DNA of 64,000 bases, taken from the IMG/VR virus record IMGVR_UViG_3300006217_000002. The stretch is one strand, 5' to 3'. This DNA comes from a virus (taxonomy: Duplodnaviria; Heunggongvirae; Uroviricota; Caudoviricetes). Numbering within the stretch: the stretch's first letter is position 1; each line of letters starts with the position of its first letter. Positions 1 through 64,000 of the stretch are shown here, piece after piece. The notes below the pieces were generated by a model. It saw only the letters and a program-made list of their open reading frames with translations, had not been told where the DNA came from and did no database searches. Both the position numbers and the translations under genes were made by a program.

Positions 1-1
1 T

Positions 2-130
2 GAATACTTAATATTCATGGTAATGACAATGTTATCAGGTAATAATATTATCAATACATCTGCTTCGGATATTGTCAAAGAGACTAAAGGTATAAAAGAT
101 TTAAGAGGAGAACTATTAAAGTTAATTTGA
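2..130 (+). CDS. 3' end of a gene truncated by the window edge (EYLIFMVMTMLSG...ELLKLI*)
   Basis: Open frame from base 2 to TGA at 128-130, followed by the RBS of the next gene. Confidence 0.7.
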   Translation, partial: EYLIFMVMTMLSGNNIINTSASDIVKETKGIKDLRGELLKLI

Positions 131-152
131 TAAGGAAGGAGATTTTTTAATA

Positions 153-464
153 ATGAATAAAACTCAAAGATTAGTAGGAAAGTTTGATATTCCTGAGGAA
201 TTAGCGAAAGAGCTTTCTGAATTACTCACAAAGCAAACTATCAGAACAAATATGTTACTTCAGGTACTCGATGATACTGATAAATATGAAAGTATCGAAA
301 ACAAGTTAATTCCAATTACATCGAGAATTGAAGCTATTAAGATCAGGATCACGAATGAATTTGTTCCTGCAGAATTCAATTCAATGAAATATGTATGGAA
401 TTATGACGGTTGGGAAGTAGCTGGTACAACAGTCAATGTGTTTGAAACTGTATATCAAAATTAA
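153..464 (+). CDS. 103-aa protein, candidate CXXX-repeat modification system accessory protein
   Basis: AAGGAG RBS. Size, N-terminal RLVGK, helical middle and C-terminal VP...W-x-YD recall the small accessory proteins of CXXX-repeat rSAM loci (by eye); lies next to the Cys-rich gene. Confidence 0.5.
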   Translation: MNKTQRLVGKFDIPEELAKELSELLTKQTIRTNMLLQVLDDTDKYESIENKLIPITSRIEAIKIRITNEFVPAEFNSMKYVWNYDGWEVAGTTVNVFETVYQN

Positions 465-472
465 ACAAAAGA

Positions 473-507
473 ATATTCAAGGGGAGGATCATCCTCCCCT
501 TGAATAT
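473..507. terminator. Bidirectional intrinsic terminator hairpin
   Basis: ATATTCAAGGGGAGGAT-C-ATCCTCCCCTTGAATAT between convergent genes. Confidence 0.8.
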
Positions 508-509
508 AT

Positions 510-647
510 TTATTTATTCTTTTCTTTATTTTTCTTTGAAGAATTTTTATTTTTATCTTCCAGAGCTCTCTTTGTAATGCTGGATTCTTTATTATAAAAT
601 TCTTCAACGTTAACATGTTTCACATATATGTCGTATAATATTCCCAT
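510..647 (-). CDS. 45-aa hypothetical protein (MGILYDIYVKHV...)
   Basis: Hand-translated; GGGAGAGG RBS; below the ORF-track cutoff. Confidence 0.6.
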   Translation of the reverse strand: MGILYDIYVKHVNVEEFYNKESSITKRALEDKNKNSSKKNKEKNK

Positions 648-658
648 CTTTCCTCTCC

Positions 659-952
659 CTAAATTTCAACTACGATAATTGGTTTGTTTAAAATTGCGGA
701 TATTCCAAAAATAGTAGTATTTAATTTGGGGTGAGCATCTATACTTTCTCTCATTAATGCTTCTTTTATGACTTTATTTCTCACAGATATGTTTTCTCTT
801 TCATATTCTTCATATCCATTGCAAAACATTTTGTCTATATTTACTGCATTAATATGAAAATAAAATTCTCCAGCTTGTTCCTTAGTATAGATATTTTCAG
901 GAATTTCTTCGTATAAAACCTCCTTAATATTACTCATTGAAATCACCTCCAT
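659..952 (-). CDS. Hypothetical protein
   Basis: 97-aa ORF translationally coupled to the Cys-rich gene. Confidence 0.7.
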   Translation of the reverse strand: MEVISMSNIKEVLYEEIPENIYTKEQAGEFYFHINAVNIDKMFCNGYEEYERENISVRNKVIKEALMRESIDAHPKLNTTIFGISAILNKPIIVVEI

Positions 953-3879
953 TAAATCTCTTCATATTCACTGATATCCATAGGTTTAGTGGAAGTAGGT
1001 TTTTCATCGTTTTTCAGAATAGCTTTAACTCTTGAAATAGGTATTACTGATAATAGATCTCCGTTGATAGTGGCATATCGCCTTTCATCTTGAGATTCAA
1101 CTACAATATTACCATTAGCAATATCTTTTATAATATCTTTAGGTATTGGCTCTATAGTTATATCATTCGCTGTAACTGGCATTGTAGGAAGAGCATATTT
1201 GAATCCATTAATGATTTTCATTACGTCTTCTGAATCAATTGGTATCAAATATCTTTCCATATCAGTGTCACGAAGCATTGTAACATGACGTTGAATAATA
1301 TATACCATATCTCCATCTTTATTATACAATGGACCTATTGTTTCAAATCCCCAAGGAAGTTTACTTTCTACATCTTCAGGAAGTAAAGGTATATCAGGAT
1401 TATTATAAACGCGGACTACAAATATACCTCTATTACCATCTAATGACGGTTTAGCTTCTGGTATTTCAGCTGCTAAGAAATCTTCATTAATAGAAATATC
1501 TCCGATTTCAGAATCTACATTCCATACTCCACCTATTAATGTAGTTGCGTATGTAACCCAAGTTAATCCATCTACACAAATCACTTCAAGGTTAAGTTTG
1601 TCATTAAATGTTATAAGGACCTTAGGATTAGTAGGTTCAGGTACTGGTTTCTTATAAGGAAGAATATCTGTATATATCTTAAATGATTCTCTTTCTTCCC
1701 ATCTATTCTTTGGATGAGGGTAAATATATCCATTAGCTATTGGATCTCTTTCAGGACCAGGAGTCTTAGTTGGTTCGCTCTTTAAAAATGTTGAGCAACT
1801 TCCAGAGCATGTGTTAATGCATACATTTGAACAATCACTTGCACATCCTCTATTACACGTAATATCACACCAGTAACTACACATGTTAGAACATGTAGAA
1901 CATCCATTTTCGCATTTAACTGAGCATACTCCTATACACATACCTACACATGAATAGCATAGATTAGAACATCCTCCACATTCCTCCGTACAAGAATGAA
2001 CACAGTTAGTTTCACATGAATGCTCACAAGTTGCTGTACATGTAATGTTACATGCTGCTCCACATCCGTTAGAACATTCTGAAACACATGGACCGCATTG
2101 CCAACCACACGAATTTACACAACTACTACATGTAGAAGAACATGCATCTTCACATAATGATGTACAAGATGAACTCATACAAGATAGTCTACAATTAGAA
2201 TCACAAGCTCCAGCATTATCAATACCACATATAGATCTACATCCCCATCCTACACAATTAGAATTACAATCATTTTGGCACATCCCTGTACATATATTAT
2301 TACATGCATGAAATGAAGCTTTATCTTTACATTCATCTTTACAATCGTTAATACATGTATCTTCACATCCCGATCCACAATGTGTAGAGCATTGATAAGC
2401 ACAATTATCCGAACATGTTTGTTTACAAGCGGAATAGCAAGTATGAATACATGTACCTTCGCAAACTCCTTTACATTCTCCTACACAGTTTATGGTACAA
2501 CCGCCTGAACAGCCTCTACCTTTTCCTGATTTAAATTCTCCAGAGTTTTCAGAAGCATTATCGATACATCCACCGTAACAAGAAGTAGAACAAGAATTTG
2601 TACACGAAGTAAAACATTTACTCATACAATCAGCATCCCAACATGTAGTTTTCTTGTTAGGATAGAATTGACATGTATAAGAACATCCCTGGCATGTATA
2701 GTATGTTGATTCTATATGATTAGAAGCATATTCTCCATTATGTCCGCCCTTTGTATAGATCTTTACTGTTTTAGCTCCAGCTTTTAAACATGAATATCCA
2801 GATGTATTTTCACATTTTGTTTTACAAGAAGAATAGCACATAGTACTACATCCTGTACAAAGGTTTCCACAACTAGATGTACATGCGTTTCCGCATCTAT
2901 TCCAACAAGTAGTACTACACGATTCTGAACATTCATTATCACATGTTTGATAACATAAGCCTGTACATGCAACGTTACATGATGTTCTAACTCCTCCTTT
3001 TACAGGTCTTGAAACATACATGTTTCCCATCTCTGGGTTTCGTGGATTAGGACCATATGATGATGATTTCACTCCACCCTGAGTGATATGAGTTCTTTCG
3101 TCCTTTCGATCATGACCTTGGTCATTCCAATCTCTATCCACAATAGGAGATATAAAAGGATTATAAGGATGGAAATCTCCATCACCAGGTTTTGCTCCAT
3201 AATCGTCATAAAAATTTTTCTCATTTAATCCTTCAAATTCTAATGCTTCTTCTCCATCACTTTCTCCAGATGGCATTACATATTGACCATTTTCCATAGG
3301 ATATGTTATATTTACATTCTCCGGATATCTTGGATTTCTGTAATCAGTAATATTACCATTAGGATCCGGCTTTACAGGAGATAAATCTGATTCTGAAAGA
3401 GGTTTATTTAACTCACTAGCTTCAGCTGCTATTAGTGCCTCCTCTATACCATTGGGATCTCTGAAAGCTGTATATTCAACCTCATCTCTTCCATAGAATA
3501 AATTAATATCCTGAATCTTTGATAATCCTACCAAAAAGTTTCTCATTTCATCAAATGACATTTTAGCTGCAGATGTATTAGGAACACTAGTTTCATCACT
3601 AGGATCCTCACCAGCTGGATTTTCTCCTCTGTCAGGATATAACACATTCTTAGTTTTTTCAATAGATCCATCTGATGGATTATTGATAGTATACGTTTTT
3701 TCATTAACAGGAAATCTATCACCTATTTCTGGTATTGATAACGGAGAAGATTTATCTTGACCAACAGATGGAGTAGTTAATGGATCCCACCACTTAAAAG
3801 TTCCTCTACGCTGGATTTCCTGATTTAATCGTTTTTTAATTTCTGTAAATTCTGTATTTGACCATAAATTATTATTCAA
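952..3879 (-). CDS. 975-aa protein with a central CXXX-repeat (about 85 Cys) region; putative radical-SAM modification target
   Basis: About 400-aa core of C-x3-C / C-x2-C repeats, flanked by an N-terminal acidic/Pro-rich region (about 295 aa) and a C-terminal globular-looking region (about 270 aa); GGAGGTG RBS. Confidence 0.85.
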   Translation of the reverse strand: MNNNLWSNTEFTEIKKRLNQEIQRRGTFKWWDPLTTPSVGQDKSSPLSIPEIGDRFPVNEKTYTINNPSDGSIEKTKNVLYPDRGENPAGEDPSDETSVPNTSAAKMSFDEMRNFLVGLSKIQDINLFYGRDEVEYTAFRDPNGIEEALIAAEASELNKPLSESDLSPVKPDPNGNITDYRNPRYPENVNITYPMENGQYVMPSGESDGEEALEFEGLNEKNFYDDYGAKPGDGDFHPYNPFISPIVDRDWNDQGHDRKDERTHITQGGVKSSSYGPNPRNPEMGNMYVSRPVKGGVRTSCNVACTGLCYQTCDNECSESCSTTCWNRCGNACTSSCGNLCTGCSTMCYSSCKTKCENTSGYSCLKAGAKTVKIYTKGGHNGEYASNHIESTYYTCQGCSYTCQFYPNKKTTCWDADCMSKCFTSCTNSCSTSCYGGCIDNASENSGEFKSGKGRGCSGGCTINCVGECKGVCEGTCIHTCYSACKQTCSDNCAYQCSTHCGSGCEDTCINDCKDECKDKASFHACNNICTGMCQNDCNSNCVGWGCRSICGIDNAGACDSNCRLSCMSSSCTSLCEDACSSTCSSCVNSCGWQCGPCVSECSNGCGAACNITCTATCEHSCETNCVHSCTEECGGCSNLCYSCVGMCIGVCSVKCENGCSTCSNMCSYWCDITCNRGCASDCSNVCINTCSGSCSTFLKSEPTKTPGPERDPIANGYIYPHPKNRWEERESFKIYTDILPYKKPVPEPTNPKVLITFNDKLNLEVICVDGLTWVTYATTLIGGVWNVDSEIGDISINEDFLAAEIPEAKPSLDGNRGIFVVRVYNNPDIPLLPEDVESKLPWGFETIGPLYNKDGDMVYIIQRHVTMLRDTDMERYLIPIDSEDVMKIINGFKYALPTMPVTANDITIEPIPKDIIKDIANGNIVVESQDERRYATINGDLLSVIPISRVKAILKNDEKPTSTKPMDISEYEEI
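1786..2982 (-). repeat. Cys-x3 periodic repeat tract (protein level)
   Basis: SCNVACTGLCYQTC...CINTCSGSCSTF; 85 Cys by manual count. Confidence 0.95.
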
Positions 3880-3995
3880 TTAAATCACCTCCATAGATTT
3901 AAATCTTTAATAAATCGTTGAATTAAATAATAGATACAATCTAATAAGCTGAGAAGTATAAGCTTTATCCTATAAACTGAAAGGAGATAATTAAA

Positions 3996-4277
3996 ATGGC
4001 TAAGACTAACTTTAATGATCTTATCAAAGAAGATCCAGAACTGGCAGCAGGTATTCTTCAGAACTCTTTTATTCATGTCGTGAATAATATGATTCCGAAT
4101 ATCTATCTTACTAAAGAGGAATACAAACAGCTTGTAGGGATTATTCTTGCAGGTAATGCTAAAGATCCTGATGAAGTAGAAGGTTCTGAAAACTCTGGAA
4201 ATGAGGGTGGAGAAGATCCTAGCGATCCTAAAGAACCTGTGAAAGAGGAAGGTGGCGGAGACGTTACTACCGAATAA
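3996..4277 (+). CDS. 93-aa hypothetical protein with acidic Gly/Glu tail
   Basis: AAGGAG RBS; codon usage like other highly expressed genes here. Confidence 0.8.
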   Translation: MAKTNFNDLIKEDPELAAGILQNSFIHVVNNMIPNIYLTKEEYKQLVGIILAGNAKDPDEVEGSENSGNEGGEDPSDPKEPVKEEGGGDVTTE

Positions 4278-4315
4278 GGAAGTACCTCCGTAAACTATAA
4301 TCCGGTTAGGATTAA

Positions 4316-4349
4316 AATATGATGGAGGGGAATTCCCCTCCATCATATT
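4316..4349. terminator. Perfect 34-bp palindrome, bidirectional terminator
   Basis: AATATGATGGAGGGGAA|TTCCCCTCCATCATATT between convergent genes. Confidence 0.8.
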
Positions 4350-6168
4350 ATTCTTTATTTTTATTTTCAATTACGCTTATCATCGCATATGATTCTAATG
4401 CTTTAAGTAAATTTAGTTCGTCTTCATCAATAACTAGAAGAGCCCACTTATCCGGAACATTATTCTTTCTAACACTTAAATTATATTCAGGATGTTTGAT
4501 ACATAAAGCATTCCAGTAATATACGTTTGCCAATGCTTCAGCAATCATCTGAATGCAAGTAAACATTGTTTTCTTATTAAGAACACCATATGTTTGATAA
4601 CCTAAAGCTGAACAAGCAGCACAATCATTTGAAATTGGGCATTCATAACAAATATCATTTGATTGAGCTCTCCTAGTATTCCTATCAAGTTCAAATAATA
4701 TTTTTGACTCATCACTTCTCTCTATCATTCCAGTATTAACATTGCCTATACTCATATTGGGAAGATCGTCTCCAACTGATGTAGGCATATATCTAATACA
4801 AGGATAGAAATCTCCATTCGGTCTCATAGATAACATACTAGCAGATCCCCCTCCACAGAAGTTGCTATCCTGTGACGGATCCATCATATCTTCCTGACGT
4901 TCGTTGAATATAGCTATATAAAGATTTTCAAGATTATTATCAAGGATATAATCTGCTAGTTTTTTCAATTGCTCATATTCTATCAATGCAGTTTTTTGAT
5001 TCCATCCCTCTTCAAATACACAGTTAATATTTATAACTGACATCCCATTATTAATGAAATCAACTACTGAATCAAATAGGTATGATATATTAGATGGAGC
5101 TAAAGTCATTTTAGAATTTCTTTCTGGAGTAAAATGTTCATTGAAATGATTTAATGCTGCCATACTTATATCATAGCTTCCTTCACCATTAGGTTGAATT
5201 CTGCAAGAATCATGAAGTTCTTTATTTCCATCAATAGAAATATTAAATGACACTTGAGATACGTAGTCTTTAAAAAACTGCTGTACATTGTCATTGAAAT
5301 ATTGGAGCCCATTAGAGCATATAGATAGCCTATGGAATGTAAACCATGGATGATTTAATTCATAGCATCTATCAAGAAAATATTCATAAATCTGTCTAGT
5401 TAAATCAATTTCTAATAGAGGTTCTCCTCCAATAAATTCGATAATGACAGCTGGAGAATTATATCTATTAATATATCCATAATCATCATTAAGAAGATGA
5501 TCGATAAACTTTTTAGCAGTTTCGAAATTCATTCTTGCTGGAGTTTTATTACATTGATAGCAATATGTACATGATAACGAACATGCTTCAGTTGTTTGGA
5601 ATGTAAAGTTATGAACAAATACATCTTTATCGTCACCTACACCAAGATGAGATTGGTGTTTATTTTCAAATAATTCAGGAAATGCTTTAGCTATTCCATC
5701 GTTATATGAATCAGTAAAAAACCTAAAATATTCATTTGGAAACATATTAAACGGTTTAGATGAATAGATTATATTATCTACATATTCCAAGTATTCTTTA
5801 TTTTCAGATACAAGTACCATTGTGAATTTAACATAAGATGTATCAATAATAACATCCTTTGCTAATACATCTTTGATATCTTCAAGATGATAAGGATCTG
5901 GTATAGTAATAATTTCAGTTAAAAAATTATATAAAAATATACCAAAATATTTCCTTATTTCTAATCCTTTATTTGTAAATTCTGCTTTAAGATCATCAAC
6001 TTTATCAATATCTCTATTATGTTTAATCATATATTTCAATCTAAACATAATAGCATCTATTTCGATAGATAATCTGTCTAATCTGTAATCACCAAATGTA
6101 TCAAGCATATATTTATCAAATTGAATTTTATATAATTTGACATCTTTTTCTAATTTAAAAGCTTTCAT
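4348..6168 (-). CDS. Radical SAM/SPASM peptide maturase, CXXX-repeat target family, with about 190-aa N-terminal extension
   Basis: CxxxCxxC (TEACSLSCTYCYQ), IEFIGGEPLL, SIDGNKELHDSCR, SPASM Cys set (FCGGG...FYPCIRY...CYECPISNDCAACS...TC). ATG at 6168 with AAGGAG preferred over TTG at 6186. Confidence 0.9.
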   Translation of the reverse strand: MKAFKLEKDVKLYKIQFDKYMLDTFGDYRLDRLSIEIDAIMFRLKYMIKHNRDIDKVDDLKAEFTNKGLEIRKYFGIFLYNFLTEIITIPDPYHLEDIKDVLAKDVIIDTSYVKFTMVLVSENKEYLEYVDNIIYSSKPFNMFPNEYFRFFTDSYNDGIAKAFPELFENKHQSHLGVGDDKDVFVHNFTFQTTEACSLSCTYCYQCNKTPARMNFETAKKFIDHLLNDDYGYINRYNSPAVIIEFIGGEPLLEIDLTRQIYEYFLDRCYELNHPWFTFHRLSICSNGLQYFNDNVQQFFKDYVSQVSFNISIDGNKELHDSCRIQPNGEGSYDISMAALNHFNEHFTPERNSKMTLAPSNISYLFDSVVDFINNGMSVININCVFEEGWNQKTALIEYEQLKKLADYILDNNLENLYIAIFNERQEDMMDPSQDSNFCGGGSASMLSMRPNGDFYPCIRYMPTSVGDDLPNMSIGNVNTGMIERSDESKILFELDRNTRRAQSNDICYECPISNDCAACSALGYQTYGVLNKKTMFTCIQMIAEALANVYYWNALCIKHPEYNLSVRKNNVPDKWALLVIDEDELNLLKALESYAMISVIENKNKE

Positions 6169-6224
6169 TATATTAACTCCTTTCAAAGAATATTTATAAA
6201 GCTAGTGATTATAAAATGTAAAAT

Positions 6225-6259
6225 AATTATAAGGGGGATATAATATCCCCCTTATAATT
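6225..6259. terminator. Intrinsic terminator hairpin
   Basis: AATTATAAGGGGGATAT-A-ATATCCCCCTTATAATT directly after the stop of 6260..7792. Confidence 0.8.
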
Positions 6260-7792
6260 TTATAAACCGAGTTTACTTCTTAGAATAGGTACTAGTTTAT
6301 CAGCTAATTCTTCTAAGGTTATTTCGTTAGCACTATTCCCACTAGCATCTATCGTATTGCCAATAATAGTATTATATGAACATGCCATATGTCTAGGTAA
6401 TACAATCTTATCCTGAAGATGCCTTCTTGCGATAGCTCTGCTAATTATATGATTTTCATGAACTGATTGATCCCACAACTCATTTTCAGTTACCCATTCA
6501 AGATATGCTAACCTCTGTAATCCTGCAACTCTAACGTCATCTGACATTGTAGATTCATCGTCATTCACATAGAAACGAATAGAACCATGAGAAGTTCCAG
6601 ATATCATAGTAATCTTTGTTATCATCCCAAATCCATCAATATCTTCTTTACTGTAATAATTATTTAGGAACCCAGGAAATGCTGATTCGACAGCTTTACC
6701 TAATTCCATAGCCATGTTATCAGAGTTTAAGATTTCACTTATAACAGTAGGCATATTAATAGACATTCCATTGATAGAGTCTATAAAATGATTATCATTG
6801 TATTTGGTATAAGTTCCCAAAGTAGAATAATCCCATGAATAAGTTCCATCAGTATTCTTTCTACAAATAGCAATCTCATCATGAGAGGTAACTCCCTTAC
6901 GAATTATATACATCTTTCTATGATATTTAACACTTGCTTCAGGAAGATCATCTCTACTATCAATGACAGTAATATCATCAATCCAATCATGAATATCAGG
7001 AAGAGTACTTTTAAAATGATCAAGACGGTAATCCATATAATCAACTAATGCTCTCGATGATGGATATGTTTCATATGTCACTCTACTATCGTCCAACATT
7101 GTTGAAAGCTTATTCGATACATTTTCTTTTTTATCGAATAAATTTATATGAGCCTGAGGATCATCATAATGCAATGCTGCAGTTCCTAATGTTCCTTCAA
7201 GTCTATCTTCTAAAGTGTTATGAAGATCATCTACATAATTCCATAGTGTAGATAGACTTCTTCTAATATCAGTATGAACTGTATTCTTAGTTGATAGATT
7301 ATGAAGATCAATCAATCTTAAAATAAATGCTTCTAATGCATCATTAAGATTTAATTGATCAATAGTTACGCCATGAGGATTATTGTTGTCAGTAAGATGC
7401 TTATAAAGATCTTCAAGATTCATTTCAAAATCATAATCCTGAAGAATATTCATGATAGTTTCTCTTTGAATGTCAGATAATGGTTTATCTTTATCAGATG
7501 TATTATCTACATTTCCTAAACCAATAGTCTCTGGAGTAATAATAACATCATCTGTCATTCCATTAACACTAGTAACTGGAAATACAATAGTACCTCTTCC
7601 TCCTGTAATAATTTCTTGTCTTAAATCAGCAATGATTTCCCTAAGATTTTTCTTTTCTGGGCTTAATTGATCAAATACTTGATCAAGTATAGTCGCAGGC
7701 CATACTGTATCCATTTTAGATGTATTAGGATTAGATTCATCTTCTAGTACATATAGATCTCTAGGAAGATCATCTCTATATCTATCAGACAT
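6260..7792 (-). CDS. Putative virion structural protein (tail fibre/baseplate-associated)
   Basis: Typical fibre motifs VTSVNGMT, GLGNVDNTSDKDKP, HLTDNNNPHGVT. Confidence 0.65.
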   Translation of the reverse strand: MSDRYRDDLPRDLYVLEDESNPNTSKMDTVWPATILDQVFDQLSPEKKNLREIIADLRQEIITGGRGTIVFPVTSVNGMTDDVIITPETIGLGNVDNTSDKDKPLSDIQRETIMNILQDYDFEMNLEDLYKHLTDNNNPHGVTIDQLNLNDALEAFILRLIDLHNLSTKNTVHTDIRRSLSTLWNYVDDLHNTLEDRLEGTLGTAALHYDDPQAHINLFDKKENVSNKLSTMLDDSRVTYETYPSSRALVDYMDYRLDHFKSTLPDIHDWIDDITVIDSRDDLPEASVKYHRKMYIIRKGVTSHDEIAICRKNTDGTYSWDYSTLGTYTKYNDNHFIDSINGMSINMPTVISEILNSDNMAMELGKAVESAFPGFLNNYYSKEDIDGFGMITKITMISGTSHGSIRFYVNDDESTMSDDVRVAGLQRLAYLEWVTENELWDQSVHENHIISRAIARRHLQDKIVLPRHMACSYNTIIGNTIDASGNSANEITLEELADKLVPILRSKLGL

Positions 7793-7869
7793 AATAACTT
7801 CCTCCTTTTCTTTAATATAATATCCTTAACGTTCATTATAACTTTCGTTCAATATAGCATAGGTGTAAT

Positions 7870-7879
7870 TATATATTAT
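7870..7879 (+). promoter_or_regulatory. TATATATTAT putative phage promoter motif
   Basis: Exact copy about 33 nt upstream of 7912. Confidence 0.6.
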
Positions 7880-7911
7880 ATCTGAAATAAATAGAAAGGA
7901 GTAATGTTATT

Positions 7912-8256
7912 ATGCTACTTACAAAACCTGATGCAATTAAATTCGATAGTACTAGAGATATAGTTGATTATGTCTCCAAAGGTCTTCCGCCGACAAAGAA
8001 AAACTATACAGCTCTGATGAACAGTGTTCATGCTCCAACTGCTAATGCTGCAGAAACAAAAAATGGAGCAGTGTTTATTGATGAGCAACTCTTCATCAAT
8101 TGTGACAAAGAAACTTTTGAAGCTGTATTAGACCAGATCTATGAAAATCGCATCCGTAATCGTAATATCGCTATTGGTATCGGAGCAGCAGCTGTTGTTG
8201 GATTAGTCTTCGGAATTCATAAACATAATGAAAAAGAAAATGAAGATGAAGATTAA
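7912..8256 (+). CDS. Hypothetical protein with C-terminal transmembrane helix
   Basis: IAIGIGAAAVVGLVFGI hydrophobic segment; AAGGAG RBS. Confidence 0.8.
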   Translation: MLLTKPDAIKFDSTRDIVDYVSKGLPPTKKNYTALMNSVHAPTANAAETKNGAVFIDEQLFINCDKETFEAVLDQIYENRIRNRNIAIGIGAAAVVGLVFGIHKHNEKENEDED

Positions 8257-8266
8257 ATAACAACGG

Positions 8267-8297
8267 ATAATAGGGGCTTGTAACAAGCCCCTATTAT
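8267..8297. terminator. Bidirectional terminator hairpin
   Basis: ATAATAGGGGCTTGT-A-ACAAGCCCCTATTAT plus T tract. Confidence 0.8.
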
Positions 8298-8300
8298 TTT

Positions 8301-8435
8301 TTATTCATTTTCCGTCTCATTTAACATTGTGATATATGTGTCGCATTTGTCTCTATTTCTACATTCTTCACATTTATCAAGAGTAACATACTCACCAGGA
8401 TCAAGTTCACATGGAAACTTTTCAGGATTTCTCAA
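8301..8435 (-). CDS. 44-aa four-Cys miniprotein (MRNPEKFPCELDPGEYVTLDKCEECRNRDKCDTYITMLNETENE)
   Basis: Hand-translated; TTG start with GAGGTG RBS; C-x12-C-x2-C-x5-C; directly downstream of the QueC-like gene. Confidence 0.65.
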   Translation of the reverse strand: MRNPEKFPCELDPGEYVTLDKCEECRNRDKCDTYITMLNETENE

Positions 8436-8455
8436 TATTATCACCTCATTTATAT

Positions 8456-9271
8456 CTACTCCTCTTTTTTAACATCATGTATGTTAACAGAACTTATTTC
8501 GGAATATTTTACATCTTCAGAATTATTTAGTTTTTCTAACTGTCTAGTAGCAAATTCTTTGATATATGTTGGAGAATTATTTAATCCATCAATCAAACAT
8601 CTTAGTGCCGATAAATGAGTTTTACACGGATCGCATTTCTTACAAGGTTCATTAACATCATTAGGCATTTCACAGAACCATGTTGTATCATAAATATCAT
8701 AATTGATTAGTCTTTCAATAACATCTCGTTTAGTAAAAGCAAGATAAGGCTCTCTGAAATGTAAATCTCTACATAGAGTGCCTGAAATACCTTCAAGCAT
8801 TTTATGATACTCTTCAAGTTTTATATTAAGCTGATCTTCTTGTATTGCTCCTGTATATACATAATCACCGCTTGAACAATATAAAGGTATACTTAATGCC
8901 CATATTACAGCTTGACCAAATCCTGCATTACTTATGTATACTCCACCATTTAGATCATTTTCATTTATAACGATTTCTTTATGTGTAAATGATCCATATT
9001 TAGGACCTTTTAGATCCATCTTTGACTTAAATAACTGCCTATGCAATCTTTCACTTTCAATTTTATTTTTAGTTAAATATGGCATAATGTATGATATTGC
9101 TACAACTTTATCAGATCCATATGCATCTAATAGTTCATATAAAAGTAAAGTAGAATCACATCCACCACTCCACATAACAAAATGTTTAGAATTACTTTCT
9201 GTATTTTGATAAGATGTTGATATGTGATTCATATTTGGTTTAAATGGTAAATATATACCTTTTTCTATCAT
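8456..9271 (-). CDS. Divergent QueC-like PP-loop ATPase
   Basis: SGGCDST PP-loop; C-terminal Zn motif WFC-x8-CxxCxxC; lacks the canonical QueC VPxRN and YPDCR motifs. Confidence 0.75.
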   Translation of the reverse strand: MIEKGIYLPFKPNMNHISTSYQNTESNSKHFVMWSGGCDSTLLLYELLDAYGSDKVVAISYIMPYLTKNKIESERLHRQLFKSKMDLKGPKYGSFTHKEIVINENDLNGGVYISNAGFGQAVIWALSIPLYCSSGDYVYTGAIQEDQLNIKLEEYHKMLEGISGTLCRDLHFREPYLAFTKRDVIERLINYDIYDTTWFCEMPNDVNEPCKKCDPCKTHLSALRCLIDGLNNSPTYIKEFATRQLEKLNNSEDVKYSEISSVNIHDVKKEE

Positions 9272-9296
9272 TTATTATTATCCTCCTTGAAAAAAT

Positions 9297-9326
9297 ATAA
9301 GAGGGAGCAATCACGCTCCCTCTTAT
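9297..9326. terminator. Terminator hairpin, core identical to 42377-42398
   Basis: ATAAGAGGGAGC-AATCAC-GCTCCCTCTTAT. Confidence 0.8.
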
Positions 9327-9329
9327 ATA

Positions 9330-9599
9330 CTACTGTACTCTGAACTTTTGGGCGTATTGCCTCATGTCGTCTGGTTTTACAAAGTCAGTAAACATTGGCG
9401 TCTGATCATTGTATTTGTATCCTTGTACAGTATATGTATTTCCCTGTACCCCATTATATATCTTGAGATAATATTTTTGGAATTTAACAATGATGCCTTC
9501 TTGGGTTCCAGTTGTTCTTACAACTCCTTTTACTCCTTTGAAATAAGACGCCAGCATTTCTTTTTCTTCATTACCAACTTTGCCATCGAGGATAACCAT
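9330..9599 (-). CDS. Hypothetical protein
   Basis: 89-aa ORF coupled to the upstream gene. Confidence 0.75.
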   Translation of the reverse strand: MVILDGKVGNEEKEMLASYFKGVKGVVRTTGTQEGIIVKFQKYYLKIYNGVQGNTYTVQGYKYNDQTPMFTDFVKPDDMRQYAQKFRVQ

Positions 9600-10162
9600 T
9601 AGATCACCTTGCCATTTACATCCTTACGAACTTTGGTCTGCAGGAATGTAGGAACTGGACTCTTTGTCTTTACCTGCACGGAATCCTTAGTAGTGATTGT
9701 ACACGTACCAAGATTCTGCTGAGTCTTAGGATCCCTTACCTGTACTTCCTTTGTCTTACCCTTTACATCTCCAAGGTAAACGCTACCGCCGAATGTAGGC
9801 TGCTGAGGAAGATCAAACTTCTTACCACACTTGAGCTGCTCTTCAACAATGTACGGAATAGCTTCAGCCAAACCGGTTGTAACGATCTCACATGTGTCAA
9901 GCACACCTGCTTCTGATTTCTGCGGATACTTTGCCTTTTCAAGCGTCTTTTTCAGATCGGACCTGATCATCTCGGAAATATTAACGGTCCCATTAGGTTT
10001 ACCATCTTTACCGAATGTTGTAACATTGAATGTTGTATCATTGGCCATCGCAGACACAACATCGCTGAATCCGGTCTTACTGAATGCTCCCTTTCCTGTA
10101 AGGATATCATTGACCTTGTCTTTGCCCTTCATTTTCTCCAGAACTTCATTTACTACTTTCAT
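9599..10162 (-). CDS. Putative HU/IHF-like DNA-binding protein with N-terminal extension
   Basis: C-terminal half KKFDLP...GSVYL...VQVRDPKTQQNLGT...VQVK resembles the HU beta-ribbon arm (RNPxTG); high-expression codon usage. Confidence 0.45.
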   Translation of the reverse strand: MKVVNEVLEKMKGKDKVNDILTGKGAFSKTGFSDVVSAMANDTTFNVTTFGKDGKPNGTVNISEMIRSDLKKTLEKAKYPQKSEAGVLDTCEIVTTGLAEAIPYIVEEQLKCGKKFDLPQQPTFGGSVYLGDVKGKTKEVQVRDPKTQQNLGTCTITTKDSVQVKTKSPVPTFLQTKVRKDVNGKVI

Positions 10163-10282
10163 TGTAGTGTCCTCCTTTATTTTTGTTAATATTGGAACAT
10201 TTTACATCTTCAGTAGTTACTGTAAATATTTTTAATTACAGCAAAATACTCAGATAAACATATGTTCCTATATTTCACAGTA

Positions 10283-10292
10283 ATAATATATA
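10283..10292 (-). promoter_or_regulatory. TATATATTAT motif
   Basis: Exact copy about 120 nt upstream of 10162. Confidence 0.5.
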
Positions 10293-10302
10293 AATAAAAT
10301 AA

Positions 10303-10337
10303 ATACAATAGCCCGAGAATTTCTCGGGCTATTGTAT
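10303..10337. terminator. Terminator hairpin
   Basis: ATACAATAGCCCGAGAA-T-TTCTCGGGCTATTGTAT. Confidence 0.8.
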
Positions 10338-10340
10338 AAA

Positions 10341-10754
10341 CTAATTTTTTACTTTCTCTACCTCTCTTTGAAACTCATTAGTCAGATCAAGGACCATCTG
10401 ATACTCTTTTCTAATATCAACGATCTCCGAATTAAGAGTATTAAATTGCTTCTTTAATTCTTCTGATAATTCTAATACTTCATCAGTTGGAACGTTGATA
10501 CCTGCTACGTTTGTGTTTTTAAGAATGTAGAGGTTGGTGTCAAGAATCAGAATCTGAATTTGATATATTAATGCTTCCCTTTCCTTTTCCTTTTGGGTCA
10601 ATTTCTGTTTAAGCATTTTTTCTTTTTCGATGAACGTGGTCTGTTCATCTATTTTATTGATTACTTTGTCTTGTTTTTTCTGGATCAGTAAAGTAATTAC
10701 AGAAAATACACCAGTTATTACTGCGATAATCACAGTAGAAAGATATTGATCCAT
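10341..10754 (-). CDS. Holin-like membrane protein (one N-terminal TM plus coiled coil)
   Basis: STVIIAVITGVFSVITLLI then a charged heptad-rich tail. Confidence 0.5.
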   Translation of the reverse strand: MDQYLSTVIIAVITGVFSVITLLIQKKQDKVINKIDEQTTFIEKEKMLKQKLTQKEKEREALIYQIQILILDTNLYILKNTNVAGINVPTDEVLELSEELKKQFNTLNSEIVDIRKEYQMVLDLTNEFQREVEKVKN

Positions 10755-10797
10755 TGATATCGACCTCCTTCCATAGATATTAAATTATTTTATGATC

Positions 10798-11409
10798 TTA
10801 TTGAATCATCTTACTTCTGATCTCTCTAGATAAAGAATCATATCGATTAATAATACTTTGATATTCCCTTATCAAGAGAATAATGAACAACATCAACGTT
10901 AGGAATATAGATATATAACACGCAATGTTGAAGTATAATAACTCTTTTTCTGCATCGTCACTATATGAATACACCATGAGATATCGTTCACCACTTGGAA
11001 GATCAGTCCATTTATAATAAATATTTATGATCTCGTCAGTCGATATAGTAACCGTGCCTTCATCTTTGGATAGAAATTCAGCTTTCATTTCAGGATGATT
11101 ATGAATTCCTTTATAATAATTACTTACATCAAGAAACACCATTCTTCCTATTAAATTGAAATCAGGATCAAAAACTTCAATCATTCTACAAGAATCTGGA
11201 TAATATTCTATAACAGGTCTTCCATTTTCCTTAAATTCTTCAGCAACTTCTTGCTTATGTAAAACAACTACAGATCCATCATCATATAAAGAGAGAAAGC
11301 CATGCATTCTTTTGACAGAGTTATAGTTCATTATAAAGCACTTACATATCATGATAGCTATGATTATGAATATTTCTATTCTGATTCTTGTCTTTTTCTT
11401 TTTACTCAT
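10798..11409 (-). CDS. Two-TM membrane protein with extracytoplasmic PDC/Cache-like domain, paralogue B
   Basis: TM-about 125 aa-TM; shares YxPDSCxMIE motif with 11440..12051; start MSKKKK chosen by RBS. Confidence 0.6.
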   Translation of the reverse strand: MSKKKKTRIRIEIFIIIAIMICKCFIMNYNSVKRMHGFLSLYDDGSVVVLHKQEVAEEFKENGRPVIEYYPDSCRMIEVFDPDFNLIGRMVFLDVSNYYKGIHNHPEMKAEFLSKDEGTVTISTDEIINIYYKWTDLPSGERYLMVYSYSDDAEKELLYFNIACYISIFLTLMLFIILLIREYQSIINRYDSLSREIRSKMIQ

Positions 11410-11439
11410 GCATAGCACCTCCTATCAGAAAAGTAAATC

Positions 11440-12051
11440 TTAAATTTGTTCATTAACTTCATTACGAATATGACGGGCTGTATCTCTATACTCTCGTATC
11501 TTATCGTCATAATGTTTATTATGAAGCCTGATAAGAAGAGCAAATACTAAGATTAGTACCAGATATGTTACGAGATGAAATACCCAGATATTGGATACTA
11601 CAGGTTTAATACTGTAAATAATAATTAATCTTAATTCACCTCGAGTATTTGTGACCCATTGGAAATAAACTGCTTCTTCATACCCATTAACAGATATTGT
11701 TGTTTCTCCTTCCTGACTACTCCTCAATAGTTCAATTAATTCAGGATAATTATTAATATCATTCTTAGGAATATTCTCATCCTTGAATTGAATAGAAAAA
11801 AGTAGTTCAAAATTCTCAGAATACATCTCAATCATCTTACATGAGTCTGGATGATATTGGAGTATTTCTTCTGCCAGTTCCTCGTCATCTGAATATGGTA
11901 GATCTTGTCGGATAAAAAGAGCCTCCGATCCTGCCTGTTCCAGCTCAACTAACTTGTTACTGGTGAACACATTTAGGAAAAGCATACATGCTGCAATCAG
12001 TAAAACTATAATAGTTTCGATATTAATAATAGATCTTTTTTTCTTCGACAT
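11440..12051 (-). CDS. Two-TM membrane protein with extracytoplasmic PDC/Cache-like domain, paralogue A
   Basis: TM-domain-TM; YHPDSCKMIE, EGETTISV...VYFQW. Confidence 0.6.
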   Translation of the reverse strand: MSKKKRSIINIETIIVLLIAACMLFLNVFTSNKLVELEQAGSEALFIRQDLPYSDDEELAEEILQYHPDSCKMIEMYSENFELLFSIQFKDENIPKNDINNYPELIELLRSSQEGETTISVNGYEEAVYFQWVTNTRGELRLIIIYSIKPVVSNIWVFHLVTYLVLILVFALLIRLHNKHYDDKIREYRDTARHIRNEVNEQI

Positions 12052-12125
12052 TTATGATCACCTTCCTTTCTTTTTTAATAAAATATTACAGTATCTTTCC
12101 CTTAATGAAAAGTTAATTAGATATT

Positions 12126-12160
12126 AAATATAGGGAGAGGATTGTCCTCTCCCTATATTT
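12126..12160. terminator. Terminator hairpin
   Basis: AAATATAGGGAGAGGA-TTG-TCCTCTCCCTATATTT. Confidence 0.8.
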
Positions 12161-12168
12161 GGTTTGTT

Positions 12169-13116
12169 TTATCTTGCATATAATCTATAGATACCTTCGA
12201 TTGAATCTCCCTCTACTAGTGTAATACTTGGACGAGTAAAGTGTGTGAATAATCTCAATGATTCATAATCATTTTTCATTGGGTTATACCATCCTGAAAC
12301 TAGCCCGAATTCATTAATTCGTGATGTAGCTTCAGTTGTTGTAAAGAATCCTCTTCCATCTGCATCACTGACTGATATATTGATCTCTACATAAGATTCA
12401 ATAGGAATAGAAGAAGTAGAAGCAAATACAGTGTCATCAACAATTGCAAGTTCATTTCTATTGTCAGTAACATATGAATGAACGATATGAGGAGCAGGAT
12501 CATCAAACTTCTTTACATAGTAAGAAGTTACAGATTCTCCAGAATTACCAGGAAACGATTTAATCTGACCAAAATATTTACCATCCTGGAATGGATATCC
12601 ATCGTTGCTCATTCTGAATGGAATTGCTCTATATAATGTTCTATCTCTATAGTTAGGAGCAATAGCCGTAATATTATCTTCTCTCGATCCTCCATCTCCA
12701 ATCATAAATCCGAAAATGAAATTAAGAGCAGAAATATTTACTCCTGTATTCGGATTTAAGTTTGGATTATTAATGCTTACTTCTGAATCATAATAGATAG
12801 ATGCATATTCAGCTCTTTGAACACCTATCTTCATTTGAGGAGCTTCATCATTAAGGTCCCCTACTCTTAATGTACTTTCCTGATCCAATCCGATATTGAA
12901 TAATTTATCAAATGCAAACTGGTATCCTCCAATAGGAACAATATTACTTCCTCTATATGTCTCTTCTTCAAATTCTGTTCGATATGACTGTCTTCCATAT
13001 GGATCTATAAAAGGAACTACATGTCTTCCCTTTCCGAATATTACTTCCCCGTATAATCCACCTGGAAGATTTTCATGTGTTCCTACCCTGTCTTTAAAGT
13101 TTATTCGTCTACTCAT
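12169..13116 (-). CDS. Putative virion structural (baseplate/tail) protein
   Basis: SNIV...IGDGG...INEFGL...LFT...IYRLY pattern recalls myophage baseplate/tail proteins. Confidence 0.5.
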   Translation of the reverse strand: MSRRINFKDRVGTHENLPGGLYGEVIFGKGRHVVPFIDPYGRQSYRTEFEEETYRGSNIVPIGGYQFAFDKLFNIGLDQESTLRVGDLNDEAPQMKIGVQRAEYASIYYDSEVSINNPNLNPNTGVNISALNFIFGFMIGDGGSREDNITAIAPNYRDRTLYRAIPFRMSNDGYPFQDGKYFGQIKSFPGNSGESVTSYYVKKFDDPAPHIVHSYVTDNRNELAIVDDTVFASTSSIPIESYVEINISVSDADGRGFFTTTEATSRINEFGLVSGWYNPMKNDYESLRLFTHFTRPSITLVEGDSIEGIYRLYAR

Positions 13117-13195
13117 AGTTATTTCATTCCTTTCTTTTACTTAATAAATAAATTTACTCTTTAGTCAAAGTAAATACTGACTTAAATGGAAGGAG

Positions 13196-14488
13196 TTGCA
13201 AATTATGGCAAAAGGCGATGGTAAAAAATATTTATGCCGATATCAAGTTCCAATGTTGATATTTATGTTAAAAGGTGAACGATTGGAAATGAATCCAACT
13301 AATATAATCTCTATAGAAAAAATTGATGATTACGAAAGAAATATTAGATCAATCATAAAAGTTTCTCTAAGAATAGACACACGAAGGAAACTTTGGTTAT
13401 TAAAAAACAAAAGAGAAATTAGTTGCAAATTCGAACTTGATAAAGTTGGTATGGATACTGAAACAGAAGCATTCACAGTTGGAACTGAAGCTGTATGGAA
13501 TTTAGAATTTAATATATACTTCAATGATGAAGATGAAACTACTGATACAAAAGCTCTTGAAGAACGAATCAAAGCTAATGAACCAGCTGATTCTGTAAAC
13601 AACATTCAAGAAGAAAGTTATTTTGAATCAGAAAATCAACTTGACGTATATCTATTTCATTCGAAAATGATAAATGCTTCTAATAAAACATTTAATGGTG
13701 TATTCACGGAAGCCATTATGCAGGATATTATTGGAAGAATAGTAACCGAAACTAAACATCCAAAAGTATTAATGAGTCCAATAGAAAACGATGAAGTATA
13801 CAAGGAATTATTAGTTCCAGCGAATCCTGCATATAAATGTTTTATTTACCTAGATCAATATTATGGTTTTTATAAAGATGGAGCTATCATATATTATGAT
13901 CTAGATACATTGTATATATTGAATTCAAATGGTAAACTTACAGCAAAACGTCCAGGAGAATGGTCTGAAGTTGTATTTCTAATAGATCAATTAGACGGAG
14001 CATTTCCTGGAAACGGTATGCAAAGAAAACCAGGTGAAGAAAAATATTATGTAAATATCAACGAAACCAATATCAATCCAAAGAAATATTCTGAAACTAC
14101 TAATGAAAAAGTTGGTAGTAGTGCTAAAATAGTAATGACAGATGATATTGAAATAGATGAAGTATATGCTGAACAATCTACAATGGGCCAGACTAACGAG
14201 TGTATCAAATATGCAGATAAAGACAGCAGCAAATATAGTTCATCCATAATTACAGCACGTATGGAGGAAAATGATTGTGTGATGTATATTAATGCTGAGA
14301 ATCTTGATTTAGAAGCATTTACTCCAAATAAAACTTATAAATTGATATTTACTGAAACATCCAAGCAAGAGAAGTATGGTAAATTTAGTTATCGACTAGC
14401 GTATGCATATCATTTCATTGAAAAAGAAAGTACTGAATTTATGATATCGTCTCATAGATTCATGTTAAAGAAATGCGCTTCCAACTAA
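13196..14488 (+). CDS. Putative virion structural protein (baseplate hub-like)
   Basis: 430-aa ORF among structural genes; weak resemblance only. Confidence 0.35.
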   Translation: MQIMAKGDGKKYLCRYQVPMLIFMLKGERLEMNPTNIISIEKIDDYERNIRSIIKVSLRIDTRRKLWLLKNKREISCKFELDKVGMDTETEAFTVGTEAVWNLEFNIYFNDEDETTDTKALEERIKANEPADSVNNIQEESYFESENQLDVYLFHSKMINASNKTFNGVFTEAIMQDIIGRIVTETKHPKVLMSPIENDEVYKELLVPANPAYKCFIYLDQYYGFYKDGAIIYYDLDTLYILNSNGKLTAKRPGEWSEVVFLIDQLDGAFPGNGMQRKPGEEKYYVNINETNINPKKYSETTNEKVGSSAKIVMTDDIEIDEVYAEQSTMGQTNECIKYADKDSSKYSSSIITARMEENDCVMYINAENLDLEAFTPNKTYKLIFTETSKQEKYGKFSYRLAYAYHFIEKESTEFMISSHRFMLKKCASN

Positions 14489-15666
14489 ATTATCAATGTT
14501 AATGATTGTCTTGCTTTTGTTATTCCTGTATACAGTATTCGTTTCTGTAATTCAGGATCATCAAACTCATTCATTTCTGTAGTCATTGTTACTTTATTCC
14601 AATGGCTTACTCTAGCTGTATACACAGATAAAGCATATGCATATTCCAAATTAATAATGTCATCTGGAATTTGTTGCCTGGATGGGGTTTCGACCCCGTT
14701 CAGGTAATGCCTATTCATATATAGGTCAGTAAATGATTCATGATAGAAATCAGGTTTAAAATCAATTGGTACATATTTAGTCACTTCTGCATGCTTATTA
14801 CACTTAGATAGAGTTCCAACTAATCCTTTTGTAAGATATATCTTTATCTTCTTTTCATCTTCATTTACTAATCTTTCTCCATAAATATTATCCATAACAA
14901 CCATGCGTTCTCCAACGATATTAATAGAATTCTTAATTTTTAAAATCTTTTCCCTGTAAATTCTATTAATTTCTTTCCTCATATTTTCTGTCATGGTTAT
15001 TGTCATATCAGAAGATCTAAGATTATATAGATTCATTTGTTTTTTCGAAACTACTGATACTTTATCATAGTTTCCTGGTTTTATTTTCTCATCATTCAAT
15101 ACTTTATGAGCGAAATATACGATTGGGTTTTTAATTAATTCAGGATTAACTTCATTAAATTCTATATTAGAATCTCTCATAAATGTGAACGTATCAGGAG
15201 ACGGAATAAGCATTGGATCTCTTATCAAGATGATTGGTAATCCAAACGTGCATAAATCATTAAGGGTTGATTCATTTATTAATATCGAATCAAATACAAC
15301 TATCAATCTATATTTTGGATCAATCTTTTTTCTCACACTCTTTTTCCATACAAAATCTATTTGTGTACTTCTTCTATTAATAACAGGAATTGTATCGAAA
15401 TCTACTATGCGGGTGTAATTATATATTATTCCATTAATATAATATGCGTGGTATCTCTTAGCAGCCATTTCAAGAACTTGCTTTTGATCATAAGATAGAT
15501 ACATAATTTCTCTAGGGTCAAAACCAATATTATCTATAAATTTCTGGATAGTTTCCCATACACCAGTTCCAACAACTCCAGAAATTTCTATGATCTGATG
15601 GTTAAATTTCTGATACCAACGTTCAAGTTTAGCGAGACCGTAATATTGATCATTTGTTAGTGTCAA
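14485..15666 (-). CDS. Degenerate SF1B (Dda/RecD2-like) helicase homologue, probably ATPase-dead
   Basis: Motif order retained: SGVVGTGVW (Walker A, no Lys), VFDS (Walker B), YAYALSVYTARV (for HKSQG), LYTGITKAR. Confidence 0.75.
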   Translation of the reverse strand: MTLTNDQYYGLAKLERWYQKFNHQIIEISGVVGTGVWETIQKFIDNIGFDPREIMYLSYDQKQVLEMAAKRYHAYYINGIIYNYTRIVDFDTIPVINRRSTQIDFVWKKSVRKKIDPKYRLIVVFDSILINESTLNDLCTFGLPIILIRDPMLIPSPDTFTFMRDSNIEFNEVNPELIKNPIVYFAHKVLNDEKIKPGNYDKVSVVSKKQMNLYNLRSSDMTITMTENMRKEINRIYREKILKIKNSINIVGERMVVMDNIYGERLVNEDEKKIKIYLTKGLVGTLSKCNKHAEVTKYVPIDFKPDFYHESFTDLYMNRHYLNGVETPSRQQIPDDIINLEYAYALSVYTARVSHWNKVTMTTEMNEFDDPELQKRILYTGITKARQSLTLII

Positions 15667-15747
15667 TTAAATCACCTTCTTTGCTTTACTTATGTTATAT
15701 TATGTCGTTAAAATTGTAGTCAATATTAAAACAAGGAGGATCTAAAT

Positions 15748-16089
15748 ATGAGAAGAAGATGTCCAAGAGAGCCGAATAAAAAGAAAGAAAAGAAATGGAG
15801 AATCGGTGATGACACTGGATTATTGGACATGAATAGAAACTCTATTCTACTTGGAGATTATATTAAACTAAAAAATACTAATTATGATGGTCCGGTATTA
15901 TATAACAAGGAACAAGGAGAACTTGGTATATGTTTCGGATTATGGTATGGAGATTTAAATCCATATGACGAACAGTGCTATGGAAAATTTATAGCAATCC
16001 CTAAAGATAATGGAATGAGGATGGAATTAATTCCTATAGCACAATCTGAAGCTGAATACGATAGATGCATATTAGATGGGAGGATATAA
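15748..16089 (+). CDS. YopX-like phage protein
   Basis: TGLLDMNRNSILLGDYI matches the YopX TGLKDKNGKEIYEGDI pattern. Confidence 0.5.
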   Translation: MRRRCPREPNKKKEKKWRIGDDTGLLDMNRNSILLGDYIKLKNTNYDGPVLYNKEQGELGICFGLWYGDLNPYDEQCYGKFIAIPKDNGMRMELIPIAQSEAEYDRCILDGRI

Positions 16090-16092
16090 GTA

Positions 16093-16773
16093 ATGACAGA
16101 TAAAATGATTGAAATTAAATCTAACAGAGATACTGTAATAACTGTATGTGGAAGTATGAAATATTGGGATGATATTATTGAAACTGCTTCCAGACTTACT
16201 AAAATGGGTTATATCGTATTATCCCCATACAGAATTAATATGGATGTAACAGACAATGAAGAAGAGATTAGAATAAAACTAAAAGACAGCTTCGAACGAA
16301 AAATTGATATGTCTGATATTCTCTTCGTTGTTAATAAAGATGGATATATAGGAGAAAGCGTTTATAGTGAAATTCAATTCGCTATTAAGCATAATAAACG
16401 AGTTGAATTTTTAGAAGTAGGAGATATAGCTCCTATATTCACTATATGTGGTAGTAAAAAGTTTGAGGAGCAGATCTTGCAATATGCAGATAACCTAAGA
16501 AAAGCAGGAAAGATAGTATTTACACCTGAGAGCTTTAATATAAAGAATCCTGATAAGTTAACAAAAGAAGAATGGCAAAGATGGCACAACATACATTATC
16601 AAAAGATGCAAATGTCTGATTATATCATAATCTATGATGAGGGCGGTTACATAGGTGATGATACAAGAAGAGAAATCGATTATGCTTTACTAAGGGGAAT
16701 GAGAGTTATTTACTTCAGTAAAATGCAAAAATTTGAAGACATTAATAATTTAAGACAGGAGGTATTAATATGA
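16093..16773 (+). CDS. Tandem-duplicated nucleoside 2-deoxyribosyltransferase-like domains
   Basis: Two copies of (I/F)T(V/I)CGS...K(I/M)xMSD...GYIG...EIx(F/Y)A. Confidence 0.6.
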   Translation: MTDKMIEIKSNRDTVITVCGSMKYWDDIIETASRLTKMGYIVLSPYRINMDVTDNEEEIRIKLKDSFERKIDMSDILFVVNKDGYIGESVYSEIQFAIKHNKRVEFLEVGDIAPIFTICGSKKFEEQILQYADNLRKAGKIVFTPESFNIKNPDKLTKEEWQRWHNIHYQKMQMSDYIIIYDEGGYIGDDTRREIDYALLRGMRVIYFSKMQKFEDINNLRQEVLI

Positions 16774-17249
16774 TCAAAGCTTCAGGTATTCCTAGTAAAG
16801 AGGAATCAAAGAAAATTATAGATAAATTATCTAGAGATACAATAGATGAATTATCTGATGTATTTAAGTATTGGAACCGAGGTCATAAAACTGGTGGAAT
16901 TAGATTAACTCAGGAATGGTGTATGGATGCAGTACCAGCGATAATGGATAAAAAGGTTTCTGAACTGGATATTCAGGAGCAGCTCATCATGATAATTCAT
17001 TTCTTAATAGGAGACAATTATTCTTCTTTAAAAGAAACAAATGATCATAAAATAACTGATGAAGAGATCAACTGTATCAAGGCGGCATCAGGGTTCATGG
17101 AAATATTTGCTAAAACACATGCTGATATGATAAATCAGTTATTAAATAAAAATGGTAAATCAGTACAAGAAGTAGAGCTCAAACGTATAAGAGATTTAAC
17201 TAAAAAAGAATTATTGCTACTAATAGCAAATATGAACTGGGAAACCTAA
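16770..17249 (+). CDS. Hypothetical protein
   Basis: 159-aa ORF, GGAGG RBS. Confidence 0.75.
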   Translation: MIKASGIPSKEESKKIIDKLSRDTIDELSDVFKYWNRGHKTGGIRLTQEWCMDAVPAIMDKKVSELDIQEQLIMIIHFLIGDNYSSLKETNDHKITDEEINCIKAASGFMEIFAKTHADMINQLLNKNGKSVQEVELKRIRDLTKKELLLLIANMNWET

Positions 17250-17269
17250 TAGAAAGGATATAAAGTTAA

Positions 17270-17407
17270 ATGAAGAAATGTATCATTGCGGCGCTTGCTA
17301 TTACATCAATAATCACAATAGCGTTTGGATTATTGATGTATAAGATAGGAGAGAATTATCACTACATGACAAGATGTGGTACTGGTATACATAAAAGAGA
17401 TTATTAA
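17270..17407 (+). CDS. 45-aa membrane miniprotein (MKKCIIAALAITSIITIAFGLLM...)
   Basis: Hand-translated; AAAGGA RBS; one TM. Confidence 0.65.
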   Translation: MKKCIIAALAITSIITIAFGLLMYKIGENYHYMTRCGTGIHKRDY

Positions 17408-17417
17408 GGAGGGTAAA

Positions 17418-17690
17418 ATGAAATTAAATGTAGAAGTGACCGATGAAGAATATGATGAACTATTGTAAAAAGCTAAAAAAGAAGTAAGGAGAGAACTCAC
17501 AGACGAAGTATTAGAAAAATATCTCAAAGAGAATTTTTATGCTTCTTCGTTAGCAGATTTTCTAAGGCTATTTGATCTATATGGTAAATCGGAAATGTTA
17601 CAAGAGAAACAAGTTAAAGATCTTACAAGGAATGATAAAGCTATATTAGCTTTTACATGGTTAGGATATTTAGATTTATTTGGGAGGTAA
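17418..17690 (+). pseudogene. 90-codon gene interrupted by an in-frame TAA at codon 17
   Basis: AAGGAGG RBS, MKLNVEVTDEEYDELL*KAKKEVRRE...LDLFGR*; TAA at 17466-17468, frame continues. Confidence 0.7.
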
Positions 17691-17693
17691 TTT

Positions 17694-18386
17694 ATGATAC
17701 CATATATTGGAAATGATTGGGATGAAATTCTCGAGAAAGAATTTAAGAAAGATTATTTCCAACGATTAATGAATTTTCTTGACTATGCTTATGATTATAA
17801 AGATATCCTTCCACCACGGAAGGATATCTTTAATGCATTAAAAACCACATCTTACAAGGATACAAGAATTATTATCGTTGGTCAGGATCCTTATATTAAA
17901 CCAAATCAAGCTCATGGATATTCATTCTCTGTATTACCAGGAAACGAAATTCCACCATCATTATATAATATCTTCAAAGAACTTCATGATGATATGGGAT
18001 GCTATATTCCTGATAATGGATGTTTATTACCATGGGCTGAGCAGGGAGTATTGTTATTAAACTCCATTCTTACAGTAGAGAAAGGTATTAGTAATTCTCA
18101 TGCCAGAAAAGGTTGGGAAGAATTTACTGATGCAATTATAGATGCATTAAACCGTAAAGAAGAAAGTATGGTATTTATGCTATGGGGTAATTATGCTAAA
18201 CGTAAAGGAGCAATAATTAATCCTAACATGCATCTTGTATTAAAAGCTGCACATCCAAGCCCTTTAGCAGGAGGAGCATTTTTTGGATGTAAACACTTTT
18301 CATTAGCAAGTCAATACTTATATGAAACGACACCAAATACAATTGATTGGCAAATTCCAAATATCTATAATCAGGAGGTAAAATAA
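17694..18386 (+). CDS. ung: Uracil-DNA glycosylase, family 1
   Basis: GQDPY, GVLLLN, HPSPL motifs. Confidence 0.95.
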   Translation: MIPYIGNDWDEILEKEFKKDYFQRLMNFLDYAYDYKDILPPRKDIFNALKTTSYKDTRIIIVGQDPYIKPNQAHGYSFSVLPGNEIPPSLYNIFKELHDDMGCYIPDNGCLLPWAEQGVLLLNSILTVEKGISNSHARKGWEEFTDAIIDALNRKEESMVFMLWGNYAKRKGAIINPNMHLVLKAAHPSPLAGGAFFGCKHFSLASQYLYETTPNTIDWQIPNIYNQEVK

Positions 18387-19052
18387 ATGGGAGAATTTAT
18401 GAGAGGTAGTCAAGTTGTAGTATTAAGAGGAGAACACCGTGGAAAGATTGGAGCAGTTAATGAAATAAGAAATATTTCCGGAGGATTAATAGATCTTGGA
18501 TTATTTCTCAATGGAGATACTAATATACAATATAATATTCCATCTGAAGATTGTAAACTCATGTACGATAACTCTTTTAATGTACAGGATTATCTTACTA
18601 AGGAAGAAATGTATACAATAATGGTCAGAATATTTACAGAGAAAGCATCTAAACATGTCGATGAGATTATTGCTAACCGAAGTTTTGGTGGAAGATCAAT
18701 TACAGATCATGTCTTGGATGCTTTAGCTAAAAGATACATTGATACGTATTTTGATACTTTGGCCCCATATGTGATTGAAACGTTTAAATCAGTAATTCAG
18801 TCGAATGAACCTATTGTCAAAGGAGAAGACAATAAATCATTTGCTGAGTCTATTCAATATGAATTAGAGAAAGCAGCCGGTAAATATATTGAAAAGAATA
18901 AAGAAATTATCTGGGGATTAATGGATGATTCTATTAAAGAAACCGCTAGGCAAATGAGTATAGATCAGTATATCAAAATAATCTCTGAGAAGATGGGAAG
19001 ACAATTTAAGAAAGAACTTGAATCTTTCATCAATAAGGATTCTGAAGAATAA
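18387..19052 (+). CDS. Hypothetical protein with N-terminal KOW-like motif
   Basis: GSQVVVLRGEHRGKIGAV. Confidence 0.6.
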   Translation: MGEFMRGSQVVVLRGEHRGKIGAVNEIRNISGGLIDLGLFLNGDTNIQYNIPSEDCKLMYDNSFNVQDYLTKEEMYTIMVRIFTEKASKHVDEIIANRSFGGRSITDHVLDALAKRYIDTYFDTLAPYVIETFKSVIQSNEPIVKGEDNKSFAESIQYELEKAAGKYIEKNKEIIWGLMDDSIKETARQMSIDQYIKIISEKMGRQFKKELESFINKDSEE

Positions 19053-19068
19053 GCAATTAAACTGTTAC

Positions 19069-19107
19069 ATATTAAGATAGGGGAGGTTATCTCCCCTATC
19101 TTAATAT
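19069..19107. terminator. Bidirectional terminator hairpin
   Basis: ATATTAAGATAGGGGAG-GTTAT-CTCCCCTATCTTAATAT. Confidence 0.8.
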
Positions 19108-19110
19108 TCA

Positions 19111-20148
19111 TTATTTTCCAGAAGAATTCTTTTTTAACATTTTATCAGTAGACTTTGTGATTGTTTGCATATCAATCATGATGTATTTTGTAATGTTACC
19201 TACGATGGATACTACTTTAGACATCATTCTAATTGTATCAGTTATACGATACTGATCTCCTCTACTTAATTTACCGAAAGTTTGATTTAATTGAGTTTGA
19301 TTATATTTTTGACCCAATGCTTCATGAACTTTCTTAAGATCTTCTCTCCTTGATTCAATATCCTTAGTAAGTTTAATTAATGCTTCGTAATAAGTGCCTT
19401 GGAATTTAACACCTTTCAGATCTGTAAATTTAACTGATTTAGAATTCCCGAAATACATATTCCTAGCGTTAATATCTTTCATCTCAATATTAGTAGGAGT
19501 AAATTCAAGATATTTTATGTGTTCATATATTTTTTCAAGCTGTTTACATGCCTTAATATCGTTCTGAGAAGCATATACTTTACCACCTACAACTTTAGCT
19601 TGTCTTGATAAAAATGTTCCCCATAACTCTCCCTGAGATAAACTATTGGCTGTACTTATAAATGTATCAATACGATGTATGAGCGTTTGATTATATAAAT
19701 TCTCAAGGTCATCTGCAGTAATATACAATTGTATGTTTCCCTTTATTTTATTTAACACAGTTTCAGGGATATTAGCTATAGTTTCTGCAGCTTTAAGAAT
19801 TCCTTTAGGGATTGCACTTATTTTTCCAAGAATAAATCCAATAATTCTTGTTATTAATTGAATAGATCTCATTACTAAATCCCAAGTACTTTTAATAAGT
19901 TTAGCGTTACCATCTACAACGTTTCCGTATGCATGATAAATATCTCTTGTAGTATCCATAGTATTCTTATGAACACCTTTAAATGTTCTCCTGAGATTTG
20001 GGGTAGCATCTTCTACAGCTTCTAAATACATCTCAGGATTAACAAGTGTTTCAAGTTGGTCTATAGATTCACAAAATTCTTTAAAATCTTTACCAAGAGT
20101 AGAAGCTATAACTTCATCTACTACTGTAATTTCAAACATATTTTCCAT
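19111..20148 (-). CDS. Hypothetical helical protein, possible internal virion protein
   Basis: Start moved to ATG 20148 by the AAAGGTGG RBS; acidic N-terminus then a basic helical body. Confidence 0.5.
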   Translation of the reverse strand: MENMFEITVVDEVIASTLGKDFKEFCESIDQLETLVNPEMYLEAVEDATPNLRRTFKGVHKNTMDTTRDIYHAYGNVVDGNAKLIKSTWDLVMRSIQLITRIIGFILGKISAIPKGILKAAETIANIPETVLNKIKGNIQLYITADDLENLYNQTLIHRIDTFISTANSLSQGELWGTFLSRQAKVVGGKVYASQNDIKACKQLEKIYEHIKYLEFTPTNIEMKDINARNMYFGNSKSVKFTDLKGVKFQGTYYEALIKLTKDIESRREDLKKVHEALGQKYNQTQLNQTFGKLSRGDQYRITDTIRMMSKVVSIVGNITKYIMIDMQTITKSTDKMLKKNSSGK

Positions 20149-20208
20149 ATTTAAACCACCTTTCTTTATATTCAGTACGTCAATTAACAACGAGTTCATC
20201 TTTGTATT

Positions 20209-20218
20209 TATATATTAT
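20209..20218 (+). promoter_or_regulatory. TATATATTAT motif
   Basis: Exact copy about 36 nt upstream of 20254. Confidence 0.6.
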
Positions 20219-20253
20219 CAATATATGAAATATAATATAAGGAGGATTTAAAT

Positions 20254-20433
20254 ATGCTTGCTCAAGAAAGATATGAAGAATACAATGACTCAGAGTTTGA
20301 CGTCATTCTCATGAAGATAAGAAACGGAACTATTAAATCCGGAAGATATTCACATTTAGTAAAGATTGATAAGAATAAAGTTTATAGTGATAAACAGAAA
20401 GAGTTCTTTACTGAAAATAAAGGAGATAAATAA
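20254..20433 (+). CDS. 59-aa hypothetical protein
   Basis: Hand-translated MLAQERYEEY...; AAGGAGG RBS. Confidence 0.7.
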   Translation: MLAQERYEEYNDSEFDVILMKIRNGTIKSGRYSHLVKIDKNKVYSDKQKEFFTENKGDK

Positions 20434-20436
20434 AAT

Positions 20437-20757
20437 ATGAGTATGAACATAATTGGAAAAAGAATATTAAATTTATTGGAAGAACATCATATGAGCCAAC
20501 GAGGCTTGGCAATAAAAACAAACATTACTGAAGTATCATTAAGCAGATATATCAACGGTACAAGAATTCCAAAAGTAACTGTTCTAGCTGCGGTAGCTAG
20601 AAATCTCAATACATCAGTTGATTATTTACTTGGAAATGATTATCATAATTATTCATATTCAACTATTTGTAATTTAATAAAAGATAATGTTTCCAAGATG
20701 AGTTTTTCTGATAAAATGAAATTAGTAGATATTCTATTTAGAGAGGATGACAAATAA
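20437..20757 (+). CDS. XRE/Cro-CI family HTH transcriptional regulator
   Basis: MSQRGLA...ITEVSLSRYINGTRIP...LNTSVDYLLG. Confidence 0.9.
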   Translation: MSMNIIGKRILNLLEEHHMSQRGLAIKTNITEVSLSRYINGTRIPKVTVLAAVARNLNTSVDYLLGNDYHNYSYSTICNLIKDNVSKMSFSDKMKLVDILFREDDK

Positions 20758-20811
20758 TTTTATATGGAAATCTAAAGTACTTATAATAAAAATATCAAAG
20801 GAGGTTTTACG

Positions 20812-20967
20812 ATGGATAATAAAACTACTATCAAAGCAAATGAAAACAATGACAGAAAGTTCTGGACTGGAATGGAAGACGAGTTAAACAAAAAGAAGCA
20901 GGAAGAGGAAAGGAAGTTTGAAGAGTCTGGTAATAACGAAGGCCCTCTGCAGTATTTCACAGAATAG
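20812..20967 (+). CDS. 51-aa hypothetical protein
   Basis: Hand-translated MDNKTTIKAN...; AAGGAGG RBS. Confidence 0.65.
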   Translation: MDNKTTIKANENNDRKFWTGMEDELNKKKQEEERKFEESGNNEGPLQYFTE

Positions 20968-20989
20968 TTTTTAAGAAAGGAATCAATAT

Positions 20990-21616
20990 ATGGATGCTAT
21001 TCTAAGTAAATTACAAAAGGATGCAATAACAAAATTATTCATAGAAAAAATCATCGAGCCAAGAGTTAAAAGTATTAGAGAAAGCTTGGCTGCTGAATAT
21101 GATATAGCTGATGGATGTTTTAAAAACTATACTGGACTATGTGACTCTGCCTCAAGTGAATTCTGTGATCAGATGAATGAATATTTTAATAAAAATAAAG
21201 ATTTATCTGATGAATTAAAATGTTCAGTAGGAAGCTTGCATGGTGAGCAAAAACATTCTCCTGTTATAAAATCTTCATATTGGCCAATGCAACATACATG
21301 GTGTTTTGTAAACTTTGCCAGAATGACTGTATATGTCGATATAACTTGTCAGCAGTTTAAAGATATATATAATGATATTCCTGATTATTATATATCTAAA
21401 ACTAAACCTAAATGGTTTTATCCTGACAAAGATAATCCTGCATGGAGAGGATTATTCGGTATAGGGCAATGGTTAAATAATCATATAAAGATCAGTCATA
21501 AAGCAACAGATAACAATGGTAACAAACGTAATGTAAAGGAAGGATTAATAGAATTCTTCCAATATGAAATATGGGGAGCTATATCAGATAAGATTTACGA
21601 AAAGAAACATAACTAA
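20990..21616 (+). CDS. Papain/transglutaminase-like fold protein (Cys-His-Asp)
   Basis: GLCD...HTWCFV...YVDITCQQF. Confidence 0.5.
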   Translation: MDAILSKLQKDAITKLFIEKIIEPRVKSIRESLAAEYDIADGCFKNYTGLCDSASSEFCDQMNEYFNKNKDLSDELKCSVGSLHGEQKHSPVIKSSYWPMQHTWCFVNFARMTVYVDITCQQFKDIYNDIPDYYISKTKPKWFYPDKDNPAWRGLFGIGQWLNNHIKISHKATDNNGNKRNVKEGLIEFFQYEIWGAISDKIYEKKHN

Positions 21617-21650
21617 GAAATAGGGAGCTCTTGAGAGCTCCCTATTTCTT
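21615..21650. terminator. Bidirectional terminator hairpin
   Basis: AAGAAATAGGGAGCTCT-TG-AGAGCTCCCTATTTCTT. Confidence 0.8.
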
Positions 21651-21654
21651 TTTT

Positions 21655-24600
21655 TTATTCATCATCACTGTTATAAGATGGAACAAAATCTTTCCACCCA
21701 TCAAGATCAACTGGAGCATTTGTAATTCTTGCATTACCTCGTCTTATTTTCATAAGATAATCATCTTCTTCAGACCATCTACCTATACCAGATTCTCCAG
21801 GTATCCAATGAGAATGTTGATCATCAGGATCTATAGACTTTCCATTTTTAAAGAATTTTACTTCATCTACTAACCTTATTGATCCCATAGTAGTTTCACG
21901 AACTTCAGCTGCAAATCCTTCACCTATTACCATTCTCAGAATTTCAGAACGATCCTTCATGATAATGCGATGTTTAACTTTATGCTCTGTATCATATAAG
22001 CCAAACTGAGCATCATAACCTTTACTTCCAAGATTTACGAAATGAATTGTGAATCTCATATTATCAAATAATTTGAACATGTTAGAGTTACCACCTGAAT
22101 CCATCTTATCAGCAAAGATATATTTCAAACCAGTTTTAGCGAAATCCACTAATTCGGATTTAAAACGTTTTATCAATGTAATCAATGGCTTGAAGAATAA
22201 TTCTTCCCCAAGTACGGATTGTTCAAAATATTTCATATGAACATTCAATTCACTTTCTATAGCAAGTACTATAGAAATCACATCATTCATCCATGCTTCT
22301 TTATCATATAAGAATCGATTCTTATGAGTTAGGAGTTCATATAAATCAGGATTCTTACGACGAAGATACTCAAAGTATGTTACTGGAGGTTTTGCTAATC
22401 CTTCTAAATCCATTCTTAGTTTTTCTTTAAGAATAGTTTTATAGAGACCTGACCTTATAGATACCGGCAGTTTTTGCCCTTCAGGATATGTTTTATCTCC
22501 TTTAACAGGAGTGGAAATCTGGAAATAAGCTGTCTTTAAAGCATCTTCATCTAATGAGTCAATTAATTCTAATGCTCTATTAACTGCTAATTGATTAACT
22601 TCCCAACCGACTTCTCCATCTTCATAATCCATAAACACTCTTGTTCCATCAGGGTTAGTTAACTCTAGAGCATTAGGGGAATTCAAGATATCGTAGAAAT
22701 ATACATATCCTCTATCTTCTTCCCCATATCTTGTTTGAATAGTTATATGCATATACCAATTAACAGGAGTTATTGTAGACAAGAATGGATATTTGTATCT
22801 ACTATTATTGATAGTTGCATTATACTCTTCATACTTTACGCTCTTTCCATTAACTGTATGCGGATAAAAATTTTTAAAAGCTTTTAGATCGTTATTAGAA
22901 ATACCATATATTCGCTGAATTGTTTGCATTGGCATTTCAAAATCATCAAGAAATTGATTTCTTGCTATATCGTAAGTAAATAATGCTTTATAAATTGATT
23001 CATACTCTATATATTCTTGACGATTTTCAGCAAACTCAATCTTGTTCTCTAGCCACTCTCTTAAAGGATACATAACGTTATTGAATAATCTATTAACATC
23101 TTCTGGAGAAGTCATCGTTAAATTATCCATAAACTTCATCAATCTTGATTTATCAACATACTTTGTAGTATTTAAAAATTCCATGAATGAATCAAGATCC
23201 ATATCAAAGTTGAATCCTGCAGTAGCTAAAAGTTTATCAGTATCAGTGATTATATCTCCTTTCAATCCATTGCTCATACATGTAGCACAAATAATGAATA
23301 TAATCAAATCATAAAGAGACATCATTTTTGTTCCGAATATAGATGGTATTTCAACAAGGAATTCATCTGTTGCATATTTATTATCTAATACTAACCGAGA
23401 GAAGTATATTGCTTCAAACATATATTTCATTTGATGAACGACTGCTTCTACTACGATATATTTGGTATCAGTTATTGTATATGAACTTTCATGAAGTATT
23501 TGTTGTACATCATCTAGATCCCACCATCTAGGATCATTATCGATTATCTCATGATATGAATATATTGGAGCTTTACCTTTCGTAATAGTTTCATATGGAT
23601 CTTTATCCTTCAAATCAATTTTTACGAAATAAGGATCGGATGATTCCAATGCTTTATAATTATCAGTCTGATTAAATTGTTGACCTTTTAAAAGCATTAA
23701 TTTACTAACTATAACTTCTTGATATCCTAATATTCTAATCAAGTCATAATATACATCATCAGTAGCCTTTTCTCTTATCAGCTTCAACACATTCAATGCT
23801 AAATCTCTACGAACATCATTTGCCATTAACAAATCATCAGGGATTCCATACATCGACAGTAATATATGAAGAACAGTGTCATCAAGAAATTTCTTACTAT
23901 GAACTGCCTCTAATGACTTATTTGAAATCTGCAATAACGTGAATGACATTATTAATACACCCATAAACGTTCGGTAATTGTCATACAAATCTTCGAATTG
24001 TTTATTATACAACGCTACCATTACATATTCACGATAGTCTGCATATAATGAAGCAAATACATTCAAAAGATTTGGATTGATATTAGATCTATTATATGGA
24101 TATCTTATAATGTCAAAATCTTTTGCTTTACGAGCAGTATAAATATCTATCTTATACATTCCAAGATAATTAAGATATTTCTTATCCGGATTATTTTTTA
24201 CAACTTCCTTGTACTCGTCAGTACTCATATAATTATTCTGGATAAGTGTAGAAAGTTTATGAACCGGATCATTGCTTGCATGTAATTGATTTCTCACAGG
24301 TTCACTAAGATAGATATAATCTTCAGGTCGAGTGCTTAATGGTGGTAAACCATTAAGCATCCTATAATAATCATTTTGCTCTTCATATTCATTAATGAAA
24401 GCTTCACGTCCACGAAGTAGAAGTGTATCTCTATACTTAAGAGGAACACTAAAAGGATTATCCATCCACTTTTTGATATCAATAATCCTTGTATTTGGAA
24501 CAGCCTCCTGGAACATAGAATATTTCCACCACTTCGTATATGTCAAATATGAATCGTCTTCTACTATAGCATTCATCCACATTTCTGACATAAGTAGACT

Positions 24601-24729
24601 CTCTGAAGTTTCATTATCCGATGCTTCTCTTTCATCTTTTAATTCAATGAACTCTAAAATCTTTTTAATATCGGCGAATAAATTTTGAAGAGGATTTGTT
24701 TGTTTGCTATCTTTATCAGAAGAATACAA
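21655..24729 (-). CDS. Large virion structural protein, probable baseplate wedge
   Basis: 1024 aa; LIREKATDDVYYDLIRILGY recalls the KGT...LG baseplate-wedge motif. Confidence 0.5.
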   Translation of the reverse strand: MYSSDKDSKQTNPLQNLFADIKKILEFIELKDEREASDNETSESLLMSEMWMNAIVEDDSYLTYTKWWKYSMFQEAVPNTRIIDIKKWMDNPFSVPLKYRDTLLLRGREAFINEYEEQNDYYRMLNGLPPLSTRPEDYIYLSEPVRNQLHASNDPVHKLSTLIQNNYMSTDEYKEVVKNNPDKKYLNYLGMYKIDIYTARKAKDFDIIRYPYNRSNINPNLLNVFASLYADYREYVMVALYNKQFEDLYDNYRTFMGVLIMSFTLLQISNKSLEAVHSKKFLDDTVLHILLSMYGIPDDLLMANDVRRDLALNVLKLIREKATDDVYYDLIRILGYQEVIVSKLMLLKGQQFNQTDNYKALESSDPYFVKIDLKDKDPYETITKGKAPIYSYHEIIDNDPRWWDLDDVQQILHESSYTITDTKYIVVEAVVHQMKYMFEAIYFSRLVLDNKYATDEFLVEIPSIFGTKMMSLYDLIIFIICATCMSNGLKGDIITDTDKLLATAGFNFDMDLDSFMEFLNTTKYVDKSRLMKFMDNLTMTSPEDVNRLFNNVMYPLREWLENKIEFAENRQEYIEYESIYKALFTYDIARNQFLDDFEMPMQTIQRIYGISNNDLKAFKNFYPHTVNGKSVKYEEYNATINNSRYKYPFLSTITPVNWYMHITIQTRYGEEDRGYVYFYDILNSPNALELTNPDGTRVFMDYEDGEVGWEVNQLAVNRALELIDSLDEDALKTAYFQISTPVKGDKTYPEGQKLPVSIRSGLYKTILKEKLRMDLEGLAKPPVTYFEYLRRKNPDLYELLTHKNRFLYDKEAWMNDVISIVLAIESELNVHMKYFEQSVLGEELFFKPLITLIKRFKSELVDFAKTGLKYIFADKMDSGGNSNMFKLFDNMRFTIHFVNLGSKGYDAQFGLYDTEHKVKHRIIMKDRSEILRMVIGEGFAAEVRETTMGSIRLVDEVKFFKNGKSIDPDDQHSHWIPGESGIGRWSEEDDYLMKIRRGNARITNAPVDLDGWKDFVPSYNSDDE

Positions 24730-24743
24730 ACTAATTCACCTCC

Positions 24744-25877
24744 TTATACGAATACTAAGTTATAGATTTCATCAAAGTTTCCTCTAACTGTGTTATCTTT
24801 TTCATTGACTTGTAATGTAGATGGATCTACTGTTGGAAGACCAGGGCAGTTAACGATTTCTTCACCATTATCATTTCTAACTGCTTTGAATCTCATAGAT
24901 CCTGTGGCTGCGTTTTTCTCGACAACTACAGTCTTCGGAATATTCTCATATACAACCTGTTGATCAGGAAGATCAAAACCTTGCCAAGATGAAGGATCAA
25001 ATTCTTCCCCACTAGCAGAAGCAGTATTATTGTAACTTTCAGGAACTTTAGGAGTTACATTATGAACTTCTTCATAGCCATATGTATTTGAATATGTCTG
25101 TACAGGAGGAGCTTGTTGTGCTACAGCCATTACTTGCTCAGGAGCAACCTGCTGTGCAGGCATTCCATACTGGCTATCAAGGCCTGACATAATACTAGAT
25201 CCCATTAACATAAGATCTGAATTATCTCCAGTTCCGCCTGATCCACTAAGATCAGCGTCAAGCTTCTTCTGTTTCATATACAGTTCGGCAATAGCCTTTT
25301 TAAGACCGCCGATTTCTCTTAATACTCCTAAGGAGTTACTACGAGCAGAAACAATAGCAGACGCAAGATCTACCATAGTCTTATTAGGAGGCATAGCATC
25401 CTTGTTAGCAGGACCAACAGCATTCTGGAATCTTTTCTGAAGATCTGCAGTAAACTTGTTCTGTTCAGATACAAGAGTACGAAGCATATTTAATTCAGGC
25501 TCGAATTCCTTGTTATAATTTTTCTTCTTTACTTTCTTCTTTTTAGCATCGACAACCTTATTAGGATCTTCATCGTCAATCCACTTCTTATATTTCTTTT
25601 TCTTACTCTTAGTATCAGAGTATTCAAGATCATCTCCAGTAAGACCAACAACGATTTCTTTCCAGTTATCAAGTTCAGCTTCTCTACGCTGTTTTTTAGT
25701 CATCTTGATTACTTTGTCATCTTTGCCTTCTTGCTTCTCTTCTCTTTTAGCTTCTTCTTTTTGTCGTCGTTCCTCTTCTTTTTTCTCTCTTTCTGCTTGC
25801 CTCTTATTAAGTAACTCTGAGTAGATTGAAGAAACTGAAGCTCTTACATCATCTGATGTGGTATTTGTTTTAGTCAT
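24744..25877 (-). CDS. Hypothetical coiled-coil protein
   Basis: Lys/Glu-rich N-terminus, Gln/Pro linker. Confidence 0.75.
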   Translation of the reverse strand: MTKTNTTSDDVRASVSSIYSELLNKRQAEREKKEEERRQKEEAKREEKQEGKDDKVIKMTKKQRREAELDNWKEIVVGLTGDDLEYSDTKSKKKKYKKWIDDEDPNKVVDAKKKKVKKKNYNKEFEPELNMLRTLVSEQNKFTADLQKRFQNAVGPANKDAMPPNKTMVDLASAIVSARSNSLGVLREIGGLKKAIAELYMKQKKLDADLSGSGGTGDNSDLMLMGSSIMSGLDSQYGMPAQQVAPEQVMAVAQQAPPVQTYSNTYGYEEVHNVTPKVPESYNNTASASGEEFDPSSWQGFDLPDQQVVYENIPKTVVVEKNAATGSMRFKAVRNDNGEEIVNCPGLPTVDPSTLQVNEKDNTVRGNFDEIYNLVFV

Positions 25878-25978
25878 GATTTATTTCTCCTTTCTATTAA
25901 ATACGTATTCTTTGATATTAATGGTCTTGTTTCGAAACTGGCTATTAATATTATCATTATTATTGGAGGTACATTACA

Positions 25979-26986
25979 ATGAGAGGATTAAATGAGTATA
26001 TAGATACTAATATCATTACTCAAAATGGAATAGTTAGTATTTCAAATGTTCATATAGGCGATAAAGTATACGATTTTCATACAGGAAAAATGCTTGAAGT
26101 AAAAGACGTAATAGAATCTACATGTACTGATATTATGCAAGTCTTATATTCAGACGGCAGGAAAGAATTTAAATTACACGATGATGTACTATATGAAGGA
26201 AGGAAGGAATTAAGACCATTAGAGTTTAATCCAGATAAAGTAAAAGATTTGTTATATCCTGATCCTAATGTAGCAGGAGTATTGTTAATATATGGAGATT
26301 ACAATAGCAAAGAAATAAAACTCCCAATGGACATGGATGAAATAAATAATTTATTTGCTCATAATTATAATCTTGATTATGGTGTGATAACAAATAGAAA
26401 CACTGTAAATTTCTCTTTCAATCATAGTCCTAGTAATAAATTTATTACATGGGATGAATTCTTTCCTCATTATGATTTTTATGCTAAAAGTAAAAAAATA
26501 ACATCTCCAGCTATTCCAAACGAATACATGTATTCTTCCATTAAAGATAGAATACAATTCATTAGAGGTATATTCGATGTAGGATATAACAAAAAGAGAT
26601 TTCCTGATTCTATAGGAATAGAACATTGGAATGAAGAAAGACTATTATTAGTACAAAAAATGCTATGGTCGTTAGGGGTTCCATCTATCGTTGAATATAA
26701 TCCAGTATATATTGACGATGATAATATGGTACGAGAATATCAATACAATAGAAAGTATCATTTAAAAATTTTAGGAGATAAAAATACTTATCCAGGATTC
26801 TTTTATGATATAAATAATTTGGAATATATTATAGGAAAGGATTCATGGGAACGTAAATTAAATCCTCAGTGGATATTCAAGGTTGTAGATTGTAGACATT
26901 ATTGCCACGGTTATATGAAAAACATAACACTTGAAAAACCTGCATGGTATTATACTGCAGATTATCTTCCTAGATTAAGCTTATAA
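25979..26986 (+). CDS. Free-standing degenerate intein (Hint plus LAGLIDADG-derived domain), no exteins
   Basis: Blocks A (IITQNG...IGDKVY), B (VLYSDG), C (DPNVAGVLLIYGD), E (IPNEY...RIQFIRGIFDVG) and F/G (YYTADYL) recognisable; no N-terminal Cys/Ser, no terminal His-Asn. Confidence 0.75.
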   Translation: MRGLNEYIDTNIITQNGIVSISNVHIGDKVYDFHTGKMLEVKDVIESTCTDIMQVLYSDGRKEFKLHDDVLYEGRKELRPLEFNPDKVKDLLYPDPNVAGVLLIYGDYNSKEIKLPMDMDEINNLFAHNYNLDYGVITNRNTVNFSFNHSPSNKFITWDEFFPHYDFYAKSKKITSPAIPNEYMYSSIKDRIQFIRGIFDVGYNKKRFPDSIGIEHWNEERLLLVQKMLWSLGVPSIVEYNPVYIDDDNMVREYQYNRKYHLKILGDKNTYPGFFYDINNLEYIIGKDSWERKLNPQWIFKVVDCRHYCHGYMKNITLEKPAWYYTADYLPRLSL

Positions 26987-26989
26987 ACA

Positions 26990-27020
26990 ATTAGGAGGGA
27001 GTATTAAACTCCCTCCTAAT
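26990..27020. terminator. Terminator hairpin
   Basis: ATTAGGAGGGAGT-ATTAA-ACTCCCTCCTAAT. Confidence 0.75.
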
Positions 27021-27095
27021 CACTTTTTATTTAATGATATATTTTGAACTTAAAGAGGTAATCAATAATAAATATTAACTTTAGGAGGTTTGTAT

Positions 27096-28442
27096 ATGGC
27101 GGCCAAAAAGAAAGCAGAAACAATAACGGATGCGGTTTTGAATGATGTATCATTAGCTGATAAATTAGCTGATAAACTCGACGCATCTCAGACTTATAAT
27201 CCTCTACTTATGGCATTAAGAGAAAATGACAAAAAGAATCTATTTAAAACAAATGTGACAACAGCATTCCATAAAACAGGTTTCCATCTGTTTGATTATT
27301 ATTTCGGATCTGTAATTAATATTCACGATGATCTTGGAAATATCATCAAACAAGAAGGAAGAGTTGGACAAGCAGCTGGTACATTCAATCTAATCATAGG
27401 GGATTCCGGATCTGGTAAAACAACATTAGCAGCACAAATAGCAGCTAATATAATTCGTCAGTATAAATATGCAAATGTAATTCATTACGATTGTGAATAT
27501 AGATTTGATGTATCAAGATGTGAAACCATCACTAAATTACCTGCATCATATTTCGATCCTGATCTTGGTGAGAGATATATGATTAAGACTGGTTTAGTTG
27601 GTCTTGATATTATTCAGGAAATGATTGTAAAGACTTATGTAAATAAGATGAAGTTAAAGAAAGAGCTTCAAGTTACATCTGGATTCAAGGATGAATTTGG
27701 AAGAGATGTAATTATTCTACAGCCAACTATTATCATCATCGATTCCATTACTACTGTACTTAATGAAACATTTAATCCTGACAGCCAGAAAGAAGCAAGT
27801 AAAGCTGAAGAAATGAGAGGTAATACAGAAGGAGCAAGAGATGCTAAAACTCTCAAAGGATTCTTTAAAGATATCCTTCCTCTTTGTAAAGAAGCAAATA
27901 TCATTCTATACGGTATCAATCATATTAATACAAATATGAGTATGAATGCTTTTATCCCTGTAGCAAGACAGCAAAACTTCTTAAAGCAGAATGAATCTAT
28001 TCCTGGTGGAAAGACTATGCTCTATTATCCATTCAATATAATTAAGTTAACTGCTAAACCATCAGATGATTTCTCTAAGGATTCAGATGGTTTCTCTGGA
28101 CATGTTGTAATGGTAGAACCTGTAAAGAGTTCATCAAATCAATCAGGTAACAATAGTAAAGGAGTATCATTTGAACTTGTATTCTCATTCCAACATGGTT
28201 TTGATTCTTTAAGATCAATTATAATGTATGGAAGAGATAATGGACTTATAGAAGGAAATAAAAACAGAATGAAGTTCAAAGGTGATGATTCATTTACATT
28301 TACATGGAAAGAGATCGAGAAAGAAGCTAATGAAAAACCAATATGGGAAAGTATTAATAAATTCATTGTTCCTACATTAGAGCAGCATTTGAGCTTTGTA
28401 GAACCTAATGGTGGATTTGATAATAGATGTCTCAGCTATTAA
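27096..28442 (+). CDS. recA: RecA/UvsX-like recombinase
   Basis: GDSGSGKTT Walker A, YDCE, IIIDSI Walker B, GINHI, IPGGK; ATG 27096 preferred over TTG 27090. Confidence 0.85.
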   Translation: MAAKKKAETITDAVLNDVSLADKLADKLDASQTYNPLLMALRENDKKNLFKTNVTTAFHKTGFHLFDYYFGSVINIHDDLGNIIKQEGRVGQAAGTFNLIIGDSGSGKTTLAAQIAANIIRQYKYANVIHYDCEYRFDVSRCETITKLPASYFDPDLGERYMIKTGLVGLDIIQEMIVKTYVNKMKLKKELQVTSGFKDEFGRDVIILQPTIIIIDSITTVLNETFNPDSQKEASKAEEMRGNTEGARDAKTLKGFFKDILPLCKEANIILYGINHINTNMSMNAFIPVARQQNFLKQNESIPGGKTMLYYPFNIIKLTAKPSDDFSKDSDGFSGHVVMVEPVKSSSNQSGNNSKGVSFELVFSFQHGFDSLRSIIMYGRDNGLIEGNKNRMKFKGDDSFTFTWKEIEKEANEKPIWESINKFIVPTLEQHLSFVEPNGGFDNRCLSY

Positions 28443-28455
28443 TGGATACATAAAT

Positions 28456-28498
28456 AAAAAATAAAGGGGAGCATTCCGCGCTCCCCTTTATTTTTTAT
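28456..28498. terminator. Bidirectional terminator, 43-bp identical to 37093-37135
   Basis: AAAAAATAAAGGGGAGC-ATTCCGC-GCTCCCCTTTATTTTTTAT. Confidence 0.85.
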
Positions 28499-28507
28499 TT
28501 TTTTGTT

Positions 28508-28870
28508 TTACTCGATATACAGACCGATCTCTGTAATATTATCAGAGTAATCGATTTCCTCAAGATAAGTGATTATATCACCAGGGATCTTGCTACTAAT
28601 AATGTTTCTTGCATCCTGTAAATCATCAGCAAAGATAATACCGCAACGCATCGAGTAATTCATTCCATGTGCTTTAGTTCTCCAAGCGTATATCTTTTTC
28701 ATTCGATTTTTATCAGCTGCTTCTTTTTTAGCTTTCTCTTCTGCTTTACGAGCGGCTTCTTTTTTGTTACGGCGTTCCTCAGCAGCGTGTTTATCGGCAG
28801 CAACAAGCTTGGCTTTGAATTCAGGATTATTTGCAGCAGCCTTTTCCATAGCAGCTCTGAGATCGTTCAT
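28508..28870 (-). CDS. Hypothetical protein
   Basis: 120 aa; AAAGGAGG RBS; TATATATTAT motif upstream. Confidence 0.8.
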   Translation of the reverse strand: MNDLRAAMEKAAANNPEFKAKLVAADKHAAEERRNKKEAARKAEEKAKKEAADKNRMKKIYAWRTKAHGMNYSMRCGIIFADDLQDARNIISSKIPGDIITYLEEIDYSDNITEIGLYIE

Positions 28871-28902
28871 GATATTTAATCCTCCTTTATTATTCTATTA
28901 GA

Positions 28903-28912
28903 ATAATATATA
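28903..28912 (-). promoter_or_regulatory. TATATATTAT motif
   Basis: Exact copy about 33 nt upstream of 28870. Confidence 0.6.
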
Positions 28913-28917
28913 AGAGT

Positions 28918-29238
28918 TTACTTGTCAGATACTTTAGCTCCAGATGCTACCATTTCTTGTAGAGTCTTTTCTACAACTGTTTTAATTTCATCTCTTGTTA
29001 CAAATACCGCCATAAGCTTGTCAACCAAGATTTCCTTCAATAATTCTACTTCATCATTAGAAGGAACCTTAACTGGTGGGTTACTATTTTCTTTAGGAAT
29101 AGTTATTGTTTTCGTACCTCCTGCCTTCTTGATAGGTTTCAAAGTTTGACCATTGTTTGTTTCAGCACTTTCTTTCTTTTCTACTACAGGTTTCTGTACA
29201 GTTTTAGCAGGCATTACGCCTTTCATAGGTTTACTCAT
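28918..29238 (-). CDS. Hypothetical protein
   Basis: 106 aa; AAGGAGG RBS. Confidence 0.75.
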   Translation of the reverse strand: MSKPMKGVMPAKTVQKPVVEKKESAETNNGQTLKPIKKAGGTKTITIPKENSNPPVKVPSNDEVELLKEILVDKLMAVFVTRDEIKTVVEKTLQEMVASGAKVSDK

Positions 29239-29272
29239 TTTATTTACCTCCTTTCATATTAATGAAAAGTGT

Positions 29273-29758
29273 TTACTGCCGTATGATTTCATAATATGAA
29301 GGAATAAGATACTCATTACTGTTTTTAGCTGCAAATATAAATCCATTATCAGCAGGATATCTTCCATCATTTGATTTTACCACTACTTCAGTACCAATAA
29401 GTTCAACCCATTCATTGACGTTTAATGTTTTGATTATAGACGGTATAAGAGCAGATGATCTCTTATCAGTTTTATCTCCGTCAATACTTAGCTGGTTATA
29501 ATCATCCAGAGAAAATGTTTTAACCATATGGAATACTGCATCATATTGTGATCCATCTTCCATTCTAATATGGATAAACATTCCCCATGTTGTTTTAGTT
29601 TGGGTAGTATCGATACCATCTTTAGAAAACCAAACTTTCTTTTTGTATCTCTTTGACTTTGACTTTATAGGCTTAATATTGACTCCGCATATTACTCCTT
29701 TAACACCATTATCATATGAATCTCTTGTCTTTGGAATTTCCATTCGTTTTAACATCAT
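29273..29758 (-). CDS. Hypothetical protein
   Basis: 161-aa ORF with RBS. Confidence 0.75.
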   Translation of the reverse strand: MMLKRMEIPKTRDSYDNGVKGVICGVNIKPIKSKSKRYKKKVWFSKDGIDTTQTKTTWGMFIHIRMEDGSQYDAVFHMVKTFSLDDYNQLSIDGDKTDKRSSALIPSIIKTLNVNEWVELIGTEVVVKSNDGRYPADNGFIFAAKNSNEYLIPSYYEIIRQ

Positions 29759-29782
29759 ATTTATATCCTTTCTTTAAGAAAA

Positions 29783-29820
29783 AATATTACATGGGGTCAT
29801 TCACGACCCCATGTAATATT
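29783..29820. terminator. Terminator hairpin
   Basis: AATATTACATGGGGTC-ATTCAC-GACCCCATGTAATATT after the csp gene. Confidence 0.8.
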
Positions 29821-29835
29821 TAACGTTATTATGTT

Positions 29836-30099
29836 TTATTCTGCTGCATCAACCGGTTCTTTCTTATCTGCCTTCTTTTCCTTAGGTGCAGACTTTGTGA
29901 TAACGACATCAGCTGCCTGATCTCCCTTTTCACCGGTTGTAACATCGAATTCTACTTCATCATCAGGATTGAGGTAGTTGTATGTTTTCTTTCTTCCGTC
30001 TTTAATTCCGGAGAAATGTACAAAGACATCCTTACCATCTTCACCCGTGATGAATCCATAACCCCTTTCAGCGTTAAACCACTTGACTTTGCCCTTCAT
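29836..30099 (-). CDS. csp: Cold-shock domain protein
   Basis: [24 protein letters not shown] (RNP1/RNP2). Confidence 0.95.
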
Positions 30100-30151
30100 T
30101 GTAAGTTTCCTCCTTAAAATTTAAATATCATTTATTCTTAACTGGTGAAGA

Positions 30152-30922
30152 TTAACTCTTCGGCTTTTCCTCACCAGTGAGAATCTGACGAACATGAGAG
30201 TTCTCCTTGAAATCCATTGTCTTCGGATGCATGTACACTAAGAATTCAACAATGTCTTTACTGATAGGACGAATATCAACAATCTGCATCTTACCAGGTA
30301 AAGAATTTGTCTCAACATCCGTTAACATATCTCTGATTACATTCTCAGCTGCTGCAGAGAAGATGATCCAGTATTTGTCATTAGCATCTTTAATACGTTT
30401 CGGCATGCTATACTCTTTGATATCATTAATGTACGCCTCTGTCATTCCGAATTCTTCTTCAAGATACTCCATAGTCTTGTAATTCTTAGTCCACTCAGAC
30501 AGCTGCTTACGATCATACTTATAGAGATTGATAATATTATAAAAGATATCGTTAATCACTCTAACGTTACCAGCTGACTCAGCGATCTTTTCATAGAAAC
30601 TGAAATCTCCTTTCTTCTCAAGAATATGAGTAGAAAATGCAATTCTTAAAGATGCATATGATCTGTGAGGATCTGTTTTGCTCCTCTGTTTCTTTTCACA
30701 GTATCTTGGTACAACTTCGATACTTACTTCAGGAACGTACTGTCTTGCTTTCTGAATGATAAATTGTTTAATATCATCAGAAGTGAATTTGTAGATGTCC
30801 ACTGATCCTACAGGTCTGAGTTTCGATCTTACTGCCGGAGTAAGTATGGATTTGTCCACATTTGCAGCAATTTCAACTTCTTCTCCACAACCAGGGCATT
30901 TTGCTGTTAATTTAATTTCCAT
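30152..30922 (-). CDS. Hypothetical protein with N-terminal CxxC knuckle
   Basis: AKCPGCGEEV; high-expression codon usage; GATATATTAT motif upstream (31006-31015). Confidence 0.75.
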   Translation of the reverse strand: MEIKLTAKCPGCGEEVEIAANVDKSILTPAVRSKLRPVGSVDIYKFTSDDIKQFIIQKARQYVPEVSIEVVPRYCEKKQRSKTDPHRSYASLRIAFSTHILEKKGDFSFYEKIAESAGNVRVINDIFYNIINLYKYDRKQLSEWTKNYKTMEYLEEEFGMTEAYINDIKEYSMPKRIKDANDKYWIIFSAAAENVIRDMLTDVETNSLPGKMQIVDIRPISKDIVEFLVYMHPKTMDFKENSHVRQILTGEEKPKS

Positions 30923-31021
30923 GAATGGTTCCTCCTTTAAAATTGTTTGATGATTAATCTCAGTGTTATAAAGAAATACTCTTTATATTAACCTGATATA
31001 CCTTCATAATATATCATTAAT

Positions 31022-33838
31022 TTATATATCCTCGATCAGGTCATCTGGATTAATCGTGTAAAGTTCTACCAAACTATTATGTTTAGCTTTAAGCCCTAAG
31101 TTTAACGCTGCGTGAGAAATTTGAACTGCAAATAATCCAGCATTATAAGCTCCAAGTAAATAGAACAGTTTACCAGCACACTTAGAACAAATTTTTTCAC
31201 CAGTACAAGACATTGGACTTCTCATCATAATTGTTTTGCCAATATGAGAACTAATATCTTCTCTAGTAAACATCTTTTCCTGACCACCTTCTCTATAGTA
31301 TGTATATACTACGTTCTCTGCATTTGCTTTTGTTATTTTAATTGGAATAAGATTCTTTGTACCACAATCAGAACCCTCTTCATCAAGTACCATCATTTGC
31401 AATAATGCTAACAGTTTCTTGCCCATATAACCAGCATCAGCAGTAGCAATGGAAGCAGGATATTGAGATGCCAATATTGAATTAGCATGGGCAGGAATAT
31501 CTTTAATTTTAATTCCATCCATAAATGATGTATCAATAAAATCAAACTCTCCTGTTATCTTATTCATTACAGCACCTTTGATAATAGCGTTGTTCTTATA
31601 GTTATTACCAAAATCAAGGTCACCGGAATCATATAGATCCATGCCAGAATCACCTTTAAGAATCTCTTTTGCATATGCTACAAGTTCATCACTGACTTGT
31701 GTCATTATATCAATATTTCCAGAAGATAATTCTTTTTCATATTTCTTACATAGTTCTGCCTTTTTCTTTTCAATTTCAGGTAATGGTTTTAACATCTTTT
31801 CAGAAATAGTATGAGCAAGCATACCATTTAACCAATAACCTATAGTATCTCTATGATCAAGATATGAATTAAACTGTTTCCTATCAATCTTATCTTCAAG
31901 ATACAATTGACCAATCATATTATCCAGCTTACCTATAGTTCCCTTGTTAAGGATATTATTATATATACCAACACCAGTAATTCCAATAATACCAGGAGCT
32001 TCTAAGATAAATTTATTAGCTATAAACCTACCTACAGTCATATCTATAGACTCCTGATTATCAAAGAAATAATTAGCAGGTACTGAAATAATATCCCAAG
32101 TATTATATCTTGCTTTACGAATTTTTGTATTAAGTTTATCTCCTGAGTTATTCACAGTATCCGCAAACATTTCAGCCAAGAAACCTCTACTAATATTATC
32201 TGGTTTAAGATTAATGAATCTCTCTGTATCACCTGGATTAACTTTCTTACTAGGAGTACTACCAATCTTCGTAAGTTCATAGAGAGAATTATAAACTTCT
32301 TTAGCAACTCCTTTAGAGTTTGCTCCAGTAATATTAAGAGCTGATGTCTTTCTATTCATAATCTCTTCAGCTTCCATATTAGCTTCATCACTATAGATAC
32401 CACGAACAGATACCTGATCACCATCATAGTCAGCTCCCATTCCATCAAGATGAGAGTTACTCATTACAAGAGTATCTATAAATTGAACACCAACTTTATC
32501 TTGAGAAATAGAAAAATCTATATCAGGATAATACGGATATTCTTTTCCATTAAAAATAAGATTAACATGCTTTATTGTTGACTGAACTCTTATCTTGTTA
32601 AAGAAAATACCTTTATCAGTACCAACAGGATATCTTGATACCATTACATGCCTCTTCTCGCATACATCGACACATGCAAGATATAAGATATCAGTTACTG
32701 TCATAGATCTATTAAGAACCTTTGTAGCATTATTAGGAAGCATTATTTTTCCTTTTAATATCATAGAAGCTTTAAGAGTCTTCTTAGTTTTAGCAGGAAC
32801 ATCAACCATTACGTTTACTACTTTAAATCTATTATCAGGATTTAAACAATAATCGTTTATAAACTTCCTAATATTCTTCTCTGAAAATTGAATCTCAGGA
32901 TCTCTCATTGTTGCTGTAATTTCCTTATTAGTCTCATAATCATAAAACGTTATCAAGTTTGGGTCATTAATAATTTCTCTAGTAAAGAAATTCTTAAGCC
33001 AAGATTCAATAAATGGATAAAATAATGAGCAACATTCAGAGATTGGTACTGCCGTATGTTCAACATCAATAATATTGTCTCCTATGTTTTCATTATTATA
33101 TGAAGGAGCAGAGATAACTGTACGTACACCATAGTCTACAGACTTACCTATCAGATTCTTTCTAATAAGACCTTGTTTTCTAGATACTTGATGTTTAAAA
33201 TATTCCATTATTTCAACCAGAGTATCCTGGATTTTCATTTGTGTTGCATATTGAGTTCTAGAAAATAATCCTCCCTCTGATAGTAAAGCAACAGATCGAA
33301 TTAACTTTACATATAGATCATTTAATTCATTTACATGGTCTGATGAATCAATAGTACCAGCAATCATTACATCTCTATATGCAGGAGGTATCACCAATTC
33401 CTTATCGATAAATATCTGATCTCTTGATAAGTTCATGAGTAATTTTTTACTTGTACTATCAACTGATTTACTTTTACTCCAATCAATTTCATTCCATCTT
33501 TTATATAATTCATCAATACCAGTCCATCCATTCTCTGGATCTTCTACAAGTTGTCCATTTTTAATAACATATCTTTTCTGACCTGATAGAATATATATAA
33601 CTCCTCTAAACATTTGCTTTACTACTTTAGCATATAGATGAGGATGAATAAAATGTCTTTTCAAATCAATATAAGCAAAAGTATTTCTTCTATCTCCTTT
33701 AGATATACCAAAAATATCAGACGATAATATTCCTTCCGGATCATACATCATCTTATTGGAAAATAGACGGGGAGATGTAATTTCTTGCAATTTATTTACA
33801 GCGATAATTCTATTCATGTCAAGAATTTCTATCTTCAT
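31022..33838 (-). CDS. rpoC: Phage multisubunit RNA polymerase beta-prime subunit
   Basis: GLIRKNLIGKSVDY, SRYPV, catalytic GADYDGD, C-terminal Zn site CGT...RSPMSC...ICSKCAG. Confidence 0.93.
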   Translation of the reverse strand: MKIEILDMNRIIAVNKLQEITSPRLFSNKMMYDPEGILSSDIFGISKGDRRNTFAYIDLKRHFIHPHLYAKVVKQMFRGVIYILSGQKRYVIKNGQLVEDPENGWTGIDELYKRWNEIDWSKSKSVDSTSKKLLMNLSRDQIFIDKELVIPPAYRDVMIAGTIDSSDHVNELNDLYVKLIRSVALLSEGGLFSRTQYATQMKIQDTLVEIMEYFKHQVSRKQGLIRKNLIGKSVDYGVRTVISAPSYNNENIGDNIIDVEHTAVPISECCSLFYPFIESWLKNFFTREIINDPNLITFYDYETNKEITATMRDPEIQFSEKNIRKFINDYCLNPDNRFKVVNVMVDVPAKTKKTLKASMILKGKIMLPNNATKVLNRSMTVTDILYLACVDVCEKRHVMVSRYPVGTDKGIFFNKIRVQSTIKHVNLIFNGKEYPYYPDIDFSISQDKVGVQFIDTLVMSNSHLDGMGADYDGDQVSVRGIYSDEANMEAEEIMNRKTSALNITGANSKGVAKEVYNSLYELTKIGSTPSKKVNPGDTERFINLKPDNISRGFLAEMFADTVNNSGDKLNTKIRKARYNTWDIISVPANYFFDNQESIDMTVGRFIANKFILEAPGIIGITGVGIYNNILNKGTIGKLDNMIGQLYLEDKIDRKQFNSYLDHRDTIGYWLNGMLAHTISEKMLKPLPEIEKKKAELCKKYEKELSSGNIDIMTQVSDELVAYAKEILKGDSGMDLYDSGDLDFGNNYKNNAIIKGAVMNKITGEFDFIDTSFMDGIKIKDIPAHANSILASQYPASIATADAGYMGKKLLALLQMMVLDEEGSDCGTKNLIPIKITKANAENVVYTYYREGGQEKMFTREDISSHIGKTIMMRSPMSCTGEKICSKCAGKLFYLLGAYNAGLFAVQISHAALNLGLKAKHNSLVELYTINPDDLIEDI

Positions 33839-33897
33839 CGATATTCCCTCCTATAAAAAATAAATTTTCATTTATCACTTTTGTATTGTCTGGACAA

Positions 33898-33934
33898 TAT
33901 AAAGATAGGGGAGATGATCTCCCCTATCTTTATA
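33898..33934. terminator. Terminator hairpin
   Basis: TATAAAGATAGGGGAGAT-G-ATCTCCCCTATCTTTATA. Confidence 0.8.
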
Positions 33935-33937
33935 AAT

Positions 33938-34606
33938 CTAATATAGAGTTGGAGTCTTCCTTATTTTTCGATGAGTTTCACATTTCTCGTTGTCATAGTT
34001 ATCGTCTGAACATACCTCAGGCTCCTGTTCTAAAATAACATCTTCTCTCGTAGAACTAGGATCGCTTTCATGATATTCTGTTTCACTATTATCCTGAGGA
34101 TATTCTCCTGTAGGAACATCATATCCATCATCAGCAGGAATCTGATTTTTTGATCTCATTTCACTGATTTTATATTCATAAACATATTTCTCAATCATCG
34201 CAGAAATCAATCCATTTAATTTTTCTTTACTTCCAATAAAATCAAGAAGTACTCCACCTTCTTCAGTTAAGCTTGGAGGTAAAGATCCAAGTACAATATT
34301 CATAGCAGAATTATTTAATTCTTGAATCTGATATTCTTCAAGTTTTCTTCCTCCACTTTTCATTGCAGAAGCTGTTTGCATATTAGAAGCTACTGCTGTC
34401 TTAACAGATTCCTGGAGAGTTATCATTAATTTATTACGTATACTAGCTTGTTTATCCATCTCAGAAATCTCATTTTTAGCTACAATACTTTTAGATATTT
34501 TATCAAAAAAATGTTTGCATATTAAAAGTATAGCAGCTCCAAATGCAATGATTACAGGTAACAATACATGTTCTTCAATCATTCTAAAAAACGTATAACT
34601 ATCCAT
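33938..34606 (-). CDS. Holin-like protein (LL-H-type architecture) with acidic tail
   Basis: Start MDSYTFF chosen by RBS; one N-terminal TM; VKTAVAS...LISAMIEKYVYEYK pattern. Confidence 0.5.
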   Translation of the reverse strand: MDSYTFFRMIEEHVLLPVIIAFGAAILLICKHFFDKISKSIVAKNEISEMDKQASIRNKLMITLQESVKTAVASNMQTASAMKSGGRKLEEYQIQELNNSAMNIVLGSLPPSLTEEGGVLLDFIGSKEKLNGLISAMIEKYVYEYKISEMRSKNQIPADDGYDVPTGEYPQDNSETEYHESDPSSTREDVILEQEPEVCSDDNYDNEKCETHRKIRKTPTLY

Positions 34607-34690
34607 AATGTATCTCCTTTCTATAAAAAATATTTTTTTCTTTTTAATATGAATGTACCCACAAAAGTTACTTGATATAACGAGAAAATA

Positions 34691-34718
34691 GGGGATGGAG
34701 TGGATTAGTTCCATCCCC
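34691..34718. terminator. Terminator hairpin
   Basis: GGGGATGGA...TCCATCCCC. Confidence 0.7.
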
Positions 34719-34745
34719 TCTTATCTCAGCAGATTCTTTTATATT

Positions 34746-35678
34746 TTATTCCACACTTTCGATGCGATATATGTGGGTAATTTCGCCCTTGAGGGCCTCT
34801 ACCGGACCAGCTGTAATAGTACCAGCTCTTCTCATAGTAGTTTCTAGACACGATGTGTCAACAATCCATTCAACGATACCGGCACAGCTCCCATCTTTAT
34901 GAACTGAGAACATGTTCCTATCATCAGTATCGCGATCTGCTTTCTCGTCACCTGTAATTATAGTGAACATACCTGTTGTAGTTACTATTAAGTATCTTGA
35001 TCCACATTCTCCTTTCGGTTTGTAATATGTACCAAGTGCAATTATGTAATCATCCTGACCATTGATCTTAAACTTATCATCTGATGTTACATACCTTCTC
35101 AATCCGTACTCATCTGTGTATGCGTTTTCAGAATGAGATACAGCATAAGCTGGGGATGATTTATTGGTGATACATTTGTAATCCATGTATGGTTCGAAAC
35201 TATAATCAATTCCAGGATAATATATATTAGGCATATCATATCCATGAAACATATTACCATTGAACTCAAAATCTTTTTCTCCAATAAATTCATCAATTGT
35301 ACGATCTACTACTTCTACAACCTCCTCTTTATTTTCTTCAGTAATATCTTGGCCAATTACAATTGGTTCATTTAACACCAATGGTGTAGGTTCTGGACTA
35401 GGATCTGATTTTACAGATTCCTTTTCCAAGGTTTCCATTGAATTGAACACTTGAGAAATTCTTGTTATTGTGATCTCTTCCTCATACGCATATTTTACAT
35501 CCTGCGAAGAACATTTATTATCACTAAGGGTCGCAGCATTAGCTACTAACACTCCAATGAATGTTATACAGAATAATAGTATGAGTGTATTTGTTGCATT
35601 AACAATTCTGCTTAGGCTACGCCGCCGTCTATAGTACCTGTTGCGATGACGACTATGGTAGCATGTTTTGTAATTCAT
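34746..35678 (-). CDS. Membrane-anchored protein, possible 3D/RlpA-like cell-wall-active domain
   Basis: N-terminal TM, acidic linker, C-terminal YMDY...IIALGTYY...GDEKAD...VEWIVD. Confidence 0.45.
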   Translation of the reverse strand: MNYKTCYHSRHRNRYYRRRRSLSRIVNATNTLILLFCITFIGVLVANAATLSDNKCSSQDVKYAYEEEITITRISQVFNSMETLEKESVKSDPSPEPTPLVLNEPIVIGQDITEENKEEVVEVVDRTIDEFIGEKDFEFNGNMFHGYDMPNIYYPGIDYSFEPYMDYKCITNKSSPAYAVSHSENAYTDEYGLRRYVTSDDKFKINGQDDYIIALGTYYKPKGECGSRYLIVTTTGMFTIITGDEKADRDTDDRNMFSVHKDGSCAGIVEWIVDTSCLETTMRRAGTITAGPVEALKGEITHIYRIESVE

Positions 35679-35724
35679 AATTATTACCTCCTTAAAGGAA
35701 TATCATTTATCTTTGCACTTACTT

Positions 35725-35755
35725 AGAATATATACTTATCATATTTATATATTCT
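35725..35755. promoter_or_regulatory. Back-to-back TATATATTCT variant motifs
   Basis: Minus copy at 35725-35734 and plus copy at 35746-35755, between divergent genes. Confidence 0.5.
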
Positions 35756-35780
35756 ATAAATAAGAAATTATAGAAGGGAG

Positions 35781-36602
35781 ATGATTATTATGATAATCAT
35801 TAATAATCAAACCGATCCAGAAAGTAACATGCTAATCAAGCTTAACGAGTTTATTCAAAGTGAGAGTAAACAATTCAAATATCATATGAATCATATTAAA
35901 CTTGTCAAGAAGTATGCATTATTACTGAATAGGAAATTGAACACTCATCTTAGTAGTCATAAGTTATCATTTATAGCATTAGCTCATGACTTGTTTAAAG
36001 AGAGAGGATTGGATAAGAGCAAAGATGACACAATATTCTGGAATGGCCATAACATACCTCAAGATTTAAATAAGTATGTTAGATCCAATCTACATGTGCT
36101 AGAAAAATTTAACCTGGATGATTATTTCAACACAGATGTACAACTCCATGCATTAGCTGCTGGGATATTCGTACATACAGAACTTGGAATTGATGATCCT
36201 GAAATATTATATCCAATAATGTTTCATTCATGTCCAATAATATCTGTATACGAAACTCTTGATAGTAAGATAAGAAATTCTGTAGATATAATTATGCTAT
36301 CAGATAAACTCTCATCAAACTATCTCAGAATTAACTTTAAAGGTACCCCTGTTAGAGTTGACTTAGATCTAGCAGTATTTGGATCAAATGGTCAAGAATT
36401 TAATTATACTACAGGCCTCTTTTTAGCTAGATTAATATCCCAAGGATCATCAAAAGAAGAACAGTCAATAATCGCAACGGATTACTATTATAAAAGATTA
36501 CAATCCGTCAACCCAATAATATCGAAGAATTATTCAATAAAGAAGTTAGGGAGGAATACAATATGGCCAAGAAGAAAATCCCAAGTATGGAAGACGCGTT
36601 AA
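35781..36602 (+). CDS. HD-domain phosphohydrolase, YqeK (Ap4A hydrolase)-like
   Basis: H...LAHDLFKE...LHA...ELGIDDPEIL..IMFH...LSDK, with the full metal-ligand set in YqeK spacing. Confidence 0.7.
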   Translation: MIIMIIINNQTDPESNMLIKLNEFIQSESKQFKYHMNHIKLVKKYALLLNRKLNTHLSSHKLSFIALAHDLFKERGLDKSKDDTIFWNGHNIPQDLNKYVRSNLHVLEKFNLDDYFNTDVQLHALAAGIFVHTELGIDDPEILYPIMFHSCPIISVYETLDSKIRNSVDIIMLSDKLSSNYLRINFKGTPVRVDLDLAVFGSNGQEFNYTTGLFLARLISQGSSKEEQSIIATDYYYKRLQSVNPIISKNYSIKKLGRNTIWPRRKSQVWKTR

Positions 36603-37090
36603 ATGACTTTAAGAGTATAATGCTCAGAGCGTCGCTGAGCGATTATCTTCATGTAAATGGAATATTAATTTCTAAAAATCCAAAAGACGTTTCTGTTATA
36701 ATTAAACCTGATAAATCATTGTTTCAAAAGATTCTTGATGATCTTGAACTAAAAGATCATATAACAGAATTAGATGAATCAAATTCGGAAGAATATAAAT
36801 ATATCGAATATATTAAATATACCGATGAAAGTAATAAAGAACTATGGATCGATATTAATTGTGATGATCTATATGCAGGAAAAGTTATAAGCATATCTGT
36901 CAATGGATTTAATTATGAAGTATCAGTAAATAAGAACTCAGTACCATTAAAATTACGGAAAGCAGAATTCAATAACATTTCGTACAGAATATTCACAAAT
37001 CCAAAACTTATTCTGACACTAGCAAAAAGGTTTGATGGATATGTTGATGATTCATCGTTCACCATGTTTAGGCTATATCAGATATTATAA
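36563..37090 (+). CDS. Hypothetical protein
   Basis: 175-aa ORF overlapping the upstream gene. Confidence 0.75.
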   Translation: MAKKKIPSMEDALNDFKSIMLRASLSDYLHVNGILISKNPKDVSVIIKPDKSLFQKILDDLELKDHITELDESNSEEYKYIEYIKYTDESNKELWIDINCDDLYAGKVISISVNGFNYEVSVNKNSVPLKLRKAEFNNISYRIFTNPKLILTLAKRFDGYVDDSSFTMFRLYQIL

Positions 37091-37092
37091 TA

Positions 37093-37135
37093 AAAAAATA
37101 AAGGGGAGCATTCCGCGCTCCCCTTTATTTTTTAT
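37093..37135. terminator. Bidirectional terminator, identical to 28456-28498
   Basis: 43-bp exact repeat between convergent genes. Confidence 0.85.
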
Positions 37136-38739
37136 AACTTTATCCTTATCTCCTTCTCCGATAAAGGAAGATGACGTTTACATGTTGTCTCTTTAATCCA
37201 TATAACTTTACCTGACTTGAGGGTTCTATAATGCCCACATCTATCCCATTCTTCAACAGAATACTCGCACTCAGCTCTAGTTCCACTCATTCGTTCTACA
37301 TACTCTCTAGCATCATATTTGGTCTTGAGAATTCTAGAAACTATATAGTCTTTTTCATCAACTTTAATATTGCGATTCTTCTTTTCGTAATACTCTTTCC
37401 TTACGCATTTGACCATCTTAGTTCTCTCAGGTCTATCATGAATGACAACACATATATCAATAAATTGTTTTACCAAGCTGAGAATATCTGAAGAGGTTTG
37501 ATTATGCAATACTGTGTCTTTAAATACATCAGAAGATATTGGCATATTCTTGCCGTCTTTCATATGAAGAAACGAAGCCGTAGCTATATGGCAAGTATTA
37601 ATGTTAAAATTTTCAAGTCCTTGAAAATAAACCATTGATGCATATGTAAGGTTTTCTTCAAGATGCTGATTGATAATAAATGTAACCGAATTATCAATCT
37701 CATCAATATGATATGTTACTACTACTTCTGATGAATCGTTATCATATTTAATTGGAATTCTTAACACATTACCATATCTAGGGGTTGCAAGATATTTAAG
37801 AAGATTAGTTTTCCCATCTACATAAGCATTTTTATCTGCATAATTAGCGATGAATTTAAGCTCCTTTGAATTGAGTTGAATTAATGGGAAATACTTAAAA
37901 GTATTTCCCATTCCAAAATATTCCGGTATCTCGGCCCCAGTAATATGTACGTCCTCATCACTAGGAGAGTCTGGATTAATATATTCCTTCAGAGGGCATA
38001 TCAAGTTCTTTATAGTGAACATCACTACTATCTTACGAAATATTAACATTTCAGTTTTATCATATGTAGGACAAACGCCAGCGAACTTATCAGAATCAAA
38101 TCCTTCATCAAATATTTTATGGAGTCCAGTATTAAGAGCTAGAGTAAAAGATTGCTCTAAAAGCATTGTATCTGAATTATCAGCAGCTATCTTATGTGAT
38201 AATTTATCTCTCTGAGATGTTATGAAGAGAAATCTATTCTGGAATGCTGATGTTATTATAGGGGTATCTATTCCGTCATATGATGATGTATCAACAGCCA
38301 CTTCTCCAATAGCACCAAACTGTTTCTTTTTATCTATAAAACATAATGACCCCTCATGAGAACTTGTATTCTCATATCTCGATAATTTTATCCAAAATAT
38401 ATACCTGTCAGATTCCAGCCGGAACATACAATCTGTATCAGGAAATTTTCTACGGAATCTACGAAGCAGTCTAGTGTTTTGAATATCGAGTTCGATTATA
38501 TCAAAATTCTCTTTATATATTTCAAAATCTTTGACACTATACGTATTTATATTCTGCAGATATTTATTAAGTATATCAGTACATGTCTGCCTGAAAATAG
38601 CTGAAACGGTTTGCTCATTGTATAAATGCTCAGCAAGACTAAAATAAAATCCGTTCGCGGAATAAATTTTTCTCTTGACCATAGGCTTAATGATAGGCAT
38701 AATTCCGTTGTAATTCCCAAATTGTGTAAATTTGTTCAT
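37132..38739 (-). CDS. Hypothetical protein with C-terminal RxGHxR basic motif
   Basis: WDRCGHYRTLKSGKVIWIK at the C-terminus. Confidence 0.75.
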   Translation of the reverse strand: MNKFTQFGNYNGIMPIIKPMVKRKIYSANGFYFSLAEHLYNEQTVSAIFRQTCTDILNKYLQNINTYSVKDFEIYKENFDIIELDIQNTRLLRRFRRKFPDTDCMFRLESDRYIFWIKLSRYENTSSHEGSLCFIDKKKQFGAIGEVAVDTSSYDGIDTPIITSAFQNRFLFITSQRDKLSHKIAADNSDTMLLEQSFTLALNTGLHKIFDEGFDSDKFAGVCPTYDKTEMLIFRKIVVMFTIKNLICPLKEYINPDSPSDEDVHITGAEIPEYFGMGNTFKYFPLIQLNSKELKFIANYADKNAYVDGKTNLLKYLATPRYGNVLRIPIKYDNDSSEVVVTYHIDEIDNSVTFIINQHLEENLTYASMVYFQGLENFNINTCHIATASFLHMKDGKNMPISSDVFKDTVLHNQTSSDILSLVKQFIDICVVIHDRPERTKMVKCVRKEYYEKKNRNIKVDEKDYIVSRILKTKYDAREYVERMSGTRAECEYSVEEWDRCGHYRTLKSGKVIWIKETTCKRHLPLSEKEIRIKL

Positions 38740-38759
38740 CTCGTAACCTCCTAAATAAC

Positions 38760-38791
38760 GATATATTCTTTAGTTACTCGAATAATATATA
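38760..38791. promoter_or_regulatory. Pair of TATATATTAT-type motifs between divergent genes
   Basis: GATATATTCT (+, 38760-38769) and TATATATTAT (-, 38782-38791). Confidence 0.5.
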
Positions 38792-38803
38792 ATTAGGCAT
38801 GAG

Positions 38804-40243
38804 GTGAATACTATGACTTTAGACGTTTATAATACACATATGGAACTTTATCCATATGCAAAAGATGATTATCCTGCGATAGAAGATATGTATACAGCTA
38901 GTGATAAATTTACTGGAGCTGAATATGCTTGCGGATATATAATAGAAGATGGTAAACTATTTCTACCTAGGGGAACTTCTGTAAGTAAGATAGAAAATAT
39001 GACTGGATGTAATGTAAATTATATTAAAGAAGATGATCCATGCGATAAAATGGTAAGACAATTTTATCCAATGATGGATCCAAGAGATCATATACAGGAA
39101 GAAAGTATAGAATTTCTAAAGAGTGATGAACACCAATTAGGTTTAAATCTATATATGGGTCTTGGTAAAAGTTATTGTGTAGCTAATGCTGCAACGTCAT
39201 TAAGAGAAAAAGTAGTTGTAATAACTCCAAATGAATCTATAAAGATTCAATGGATAAATACATTCGTTAAGATGTTTGATTATAGAATAAAAAATATAAT
39301 GAATATAGCTGGATCAAACATTATCGATGGAATAATGTATGATGAGATAAAAATAGATGATGTATGTGTATTTTTAGTTAATCATCAAACTCTTCATTCA
39401 TATATGTCTCAAACTAACGGATATCAATTTCATAAATTCTTTAAGAAACTTGAAGTTGGAATTAAAGTATATGATGAATCACATCTTAATTTTGCTAATA
39501 TTCTACTTATTGATTTTTTCACTAATACAAAAAGAACATGGTATCTTACTGCTACATTTGATAGATCAGATAAAACTGAATCTGTATGTTTTAAACGAGC
39601 GTTTCAATCTGTACTAACATATGGAGAACGTCAATCCTACGAAGTAATAGAAAAACACGTAGTATATCATGTAATAAATATAAATAGTAGAATAGATCAA
39701 AAGAATAGAGCAAGGTTATTAGCTTATCCAGGATTTACAGCATCTAAATATGGAAAGTATGCATTTTTTGATGATCCTAGTGATACTATGTATAAAACCA
39801 TTCTTCATATACTTTCACTAACAAAAAATACAGAAGGGAAAATATTGATATTCGTTCCATTGATAGATGCAGTAGACAAAGTTGTATCTAAACTTAAGAA
39901 GGATTTTCCTGAGAAATCTGTAGCAGCCTATCATTCAAAGATATCGAAAGAAGAAAAAGATGCTGCTGAAAAGAAAGATATAATTGTATCTACTATCAAG
40001 AGTGCTGGAACTGGTAAAGATATTTCAGGATTACGTATTGTAATTAATACGGAAGCACTTGCATCAAAAGTTGTTGCAGAACAGGTTATAGGAAGATTAA
40101 GACCATATGGAAAAGATAAAGATACATATTTCTTTGATTGCGTAGATGTATGTATCCCTAATTGTAACTATTTCTTCAGAGCTAGATTTAGAAAAATAGA
40201 AACTCTGGTGAAGAAAGTTTTATATCTGGATATTAATAAATAA
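38804..40243 (+). CDS. SF2 DExH helicase (UvsW-like)
   Basis: GLGKS, YDESH, LTAT, QVIGRLR. Confidence 0.85.
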   Translation: MNTMTLDVYNTHMELYPYAKDDYPAIEDMYTASDKFTGAEYACGYIIEDGKLFLPRGTSVSKIENMTGCNVNYIKEDDPCDKMVRQFYPMMDPRDHIQEESIEFLKSDEHQLGLNLYMGLGKSYCVANAATSLREKVVVITPNESIKIQWINTFVKMFDYRIKNIMNIAGSNIIDGIMYDEIKIDDVCVFLVNHQTLHSYMSQTNGYQFHKFFKKLEVGIKVYDESHLNFANILLIDFFTNTKRTWYLTATFDRSDKTESVCFKRAFQSVLTYGERQSYEVIEKHVVYHVININSRIDQKNRARLLAYPGFTASKYGKYAFFDDPSDTMYKTILHILSLTKNTEGKILIFVPLIDAVDKVVSKLKKDFPEKSVAAYHSKISKEEKDAAEKKDIIVSTIKSAGTGKDISGLRIVINTEALASKVVAEQVIGRLRPYGKDKDTYFFDCVDVCIPNCNYFFRARFRKIETLVKKVLYLDINK

Positions 40244-40247
40244 AAAA

Positions 40248-40278
40248 ATAATTGGGTAGGTCACACCTACCCAATTAT
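40248..40278. terminator. Bidirectional terminator hairpin
   Basis: ATAATTGGGTAGGT-CAC-ACCTACCCAATTAT. Confidence 0.8.
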
Positions 40279-40296
40279 CATTATTCTTTTTACTTG

Positions 40297-40995
40297 TCAA
40301 TATCCTGCTAAATATTCCACTGCTTTCTGACATATATTTCTGTATCCAGTAAAATCAATTATCCGTGGATCTTCCACATCTCCAAGTACATAACATACTA
40401 TACTGAAGATGTCACGGTTATAAGTAGTAGCAAATGAAACACAATTGGAATTCATTTTAATTAATTTATCTCCATATTTAAGAACTTTCCTTGCTGCTTC
40501 AGTCCGCCGCTGAATCATATCTCTAACCATGTTTCGAACCATAGAATCATTTCTCATTATTGGGTTAAAATGGATCTTGCAGAACTCAGATTCAATAAAA
40601 TTATCTGTTATATTTCTTCGTTCAATATTCTTCAGATATGCAACAACAGCTGCATCTGCTACATCATCTCCTATGTCGATCCCCAAACATCTAAGAAAGA
40701 AACATCTATGGACAATCTCAATTGCTTTGAGATGTACGAATGTTTTCCTTTCCCTATCATTAACTCCTAAAGAGACATAAAGGTCTGCATTAGCATTCCT
40801 ATGCTTCATACACCATTTAGTTTGTGGAGCCTCCTTCCAGTTATAGACTTCGATTGGATACATAGGATCAAACTCATCTGGAACTTCTACTGCTATTTTC
40901 CCAAATGTAGTTGTTACAAAGAATTGTAATGAACCTGCCATTACTGAATTCTCAATATAACTAATAGTTTCTTCTAATCCCATCATCTTGTGCAC
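40297..40995 (-). CDS. Hypothetical protein
   Basis: 232-aa ORF. Confidence 0.75.
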   Translation of the reverse strand: MHKMMGLEETISYIENSVMAGSLQFFVTTTFGKIAVEVPDEFDPMYPIEVYNWKEAPQTKWCMKHRNANADLYVSLGVNDRERKTFVHLKAIEIVHRCFFLRCLGIDIGDDVADAAVVAYLKNIERRNITDNFIESEFCKIHFNPIMRNDSMVRNMVRDMIQRRTEAARKVLKYGDKLIKMNSNCVSFATTYNRDIFSIVCYVLGDVEDPRIIDFTGYRNICQKAVEYLAGY

Positions 40996-41007
40996 CTTTA
41001 CCTTTCT

Positions 41008-41538
41008 TCATTGAGTATTTTTTATCATATAATTTTCGAATTCTTCTGACATATTTGTCATATATTTCATAAGAGATAAGAATTCTTTAAAGTCTTCAGT
41101 TAATTCCATATCACCTCCAACGTGTAAATTTTGTTGGTTTATTATATTTATAATTGGCAGTATTTGCTTAGTTATATGCATACACATTACAATGACATTC
41201 ATCCAAGATAACATCAATGTTGTATTATCAAAACTATCGATCACTGATAAACGATCTATATATTTAGATTTAACGCTATTAATCTTATCATGCAGCATAT
41301 CCATATGTTGAACTACTACCAAAAATACATGACTGATCCGTTCTAAGTCTTCATTCTCTTCACTTTCTCTTTTGAAGTTTTCGGCAAATATTCCATATTT
41401 CTCATTGATCATTTCACAAACCATTGTAAGATGTACAAATTTCTTTTTGATAGGTTCCAGCTGATCAATTGCATCACCGAATTTTTCTTTTAAAGCTTTC
41501 CTGTATTTATTGTCGTTATAAGTAATTTTATTATCCAT
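41008..41538 (-). CDS. Hypothetical helical protein
   Basis: 176 aa; AAGGAGG RBS. Confidence 0.75.
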   Translation of the reverse strand: MDNKITYNDNKYRKALKEKFGDAIDQLEPIKKKFVHLTMVCEMINEKYGIFAENFKRESEENEDLERISHVFLVVVQHMDMLHDKINSVKSKYIDRLSVIDSFDNTTLMLSWMNVIVMCMHITKQILPIINIINQQNLHVGGDMELTEDFKEFLSLMKYMTNMSEEFENYMIKNTQ

Positions 41539-41566
41539 AAAATTATTCCTCCTTTTCTTTATATTA

Positions 41567-41609
41567 ATAATATATAGATATGAAAGTCTTTAATACGATT
41601 ATATATTAT
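41567..41609. promoter_or_regulatory. Divergent pair of exact TATATATTAT motifs
   Basis: Minus copy at 41567-41576, plus copy at 41600-41609. Confidence 0.65.
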
Positions 41610-41669
41610 TAATGTATGGATGAGTAAAAAATATACTCATTACATTTAAAATCCTAGGAGGTACATATC

Positions 41670-42350
41670 ATGAACAAAGAGAATGAAAAGATTACAGAGC
41701 AGGAAAGAAACACATCTGTAGACATCACCGCAACAGTGGACAACCTTAAGAAGATCCTTCCCGACATCATCGTTTATACTCATCCTACTGCAGCTGCATG
41801 TAAGAATGATGAGAAATCATTTGAGCCGGACAACAATAAGGAGCAGGAATTCCATAAAGCATGTGAAAACAAATGCTGCGACAAATCTGATGCTGAAAGT
41901 AATAAGAATGAGAGTTGCAAGTGTGCTGAAGCTGAAAACGAATACAAGAATGACAACACCGCCACCAACAAAGACAACGAGGATACAAAAGATCGTCATT
42001 TCGGACCTTGCGTTATGGTAGGAGAGCTTACTCCACATGATGCGCTTCTTCTGAATATCATCGAAGGTCTCAGATGTATTAATGATAATATCTGTCTCAT
42101 GTTGGAAAATGGTGAAGATCAGGAAGATAAGTCTGAAGCTCCTCAGCAGCACGGAGTTCTTGAAGCAGAGCCGATTAAACTTTGCAAACAGAAGTGTGTT
42201 TCAAAGAAGAAGCTCAAGAAGATGCTTAAGAAACAGAAGAAGGAAATCACTGATCATATCGATACAAAGATCGATTCCCTCGTACGGCAGCTTTTCAGAG
42301 GAGAAGATATTCTTAAGGTAGACTCATCTCTTCTGAAAGAAAAGAAATAA
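41670..42350 (+). CDS. Hypothetical protein, low-complexity charged middle
   Basis: 226 aa; AGGAGG RBS; high-expression codons. Confidence 0.75.
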   Translation: MNKENEKITEQERNTSVDITATVDNLKKILPDIIVYTHPTAAACKNDEKSFEPDNNKEQEFHKACENKCCDKSDAESNKNESCKCAEAENEYKNDNTATNKDNEDTKDRHFGPCVMVGELTPHDALLLNIIEGLRCINDNICLMLENGEDQEDKSEAPQQHGVLEAEPIKLCKQKCVSKKKLKKMLKKQKKEITDHIDTKIDSLVRQLFRGEDILKVDSSLLKEKK

Positions 42351-42371
42351 CTGGATCAAACAATAAACAGG

Positions 42372-42403
42372 ATAATGAGGGAGCAATCACGCTCCCTCAT
42401 TAT
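42372..42403. terminator. Bidirectional terminator, core identical to 9301-9322
   Basis: ATAATGAGGGAGC-AATCAC-GCTCCCTCATTAT. Confidence 0.8.
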
Positions 42404-42411
42404 TTTTTTGC

Positions 42412-45400
42412 TTAATCAAGATCATATACTACAGGATTACGAACAATTCTACTTAGTCTATTATCTGAATCAATCTTAAGCAGATTTACATCAGTTACGT
42501 TATAAGCTGCTTCATCGAGATTATGAACTCTTATACCAAATTCATCGTAAAGTCTAGTTGCCATACCATACCATACATCATCGCTAATAATAGTATGCGT
42601 TGGAACCTTACCTTTACTTATTTCATCTGACCACTCTTCATTCAAAAGATTAACAATATCACTGTTAGTCAATGGAGTAAATCCAAAGTGTTCAAAAGTC
42701 ATATTCCTATCAGCAATAGGTTTACCTTCCAATGTAGGAGTGTCGATAATGATATACTGATATACTGGCATTTCAAGTTCTTCTAAAGGATAATCTTCCT
42801 CTTCAACTCTTTGAAGTATATCCTCTTCAACGTCAACGTTAGGAGGATAATTCTTATATTCAGGATGATCTCTTTCAACTTGTTTCCAGACAGGAGTTAG
42901 TAGATATTCTTGTTCCTCTTCGGTATAGTTATCACCTTTTAGAGTTCCTTCAAGAGCGTCATCAAGATATGTATTGAAATCCCAATTAGCTCTATTCTTG
43001 TTACCGCTCTGCTCAACTCCTAAGAAGTTATCACTGAAGTATTCATTTGGATCTCTGTTTATTTCAACTATTTCAAAATTCCTCAGTGATTTTAAACCAT
43101 GTAAAAATAATTTCGTTGGTGTTATAATTGTTACTTCATCATCAAGCAGTCTTCCATTTAGCCAAAACTCAAAATATTTCTTGCTCAAAGGTTTATTAAG
43201 TTTACCCTTTAAATCAATGAATCCAGAACTTGAAATTCTCCTTTGAACATAAACTGATTTCATTGGATATGGAACCGCATGAACTTCAAAATGCTCATAT
43301 TTTTTGTAGAGGTTTAAGAAAGTTACATCTGTACCTGTTTCATTTTCTACTACATTCAAAGTAGGTTTATTTGTCGATGGATTGATAATTGGAAAACGTC
43401 CTCTGTCTGTAACTGCATACAATCTATCGGCTTGAATGTTTACATCTTTAAGTGTGAAAGTAGGAGACATGATCCATCTCGGTTCAACAAACGTCCACTG
43501 CTTAGGAGACTTAGATATGATAACATCATAAGTTCCTCTCGTCGTTAGATTATATTTACAAATAATTTTGAATTCCTTAGGAAGTGGAGCAAACCTGTTA
43601 GTTACATTATGAATATATCCATCTCCAAATACTTCAACACACTCAGTATGAAATTCCATCATTACTTTACCTACTTGACGAGCTGATTGAGATTCATTTT
43701 GATAAACTAAAAATTCTAATGAAATATCTTCTTTAGGAGGATTAGGACAATGCAGAGGAATGAAAGAACTTAATGATCCTCCATTTATAGGATTAGTTGT
43801 AACTTGAGCAAATACATGAATTCCATACTCAGCATTCCAGCACCATACATTTCCGTCAACAAATCCATCACCTGCATTAGATATTAAACTCTTGATGATT
43901 TTTGTTTGTGTCTCAAAACCTCTCTGAACATATTCGTCGCTTTTAAATCTAACTTCAAATAATCTTGTATCTAAAAGATTTTCAAATCGTCCAGCATTTC
44001 TATTGTAAATCTTAACATCTTCCAAATGAATTTCATTCTTGAAGTGCATATAATTAGCAATCTTGAAATTCATTTCATAACCAAGAGATGTACCGTCATC
44101 GTCGTGACCTATTACAAATGTTTCTCTCTGTTCATACGGGAATAATTTTCTTATACGAAGATGTCTACCAGTGTTAATTGATATATTTAGAGGTTTAGTG
44201 TTAATTTCTTTATACAATGAAGATTCAATGTCAAGTACTGCGTTTTTCTTTAATGCAGCATTTCTAACTTGTGTTTCAGGAACTTTATTAAGATATAAAA
44301 TCATATCATATGTGAAAGCTCCTTCTTCCATCAATGTCAGTTTGAATCCCCAATGTTTATTTTCCTCATCTTCGTAAATATCAAGTTTCCATCTATCGTA
44401 ATCATACAGGTCTTCCCATTTTTTAGTTGTAAAATTAAATACAGAAAGATCTTTTAATTTCAGATCATGAATGTATGTTGTATGATTCATCTTTGGTTCA
44501 ACATCATGAAGAACTCTTTTATCATTTATGGATCGTTGAATTGCTATAAATGTTTTAGATGTTCTCCAAGGAGCTTCTGGATATTGTGCATGATTTGTAG
44601 GTATATCAGGATAGAAATCACAGTTCATCCAATCTACATCAAATGAAGCCCATTTCATATCAGCTATTTCAGGAGTATCAAATACAAAATATCCTGCTGC
44701 TACAAATGATCTTAATCTATACATCATTCTGTGACCATTGTTTGTTTCATCACATTCAACTACTACCGTTTTACCGATTTTAGCTTCTAGCCAATCGTTA
44801 ATGTGTTTAGGTATATCATTATATGTTGCAACAGTTAGATCTGGTTTCTCCATAGCTGTATTTCTTAGTGTAAAATCAAATATTGCAGTTACATCATTAC
44901 TGATAATTTCATTATCATAAAATAGTCCTGTAGGTGCTGCTGTAGGTAATAAGAGACCATTCATGATATCAGAAACATTACCAGCTTCAATTGGTTCAAT
45001 TATTGCTTCAGATGTCTCCATAATACCAGATGGTACAGCTTCTTTATTACCTGATACTATTCCTGATACATTTTCATCAGGTATACGTTCCAAAGTTTTT
45101 CCTTCAATAATTAGAGGAGGATTTTCACGAAGCTTAATGTCATCATCTATGAACTTAATGATCTCTTCTATAGAAGAAGCTGATATAGGAGATATTTCTC
45201 TTGATGTAACATCATCACTAGAATCGTGTAATCTCAGTTGTGATATTCTCTGATATTCCCCAGTTACAGGAAGCTTGGTAGGCAATCTTCTATCATCTGG
45301 TATAAACGGATGAGTAGGAGGAATCAAATTCATAACACCGTTCCATCTGTGTTTATCTTTCATAGGAACTTGAGAATTATCAACTCTACTTCCTAAATAC

Positions 45401-48400
45401 CAATGACTATCAGGATCACCAGTTTCTGCACCACCTTCGGGCATTTCAACATCTGTGTACATGAAAGTTTTGTTTCTGTCTCCATCTTCAAGATCATCAA
45501 ACCTCCTAGATGTAAAGTTATAAATTTCTCCATCATAAGATAGAGTTGAAGGTTTCTCAATACCATCAGGTGGAATTTGATCATAATAACCAACGTTGTA
45601 CTCGTCGTCAATATTATTCAATGAGTCAGTTGCTACTCTTGCATATGAAGACGAAGGATTAGTGCTTTTAAATAATGCATTAGAAGAACTTAAATCAATC
45701 TTGGCAATACCTTTAAATGGAGTATCGTCAAGCTTATCAATTCTAACTTTCACTGCAGCATTACCAGTATCAACATAAATACTTTGACCTACTGCATATC
45801 CAGCACCAGGTTCTACAACGTCAGCCTTGTCAAGTTTATAGATAAAATAGTGCTCTCCATCTTTAAATATAGATGAATTCTTTAGTTCCATAACGTCATT
45901 TGCTTTAAGATAAATTATATCTATATTACTAGGATGGAGCGGATCATCACTTGTTACATGGCGGATAACAAAATCTCTTATCTGTTTTCCATCATAGAAT
46001 ACTTCATATCCAAGATCTAAATCATGTATATTTTCAAACTTGAACATGAATAAATCATTCTCGTTAAATTGAGGAGGTAGTATTTTATCAGAAGTTTCAT
46101 CAAAGAACATAGATGAGTTTTTCATGCTAATTTCTTCAGTTGCAATATTGAGAATACACCCTGTTCCTTCCCCAACACGAGTACTCATTTCCCTTGTACC
46201 ATGAATAGAATAAGGTAAAGCATAATTCATTAATGGATTTACTTTCAATACTCCACCGTCTTCACTTACTTGTGTTACTTGATATAGGATAATATCATTG
46301 AATATAATATCTTCATCATCCTTTATAGGATTACCGAATTGATCATGTGGTAATTCAGGGATTATTTCAAATATATCTCCAACTTTATATCCTTTACCAT
46401 TTTCTGCTATCGTTGTATTTCTAATTCTGAACCAAGTATCTTTATACATCTCTGCAGGAAATTGAATCATTTTATCTTCTATATCTTTTACAGATAAACA
46501 TATTGATTCACCTTCATCAGGAAGAGTTTTTATGATATTAATAGTATCATCTATAATAGAAATAATACTTTCATACTTACTGATCAACTCTTCAGACTTA
46601 CTTCTTCGAAGAATATTTTTATAAAAACTCTTAATCTTCGATTTAGCATTTTTAAGAAGATCAACTAGTTCTTCTGCATTTGTCCAATTGCTTCCGTTTG
46701 AATAAAACGTACAAAGATTATTATAACTTATTCTTACTTGATCATCATAATAGAAATAATTTCCAGTTAGCAGATTATTCTCCCTGAAGAATTTGTATGA
46801 TTCTATAGTAAGATTTTCAATAGAGTTCAATAATGTTCCTATATCAATATCCATTCTAGTTTCAATAAATCCTTCAAGATCATCGATGATGAAATTTAAT
46901 GATTCGATTACATCTGATACGTCATCTTTTATATCTGACATATATTCAGAATAGAACGATAATAAATCATTCCATTCATTATTTATTTCTCTAATGTCAT
47001 CAATGATAAGTTGCATCTCTCTATTGTTATAAGGATTAATCATAGAGAGATTTCTTTTAATTCTATAAATACTTCCATTGATTCTAATTATGAATCTCGA
47101 TATTATTTCATCATTGATAACTTTAGTATGAGTTGATTTTGTTGCGTGGAATGTTATTCCCAATCCGGTTCCATTTGTTACACTGTCATACACACTCTTC
47201 TGAATACAAGGGTCTCTAAAGGTTGTATTTCTATAACCAAGTTCGGATATAGCTGTTACTTTTCCAATATTTTCATCAACCTCTGTAATTCTGTAAGATC
47301 CTAAACCAGGAACAAATATTACTTCTCCAAGCTTATTCATAAATCCACCACTAACCATTTCAATTTCATCAATCTGATATATATCAGAATATGTCGGTAA
47401 TGACGGATCTGGTGTAAATGGCTCATTGACAGTATTCATATATTCAATAACAGCATCAAGAAGTTCACTATATTTATCCATAAGATTTAAAAAATCATTT
47501 GGAAGTTTAGTTACTTCAATAATTCTGTCGAATACTGTTTTTTCCATATATAGATAACTTAGCCAATCATTACATCCTCTATTTGCACCACTTAATGACT
47601 CCATCGCAGAATCTTTGTTATTAGTTCCTGCAATATACGATAATGCTTCGAGTATTCCAGCTAAACTAGATTCTATAGCATCAGCATAAGTAATCTCTGT
47701 ATCGCTGATATTATATTCTTTCATCTCAGCTAAGATATTTCTTATTTTATCAAAATCATTAAGCATATCATTACGAGCAGCCATATAGTTATCTACACTG
47801 GCATAGAGTTGTTCTATGAGGTACTCTGTATGATCAAGTCTATCGATAAGAGTTTGATCTTCTTTACCTCCAGCTTGCCAGTATTTATTTATTACTTCAC
47901 GAAGATCTAATACGTCTTTTTTTACAGTATTTACTTGCTCTACAAACTCAGCTACTTCTTTCTCATTATATGATTTACTAGGAATAAAATTACCATATAG
48001 AACTACTGTTGATGTGAATAATCTATTCCTAATCTCTTTGACTTCGTCTGGCCATGAGTTACTTCCAAACGAGTTAATATATCCTAATAAACTCATGTCA
48101 TCTGGGTTTTTCTTATCGTAATCATTATATGACCTAAGATCGTTTGTGGCTCTCATAAATCCAGGCATATCGAATGATTGAATCATCTCCGAGATTTTGT
48201 TAATATGCCTTTCAAGTAAAGTATTGACGATATAACTAAGTTCCTCATGAAGTTTCATTTTTTCCGGGTAACACATTTTCATCATAGCGTCATTGTAGAC
48301 CATAGACATCAATCTCTTAATCCGTTCCATTAAATCATTATGATTAAGAAGAGCTTTAATGATTTCATTAATATCTTCAATAGAATAGATTTCAAGATCA

Positions 48401-51108
48401 AGATCTTTTGTAAACTCATTCAGGTCTACAATGTTAATCACTAATTCATCACTCAATTCACGAAGATCTTTAATACCATTTTTAGAGTAAGTAATAACTA
48501 AGTGATCATCCTTATCAACATGGAATGAAATTAAACCTGTTAGAAGTCCATATTCTTCAAGAAGATTAACAATTTCATCTTTTTTGTCTTTAACATCTTC
48601 CGATACTAAGTTATTGAAATGAACGTTCAAGTATTGCTGAAGAAGATTGACGTTATAATTTCTGACAGGCTTATTCAAATTATAGTCTTCAAGTTCCAAC
48701 TTTTCTATGATCCAGTCAAGATTGAGATTGAATTTGTTTGTTTTATCTGTAATATCGTTCTGGATATCCACAAGAATAGGAACTAATCTTTCAATATTGA
48801 AAGTATTTCTAGGTCGTTTGATTAATCTGTCATCCCATGTCCAATCATCAAGTATATGCAATACATAATCAAAATAAGAAGGAACCCAAGTCTTATCGAG
48901 ATACATTTCATAATTCGTAATTTTCTTATATCCAAGAAACTTAGAATTGATACCCTCATTCATCTTATCTATTGCATCATCAAACGGAAATTCGTAGTTA
49001 GCGCTTTTCAAATACGTAGCAAGACCCATCTTGAAATACGGATCCATTGTATTTAAAAATAACTGATTGAAACGCTGATAAGAATCATTGTCATATACAT
49101 ATTCAATTGATTCCCATCTAGAGTTAGTATTGAACATTCCTCTATATATCGAACGAATCCCCATCCAATAAAATTTTTCCATAAATATGTTTCTATAGAT
49201 TCCCTCTTTGTTGAGCTCGTATCTTTCCATATCATCTGTCCAACTAGGAGTTGCTCTATCAATTTCTACACTTTCCTTTCGTACATTAATAGTATCAGAA
49301 TAAAAGAAAAATGCTTTAAAAATTCTCTTACTAAGTTCTTCTTCATTTTCATCGCTGAGTAAATATACATCAGGAAAGTGGTGCTCAATTTTAAGATCAC
49401 AAGGTCTCCACACTCTCTTATCTTGATCATACTCCATAAAGAAGAAATCAAGTTCGTCAATAGGCCTTGCAAATCTTAATTTATTCCTATATGATTCAAT
49501 ATCTTCCCAAAGAATCTTATTCTCACTCATGCGATTAATTATATTAGAAAGAGAATAGTGATCAGCTAATTCTCTAGGAATATAAATCATAGGAGAAATA
49601 AAATGCCAAAAATCCGTTAAACTTCCTTCTTTAGATCTAAACCAAATACTACGATATCCTTCCGTCCTTATAGTTGGCATAACCTCATTAACAAACTTTT
49701 TGTAGATTTCATTATAGTCATTATCCAGAGGCATTCTGTGATTACTCAAAAATGTATCATGAACATTCTTGATCCTTTCCATGATATTCTCAAGTTTGTC
49801 ACAATACTCGTAGTATCTTTCATCTGTTGTATAATCTTTGATGAAAAATCTGAATTCTTCAATAATATCAGCACCTTTAATAGTTAATTCTCTTAAAGGA
49901 CCAAGTTCCTCTTCAAGAGTATCATATGGATCGTTTGCCATATCATCAAATGCATCAGATAACACTATAGGACGTATCATAGATTTCCATCCATCTTTAT
50001 CTCTATTGATACCTCCATTTAGGTCGATATATACCTGCTTAACGCTATCTTCATTAATATGACTTTTTACTTTCTGAATCCTTTGAGAATAATTTGTTAC
50101 AACAGGAACTAATCGAGGTTGGTATTCTCTATATATTACGTCTACAGGTAAAAGTATAGGATATTCATGGAAGAATTTAGGAACGAAAATACTCATCCAT
50201 AAATACTCAGTGAGCTCTGAATCAATAAGAGCTCTGTTGTAATCACTAATAGTTGACATATCTACATATCCATCTTTAACTGATAAGAATTCGATGTTAT
50301 CTCCCATTACATCAACTGCTATATTCCCATCAGTTCTTATATCACTATCAGATATTTTATTGAATGCAACTACAACTTTATCAAGATTCAGACTTTTATC
50401 ATCAGAAATATAACTTAACGGCATCATATATTTCCACTGATTATTTACGAGCTCCCTGCTCACTTTGACTCTACACTGAAAGTTTGTATCGAATTTATAA
50501 ATATAGATAGGATAGTTTCTATCTTCACGAGTCCAAAAATCTTCGTATCTGAAACGAACCGTAGTTTCATGGTCATCTATTCTAATTTCATAATCTGAGT
50601 AAATCCTCTTATTTACAAATAACAAACATGTCCATTTGAATACTCTCCAGTTATTCATAATATCTGTAATAGATATCCATTTTCTATAGAATTGAGATAG
50701 CTTGAATATATCTCTTTCATTAGGGAAAATAAAAGATTCTGTAGGTAATACAATCTGGCATTTGTTTGTATTTGCAATTATTTCAACATTATTCATAGTA
50801 CCATGCCATTTGAAAAAGTGAACATTATCATGGTTATTAGCCTTGAGTTTATGAGAACTATTGATGTAGATATCTTTTAATGTTTCTCTAAGAGCTTTTT
50901 CATTAAAAGAATTATTTAATACTGCATCAGAATGAAAAACCGATGATTTACTTCCATCACTATCAGGAAGATTAAAACCCATTTTGATAATTTCGTCTTG
51001 ATTGAATAATTGATCAGCTGTACTAACGAACTTATCAAACGCTTGTTGATACCATAATGGATCAAATGGACTCCAAAGACCTTCGTACATATTATCTCTC
51101 ATGACCAC
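42412..51108 (-). CDS. Giant (2898 aa) virion structural protein, tail/baseplate type
   Basis: Repeated GxG(Y/F)xxG(D/Q/E) modules (NGKGYKVGD, PGAGYAVGQ, AGDGFVDG) typical of tail proteins; central helical region. Confidence 0.65.
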   Translation of the reverse strand: MVMRDNMYEGLWSPFDPLWYQQAFDKFVSTADQLFNQDEIIKMGFNLPDSDGSKSSVFHSDAVLNNSFNEKALRETLKDIYINSSHKLKANNHDNVHFFKWHGTMNNVEIIANTNKCQIVLPTESFIFPNERDIFKLSQFYRKWISITDIMNNWRVFKWTCLLFVNKRIYSDYEIRIDDHETTVRFRYEDFWTREDRNYPIYIYKFDTNFQCRVKVSRELVNNQWKYMMPLSYISDDKSLNLDKVVVAFNKISDSDIRTDGNIAVDVMGDNIEFLSVKDGYVDMSTISDYNRALIDSELTEYLWMSIFVPKFFHEYPILLPVDVIYREYQPRLVPVVTNYSQRIQKVKSHINEDSVKQVYIDLNGGINRDKDGWKSMIRPIVLSDAFDDMANDPYDTLEEELGPLRELTIKGADIIEEFRFFIKDYTTDERYYEYCDKLENIMERIKNVHDTFLSNHRMPLDNDYNEIYKKFVNEVMPTIRTEGYRSIWFRSKEGSLTDFWHFISPMIYIPRELADHYSLSNIINRMSENKILWEDIESYRNKLRFARPIDELDFFFMEYDQDKRVWRPCDLKIEHHFPDVYLLSDENEEELSKRIFKAFFFYSDTINVRKESVEIDRATPSWTDDMERYELNKEGIYRNIFMEKFYWMGIRSIYRGMFNTNSRWESIEYVYDNDSYQRFNQLFLNTMDPYFKMGLATYLKSANYEFPFDDAIDKMNEGINSKFLGYKKITNYEMYLDKTWVPSYFDYVLHILDDWTWDDRLIKRPRNTFNIERLVPILVDIQNDITDKTNKFNLNLDWIIEKLELEDYNLNKPVRNYNVNLLQQYLNVHFNNLVSEDVKDKKDEIVNLLEEYGLLTGLISFHVDKDDHLVITYSKNGIKDLRELSDELVINIVDLNEFTKDLDLEIYSIEDINEIIKALLNHNDLMERIKRLMSMVYNDAMMKMCYPEKMKLHEELSYIVNTLLERHINKISEMIQSFDMPGFMRATNDLRSYNDYDKKNPDDMSLLGYINSFGSNSWPDEVKEIRNRLFTSTVVLYGNFIPSKSYNEKEVAEFVEQVNTVKKDVLDLREVINKYWQAGGKEDQTLIDRLDHTEYLIEQLYASVDNYMAARNDMLNDFDKIRNILAEMKEYNISDTEITYADAIESSLAGILEALSYIAGTNNKDSAMESLSGANRGCNDWLSYLYMEKTVFDRIIEVTKLPNDFLNLMDKYSELLDAVIEYMNTVNEPFTPDPSLPTYSDIYQIDEIEMVSGGFMNKLGEVIFVPGLGSYRITEVDENIGKVTAISELGYRNTTFRDPCIQKSVYDSVTNGTGLGITFHATKSTHTKVINDEIISRFIIRINGSIYRIKRNLSMINPYNNREMQLIIDDIREINNEWNDLLSFYSEYMSDIKDDVSDVIESLNFIIDDLEGFIETRMDIDIGTLLNSIENLTIESYKFFRENNLLTGNYFYYDDQVRISYNNLCTFYSNGSNWTNAEELVDLLKNAKSKIKSFYKNILRRSKSEELISKYESIISIIDDTINIIKTLPDEGESICLSVKDIEDKMIQFPAEMYKDTWFRIRNTTIAENGKGYKVGDIFEIIPELPHDQFGNPIKDDEDIIFNDIILYQVTQVSEDGGVLKVNPLMNYALPYSIHGTREMSTRVGEGTGCILNIATEEISMKNSSMFFDETSDKILPPQFNENDLFMFKFENIHDLDLGYEVFYDGKQIRDFVIRHVTSDDPLHPSNIDIIYLKANDVMELKNSSIFKDGEHYFIYKLDKADVVEPGAGYAVGQSIYVDTGNAAVKVRIDKLDDTPFKGIAKIDLSSSNALFKSTNPSSSYARVATDSLNNIDDEYNVGYYDQIPPDGIEKPSTLSYDGEIYNFTSRRFDDLEDGDRNKTFMYTDVEMPEGGAETGDPDSHWYLGSRVDNSQVPMKDKHRWNGVMNLIPPTHPFIPDDRRLPTKLPVTGEYQRISQLRLHDSSDDVTSREISPISASSIEEIIKFIDDDIKLRENPPLIIEGKTLERIPDENVSGIVSGNKEAVPSGIMETSEAIIEPIEAGNVSDIMNGLLLPTAAPTGLFYDNEIISNDVTAIFDFTLRNTAMEKPDLTVATYNDIPKHINDWLEAKIGKTVVVECDETNNGHRMMYRLRSFVAAGYFVFDTPEIADMKWASFDVDWMNCDFYPDIPTNHAQYPEAPWRTSKTFIAIQRSINDKRVLHDVEPKMNHTTYIHDLKLKDLSVFNFTTKKWEDLYDYDRWKLDIYEDEENKHWGFKLTLMEEGAFTYDMILYLNKVPETQVRNAALKKNAVLDIESSLYKEINTKPLNISINTGRHLRIRKLFPYEQRETFVIGHDDDGTSLGYEMNFKIANYMHFKNEIHLEDVKIYNRNAGRFENLLDTRLFEVRFKSDEYVQRGFETQTKIIKSLISNAGDGFVDGNVWCWNAEYGIHVFAQVTTNPINGGSLSSFIPLHCPNPPKEDISLEFLVYQNESQSARQVGKVMMEFHTECVEVFGDGYIHNVTNRFAPLPKEFKIICKYNLTTRGTYDVIISKSPKQWTFVEPRWIMSPTFTLKDVNIQADRLYAVTDRGRFPIINPSTNKPTLNVVENETGTDVTFLNLYKKYEHFEVHAVPYPMKSVYVQRRISSSGFIDLKGKLNKPLSKKYFEFWLNGRLLDDEVTIITPTKLFLHGLKSLRNFEIVEINRDPNEYFSDNFLGVEQSGNKNRANWDFNTYLDDALEGTLKGDNYTEEEQEYLLTPVWKQVERDHPEYKNYPPNVDVEEDILQRVEEEDYPLEELEMPVYQYIIIDTPTLEGKPIADRNMTFEHFGFTPLTNSDIVNLLNEEWSDEISKGKVPTHTIISDDVWYGMATRLYDEFGIRVHNLDEAAYNVTDVNLLKIDSDNRLSRIVRNPVVYDLD

Positions 51109-51205
51109 TCATCCTCCTTTAATTTTAAATAAATGCTTTAATACTGCGTTGAACATTTCACCAACCTCTAAATATATTACAGAATTTGTCATAGGAGGTA
51201 TTATT

Positions 51206-52348
51206 ATGAATACAGATATTGAAGCTATCAAAAAGTTACAACAAGATGTTTTTGAATTAAAAGAAAGAGATGATGAACTCTCGAAATTATTAGAAGGATT
51301 GAAGATTGATAAACAGTTATACTTGAGAGCAAATGAAAAAATTAAACCTGGAATAGGATGTAAAGTCGCTTATGATGAAAACGGTCTAATATTATCTCAA
51401 GAAGAACTTGATGAATCTGATATTCCTAAGTTAAGTATTGATAAAATTGAAGGGCTCAGAGATGCTTTATTTGATAAAGCTAGTCGTAAAGATCTGAGAA
51501 ATATCTCTGTTAATTTGGAAGAAATTTTTCAAGCTAGAGATATTGCAGGTACTGGATGTAAAGTTAATTATGATAGATATGGAGTAATTCAATCTGTCAC
51601 TGACCTTACGAGAGAAGACATTCCTAAATTATCATTAGATCATATCGAAGGATTAAGTGAAATATTAGAAAGTATTAGATCGTCTATTCCTAAAAATATT
51701 AGAGTAGATGATCATAAAGTTATTAATCCTGGATCAGGTACAAAAGTAACATATGATGAGCATGGTCATATAACTGGATCTTCTAATATTAATATGAATG
51801 ATATTCCTATGGAGATCATTACTAAGTTAAACGAGTTAGAAAGTTTAATTCCTTCTTTAGCTTCTTCTAAAACACTTGAAGCTATTAACAAGACTTTGAG
51901 TAAAAAAGCAGATAAAGATGGAAATGTAGAGCCTGGAACATATACCAAGGTAACTGTTAATAGAAATGGAATAGTTACTAGAGCTTCAGAAATGACTGTT
52001 AACGATCTTCCAGAAATATCCGTTGAAGATATTAAAGGTTTATATGAAGCTCTTAAAAGTAAAGCTGAACATTCCACTGTAATTGAATTAATGAATTCAG
52101 TATCTATTCTTATGGGATATATGAATAAGATAGGTGATCTAACTTCTATAAAAAATAAAGTGGATAAAATGGTTACGGAAAATACTATTACTGGCATGAT
52201 GTCAGATATGAATGAATTAAGAAGAGCTATATCAAGTATTAATAGTACTGATATTAGTATGGTAATGAGAGAAGTGGAATCTTTAAGAAAAGATTTAAGT
52301 GATATTTCAGGAAGAATTACAGTAATCGAACAGAAACTGCAAAACTGA
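51206..52348 (+). CDS. Tail-fibre-like protein with four G-x-KV-x-(Y/V)-(D/N)-xx-G...D(I/L)P repeats
   Basis: Start MNTDIE by AGGAGG RBS; repeats at about 51338-52042; coiled-coil ends. Confidence 0.7.
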   Translation: MNTDIEAIKKLQQDVFELKERDDELSKLLEGLKIDKQLYLRANEKIKPGIGCKVAYDENGLILSQEELDESDIPKLSIDKIEGLRDALFDKASRKDLRNISVNLEEIFQARDIAGTGCKVNYDRYGVIQSVTDLTREDIPKLSLDHIEGLSEILESIRSSIPKNIRVDDHKVINPGSGTKVTYDEHGHITGSSNINMNDIPMEIITKLNELESLIPSLASSKTLEAINKTLSKKADKDGNVEPGTYTKVTVNRNGIVTRASEMTVNDLPEISVEDIKGLYEALKSKAEHSTVIELMNSVSILMGYMNKIGDLTSIKNKVDKMVTENTITGMMSDMNELRRAISSINSTDISMVMREVESLRKDLSDISGRITVIEQKLQN

Positions 52349-52365
52349 AAATTATCCCATAGCAA

Positions 52366-52450
52366 ATTACATGTATAGACACAGATAGTACATGAACGAT
52401 TGATTTATCAATCAAGCATGTATAGACAATTACATGTCTATACATGTAAT
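52366..52450. repeat. Nested inverted/direct repeat element (CATGTATAGACA x3)
   Basis: 16-bp perfect IR at 52366-52381/52435-52450, internal direct copy at 52417-52428, GATTGAT-TT-ATCAATC palindrome. Confidence 0.85.
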
Positions 52451-52505
52451 ATATCATTGAAAAAATTACTTCTTGTCATACCTGCAAATTATACGTAAAT
52501 AAAGT

Positions 52506-52550
52506 TATTATTAATGAAGAATGGGGCTGCCCCATTCTTCATTAATAATA
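52506..52550. terminator. 21-bp-arm perfect hairpin, likely terminator
   Basis: TATTATTAATGAAGAATGGGG-CTG-CCCCATTCTTCATTAATAATA. Confidence 0.8.
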
Positions 52551-52673
52551 TTCGACCGTCCGTATCAGTAATGCAAAGACTAAAGAAAAAATCTTTGGTA
52601 AAGGAAATTACAAGAAATACGGTCAGTCCTCAATTCAGGCAGATGCTCTGTTCAATGGCAGTACAAAACTGAT

Positions 52674-53975
52674 TTATTTTACATACTTCTTGATGAATTC
52701 GTTAGCTTCCATTTTCAAGAAGACAACATCAAACTGAAGATCTGCGATCGTTATTTCTTTCTTTTTAAGCTTGATATCTGTAGGAAGCTCTACTCCATAG
52801 AAATCCCATGTGTATTTTCTGAATACTTCTGGTGTTACGTAAGAGATATATAATTGAAGATCAATTCTACCAGGACGAAGTATTACGGGAGAAAACTTTT
52901 CAATGTGATTTGTTGTCATTACAATGATTTTATCTTCTCCAGACATAATTCCATCAAGAGCATTAATCATATTTCCAAATATTTGCTTGTACGCCATTGT
53001 ATCCTCTTTAGCACCATCTTTATCTTTCTCAATATCAATTTCCGGTTCATTAATTAAGAACGGATATTTATCAATATCAGAGATCGAGAATAACGGATAA
53101 TTGACATCATCACTACTTGAAATAATTGCATCCGGAATGAACCTACCATTTTTACCACCTTTGCATTCATAAAGATTTCTATTCCATTCAGATGCGATCA
53201 TCTTTACAATTGATGACTTTCCTGTTCCAGGCTCTCCATAAAGAAGAATCTTGAGGTTGTGTGGAATCCCGTGTTCGATATAGTATTTCCTTTGCGCAAA
53301 GAATTGATTAATGGTGTTAACGAGCTTCTTTTTCTGCTCACTTGGAAGATAGATCGTACTAATGGGTCTTTTATTGACATGCTGTGTTAATTCCCAATAA
53401 GTGTATCCGTCTGATTCATGCAAATCTTGATATACATTTATGGTTGGGGAATCAGACTTGATCTTTAATAGAGCATTCCTGTGAGCTACCATATCCTTCT
53501 CAAATGACTTGACAAATTCAGGACTCAAATCATATGTGATAATAGTATAGATTCTCTGTTTAGATATTCTTGAAGGAGCTGTAGGAGTTGATGTTTGAAT
53601 ACATAAAAGAATATCCCAGTTTTTATACTTGAGATTATGAGTACCATCATCAAGAGTTACATACATACCTTGGCCAAATCCCATTCCTTTTTTGTTAGTA
53701 AGCTCTAATCTGCTACTCTTTTTGATATTATTGTATTCATATAATACTCCGTATAATGCTTCTTCCATCCATGAGTCAGCATAATTTGCTCCTACAGTAA
53801 ATGTGATAGATCGTTGAAACTTCCCTCTTACCGATCTTACGATAAAAGATCCAATCGTAGTAGTGACATCAATTAGATTTTGATCTACCAGTTCATTTAT
53901 CGGATTGAGAACTGTCTTTACTGCTTTATTTTTTGCACCTTGTACAATTCCTTTTCCTATTTTTGATAAATCCAT
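52674..53975 (-). CDS. BCS1-like AAA+ ATPase
   Basis: ILLYGEPGTGKSS, SDID, NALDG, MTTNH...LRPGRID, N-terminal BCS1_N-like region. Confidence 0.8.
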   Translation of the reverse strand: MDLSKIGKGIVQGAKNKAVKTVLNPINELVDQNLIDVTTTIGSFIVRSVRGKFQRSITFTVGANYADSWMEEALYGVLYEYNNIKKSSRLELTNKKGMGFGQGMYVTLDDGTHNLKYKNWDILLCIQTSTPTAPSRISKQRIYTIITYDLSPEFVKSFEKDMVAHRNALLKIKSDSPTINVYQDLHESDGYTYWELTQHVNKRPISTIYLPSEQKKKLVNTINQFFAQRKYYIEHGIPHNLKILLYGEPGTGKSSIVKMIASEWNRNLYECKGGKNGRFIPDAIISSSDDVNYPLFSISDIDKYPFLINEPEIDIEKDKDGAKEDTMAYKQIFGNMINALDGIMSGEDKIIVMTTNHIEKFSPVILRPGRIDLQLYISYVTPEVFRKYTWDFYGVELPTDIKLKKKEITIADLQFDVVFLKMEANEFIKKYVK

Positions 53976-54013
53976 TAAACAAATCCACCTTTCTTTTATT
54001 TATTAGGAATATA

Positions 54014-54060
54014 GTAGGGACAAGGTGGGAAATTAATCCCACCCAGTCCCATCCTATTAT
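54014..54060. terminator. Bulged GC hairpin after the tubulin gene
   Basis: GGGAC-AA-GGTGGGA-AATTAA-TCCCACC-CA-GTCCC. Confidence 0.6.
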
Positions 54061-54064
54061 TTCC

Positions 54065-55237
54065 CTACTTCATAAATTTCTTGAAGATCTCAGAAGGATT
54101 TACCTCAGACTGCTGACGTGCTTTCTTATCCGCTTTCTTGCGTTCAGCCATTACATCATATGATGCTCCTTCTCCGGATAAGATATAATTCGAAGATTCA
54201 TCTTTAGCAAGTGCCGCCTTGAGTTCATCGATACGATCTGTGATCTTCTTTACTCTATCATTTATTGGAGATAATCCAGATGCAATCATATAGAGGAAGT
54301 TCAGAGCTTCAGAACCATCATTAATTGCATTATGGTTAAATCTTTCCACCGGTGTGCCGATGAAATCGTTTAATCCTTCAAGCTCAGGAGAATATAATCT
54401 ATTAACCTGATCAGTGAAGTAAGTGATGATGCCCCATCTTACTACTTTCTTGTTTCTGTCTGTCTCTGTATGTGCTGACTTCTTGATAGCTTTGATGATG
54501 ATGTCATCAAGTTTGCTGTCTTCCATTGCTTTCTCTGTAAGCTGCTTGTTAATACGTACCACGAGAAGTCTGCCTGGAGTAGTGATGATGGATTCCATAT
54601 CAGCTTCATCGATCGATTCATAAGGAGTAGGATAATTATCAACACCTGTAAGAATCTTCAGATCTTCAACGATATTCTTATTTACTTCCTCAAGAGCTCT
54701 TGTAGGAGGCAGATCTGATGTCGCTTCATTATCATAGATCATGTAGGTTGTATCAGACCCAAGTACATCATAAAGCTCATTTAAGAATTCAAGCGCATTT
54801 CCCTGTTCCATAAGAGATGCATTGAGTTGAGGTAATACTCCAATGAGAATAAAGTTTGTATCAGGGAATAACTGTCTCATGATTTCCATCAATACAGGTG
54901 CAGCTCCAGAACCTGTCCCCCCCGCTGCCGATGTTACTACGAAACAATATTTCTTTTCTACAATACATTCCTGAAGATTTGCATCAGCCAGAATCGTATT
55001 GATGTCTGCCATGAGATACTCTTTCATCTTAGTACGATTCTTTCCAGAACCCTCGATTTCATCCCTGTTGCCGATCTTGAACTTTAAGTTGTCATGCTCT
55101 GTCTTTACCATTGCAAGATCTGCTTCAGAACTGTTTACGTAGATTGTGTCGAATAGCTCAGGATATGTCTTTTCTGCAAGATATGCTACCTGAGAGCCAC
55201 AGTTTCCAATACCAATAATTGCCGCTTGTTTGTTCAT
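54065..55237 (-). CDS. Tubulin/FtsZ-family GTPase (PhuZ/TubZ-like)
   Basis: IIGIGNCGSQ, AAGGTGSG signature, GVLP, YDNE; helical C-terminal tail. Confidence 0.9.
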   Translation of the reverse strand: MNKQAAIIGIGNCGSQVAYLAEKTYPELFDTIYVNSSEADLAMVKTEHDNLKFKIGNRDEIEGSGKNRTKMKEYLMADINTILADANLQECIVEKKYCFVVTSAAGGTGSGAAPVLMEIMRQLFPDTNFILIGVLPQLNASLMEQGNALEFLNELYDVLGSDTTYMIYDNEATSDLPPTRALEEVNKNIVEDLKILTGVDNYPTPYESIDEADMESIITTPGRLLVVRINKQLTEKAMEDSKLDDIIIKAIKKSAHTETDRNKKVVRWGIITYFTDQVNRLYSPELEGLNDFIGTPVERFNHNAINDGSEALNFLYMIASGLSPINDRVKKITDRIDELKAALAKDESSNYILSGEGASYDVMAERKKADKKARQQSEVNPSEIFKKFMK

Positions 55238-55342
55238 TTTTAATTGTCCTCCTTTATTTGAGTGGATAAATATTTTTAATACCCTTGACGCTTATCATAT
55301 AACGTTTAGAATATGTAGAATCAATAGGTATTTGTTACTATA

Positions 55343-55372
55343 ATAATATATAAATAAAAAAGTATATATTAT
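55343..55372. promoter_or_regulatory. Divergent pair of exact TATATATTAT motifs
   Basis: Minus copy at 55343-55352 toward tubulin, plus copy at 55363-55372 toward primase. Confidence 0.65.
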
Positions 55373-55408
55373 AAGTTTATATAATAAATAGTAGCGTTTT
55401 ACACGGAG

Positions 55409-56392
55409 GTGCGATTATATATGGATAATGATGTTAAACAAAACATACTCCATGAGATAGAACTCAAAGGAGAGATGTTTAGAAAGATATCTCCTATACA
55501 GTATAGAATTAGATGCCCAATATGCGGAGATAGTCAAAAAGATCTACGTGATGCTCATTGTTATATTAAATGCTCATTTGACCCAACTGAACCTATACAA
55601 TACAATTGTTTTCTATGTAATAGTAATGGTAGAGTAGGAAAATATTTCCTGGAGAAGCTAGGTATTAATAAGAATTTAATAAGTAAAGTTGAGAGCGAAA
55701 AATATAATAAATTAATGACTTATAAGGAAGGAAAAGAAATATTAGATACTCCTCCAATCATGAATTCTCCTCAGGTTCGTTATATAGATGGACGTTTAGG
55801 ACCTGGATTTACAGAGAAAGATTATGAGAAGTTTAAAATAATCTGGGATCTTAACGCTATATGTGAATATATAACAAGTATTAGAGTAAGAAATACAATG
55901 CCCAGTAATTTTGATACAATATCTTTCTTATCAGATGATCACAGTTTAATGTTAACAAGAACATTCTTAGAGGGTAAAGAATCACAATGGATGAAAAGAA
56001 GAATATATCCGTCTTCTAATAAAGCTTTCTATACTATTAAGTCTACTCTAAATTTATTTACTGAAGATAAGATAGTTGTAAATATAGCTGAAGGAATATT
56101 AGATATACTTTCAGTTTATAAGAATTTTAATGATTGTGAAAATTCTGTATTCATAGCACTTCTTGGATCAGATTATGTAGCTGGGGTAGATTATGCTATA
56201 GCTAAAGGTTTTCTATGTTCCAATGTGGAATTAAGGATCTATATGGATACTGGAAAAGATGAGAAACTTTTAAAGAAACAATTGAAATATTACAAGTGGA
56301 TTTTTGGATCTATAAAGATCTATAAAAATATAGCATGGAAAGATGTTGGGGTGAGAATTGATAAGATAAATTTAATTGAATATAAAGTCTAG
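55409..56392 (+). CDS. DNA primase-like protein (Zn finger plus TOPRIM)
   Basis: CPICGDS...CFLC, IAEGILD, IYMD. Confidence 0.75.
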   Translation: MRLYMDNDVKQNILHEIELKGEMFRKISPIQYRIRCPICGDSQKDLRDAHCYIKCSFDPTEPIQYNCFLCNSNGRVGKYFLEKLGINKNLISKVESEKYNKLMTYKEGKEILDTPPIMNSPQVRYIDGRLGPGFTEKDYEKFKIIWDLNAICEYITSIRVRNTMPSNFDTISFLSDDHSLMLTRTFLEGKESQWMKRRIYPSSNKAFYTIKSTLNLFTEDKIVVNIAEGILDILSVYKNFNDCENSVFIALLGSDYVAGVDYAIAKGFLCSNVELRIYMDTGKDEKLLKKQLKYYKWIFGSIKIYKNIAWKDVGVRIDKINLIEYKV

Positions 56393-56407
56393 GAGGTATA
56401 ATGATAC

Positions 56408-57490
56408 ATGGACAAGTATGTACCTGGAATAGCTGTGACAGCTGGATCGTGGATGCTTAAATGGGATATGATGAATCATCACATTCATAATCATCCATTA
56501 AACATAATCCCTGGTGATAATATTAATGTATTCATAAATTTTGAATGTATAATGAAAAATTTATCAATGCAGAAAGGGATTAATGGAAATCTTGTATATC
56601 ATAAACAGGATATAGTTATTGAGCTTGAATCCGCCATATTAAATCTGATGGCTAACTATAGAGCTTATTTTAAGAAAGAGAAATGTAATGTAAAGTTATA
56701 TTTCTATTATACTGATATTATTTATGATAATCAGGAAATGATGGTATATAACAAATACTATCGCACATATTATCAGAACAAATACATTCAGAACCCTCAG
56801 TTCAGATCGATGGGAGAAGTTTTAACAAAAATAATTATTCCTGAATTAGAGCTGATTTTGTCATATGTCTCTGGATGTTATTTCATTAAAGCAAAAGGAT
56901 TCGATGGAAGTGTAATACCGCAGATCATATCAACATTTTCTGATTCTAAAAATGTAATTATAAGCGGGGATATATTTGATACTCTATATATGTTTAATCC
57001 TAACTTTGCTACAATCTATATCAAAAGAAGATATCAAAATTTCATGGTAGCTAGCGAGATTGATGCAGTTATTCAATCGATAGTTAAAAACGAATCTCCA
57101 TTTGATCTTAATATATTTAATTCAGAAATGTATTTTCGTTTGCTTCTATCCATTAAAGGAAGTAAGATAAGAAACATCAGGTCTGCTAAGGGGTTCGGAT
57201 ACGGGAAGTTTATGACAATACTCAAAGAAGGAATTAAACAAGATATCGTACTTAGAGATTTTGAATCAATTGATTCAATAATAGGATTATTTCCAGAGAA
57301 GTATAGAAATGATATAAAAGAAGCATTTCAATGTACGAGTATAGATACTCAGTATGAACTCCTAAATGATGCTGATATTGATAGTGTAAAACGTCAGATT
57401 GTTGATAAAATTGATATTGAATCTGTAGAAGCTTTGAATAATAAGAGATTCTTCAATTTTCCAATAAATCTTCAATCCTTAATATATTAA
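56408..57490 (+). CDS. 5'-3' exonuclease/flap endonuclease (T4 RNase H-like) homologue, partly degenerate
   Basis: INFE, FDGS, IISGDIFD, H3TH-like GSKIRNI...KGFGYGK. Confidence 0.55.
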   Translation: MDKYVPGIAVTAGSWMLKWDMMNHHIHNHPLNIIPGDNINVFINFECIMKNLSMQKGINGNLVYHKQDIVIELESAILNLMANYRAYFKKEKCNVKLYFYYTDIIYDNQEMMVYNKYYRTYYQNKYIQNPQFRSMGEVLTKIIIPELELILSYVSGCYFIKAKGFDGSVIPQIISTFSDSKNVIISGDIFDTLYMFNPNFATIYIKRRYQNFMVASEIDAVIQSIVKNESPFDLNIFNSEMYFRLLLSIKGSKIRNIRSAKGFGYGKFMTILKEGIKQDIVLRDFESIDSIIGLFPEKYRNDIKEAFQCTSIDTQYELLNDADIDSVKRQIVDKIDIESVEALNNKRFFNFPINLQSLIY

Positions 57491-57511
57491 CGTATTTAAT
57501 ACTTCTTTCAG

Positions 57512-57521
57512 TATATATTAT
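57512..57521 (+). promoter_or_regulatory. TATATATTAT motif
   Basis: Exact copy about 50 nt upstream of 57572. Confidence 0.6.
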
Positions 57522-57571
57522 AATGATAGAAGCAATAAACAAAAACACATATATTTTAGGAGGTAAATAAT

Positions 57572-58159
57572 ATGGTTAGAGTTAATGAATTTGAATTACA
57601 CGGAGTAATTAGTACAGAAAGTAAACTTTCTGAATCAGAATTCTTTGAGAAGTTCTTTAAAATGTTGGAAGATAACGAGATGAGTTTCGGTGGCTCGTTT
57701 TACATGATGGATGATAACGGTAACTATACATCCGATCTGACATTCTGCGATTTGTTCTTCTATATTCAGTCGGCTGAACGAGATAGTGTTGGAATGCATC
57801 GCCCGGAAGGGATGTCTCCGTATGCTCTTCATATTTACAGCGATAAGCATCAGGTAAATATGTGTAAAGGAGATGATCCAATTGCCGATTTTGTGTTCAG
57901 TGATAATATAGATGAGGTTCTTAAAGTTAAACTCGTAAGAGTTGATGAGAACATGTACGCAGATTACGACAATCATGTAGAGATCGAAGCCAACGAATGT
58001 ATTGATCAGGATGACGAATGGTACGTTGAAAAATTTGGAAGTAAGGGAACCATCATCAGAGAGACGCTGAAAGGAATCTTAAGTCCTGTACATGCGAAAC
58101 AGCTTCAGCAAACTCAAACAAATCTCGATGAAGCTAACGAGATACTAGGAAGAAGATAG
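57572..58159 (+). CDS. Hypothetical acidic protein; N-terminus weakly YggL/DUF469-like
   Basis: FELHG...EFFEKFFKMLEDNEMSFGG. Confidence 0.5.
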   Translation: MVRVNEFELHGVISTESKLSESEFFEKFFKMLEDNEMSFGGSFYMMDDNGNYTSDLTFCDLFFYIQSAERDSVGMHRPEGMSPYALHIYSDKHQVNMCKGDDPIADFVFSDNIDEVLKVKLVRVDENMYADYDNHVEIEANECIDQDDEWYVEKFGSKGTIIRETLKGILSPVHAKQLQQTQTNLDEANEILGRR

Positions 58160-58179
58160 TAAGGTAGATAGAGAAGAGT

Positions 58180-58205
58180 AAAGGGAACCATTATAGGTTC
58201 CCTTT
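58180..58205 (+). terminator. Intrinsic terminator
   Basis: AAAGGGAACC-ATTATA-GGTTCCCTTT plus T tract. Confidence 0.75.
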
Positions 58206-58305
58206 CTTTTTTGCTTATTTTTTAATATTATATTACTCCTAGTTAAATTAAGCATATTACACTTATAACTTATTTAACTATTATAAAGGAGAGGATGATT
58301 ATATT

Positions 58306-60075
58306 ATGCCTAAAGAATTAGATCTTGGAAGAGTAGTTGGTAAAGATGCTACTATAAATGGACAGAATGCTATTAATCTAATAGCAGGTAAAGATATTAA
58401 TATTGTACAAGATGGTGAAAATGTCACTATTGGGGTTAGTGATGATTTAAATGCAGTACCAAAAGAAAGAACCATTAACAACAAATCTTTGAGTGAAGAC
58501 ATTCTAATTACTGCTTCTGACGTAAATGCTGTTCCATTAGATCGAACTGTAAATGGGAAGACATTGGATAAAAATATTTCATTGAATTCAAGTGATGTTG
58601 GAGCAGTACCTGTAGAGAGAACTATTAATGGAAAATCTCTATCTGCTAATGTAACATTAACTCATACAGATGTAGGTGCAGCACCTACATCGCATGGAAC
58701 TCACGTAACATATGCTACTACTTCTCCTAAAATGGATGGTACTGCATCAGTAGGTACTGATAGTAAATTAGCAAGAGCTGATCATGTACATCCATCAGAT
58801 ACTACTAAACAAGATAAACTTACAGGCACTCCAGATCAGTATGTAACATTTGACGAGAACGGTAATGCAGTAGCTAAACAGAAAGATTATTCACTGTTTG
58901 GATTCCAGATAGATCCAGATGAATCAGATCCATCTAAGAAGATCAAATACATTGCACAAAATGCATCATATGATCCAGCATTTATGGATTATGAAAAAGA
59001 CGAGTTTAATTATGGTGATTGGGCTAATGCATGGTTTATTAAGAATATTAAAGTAGTATCATTAAAAAATGATGGTGCAATAACATATGAACTGAATCCG
59101 AACCGTTATAATTATGAATACCGTACTGGCAATATTATTCCTATTACGAATTTTAATAATGTAATGGTAGGTATTCCGACAGTATGGATTAAATATCAAA
59201 TAATAAATGGAAAAGATACATTCTATTTTTCTGATATACAATTAGACAATAATTTCCATGCATATGCACATACAGCAGCAGATGGTAGTATTATACCATA
59301 TACGTACTTATCAGCATATAATGGATATAAAGATGATAATGATAAATTAAGATCATTATCTGGAAAAACTCCTACTGGATCAATGACTGGAACTGATCAG
59401 ATCACTGCAGCTGAACTAAACAATCCTACAGGTAAACATATGTGGAATATTGGCACATTTGTAGATAGAAACTTAATTAATCTATTATTACTATTAATTG
59501 GTAAATCAACAGATACCCAGACAGTATTTGGTAATGGTAATATGAACGGAACGAAAAATCCAGCTGAAGGCAGTGGCACTAATGGTGTATTACCAACAGG
59601 CACTATGAACGATAAAGGGCTATTCTGGGGATCAAATGCTGATAACTTAGGAGTTAAAGTGTTTGGTATCGAACATTGGTGGGGCAACTTAAATAGACGA
59701 GCAGTTGGATTAATATTAGATGAAGGAAGTTATAAATTTAAACTGACATATGGAACCGAAGATGGCAGTACATGTGAAGGATATAACACCACTGGAGATG
59801 GATACATTGATACCAAAATATTAGCTCCATCAGCAGGTTTTATTAAATCAATGACATTTAATCGTGGAATATTATTACCATCAGTAGTAGGTGCTAGTGC
59901 TACAACATATTATTGTGATTATACAGGAATAACTAAAACTGATAAGCGATTTCCTATTTTCGGTGATGATTCATATAGTGGTTCACACGGTGGTGCTTTT
60001 TCTTGTGGCTTAGCATTTTTAATTTCACATTCAATATGGGATATAGGTGCATGTTTATCTTGTAAACCATATTAG
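58306..60075 (+). CDS. Tail fibre / receptor-binding protein with C-terminal CLec-fold (Mtd-like) tip
   Basis: Three VPxxRT(I/V)NxKxL...DVxA repeats, ARADHVHP, GIEHWWGN, terminal FG...GAF...IGACLSCKP. Confidence 0.8.
   Translation: MPKELDLGRVVGKDATINGQNAINLIAGKDINIVQDGENVTIGVSDDLNAVPKERTINNKSLSEDILITASDVNAVPLDRTVNGKTLDKNISLNSSDVGAVPVERTINGKSLSANVTLTHTDVGAAPTSHGTHVTYATTSPKMDGTASVGTDSKLARADHVHPSDTTKQDKLTGTPDQYVTFDENGNAVAKQKDYSLFGFQIDPDESDPSKKIKYIAQNASYDPAFMDYEKDEFNYGDWANAWFIKNIKVVSLKNDGAITYELNPNRYNYEYRTGNIIPITNFNNVMVGIPTVWIKYQIINGKDTFYFSDIQLDNNFHAYAHTAADGSIIPYTYLSAYNGYKDDNDKLRSLSGKTPTGSMTGTDQITAAELNNPTGKHMWNIGTFVDRNLINLLLLLIGKSTDTQTVFGNGNMNGTKNPAEGSGTNGVLPTGTMNDKGLFWGSNADNLGVKVFGIEHWWGNLNRRAVGLILDEGSYKFKLTYGTEDGSTCEGYNTTGDGYIDTKILAPSAGFIKSMTFNRGILLPSVVGASATTYYCDYTGITKTDKRFPIFGDDSYSGSHGGAFSCGLAFLISHSIWDIGACLSCKPY
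58456..58680 (+). repeat. Three tandem 25-aa tail-fibre repeats
   Basis: VPKERTINNKSL..., VPLDRTVNGKTL..., VPVERTINGKSL... Confidence 0.85.
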
Positions 60076-60174
60076 ACCGTATATTCTTTAGATATACCTA
60101 TATATTCTTAATATGTAACAATGACAAAGGATATTCAATAAAATCATTTAAAACATATTAAGGAGGACTTCACT

Positions 60175-60966
60175 ATGAAGAAAACAATCACTATTCCTGT
60201 AGGCAAGATCATGAGCGTATTGGCAATGAGCGAAGGAGTCTGTGCATCAGCATTGGTAGACAAGGCTCTCAAGATGGTTCCGATGAATCCTGTTGTCAAA
60301 GCTATCGGTCGCGGAGCTGTGTCTACCGTAGTTGCTATGCCGTTCTCAATATCTTCTGCATTCTTGTGGATGACAGATATATATGATGTCAAGATCGGCG
60401 GCGAAAAAGATTCTTCCGGCAAACGTATCGAAGACAAAGATATTGAAGATCTGATCAAGACGCTGGAAGAGAAAGATGAAGCGTACATTGCTATCTTCTA
60501 CAAAGACGAAGAGATGTTATGTGTTGAACGCATTTCTATCGCTGTAAGACGCGGTCTTATCAGTGCTGCTCATGGATGCGAGCTGGCAACAAAGGTATTC
60601 AACGCTGCCGGAATCACAGCAGATCAGAGTGAACTGGATGACATCAAGGAAGGAAATTATAAAGCGTTCAAGAAGAAAGAGAACTGGGATCCGTTTGATC
60701 ACATCGATGATATGACAGATGAAGAACTCGCCAGTCTTGAAATCAGCGAAAAGATCCGTTTGATCGAGAAGATCGGCAAGGCTTACAAGAAAGGCAAAAT
60801 GGACGCAGATGACACAGGTGCAAAAATTACAAGAGTGATGGCAGCTATTCAGGCTGCAGTTATCAAAGATGAAGCTGAGAAATCGTTTGATCTTCCTGGT
60901 ACAGAGAAGAAGGATGAGTCAATGGATATTCCCAGTGAGTCGGCAATGACAGGAGGCATAGTATAA
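60175..60966 (+). CDS. Hypothetical protein
   Basis: 263 aa; AAGGAGG RBS; TATATATTCT at 60099-60108. Confidence 0.8.
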   Translation: MKKTITIPVGKIMSVLAMSEGVCASALVDKALKMVPMNPVVKAIGRGAVSTVVAMPFSISSAFLWMTDIYDVKIGGEKDSSGKRIEDKDIEDLIKTLEEKDEAYIAIFYKDEEMLCVERISIAVRRGLISAAHGCELATKVFNAAGITADQSELDDIKEGNYKAFKKKENWDPFDHIDDMTDEELASLEISEKIRLIEKIGKAYKKGKMDADDTGAKITRVMAAIQAAVIKDEAEKSFDLPGTEKKDESMDIPSESAMTGGIV

Positions 60967-61133
60967 TGGATATCAGCATATATGAAAGAGAGATGGATCA
61001 GCTTGCAAGAAGCGAAGAGGATCCTGTGGAACTGCATAGGAAAGCTGACGAAATTCTCGTTGATGTTTTGCGCGGTGAAGGTCACGATGAGTTATGTGAC
61101 CTGTATGATATGGTCAGCAAGAATTACTATTAA
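60966..61133 (+). CDS. 55-aa hypothetical protein (MDISIYEREMDQLARSEEDPVELHRKADEIL...)
   Basis: Hand-translated; TAATG coupling, GGAGG RBS, ends just before the terminator. Confidence 0.7.
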   Translation: MDISIYEREMDQLARSEEDPVELHRKADEILVDVLRGEGHDELCDLYDMVSKNYY

Positions 61134-61135
61134 GA

Positions 61136-61170
61136 ATAAAGGGGAGCGTTGCTGCTCCCCTTTATTTTTT
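61136..61170 (+). terminator. Intrinsic terminator of the GGGGAGC family
   Basis: ATAAAGGGGAGC-GTTGCT-GCTCCCCTTTATTTTTT. Confidence 0.8.
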
Positions 61171-61274
61171 TATTCAGTTTATAGAGATTCGTCCACACTT
61201 TAATTAATAGACGCAACTGGATAATGAATTTTTTATAGTTGTTATATCTTAAGAATTAAAGGTGGTGAGATCAA

Positions 61275-64000
61275 ATGAGCGCTTCTATTAGTCTTAAGCA
61301 AAAATCTGTGGCAGGAGATTTTTTTAAAAGAACAGTCGGTCTTATCGGTGGAGCTGCAGGAGAATACTTTGAAAAAGCAATGCCTGTAACATCATCTATA
61401 GCTAGCGATACAAAGGCTGCTACTGCTTCTTTAGCTTCTACACTTCATAACTCGAGTCAATCAGTTATGCCAAAAGTGCGACAGATTAAAGCTCAGGCAA
61501 ATATTCGTAATATCATGCGTTGGTATATGACTAACGAAAATGATCTCGGTGGTTCTGACAATTTTGACGCCGGATTAGATTTCGATATTGATACTGATGA
61601 CAACAGTGCAGAGATAGCTGAATTTCAGATCAGTGAGTCAACCAAAAATGCTAAAGAAATATCATTGTCAGTAGTAGAGAGCTCCCACCGGATGGTCGAG
61701 GCTCAAATTTCTAATACTGCTAATATTTTGTCATCTATCGATAAACAGACAGCTGTCATTACATCTGGATTTGATAGAGTCAATGATACTCTTGGGAAGA
61801 TCTTAGAAGTAGTAACAAAAAATACTGCTACTATTATTGAGACTACCGTTGCAGCAGCTCATAAGGAAGATCATAATGCAAATATTCTCAATGGTAAATT
61901 CAATCTTAATGATTATAAGAAGATTGTATCAGGGAATATAAAAAATGATCCATCTCTTGGAATGATGGCAGCATTTTTACCAATGCTAACAAGTCCTGGA
62001 ACATTTAAATCAATGATGACTCCTGAAGTTATAGCAAGTACGCTATTCAGCGGGTTGATGAATAAAAAGTCTCCTAATCTGAAAAAGAATTTACAAGCAC
62101 TTGATGATGCAGTCAATGAAACTATTGTAGATTCTCTAATAAGATTAGGATCAAATAGGAGTTATGGTACCAAAGGATCTTTAGCAAGGATATTTGGAAT
62201 TGATCCTAACAGAAAAAGTACTGATACAAATAGATCTTCTTTAGAGTTAAAAACAGTACCGTTTGATTCAATTGCTCATGAATCTATTACAAATGCAATA
62301 CCAGGTTATTTACAAAGGATTTTAGTACAACTTGGAGGAGAAAATCTAGTATATGATTATAGGAGTAGATCATTCAAATCTAAAGGAAACATTAAGAAAG
62401 AATTTGTAAATGCTGGTACTATGACTGGCTCATTAGGTAGAGCTAATTCTAAAGTCCAAAATGCTATAGGTAAAGATGGATTTGGAAATATGGTCTACGA
62501 TATGATGTTAAGTGATATAGGATCTAAAAGAATGAATGATAGCGGTCGTAGATTGTTAGATTCATTTGTAGATCCTAAGAAATTCGAAGAATATATTCGA
62601 GGAACTGTATTGAAGGGAATGAATCTTACTGAGAATGAGTTGAAACGAATTGCTCAGATGGGAAGAAATTTCAGTCAATCAGCTTCTCGACAAGAAAATC
62701 TTGGAAGGGATATCAGTAACCAAGCAGCAAGAAATAACGCTAATCGAAATAATCGAATGAGATCATATGTTGATACAGCCAATGCATATAATGTCGATTT
62801 ATCAGAGATTAGAGATACTCTTCAGGATGAAATGCAAAATATTGCAGCATCATATGGAAAAAAGATTCAATCTCAAGATGCTACAATTAAGGGATCGTAT
62901 AATAAACCATTAGAAGGAATCAATTATACTAATGCAGCATTATACGAAATTTTCAGAAGACTTGATAAAGGTATAAATGTTTATCAAGTTGGAAGTAGTA
63001 AAGAACGAGATAAACCGTTTGGATCGATGTCCAGACATCTTCAGAAACCAAAGGCTTATAGACCAAAAGTACTTACTGATCCAGATGTTACTGTAGGTCC
63101 TGGATTTACTAGTGCACTAAGTGATTCATCTATATCTGATGATCCTAATCTACTTAGAAACCAAGAGCTTGAAGACGGTTCAATGGAAGATCTTAGTAGA
63201 GGAGAAAGATTTAAAAGGTGGGGTAAAAAGAGAGGTGGAAATTTAGCTCACGCAGTATTCTCAGGAAGTCCAGAACAAGTTAAAGAAGCATTTGGATTAA
63301 TCATACGAGATGTTACACAAGTTGCTGGTGATCAAGTTAAGAAAGGTGCAGCATCAATCAATCAGCAATTTGGTAATGTATCTGGATATTTGAAACATAA
63401 ACTTTTTGGTACTGAATATACATTTCAAGATGGAGTAGATGAAGACGGTAAGCCTATCATTAAGAAAGTTGCTCAGAATGAAAAAGGTGGTATATTTGGT
63501 TTTGTCGGCGATTACTTCAAGGATATGTTTAAAGGTACTAAAGAGAAAGGTGAAAAGTGGTTTAAAACTGTTGCTGGTTATTTTGACTATGGAGACAATG
63601 GAAAAAAAGAAGAAGGCGGAGTAGCTAAGAAACGTAATAAACTTATATCTGCATCTGTAGGAGCATTTGCAGGTGCTGGACTTCTCGGTGGTCCTATTGG
63701 AGTAATTCTTGGAGCTGTAGCTGGAAATGCTTTATCTGGATTAGATATCGGAGATAAAATCAAAGATATGTTATTTGGAAGAGATGAAAAAGGTAAGGCT
63801 AAAGGATTATTCAGTAGACTAACTGATGGAATTGTTGATCCTATAAAATATCAAGTAGGAAAAACTGCTCATCATATTGGTGGAATATTAAAGAAAAATG
63901 TGTTGGGTCCATTAGCTGATATAGGTGGGGCAATAAGAGATAGAATCACTTCTTCTGCAGAAACCCATTTCGGCAAAGTATTCAAGACCATAGGAAATAT
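61275..64000 (+). CDS. Partial giant tail protein, probable tape measure (over 900 aa, runs off the window)
   Basis: ATG 61275 with GGTGGTG RBS; same frame open at start, middle and end where spot-checked; SITNAIPGYLQRIL motif and Gly/Ala hydrophobic stretch GAFAGAGLLGGPIG. Confidence 0.7.
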   Translation, partial: MSASISLKQKSVAGDFFKRTVGLIGGAAGEYFEKAMPVTSSIASDTKAATASLASTLHNSSQSVMPKVRQIKAQANIRNIMRWYMTNENDLGGSDNFDAGLDFDIDTDDNSAEIAEFQISESTKNAKEISLSVVESSHRMVEAQISNTANILSSIDKQTAVITSGFDRVNDTLGKILEVVTKNTATIIETTVAAAHKEDHNANILNGKFNLNDYKKIVSGNIKNDPSLGMMAAFLPMLTSPGTFKSMMTPEVIASTLFSGLMNKKSPNLKKNLQALDDAVNETIVDSLIRLGSNRSYGTKGSLARIFGIDPNRKSTDTNRSSLELKTVPFDSIAHESITNAIPGYLQRILVQLGGENLVYDYRSRSFKSKGNIKKEFVNAGTMTGSLGRANSKVQNAIGKDGFGNMVYDMMLSDIGSKRMNDSGRRLLDSFVDPKKFEEYIRGTVLKGMNLTENELKRIAQMGRNFSQSASRQENLGRDISNQAARNNANRNNRMRSYVDTANAYNVDLSEIRDTLQDEMQNIAASYGKKIQSQDATIKGSYNKPLEGINYTNAALYEIFRRLDKGINVYQVGSSKERDKPFGSMSRHLQKPKAYRPKVLTDPDVTVGPGFTSALSDSSISDDPNLLRNQELEDGSMEDLSRGERFKRWGKKRGGNLAHAVFSGSPEQVKEAFGLIIRDVTQVAGDQVKKGAASINQQFGNVSGYLKHKLFGTEYTFQDGVDEDGKPIIKKVAQNEKGGIFGFVGDYFKDMFKGTKEKGEKWFKTVAGYFDYGDNGKKEEGGVAKKRNKLISASVGAFAGAGLLGGPIGVILGAVAGNALSGLDIGDKIKDMLFGRDEKGKAKGLFSRLTDGIVDPIKYQVGKTAHHIGGILKKNVLGPLADIGGAIRDRITSSAETHFGKVFKTIGN

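Follow-up and report, generated by a model that had tools for sequence, protein, structure and literature searches.

Gut jumbo phages keep a radical-SAM maturase together with a large Cys-ladder protein: a two-gene system that suggests chemical cross-linking of a probably tail-associated protein

RiPP-type thioether chemistry by radical-SAM (rSAM) enzymes has long been viewed as a route to small peptides. CteB (the SCIFF maturase) and PapB (freyrasin), which share a three-cluster rSAM/SPASM architecture and use Cys as the donor, act on substrates of ~45-50 aa that contain 6 Cys, with Thr, Asp or Glu as the defined acceptors. The first biochemical proof of such chemistry on a real protein dates from 2026 and comes from Methanococcus voltae, in which the SPASM rSAM CrpC (TIGR04463) puts ranthionine links, demonstrated by mass spectrometry, into the 28.8-kDa Cys-rich protein CrpA, whose role is suspected to be metal-related (PMC13692751). 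A further system is known from the family catalogues, where an rSAM maturase (TIGR04115) is paired with S/T/G/N-rich C-x-x-x repeat proteins (TIGR04114, TIGR04117, TIGR04118 and PF27846) whose curated members are 46-98 aa long.

Here we analysed 64,000 nt of Caudoviricetes DNA (record IMGVR_UViG_3300006217_000002), hereafter the window, which comes from a mouse-gut jumbo phage. As the initial annotation had described, the window encodes a SPASM rSAM and a protein with a ladder of about 85 Cys; the rSAM gene lies upstream, both genes are on the minus strand, and the gap between them is 468 bp. This pair is a conserved two-gene system in a large clade of gut-anaerobe jumbo phages with genomes of ~230-300 kb, and its retention suggests that these phages chemically cross-link a large, probably tail-associated, protein.

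The nearest precedent is the archaeal CrpC/CrpA pair. In both cases a SPASM rSAM is found with a Cys-rich repeat protein rather than a short peptide, the N-terminus of that protein is conserved and leader-like, and a small companion is co-encoded. However, the rSAM families differ (the phage enzyme scores 58.5 bits against TIGR04463, below its cutoff of 525), CrpA is built from a 17-residue motif repeated 10 times with C-x-x-Q/D acceptors, and CrpC/CrpA is a cellular pair without viral context. The catalogued TIGR04115 system is similar in its rSAM clade, its S/T/G/N-rich C-x-x-x repeat and its gene pairing. In contrast to that system, the phage rSAM adds a folded N-terminal extension of ~170 aa that is specific to the phage clade, the target is 975 aa long (up to ~1560 aa in relatives with inteins), the ladder is flanked by an N-domain of 300 aa and by a C-domain that varies, the target scores under the curated target cutoffs and the rSAM 7 bits under its own, and the pair is encoded by a jumbo phage.

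The rSAM/SPASM maturase

The 606-aa enzyme (4348-6168, minus strand) starts at an ATG at position 6168, preceded by an AAAGGAG ribosome binding site (RBS). Its catalytic part spans residues ~190-560 and contains the CxxxCxxC motif (C196/C200/C203) as well as seven SPASM Cys (C438, C457, C507, C510, C516, C519 and C538), all of which were invariant or nearly so among 56 aligned homologues. The clade-specific extension occupies residues 1 to ~170.

In HMM comparisons, the best family was TIGR04115, the maturases of CXXX-repeat targets, with a score of 342.7 bits (E 3e-102) against a curated cutoff of 350 and an alignment covering model positions 3-359 of 359. The families that followed were PapB (153 bits), CcpM (100), QhpD (92), SCIFF/CteB (86) and anSME (63), so that TIGR04115 exceeded the second-best family by about 190 bits. 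An orthologue with 56% identity (P0245) scored 355 bits and more distant relatives 373-425 bits, all above the cutoff. Judged by these scores, the enzyme is inside or at the edge of the catalogued TIGR04115 family. This is the CXXX-repeat maturase family that the initial annotation had named, and the enzyme falls in neither the anSME nor the housekeeping clades against which that annotation had asked for it to be checked.

The AF2 model of the enzyme was of high confidence (pLDDT 90.7), and its closest solved fold was the thioether-forming CteB (5WHY, E 1e-16), although sequence identity between the two is at most 21%. CteB and PapB carry an N-terminal RRE, whereas the extension of the phage enzyme is known only as a folded region.

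The Cys-ladder target protein

The target gene (952-3879, minus strand) starts at a TTG with a GGAGGTGA RBS and encodes a protein of 975 aa with 86 Cys, all but one of which fall inside residues 301-704. It is thus a full-size protein with its Cys core between two other domains, as first annotated. Within this 404-aa core (1768-2979, minus strand), 68 of the 85 successive Cys gaps are CxxxC and 7 are CxxC, and positions x1-x3 are dominated by S, T, N and G, as they are in the small Cxxx targets next to rSAM genes in loci L012, L013, L014 and L045. Among 107 homologues, windowed identity across the core was 0.40-0.87, and each of the 85 core Cys was conserved at >90%. The Cys pattern is far beyond chance, and a DNA-level tandem array was looked for in the core and not found. 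A fixed acceptor, like the D/E/Q of PapB or CrpA substrates, is missing from the C-x-x-x units, and therefore the type of link is not predictable. In the AF2 model the core has a pLDDT of 25-45 and no confident fold, which would fit a structure held by links that are made after translation.

The N-domain (residues 1-300; 2980-3879, minus strand) is conserved, with a windowed identity of 0.42-0.72 among the 107 homologues. It contains a conserved helix motif at residues ~8-25 (EFTEIKKRLNQEIQRR) that recurs in the targets, both small and large, of further phage lineages (L012, L014, L044 and L045). The C-terminal region (residues 705-975; 952-1767, minus strand) consists of a short conserved linker, which ends at RWEERESFK (~735), followed by a hypervariable domain. 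Beyond residue 750, identity among the same homologues drops to 0.03-0.34 with many gaps, and the distal half of the protein shows strain-level mosaicism. Residues 751-869 are modelled as a small beta-rich domain (pLDDT 60-84), for which there was no informative fold match.

Homologues of the target form 137 clusters of 700-1560 aa, all with precomputed PF27846 matches, although these are flagged as faint. The target gave no match to TIGR04114 or TIGR04117 in HMM searches even at E<=10, and a weak match to TIGR04118 (19.1 bits, under the cutoff of 35). It had no match in Pfam, and its sole PHROG match was phrog_6085, a family of unknown function. Foldseek searches of PDB and BFVD returned nothing at E<0.001, but the model has a pLDDT of only 48.9, so this absence is uninformative; with the same low-confidence model, the best Z obtained by VIA-align was 5.0.

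In length, the target and its homologues lie outside the short-precursor range of tens of residues to ~100 aa. The statement in the initial annotation that precursors are normally short holds for the curated targets, but the Cxxx targets of other phages run from 175 to >399 aa. A further sign of constraint is that the inteins of relatives are located at the catalytic Cys in the rSAM and at core Cys in the target.

Pairing, locus layout and neighbouring genes

In about 15 distinct related jumbo-phage contigs the rSAM gene immediately precedes the target gene in the same orientation. Accordingly, the tandem Cys-Xaa-Xaa-Xaa gene whose co-occurrence helps to define TIGR04115 was found both in these contigs and in all six whole phage records searched (five CheckV-complete, one 66% complete). 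None of the six carries one gene without the other; the initial annotation would have counted such a lone gene against its reading. In three genomes (G003, G004 and G005) both genes are present but separated by 87, 62 and 45 kb, and in loci L001 and L023 there is an rSAM without a target inside 8-10 kb. The rSAM/Cxxx pairing also recurs in unrelated phages whose rSAMs are 24-46% identical. Thus, this clade keeps a dedicated maturase and a protein of 700 to >1500 aa with 85 invariant Cys despite rearrangement.

In the window, the two genes are separated by a 34-bp perfect palindrome (4316-4349), a bidirectional terminator-like hairpin reaching into the stop codon of the rSAM gene, and by a 93-aa gene with an acidic tail and its own RBS (3996-4277, plus strand), which is convergent with the rSAM gene and divergent from the target gene. 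The 93-aa gene is a variable insert; its homologues were found only in L005, L008/10/11 and L032, and it is missing from L003, L007 and L022. It had been proposed that the parts do not form one operon and differ in timing. Both a terminator and a convergent gene do exist in the window, but in relatives the gap shrinks to 29 bp (L003) or the two genes overlap (L007/L009), and separate timing therefore does not generalise.

Directly after the target is a 92-aa gene (659-937, minus strand; 97 aa when counted from an ATG further upstream, as listed), with the same GGAGGTGA RBS before its ATG at 937. Its orthologue directly follows the target in every locus, including genomes in which the target is unlinked from the rSAM. 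The target operon ends at a terminator-like hairpin (473-507), which also serves a conserved, convergent 103-aa gene (153-464, plus strand). This gene is present in 5 of 5 genomes, yet lies 10-77 kb from the target where the module is rearranged, and it has no NCBIfam and no Pfam match. The data do not support counting it as a member of the system: hhalign comparison with the small companions of other rSAMs gave probabilities of 2% and 0.4%.

Upstream of the rSAM is a 510-aa gene (6260-7792, minus strand) with a tail-fibre N-terminal motif (PHROG tail fibre/minor tail matches at residues 40-166), and an orthologue occupies this position in most of the linked loci L003-L043. Where the target has been relocated, a tail-fibre gene adjoins it in L040 (phrog_892, E 3e-45) and also in L032, and the relocated rSAM of L001 adjoins tail-fibre genes (Phage_fiber_rpt, Collar). 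A tail context was also seen in independent lineages, namely L012 (a phrog_5302 tail protein, E 3e-77), L044 and the cultured phage SPN3US. The surroundings of the module are nevertheless mixed, with a QueC-like enzyme and membrane proteins and no clean tail operon.

Among the module genes and conserved neighbours there was no peptidase family and no ABC/MFS exporter family. A classical sacti- or ranthipeptide RiPP cluster was rejected, as there is neither a cluster protease nor a transporter, and the N-terminal helix shows no sign of cleavage. Besides the hairpin at 473-507, G4/C4 hairpins resembling the 4316-4349 palindrome are located at 6225-6259 and 8265-8299.

Proposed function and alternatives

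We favor, with a probability of roughly 0.55, the explanation that a TIGR04115-type rSAM modifies a 975-aa tail-associated protein. The parts of this explanation are not equally firm. The sequences show the family assignment, the intact catalytic motifs, the conservation, the synteny and the keeping of both genes. It is highly probable that the two proteins are enzyme and substrate; thioether chemistry on the ladder is somewhat favored by analogy with characterised enzymes; and for a location of the 975-aa protein in the virion or tail the odds appear to be even.

In the anoxic cytoplasm of the host, the rSAM would recognise its target, perhaps through the N-terminal helix or domain of the target together with the clade-specific N-terminal extension of the enzyme, and 5'-deoxyadenosyl-radical chemistry would modify the 85-Cys ladder. 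If CteB, PapB and CrpC are a guide, the likeliest product would be many intramolecular Cys-S-to-carbon thioether bridges. A 400-aa S/T/G/N/C segment that would not fold by itself could in this way be stapled covalently into a rod or knot. The product would most likely be a structural or host-recognition protein associated with the tail, in which a conserved N-domain lies proximally, the stapled core forms the shaft and the C-terminus is an exchangeable tip, and the co-travelling 92-aa protein may serve as its partner or chaperone.

Several traits of fibres or receptor-binding proteins are present: a conserved proximal part, a hypervariable distal part, a small downstream gene and tail-gene surroundings. 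Fibres typically have these traits, but other proteins can have them too. The role that the initial annotation put forward, structural or receptor-binding, thus has circumstantial backing from the layout of the protein and its tail-fibre neighbours, while neither the sequence searches nor the low-confidence model (pLDDT 48.9) linked any domain of the target to known fibre, tail or virion proteins.

It is conceivable that the pair is real but that its product is a non-structural protein made during infection, whether metal-binding or redox-buffering, involved in host takeover or anti-defence, or a RiPP-like product that is released when the giant precursor is cut. The missing resemblance to virion proteins (again from the low-confidence model) would fit such a role, as would non-structural neighbours like the QueC-like enzyme and the membrane proteins, the suspected metal binding of CrpA (PMC13692751), and the bacterial-type target of L013, which carries a TAT-like signal and so would be exported rather than part of a virion. 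However, at least five independent arrangements or lineages have tail or tail-fibre genes beside the system, a conserved N-terminal part with a hypervariable C-terminal part and distal-half mosaicism is typical of host-recognition proteins, and the pair travels without a protease or exporter gene. We therefore regard a non-structural product as unlikely, though not negligibly so.

Alternatively, the rSAM could act on the ladder by chemistry that does not form thioethers, such as anSME-type formylglycine formation, epimerisation, C-C or C-O links of x1-x3, or S-methylation. We found no paper characterising any TIGR04115 member, the C-x-x-x units lack a conserved acceptor, and anSME, ChlB, SuiB and EpeE were also significant fold matches to the rSAM model. 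On the other hand, the nearest characterised sequence families, from PapB to SCIFF/CteB, are all Cys-thioether synthases and outscore anSME, CteB is the top structural match, and the Cys, unlike any other residue, are absolutely conserved, as would fit if they are what reacts. Such chemistry thus seems improbable.

Finally, the ladder could be a repeat stabilised by metal, Fe-S clusters or disulfides, with the rSAM serving another substrate (a small unannotated peptide, or a nucleotide or cofactor pathway) and adjacency reflecting gene order, as the intervening terminator and convergent gene, the unlinked genomes (45-87 kb) and the rSAMs of L001 and L023 might suggest, but this is very improbable given that TIGR04115 is defined by association with exactly this type of C-x-x-x repeat, that the pairing recurs with divergent rSAMs in unrelated phages, that both genes are kept in every whole record even when unlinked, and that disulfides would be implausible in a protein whose synthesis and use both take place in the anoxic, reducing gut.

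Returning to modification of a tail-associated protein, a more specific version makes the 975-aa protein a tail-fibre-like component of the virion, with a 400-residue shaft that takes shape after translation through dozens (up to ~85) of rSAM thioether staples. We offer this tentatively, as a proposal that falls short of even odds. If true, no larger RiPP-like substrate would be known, and this would be the first case of a virion protein whose architecture depends on cross-linking by a radical-SAM enzyme; the staples would be a covalent substitute for disulfides, suiting particles that form and act in a gut that is anoxic and reducing. Should both cross-linking and tail location hold, virions would be built on a new principle, in which an enzyme covalently staples a host-recognition fibre, the uncharacterised TIGR04115 family would gain its first biological role, and a Cys ladder with exchangeable tip domains would provide a natural scaffold for protein engineering.

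The stapling idea is testable now in a small version, which is present in the cultured Salmonella jumbo phage SPN3US (gp102/gp103 region), whose host is a facultative anaerobe. Our literature search found no publication on the SPN3US rSAM/Cxxx system, nor on a phage CXXX/rSAM cassette. As in the window, a SPASM rSAM lies beside CxxxC-repeat ORFs, and the vicinity encodes a virion structural protein, a DUF4376 protein and a tail assembly chaperone. In contrast to the system described here, SPN3US has two rSAM genes, its rSAM is 24% identical to the present one, and its CxxxC ORFs are small (133 and 134 aa, with 20-21 Cys), with leaders of ~50 aa and no C-terminal domain. One of these SPN3US ORFs is unannotated.

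Arrangement and co-inheritance of the two genes

The SPASM radical-SAM enzyme (rSAM, 606 aa) is encoded on the minus strand at 4348-6168, and the Cys-rich protein that we presume it to modify (the target, 975 aa) lies on the same strand at 952-3879, with a TTG start after GGAGGTGA. The 468 bp between them hold a 93-aa gene on the plus strand (3996-4277) and, at 4316-4349, a perfect palindrome of 34 bp, which scores as a bidirectional terminator. The initial annotation had described an rSAM gene and a Cys-rich gene parted by an intervening gene and a 34-bp palindrome, and every detail of this description was borne out; its start for the rSAM is correct because an AAAGGAG ribosome-binding site stands before the ATG at 6168. 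It had also taken the layout to imply separate timing of the two genes. Both the terminator and the convergent gene do exist in the window. However, the 93-aa gene is a variable insert and rSAM and target are contiguous in many relatives, so separate timing is not a property of the system. Two public runs labelled as metatranscriptomes yielded 14-21-kb contigs spanning the whole region, which resembles DNA carry-over, and a third RNA run yielded short contigs that touch portions of the target and of adjacent genes but miss the rSAM. Such contigs cannot show transcription, and stretches left uncovered carry no weight either way.

Hairpins akin to the palindrome at 4316-4349 are found at 473-507, 6225-6259 and 8265-8299, each closing off a neighbouring unit. 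Members of this family are 31-35 nt long, perfect or near-perfect, with a G4/C4 core, and they flank individual genes or short operons; the count of terminator-like sites is nine, versus 2.5 expected. Just before the hairpin at 473-507, and 3' of the 92-aa gene that follows the target, is a 45-aa Lys-rich ORF (510-647, minus strand) with its own ribosome-binding site, which is absent from the ORF list because the list begins at 50 aa.

The window, with a GC content of ~32%, is a stretch of a jumbo-phage genome and encodes a split multisubunit RNAP beta, a PhuZ-like tubulin, a UvsX-like recombinase, and tail and virion proteins. Its 2898-aa ORF (42412-51108, minus strand) had no match in a PHROG search at E<=0.001. 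Megablast with the region returned no match, and neither did tblastn of the target against GenBank phages.

Relatives of the rSAM form a very large set, in which the best 120 clusters are 62-95% identical and lie on contigs of up to 297 kb. About 15 distinct contigs share one gene order: a 510-aa fibre-like gene, the rSAM, an optional small gene, the target, the 92-aa gene, and a convergent 103-aa gene. On several of these, rSAM and target overlap or are only 29 bp apart. The arrangement is broken in one subclade, where two contigs (L001 and L023) show the rSAM with no target inside 8-10 kb. The distance between the two genes is 87 kb in the 289-kb, CheckV-complete genome G003, 62 kb in G004 (289 kb, with terminal repeats), and 45 kb in G005 (179 kb, 66% complete). 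Nevertheless, exactly one TIGR04115-type rSAM and one target were present in each of the six whole records searched, five of which are CheckV-complete. The initial annotation had proposed that relatives carrying one gene without the other would speak against a functional link; neither gene stands alone in any of the six, and the L001 and L023 contigs lie outside this set. That both genes are kept even where linkage is lost speaks more strongly for functional dependence than their adjacency does. The rSAM and target are a real, strongly conserved phage pair of an enzyme and its presumed giant substrate, and we put the probability of an enzyme-substrate relation at roughly 85%.

The enzyme and its presumed substrate

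The best NCBIfam family for the rSAM is TIGR04115, "radical SAM peptide maturase, CXXX-repeat target family", with 342.7 bits (E 3e-102) against a curated cutoff of 350 bits, and the match covers positions 3-359 of 359. Scores for other families were far lower: PapB, 153 bits; CcpM, 100; QhpD, 92; SCIFF/CteB, 86; and anSME, 63. The initial annotation had listed the CXXX-repeat family (TIGR04114-04116) among the SPASM maturases. A 56%-identical orthologue scores 355 bits, and among relatives with 34-48% identity the highest score is 425, which places the phage clade at the edge of TIGR04115 and outside the housekeeping or sulfatase-maturase clades. In 56 aligned rSAM sequences, the CxxxCxxC motif (C196/C200/C203) and seven SPASM Cys are invariant. 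The AlphaFold2 model is confident (pLDDT 90.7), including a folded N-terminal extension of ~170 aa that is missing from more distant relatives of 420-460 aa, and its closest solved fold is that of thioether-forming CteB (5WHY, E 1e-16), followed by anSME, ChlB, SkfB and SuiB. In the 246-kb complete IMG/VR genome G006 (L041), three more SPASM-type rSAM paralogues lie directly upstream of the main rSAM, at ~16.9-21.2 kb; these score 107-127 bits against TIGR04115.

It is unusual to find inteins at the Fe-S ligands of a radical-SAM enzyme as well as in the protein that it presumably modifies. Among the best 120 rSAM clusters, 44 carry an intein within C196-x3-C200-x2-C203, 11 at SPASM C438, and 3 at C519. 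Relatives of the target carry inteins directly before core Cys, at about residues 305, 321, 493, 637 and 652. The inteins in both sets of relatives argue for strong functional constraint.

The target has 86 Cys, 85 of them within residues 301-704, the core. Successive Cys are separated by 85 gaps, of which 68 are exactly CxxxC and seven CxxC. A word-indexed search with the N-domain as query retrieved 137 homologue clusters, all of 700-1560 aa, and all 137 have precomputed matches to Pfam PF27846, "rSAM target Cxxx repeat", graded faint wherever a grade is given. In an alignment of 107 homologues, each of the 85 core Cys is more than 90% conserved, whereas the single non-core Cys is not. Over the same homologues, windowed identity runs from 0.42 to 0.72 for the N-domain and from 0.40 to 0.87 for the core, but drops to 0.03-0.34, with many gaps, past residue 750. 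Where the ladder departs from regularity, at the CxxC steps, a beta-hairpin insert and an FYPNKKT-CWD segment, the departures are kept position by position, and no DNA tandem repeat was found in the target gene, so the core is an old, constrained domain rather than drifting low-complexity sequence. In two more divergent genomes (L041:5965-8934 and L043:5992-9350), two consecutive ORFs take the place of the giant target: one has the N-domain and first half of the ladder, and the next has a new start and the second half. The variable C-terminal domain is absent there.

Against the curated target models, the target reached 19 bits with TIGR04118 (cutoff 35) and did not match TIGR04117 or TIGR04114, an 18-position target-repeat model. 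It would work like the targets of the CXXX-repeat family, yet it is no curated member. S, T, N and G predominate at the x positions of its C-x-x-x units, a composition shared with the small targets from other phages, and no fixed acidic or amide acceptor residue was found in these units. AlphaFold2 left the core unfolded (pLDDT 25-45) and modelled the N-domain and a small beta-rich domain (residues 751-869) with moderate confidence; fold searches with this low-confidence model (Foldseek against PDB and BFVD, and VIA-align wide) gave nothing above noise. Protein-atlas scores for the N- and C-domains were 0.80 or less and serve as leads only.

By analogy with CteB, PapB, QhpD and CrpC, the rSAM would most likely form many intramolecular Cys-S-to-carbon bridges along the ladder, and we judge thioether chemistry there to be modestly favoured. 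Recognition of the target may occur through its N-terminal helix or domain together with the enzyme's own N-terminal extension.

Related systems in other phages and archaea

Enzymes 24-46% identical to the rSAM, in unrelated phage contigs, likewise adjoin CxxxC proteins. These targets include one of 197 aa with 22 Cys (L012), one of at least 200 aa with 25 Cys (L014), one of at least 399 aa with a 325-aa N-domain (L044), and a leader-bearing 218-aa protein on a 155-kb phage contig (L045). The last contig holds a second ORF (L045:8067-9068) of 334 aa with 82 Cys, which had been split by the gene caller. This ORF lacks a leader, consists almost entirely of CxxxC, in which there are tandem repeats, and reaches 28.5 bits with TIGR04114. 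In the cultured Salmonella phage SPN3US (NC_027402, L046), an unannotated 133-aa ORF at 4085-4483 of the locus, with 21 Cys and 17 CxxxC, has a virion structural protein on one side and gp100 on the other. The gp100 product is likewise a CxxxC protein, of 134 aa, for which the annotation gives a shorter start; both ORFs are just upstream of two rSAM genes. Five phage targets have in common an N-terminal helix motif, approximately [FY]-x-E-[IL]-x3-[LIV]-x2-E-[IC]-x-R-R, 100-300 residues before the ladder. The motif, aligned by eye, is consistent with a leader-like recognition element. The contig L013, filed as 'Bacteriophage sp.', looks like a bacterial, exported version of the system: its 175-aa target (L013:2219-2743; 32 Cys; 43.5 bits to TIGR04117) has a twin-arginine-like signal (SRREFFK...) and is directly upstream of a 35%-identical rSAM.

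CXXX-repeat rSAM maturation is a kind of system already catalogued in NCBIfam and Pfam; our literature search found no experimental paper on it and no paper on a phage version. The nearest experimental precedent, from September 2026, is archaeal: the SPASM rSAM CrpC puts ranthionine links into CrpA, a 28.8-kDa protein, and its authors stress that validation of such links on large proteins is still limited (PMC13692751). CrpC belongs to TIGR04463, a different family from that of the rSAM here. Particular to the system in the window are the size and tripartite build of the target, its 85 invariant Cys, the clade-specific extension of the enzyme, and the joint retention of the two genes when unlinked.

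Association with tail genes and small neighbours

Circumstantial evidence points to the tail. In its build the target resembles host-recognition proteins: the proximal part is conserved, the middle rod-like and the C-terminus exchangeable, and a small gene always follows it. In the window, the neighbouring 510-aa protein (6260-7792, minus strand) has a fibre N-terminal motif; it shows no similarity to the target N-domain. Relocated targets also have fibre neighbours, in L040 (a 1387-aa tail fibre, E 3e-45) and L032, the relocated rSAM of L001 adjoins Phage_fiber_rpt and Collar proteins, and the system likewise lies next to tail or tail-fibre genes in L012, L044 and SPN3US. A possible rationale is that particles made in a reducing cytoplasm and used in the anoxic gut could not rely on disulfides, while thioethers would last there. 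On the other hand, two points count against a structural reading: none of the target's domains looks like a known virion protein, and the genes around it do not form a clean tail operon. We regard placement of the target in the tail or virion, as the initial annotation proposed, as evenly balanced.

The phage turns up in many public mouse-gut data sets, and strains from such runs are mosaic over positions 1-9300 of the window, with breaks within the target core and inside the fibre motif carried by the 510-aa gene. In two runs, one contig is ~94% identical over 1-7511, whereas the flank (7484-9300) is nearly identical, with the break inside the fibre motif; in another, divergence is confined to 1-2251, the distal half of the target and the downstream genes. 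This mosaic suggests modular exchange of the region and is a weak hint of a tail role. In L001, the rSAM also adjoins a second, unrelated 369-aa radical-SAM gene, a holin (Phage_holin_6_1) and a Sequestin-family gene (L001:5670-6779 and 7210-7825).

Co-variation of the 92-aa protein (659-937, minus strand) was rho 0.53 with the target C-domain versus 0.75 with the N-domain, values in which shared phylogeny dominates and ORF picking is imperfect. The 103-aa gene (153-464, plus strand) was considered as an accessory subunit, but its membership of the system was not accepted as demonstrated. No NCBIfam or Pfam family matches it, and iterated searching stopped short of the small companions found with other rSAMs, to which hhalign gave probabilities of 2% and 0.4%. 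In rearranged genomes, 10-77 kb separate it from the target and 35-164 kb from the rSAM. The gene belongs to the conserved core of the phage clade.

Follow-up and report, generated by a model that had tools for sequence, protein, structure and literature searches.

The window analysed here is a stretch of 64,000 nucleotides from a virus of the class Caudoviricetes (IMG/VR record IMGVR_UViG_3300006217_000002), a phiKZ-like jumbo phage. Its minus strand encodes a 975-aa CXXX-repeat protein, P0001 (952..3879), which begins with a TTG codon behind a Shine-Dalgarno sequence (GGAGGTG) 6 nt upstream. The upstream gene, on the same strand, codes for a 612-aa radical SAM (rSAM)/SPASM maturase, P0002 (4348..6186), which is preceded in turn by the gene of a tail-fibre-like protein, P0003 (6260..7792, minus strand), whose residues 40-166 match PHROG tail-fibre and minor-tail families. 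Directly after P0001 comes a conserved small ORF (659..952, minus strand) with a probable ATG start at 937, which gives 92 aa, and the same Shine-Dalgarno sequence as P0001. A predicted bidirectional terminator-like hairpin (473..507) ends the operon, and a convergent 103-aa ORF (153..464, plus strand) is conserved in relatives. The maturase is split from its presumed target by a 93-aa ORF on the opposite strand (3996..4277, plus strand), with a palindromic hairpin behind it (4316-4349); a counterpart of this ORF is found at the same place in three relatives (L004, L050, and L052). Since a strong hairpin also ends P0003, and an antisense gene lies between P0002 and P0001, the three are not necessarily cotranscribed.

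P0001 contains 86 cysteines, and 85 of them lie within a 395-residue middle, residues 301-695 (1795..2979, minus strand). Among the 84 gaps between neighbouring core cysteines, 68 are of 4 residues (CxxxC), 7 of 3 (CX2 steps), and 3 of 5; the six longer gaps, of 8, 8, 9, 10, 19, and 32 residues, are the interruptions of the core. When the core was permuted 20,000 times, the number of CxxxC gaps was 8.8 ± 2.8, with a maximum of 20. The segmented 85-Cys core proposed in a preliminary description of this DNA, with its Cys-free loops and its CX2 steps, is thereby confirmed. Cysteine makes up 22% of the core, and its neighbours are small and polar. We found no tandem repeat at the DNA level in the gene, so that the tract is neither a recent expansion nor an assembly artefact. 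AlphaFold2 gave no usable model of the core (pLDDT 20 to 35 for residues 320-695) and thus favoured none of the forms suggested for it earlier, namely, a solenoid, a rod, a disulfide ladder, or a metal wire.

The core is interrupted by three longer Cys-free loops and by three shorter ones, ENTSGYS, QFYPNKKTT, and GIDNAGA. Comparison of the loops across homologues, a check suggested earlier, gave entropies from 0.26 to 2.67. The lowest value belongs to QFYPNKKTT (residues 404-412; 2644..2670, minus strand), the best conserved of the non-Cys elements, in which Y406, P407, N408, and K409 are invariant; this loop is kept in divergent short-core members too. Loop 1 (residues 365-395, LKAGAK...STYYT, LKAGAKTVKIYTKGGHNGEYASNHIESTYYT; 2695..2787, minus strand) is moderately conserved (entropy 1.38 for residues 357-395), and AlphaFold2 predicts a beta-hairpin there at low confidence. 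Loop 2 (residues 439-456, IDNASENSGEFKSGKGRG; 2512..2565, minus strand) has an entropy of 1.61. The highest value is that of loop 3 (residues 518-525, KDKASFHA; 2305..2328, minus strand), a hypervariable indel hotspot at which the extra CXXX units of relatives are inserted.

P0001 has at least 137 homologues, and the Pfam family PF27846 is precomputed on all those listed, as it is on P0004, a protein 98% identical to P0001. In an alignment of 92 homologues (about 50 to 78% identical), 81 of the 85 core cysteines are invariant and all 85 are conserved at 90% or more, those at the CX2 and CX4 register shifts among them. The Cys register, on which the preliminary description had staked its reading, is thus shared by the family. 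The lone tail cysteine, Cys768, is not conserved, and the core of most homologues counts 88 cysteines versus 85 in P0001. In the same 92 homologues, the x positions of the 68 CxxxC units hold neither Pro nor Cys, and none of them stands out as an acceptor residue for a cross-link. Every unit has its own conserved sequence. With its nearly invariant register, shifts included, its lack of Pro at the x positions, and its unit-specific sequences, the core looks like a product of defined three-dimensional structure rather than low-complexity sequence.

The N-terminal domain (residues 1-300; 2980..3879, minus strand) is conserved and Pro rich (27 Pro), with little regular secondary structure. Its family is narrow (24 representatives at 50% clustering), and structure searches with the full model found no match to its fold. 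At its start, residues 4-27 (xSNTEFTEIKKRLNQEIQRRGT; 3799..3870, minus strand) form a predicted helix, with residues 8-24 at a pLDDT of about 90. This is the only N-terminal stretch that P0001 has in common with the short CXXX proteins (150 to 250 aa) of a second phage lineage (hhalign probability 85%, E 6e-6), whose radical SAM enzyme is 35% identical. The helix fits a candidate maturase-recognition element, and to that extent the recognition leader of the preliminary description stands. However, it is separated from the core by about 275 conserved residues modelled at a pLDDT of 70 to 90, and family searches found no peptidase family among the operon genes. For these reasons, the N terminus does not resemble a classical cleavable leader; the three parts of the proposed leader-core-follower layout are real, but they are unlike their RiPP analogues. 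To our knowledge, there is no precedent for a RiPP maturase leader at least 275 residues from the first target cysteine and up to 690 from the last.

Past the last core cysteine, the homologue alignment shows a conserved linker (residues 696-735, GPER..P...GYIYPHPKNRWEERESF; 1675..1794, minus strand) and then an optional C-terminal module (residues 736-975; 955..1674, minus strand). In the preliminary description, the last 270 aa looked like an independent globular domain. Residues 740-865 do model as a beta-rich domain (pLDDT 70 to 87), but residues 866-975 are poorly modelled and the whole tail is optional: across homologues its length runs from 22 to 300 aa in discrete classes, and it is absent in L004. 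Searches, in which its fold was compared as part of the full model, found no fold or sequence relatives of the module outside its own family. The receptor-binding or distal parts of phage fibres usually show this kind of pattern, with a constant body and a C-terminal module that varies.

Against the NCBIfam family TIGR04115 ("CXXX-repeat target" maturase), P0002 scored 342.7 bits (E 3e-102), 7 bits below the curated cutoff of 350 bits, with positions 3-359 of the 359-position model covered; the enzyme of the reference cassette L013 scores 630 bits. The match is more than twice as strong as the next, PapB (153 bits), which is followed by CcpM, QhpD, and the SCIFF maturase, and a 69%-identical homologue of P0002 carries the TIGR04115 family name at NCBI. 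The AlphaFold2 model of P0002 (pLDDT 81.5) had its best structural match in CteB (5WHY; Z 27.1, rmsd 3.5 Å over 333 aa) and also matched anSME (Z 24.7); among PDB sequences, CteB was found at E 3.6e-18. The rSAM and SPASM catalytic region (residues 193-557; 4516..5610, minus strand) contains C202, C206, and C209 of the CxxxCxxC motif and seven SPASM cysteines at 444, 463, 513, 516, 522, 525, and 544; all ten cluster cysteines are invariant in alignments A2 and A5. Six positions have been defined as lining the active site of CteB (PMC10288494). CteB Y210, I252, C290, S317, I464, and R465 correspond to F, F, T, S, H, and Q in P0002, one identity in six, and since the other five differ, the chemistry may differ as well. 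The catalytic region is preceded by an extra N-terminal domain (residues 1-190; 5617..6186, minus strand), modelled at a pLDDT above 90 as a strand, a long helical hairpin, a beta-hairpin, and a helix; profile searches found no family match for it. The alignment with CteB, in which this domain was searched within the full model, takes in P0002 residues 188-560 from CteB residue 90 onwards and leaves the N-terminal RRE region of CteB uncovered. The extra domain is absent from the enzyme type of the gut phage L001, whose rSAM gene comes after a separate ORF of about 200 aa. The adjacent radical SAM enzyme and its likeness to the CXXX-repeat-target family were not used in the preliminary description.

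The order of fibre-like gene, rSAM gene, Cys-core gene, and 90-aa ORF recurs in L003 to L007, and L002 keeps the last three of these (L002 to L007 are contigs of 270 to 292 kb). In L050 and L052, the rSAM gene is followed by that of the Cys-core protein. In gut phages of 115 to 140 kb (L001 and L014 to L046), an rSAM/CXXX pair lies directly after baseplate and fibre genes. In the cultivable Salmonella phage SPN3US, three unannotated CXXX ORFs are found upstream of two rSAM genes, right after a gene for a "virion structural protein." An rSAM gene stands next to a CXXX protein in every lineage examined, although the enzymes are only 24 to 35% identical between lineages. QueC-like and membrane-protein genes lie a few kilobases off in our window, and the region is not a clean structural block. 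Homologues were binned with Ruminococcus and Lachnospiraceae MAGs, and the hosts thus appear to be gut or rumen anaerobes.

On the evidence of the TIGR04115 family and the structural match to CteB, P0001 and P0002 appear to be an oversized phage variant of the catalogued, biochemically uncharacterised CXXX-repeat system (TIGR04115 maturase; TIGR04114/04117/04118 and PF27846 targets; TIGR04116 and TIGR04119 partners). There, a TIGR04115 maturase and a CxxxC target are encoded by adjacent genes; P0002, with TIGR04115 as its best match, and P0001 follow this pattern. However, the targets of that system have about 50 to 175 aa, whereas P0001 has 975 aa and 85 core cysteines and adds a folded N-domain of 300 aa and an optional C-module. 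P0002 likewise departs from the family in its fused 190-aa N-domain and in its score just under the cutoff. The CXXX protein of the reference cassette L013 has a Tat signal, with genes for TatA and TatC beside it; P0001 has no Tat signal. A local HMM scan of P0001 gave a weak TIGR04118 match of 19 bits against a cutoff of 35, and the local Pfam copy gave no match. The TIGR04119 second maturase, which scores 235 bits in L013, was not detected among P0001, P0002, P0003, and the small neighbouring ORFs. The TIGR04116 partner had no match in the 103-aa ORF, a 97-aa ORF, or the P0002 N-domain. Kinship of the 103-aa ORF to TIGR04116 was also unsupported by direct comparison with the L013 protein (BLAST E 0.17, hhalign probability 0.3%). 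The system has been defined bioinformatically, and we found no biochemical study of it (TIGR04114-04119/PF27846) in the literature. Because we know of no experiment on any TIGR04115 member, the type of reaction is drawn from cousin enzymes.

These cousins are the ranthipeptide/sactipeptide synthases CteB (SCIFF, PDB 5WHY), PapB, and QhpD, which share with P0002 an rSAM domain, a seven-Cys SPASM domain, and Cys-rich substrates. P0002 differs from them in its presumed substrate, which is a large protein and about ten times richer in cysteines, and in scores far under the cutoffs of their families (153 versus 340, 92 versus 453, and 86 versus 425 bits); no RRE was recognised in it. Classical RiPP precursors are short, with a leader removed by a protease, whereas P0001 has 975 aa, of which the N-terminal 300 are conserved and predicted to fold. 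The Cys-x3-Asp acceptor of PapB is unavailable in P0001, with its cysteines at both i and i+4; PapB, too, is reported to handle repeated C-x3-X units (PMC10739248).

Short CXXX proteins are also encoded by other phages. Those of gut phage MT835573 and its IMG/VR relatives (L001 and L014 to L046) share with P0001 both the N-terminal helix motif and the start of the core, C-x3-C-(T/S)-G-L-C, whereas the N termini of the three SPN3US ORFs (L008) are only loosely similar. Both sets of cassettes have a related rSAM enzyme and lie beside fibre or structural genes, as here. Unlike P0001, these proteins have 68 to 250 aa and about 6 to 36 cysteines and terminate with the core, and a separate ORF of 200 to 300 aa precedes the rSAM gene where P0002 has its fused domain.

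The reading we favour, with about an even chance of being right, is that P0001 is a full-size protein substrate of P0002 in a phage-adapted form of CXXX-repeat maturation, the product being cross-linked and likely part of a fibre or baseplate. Judged from sequence, the phage probably uses a radical SAM enzyme to staple a full-size protein chemically. Enzymatic modification of the cysteines is the leading explanation because the adjacent enzyme has its best match by far in the CXXX-repeat-target radical SAM family. P0002 would engage P0001, probably via helix 4-27 and possibly through its own extra N-terminal domain. In a host cytoplasm that would be anoxic and reducing, its 5'-deoxyadenosyl-radical chemistry would turn many of the 85 cysteines, locked in register, into covalent cross-links within the molecule. 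Like the products of PapB, QhpD, and CteB, all of which are thioether makers, these links would most likely be thioethers from the cysteine sulfur to a carbon of a nearby residue. The result would be a rigid segment of about 400 residues, resistant to reduction and proteases and displaying a few loops, with the conserved N-domain as its anchor and the exchangeable C-terminal module at its far end. We infer that P0002 acts on P0001 and forms thioethers in it, and that P0001 resides in the virion, most likely in the fibre or baseplate apparatus. The location in the virion is suggested by synteny, namely, the fibre-like P0003 nearby and the short cassettes that follow baseplate/fibre genes in L001 and L014 and the "virion structural protein" gene in SPN3US. 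Searches of Pfam, PHROGs, PDB sequences, and, with Foldseek, PDB and BFVD gave P0001 no significant match to fibre, baseplate, or virion proteins. A structural likeness to tail or baseplate proteins, a check that the preliminary description had proposed, was not found with VIA-align either (best Z 4.4, not significant), with the core unmodelled and the end domains searched as parts of the full model.

This missing likeness to virion proteins would suit a product that acts in the infected cell or after lysis, for instance, a toxin or bacteriocin in the manner of a giant RiPP, a redox or sulfur sink, an adhesive or matrix protein, or a counter-defence factor. RiPP-type rSAM systems normally yield secreted bioactive peptides, and QueC-like and membrane-protein genes nearby keep the region from being a clean structural block. 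We nevertheless consider it unlikely: the operon has no signal peptide, leader protease, or transporter, fibre or baseplate genes are neighbours in three unrelated phage lineages, and a protein of 975 aa, its body strictly conserved and its end swappable, looks more structural than toxin-like. Another reading takes the ladder as a scaffold that binds Fe-S clusters or many metal ions and works as a wire, as a store, or as a metal ladder along a fibre axis, with P0002 serving cluster insertion or a minor modification. A core in which Cys accounts for 22% of residues, next to small polar residues and with Pro missing from the x positions, and which AlphaFold2 cannot fold in its apo form would agree with it. 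So would the twin-arginine signal of the bacterial-type CXXX protein in L013, with TatA and TatC alongside, as Tat exports proteins already folded or loaded with cofactor; yet Tat export equally suits a pre-cross-linked protein. With PapB, QhpD, and CteB, the nearest characterised enzymes, all making thioethers, and a dedicated SPASM maturase adjoining the target in every lineage examined, we regard the metal scaffold as decidedly unlikely. Moreover, a strict i, i+4 spacing of cysteines over hundreds of residues is not known to match any Fe-S or Zn motif.

Finally, the cysteines might simply oxidise after lysis into a disulfide ladder, the radical SAM gene being a functionally unrelated neighbour. 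Disulfide-laddered beta-helices do occur, for example, in insect antifreeze proteins, and hairpins and an antisense gene interrupt the operon. However, the rSAM/CXXX pairing is kept across lineages whose enzymes are 24 to 35% identical, TIGR04115 is defined by the CXXX association itself, and oxidative folding would be unreliable in hosts that are apparently gut or rumen anaerobes; this explanation is very improbable.

Known substrates of radical SAM maturases of this kind are short peptides. If the stapling of P0001 by P0002 is true, post-translational radical chemistry would build a structural protein, and the TIGR04115 family would gain a tractable, high-copy substrate. Virion parts reinforced by non-peptide bonds or a ligand ladder include the isopeptide chainmail of the HK97 capsid and, in the long tail fibre of T4, the Fe-binding His-x-His needle. 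Such parts are autocatalytic or metal mediated, have neither a radical SAM enzyme nor a Cys ladder, and show no homology to P0001; enzymatic thioether stapling in an anoxic cytoplasm would be a new form of virion hardening. A bolder version, which we put forward tentatively and hold to be somewhat short of probable, is that a jumbo phage radical SAM enzyme installs dozens of Cys cross-links (up to about 85 sites) on a 400-residue stretch of a virion protein. RiPP chemistry at protein scale would then serve as structural material, with links made in the cytoplasm taking the place of disulfides in phages of anaerobes; no known radical SAM substrate would be larger or more heavily modified, and the 24-residue helix would be a portable recognition tag across phage lineages. 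Together, the conserved helix at the N terminus and the exchangeable module at the C terminus suggest an engineerable tag-plus-scaffold system. Among the homologues, inteins occur in both genes, inside the rSAM CxxxCxxC motif and at several ladder cysteines; inteins usually persist in conserved, functionally important genes.

P0001, the 975-aa Cys-core protein encoded at 3879-952 (-), contains 86 Cys residues, 85 of which fall within residues 301-695. The 84 gaps between successive core Cys comprise 68 CxxxC spacings, 7 CX2 steps, 3 CX4 steps and 6 longer Cys-free interruptions; the shuffled core gave 8.8 +/- 2.8 CxxxC gaps. These counts bear out the dense, segmented Cys core proposed in the preliminary description, and the three Cys-free loops quoted there were all present among the six longer interruptions. 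The expected Cys register was conserved in 92 homologues, with 81 of 85 Cys invariant and all 85 at least 90% conserved. The Cys flanking the register shifts were likewise conserved, and Pro and extra Cys were absent from all x positions of the CxxxC units. No nucleotide-level tandem repeats of note were found in the core DNA, which indicates that every unit has diverged; across the 92 homologues the units were conserved one by one despite this mutual divergence. Position-specific conservation at x1, x2 and x3 was used to seek an acceptor residue, and no position stood out.

Loop variability across homologues, raised earlier together with the idea of displayed loops, applied to loop 3, whereas conservation was moderate in loops 1 and 2. 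Loop 3 is hypervariable and a site of indels, with three extra Cys units in most relatives; the loop QFYPNKKTT is nearly invariant (entropy 0.26 in the homologue alignment). Of the core, the more divergent homologues P0129, P0135 and P0143 keep only the first blocks and the YPN-K-T loop, and each has an acidic tail at its C terminus. Because of this retention, the N-proximal part of the core looks, from sequence, like the ancestral part. Scans of IMG/VR and metagenomes for this short-core subfamily yielded ordinary family members only. AlphaFold2 with 92 sequences left the core unmodelled (pLDDT 20 to 35) and did not separate solenoid, helical rod and wire. An unmodelled core would fit, although it does not prove, a fold that depends on modification, cofactors or oligomerization. 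Searches with the full-length P0001 model, which included the end domains only as its parts, gave nothing usable with Foldseek against PDB (best E 0.3) or BFVD (best E 0.2) or with VIA-align wide (best Z 4.4). P0001 had no match among PDB sequences at E 0.1 or better, only a weak match to the CXXX-target family TIGR04118 in Pfam and NCBIfam, and one weak match in PHROG to a group of unknown function.

The adjoining radical SAM (rSAM)/SPASM enzyme P0002 is encoded at 6186-4348 (-). Its catalytic region (aa 193-557) scored 342.7 bits (cutoff, 350) against TIGR04115, the "radical SAM peptide maturase, CXXX-repeat target family," compared to 153, 100, 92 and 86 bits for the runner-up families PapB, CcpM, QhpD and SCIFF maturase. 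A homologue with 69% identity carries the TIGR04115 name at NCBI. The AlphaFold2 model of P0002 (pLDDT 81.5) matched the thioether synthase CteB with a Z score of 27.1 (rmsd 3.5 Å over 333 residues) and anSME with a Z score of 24.7. Six positions that line the active site of CteB have been defined (PMC10288494), and P0002 differs at five of the six. Since the CxxxCxxC motif and the seven SPASM Cys are invariant, P0002 looks competent as an enzyme. In contrast to catalogued TIGR04115 maturases, it carries an additional fused N-terminal domain of ~190 aa, which was confidently modelled and had no match in the family scan. This domain was also compared with a separate 202-aa ORF of the gut-phage locus L001, and their equivalence was rejected because no sequence similarity was found.

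The N terminus of P0001 had been proposed as a possible maturase-recognition leader. Residues 4-27 suit recognition: they form a high-confidence helix in the AlphaFold2 model, with the motif [ST]xx[ED]F[TL]x[IL]KKxxxxEIxRR[SG], and hhalign showed them to be the sole N-terminal segment detectably homologous to the short CXXX proteins of gut phages (probability 85%, E 6e-6). P0001 also has the first core units, C-x3-C-(T/S)-G-L-C, in common with these short proteins. The helix has the appearance expected of a maturase-recognition element and is a candidate for that role. The next 275 residues do not correspond to a discarded leader but to a conserved domain of the mature protein; this region is Pro-rich, was modelled at pLDDT 70 to 90 with few regular secondary-structure elements, and is confined to this phage clade (24 representatives). 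The N termini of the SPN3US CXXX proteins were considered as relatives of the helix, and the similarity was too weak to claim.

The C-terminal "follower" had been described as looking like an independent globular domain. After a conserved linker (...NRWEERESF), aa 740-865 were indeed modelled as a beta-rich domain (pLDDT 70 to 87), but the tail that follows was poorly modelled and the region past the last core Cys ranges from 22 to 300 aa among homologues, with length classes of ~25, 47, 113, 180 and 260 to 280 aa. One member, P0121, has a 600-aa helical insertion. Among shorter proteins, the C-terminal module had no relatives beyond fragments of the same family, and no paralogous module was found elsewhere in the window. 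A protein atlas gave it scores of 0.79 only, the mark for more than a lead being 0.9.

The source is a jumbo phage that is marked as phiKZ-like, and as possibly nucleus-forming, by its genes for a PhuZ-type tubulin and for a fused beta-type subunit of a multisubunit RNA polymerase (54065-55237 and 31022-33838). The G+C content of the window is ~31 to 32%, and its closest relatives are uncultured contigs of 270 to 297 kb. Homologues fell into bins of Ruminococcus and Lachnospiraceae MAGs, in keeping with an anaerobic host. On the minus strand, the order is P0003 (7792-6260; PHROG tail-fibre and minor-tail matches), P0002, a small opposite-strand ORF (3996-4277 (+)), P0001 and a conserved ~92-aa ORF (-) with the same Shine-Dalgarno sequence as P0001. 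A bidirectional hairpin at 473-507 separates the P0001 block from a conserved convergent 103-aa ORF. Five loci (L003-L007) repeat the arrangement of a fibre-like gene, then the rSAM, the Cys-core protein and the 90-aa ORF; L002 retains the last three genes, and in L050 and L052 the Cys-core protein still comes after the rSAM.

A different, unrelated set of gut phages (115 to 140 kb; L001, L014-L046) has, immediately after its baseplate and fibre genes, a cassette that comprises a CXXX protein of 150 to 250 aa, an ORF of 200 aa and an rSAM of 35% identity. In SPN3US-like Salmonella and Erwinia jumbo phages, three tandem, unannotated CXXX ORFs are flanked by a "virion structural protein" on one side and two rSAM genes on the other; in SPN3US (NC_027402, complement of ~143.19 to 144.22 kb) they lie at L008:2094-2486, 2497-2901 and 2917-3123 (130, 134 and 68 aa). 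The SPN3US "hypothetical protein" gp100 (L008 2570-2905) is an Ala/Val/Arg-rich reading of another frame that overlaps one of these ORFs and is probably a mis-call. The phage-database rSAM matches H3-H5 were set aside as irrelevant, being apparently SCIFF-type maturases without CXXX proteins. The "Bacteriophage sp." loci L010, L011 and L012 (MT835472, MT835702 and MT836133) encode rSAMs with the N terminus ...HQYKNNGYNIVLDVNSG... and have no CXXX protein nearby; judging from their sequence, these enzymes appear to be SCIFF-type maturases, and they are unrelated to the CXXX system.

A CXXX-repeat target with a TIGR04115 maturase (Pfam PF27846) is already catalogued as a kind; full-text literature searches found no publications that deal with CXXX systems in phages or with the biochemistry of TIGR04115. 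As the reference for components missing from the window, we used L013 (MT837480.1, "Bacteriophage sp.," 6.8 kb), a complete canonical cassette of a Tat-signal CXXX protein, TIGR04115 (630 bits), TIGR04119, TIGR04116, TatA and TatC. L013 looks bacterial (Bacteroidota-like) rather than phage, and its dedicated Tat pair suggests export of its modified CXXX protein in a folded state. Among P0001, P0002, P0003 and the small neighbouring ORFs of the window system, no TIGR04116, TIGR04119 or Tat component was detected; the convergent 103-aa ORF and a 97-aa ORF were considered as the TIGR04116 partner, which neither the family scan nor the L013 comparison supported. P0001 is larger than catalogued targets, with 85 core Cys (~88 in most relatives), a large N-domain behind the shared helix and an optional C-module. 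Within aa 1-27 (window 3879-3799), the conserved EIQRRGTFKWW loosely resembles a twin-arginine n-region (S/T-R-R-x-F-L-K); the L013 protein has SRREFFK, whereas the P0001 counterpart has no subsequent hydrophobic h-region. That the helix is a relic Tat signal reused for recognition is speculation.

Modification of the P0001 Cys ladder by P0002 is the reading with the best support. The nearest characterized enzymes suggest, by analogy, that the product would be thioether cross-links, whose synthesis is possible in a reducing, anoxic cytoplasm that precludes disulfides; a plain disulfide ladder is very unlikely. The ladder might instead form a metal or Fe-S scaffold, an idea supported by the link to Tat in the bacterial-type cassette, and we regard this as quite unlikely. 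As to where a modified P0001 would act, its constant body and exchangeable distal end, together with a recurring position next to fibre genes, suggest by inference from synteny that it may be a fibre or baseplate component of the virion; a non-virion product is unlikely.

In the region around the cassette, long perfect GC-cored hairpins with 14- to 16-bp stems follow nearly every gene (6225-6259, 4316-4349, 473-507 and 8265-8299); 9 terminator-like sites were observed, versus 2.5 expected. Several relatives also carry a small opposite-strand gene between maturase and target (L004:10377-10922 (-), L050:1395-2042 (-) and L052:1781-2344 (-)). The window copy (3996-4277 (+)) is short, with an acidic tail, and is followed by a hairpin at 4316-4349; the L004 copy has a MucBP (mucin-binding) match below threshold (22.3 bits; cutoff, 23). 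L003 does not have this gene, and its maturase and target genes overlap. L002 has an additional 316-aa, 10-Cys ORF (10302-11252) between the rSAM and Cys-core genes, with a Peptidase_U32 match below threshold (18.6 bits; cutoff, 22.4). U32-family proteins include Fe-S-dependent anaerobic hydroxylases.

Both genes host inteins in relatives of the window system. In the rSAMs of the close relatives L002:8001-10280, L003:7989-10259 and L004:7998-10319, the CxxxCxxC cluster motif is interrupted by a mini-intein of ~150 aa that lies exactly within it (C-x3-C-TY | intein ...HN | C-YQ); the window allele is free of inteins (compare window 5560-5583). Numerous database homologues of the rSAM have Hint, LAGLIDADG or Vint domains and lengths of ~750 to 980 aa. 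Homologues of P0001 (P0009, P0010, P0016, P0018, P0025, P0030, P0033, P0078, P0091, P0094, P0096, P0109 and P0127) also host inteins, which are ~350 aa long and in many cases include a LAGLIDADG endonuclease domain. These inteins occupy at least five sites, near reference residues 305, 309-321, 493, 598 and 637-652, each beside a ladder Cys; multiple independent insertion sites within one protein family are unusual.
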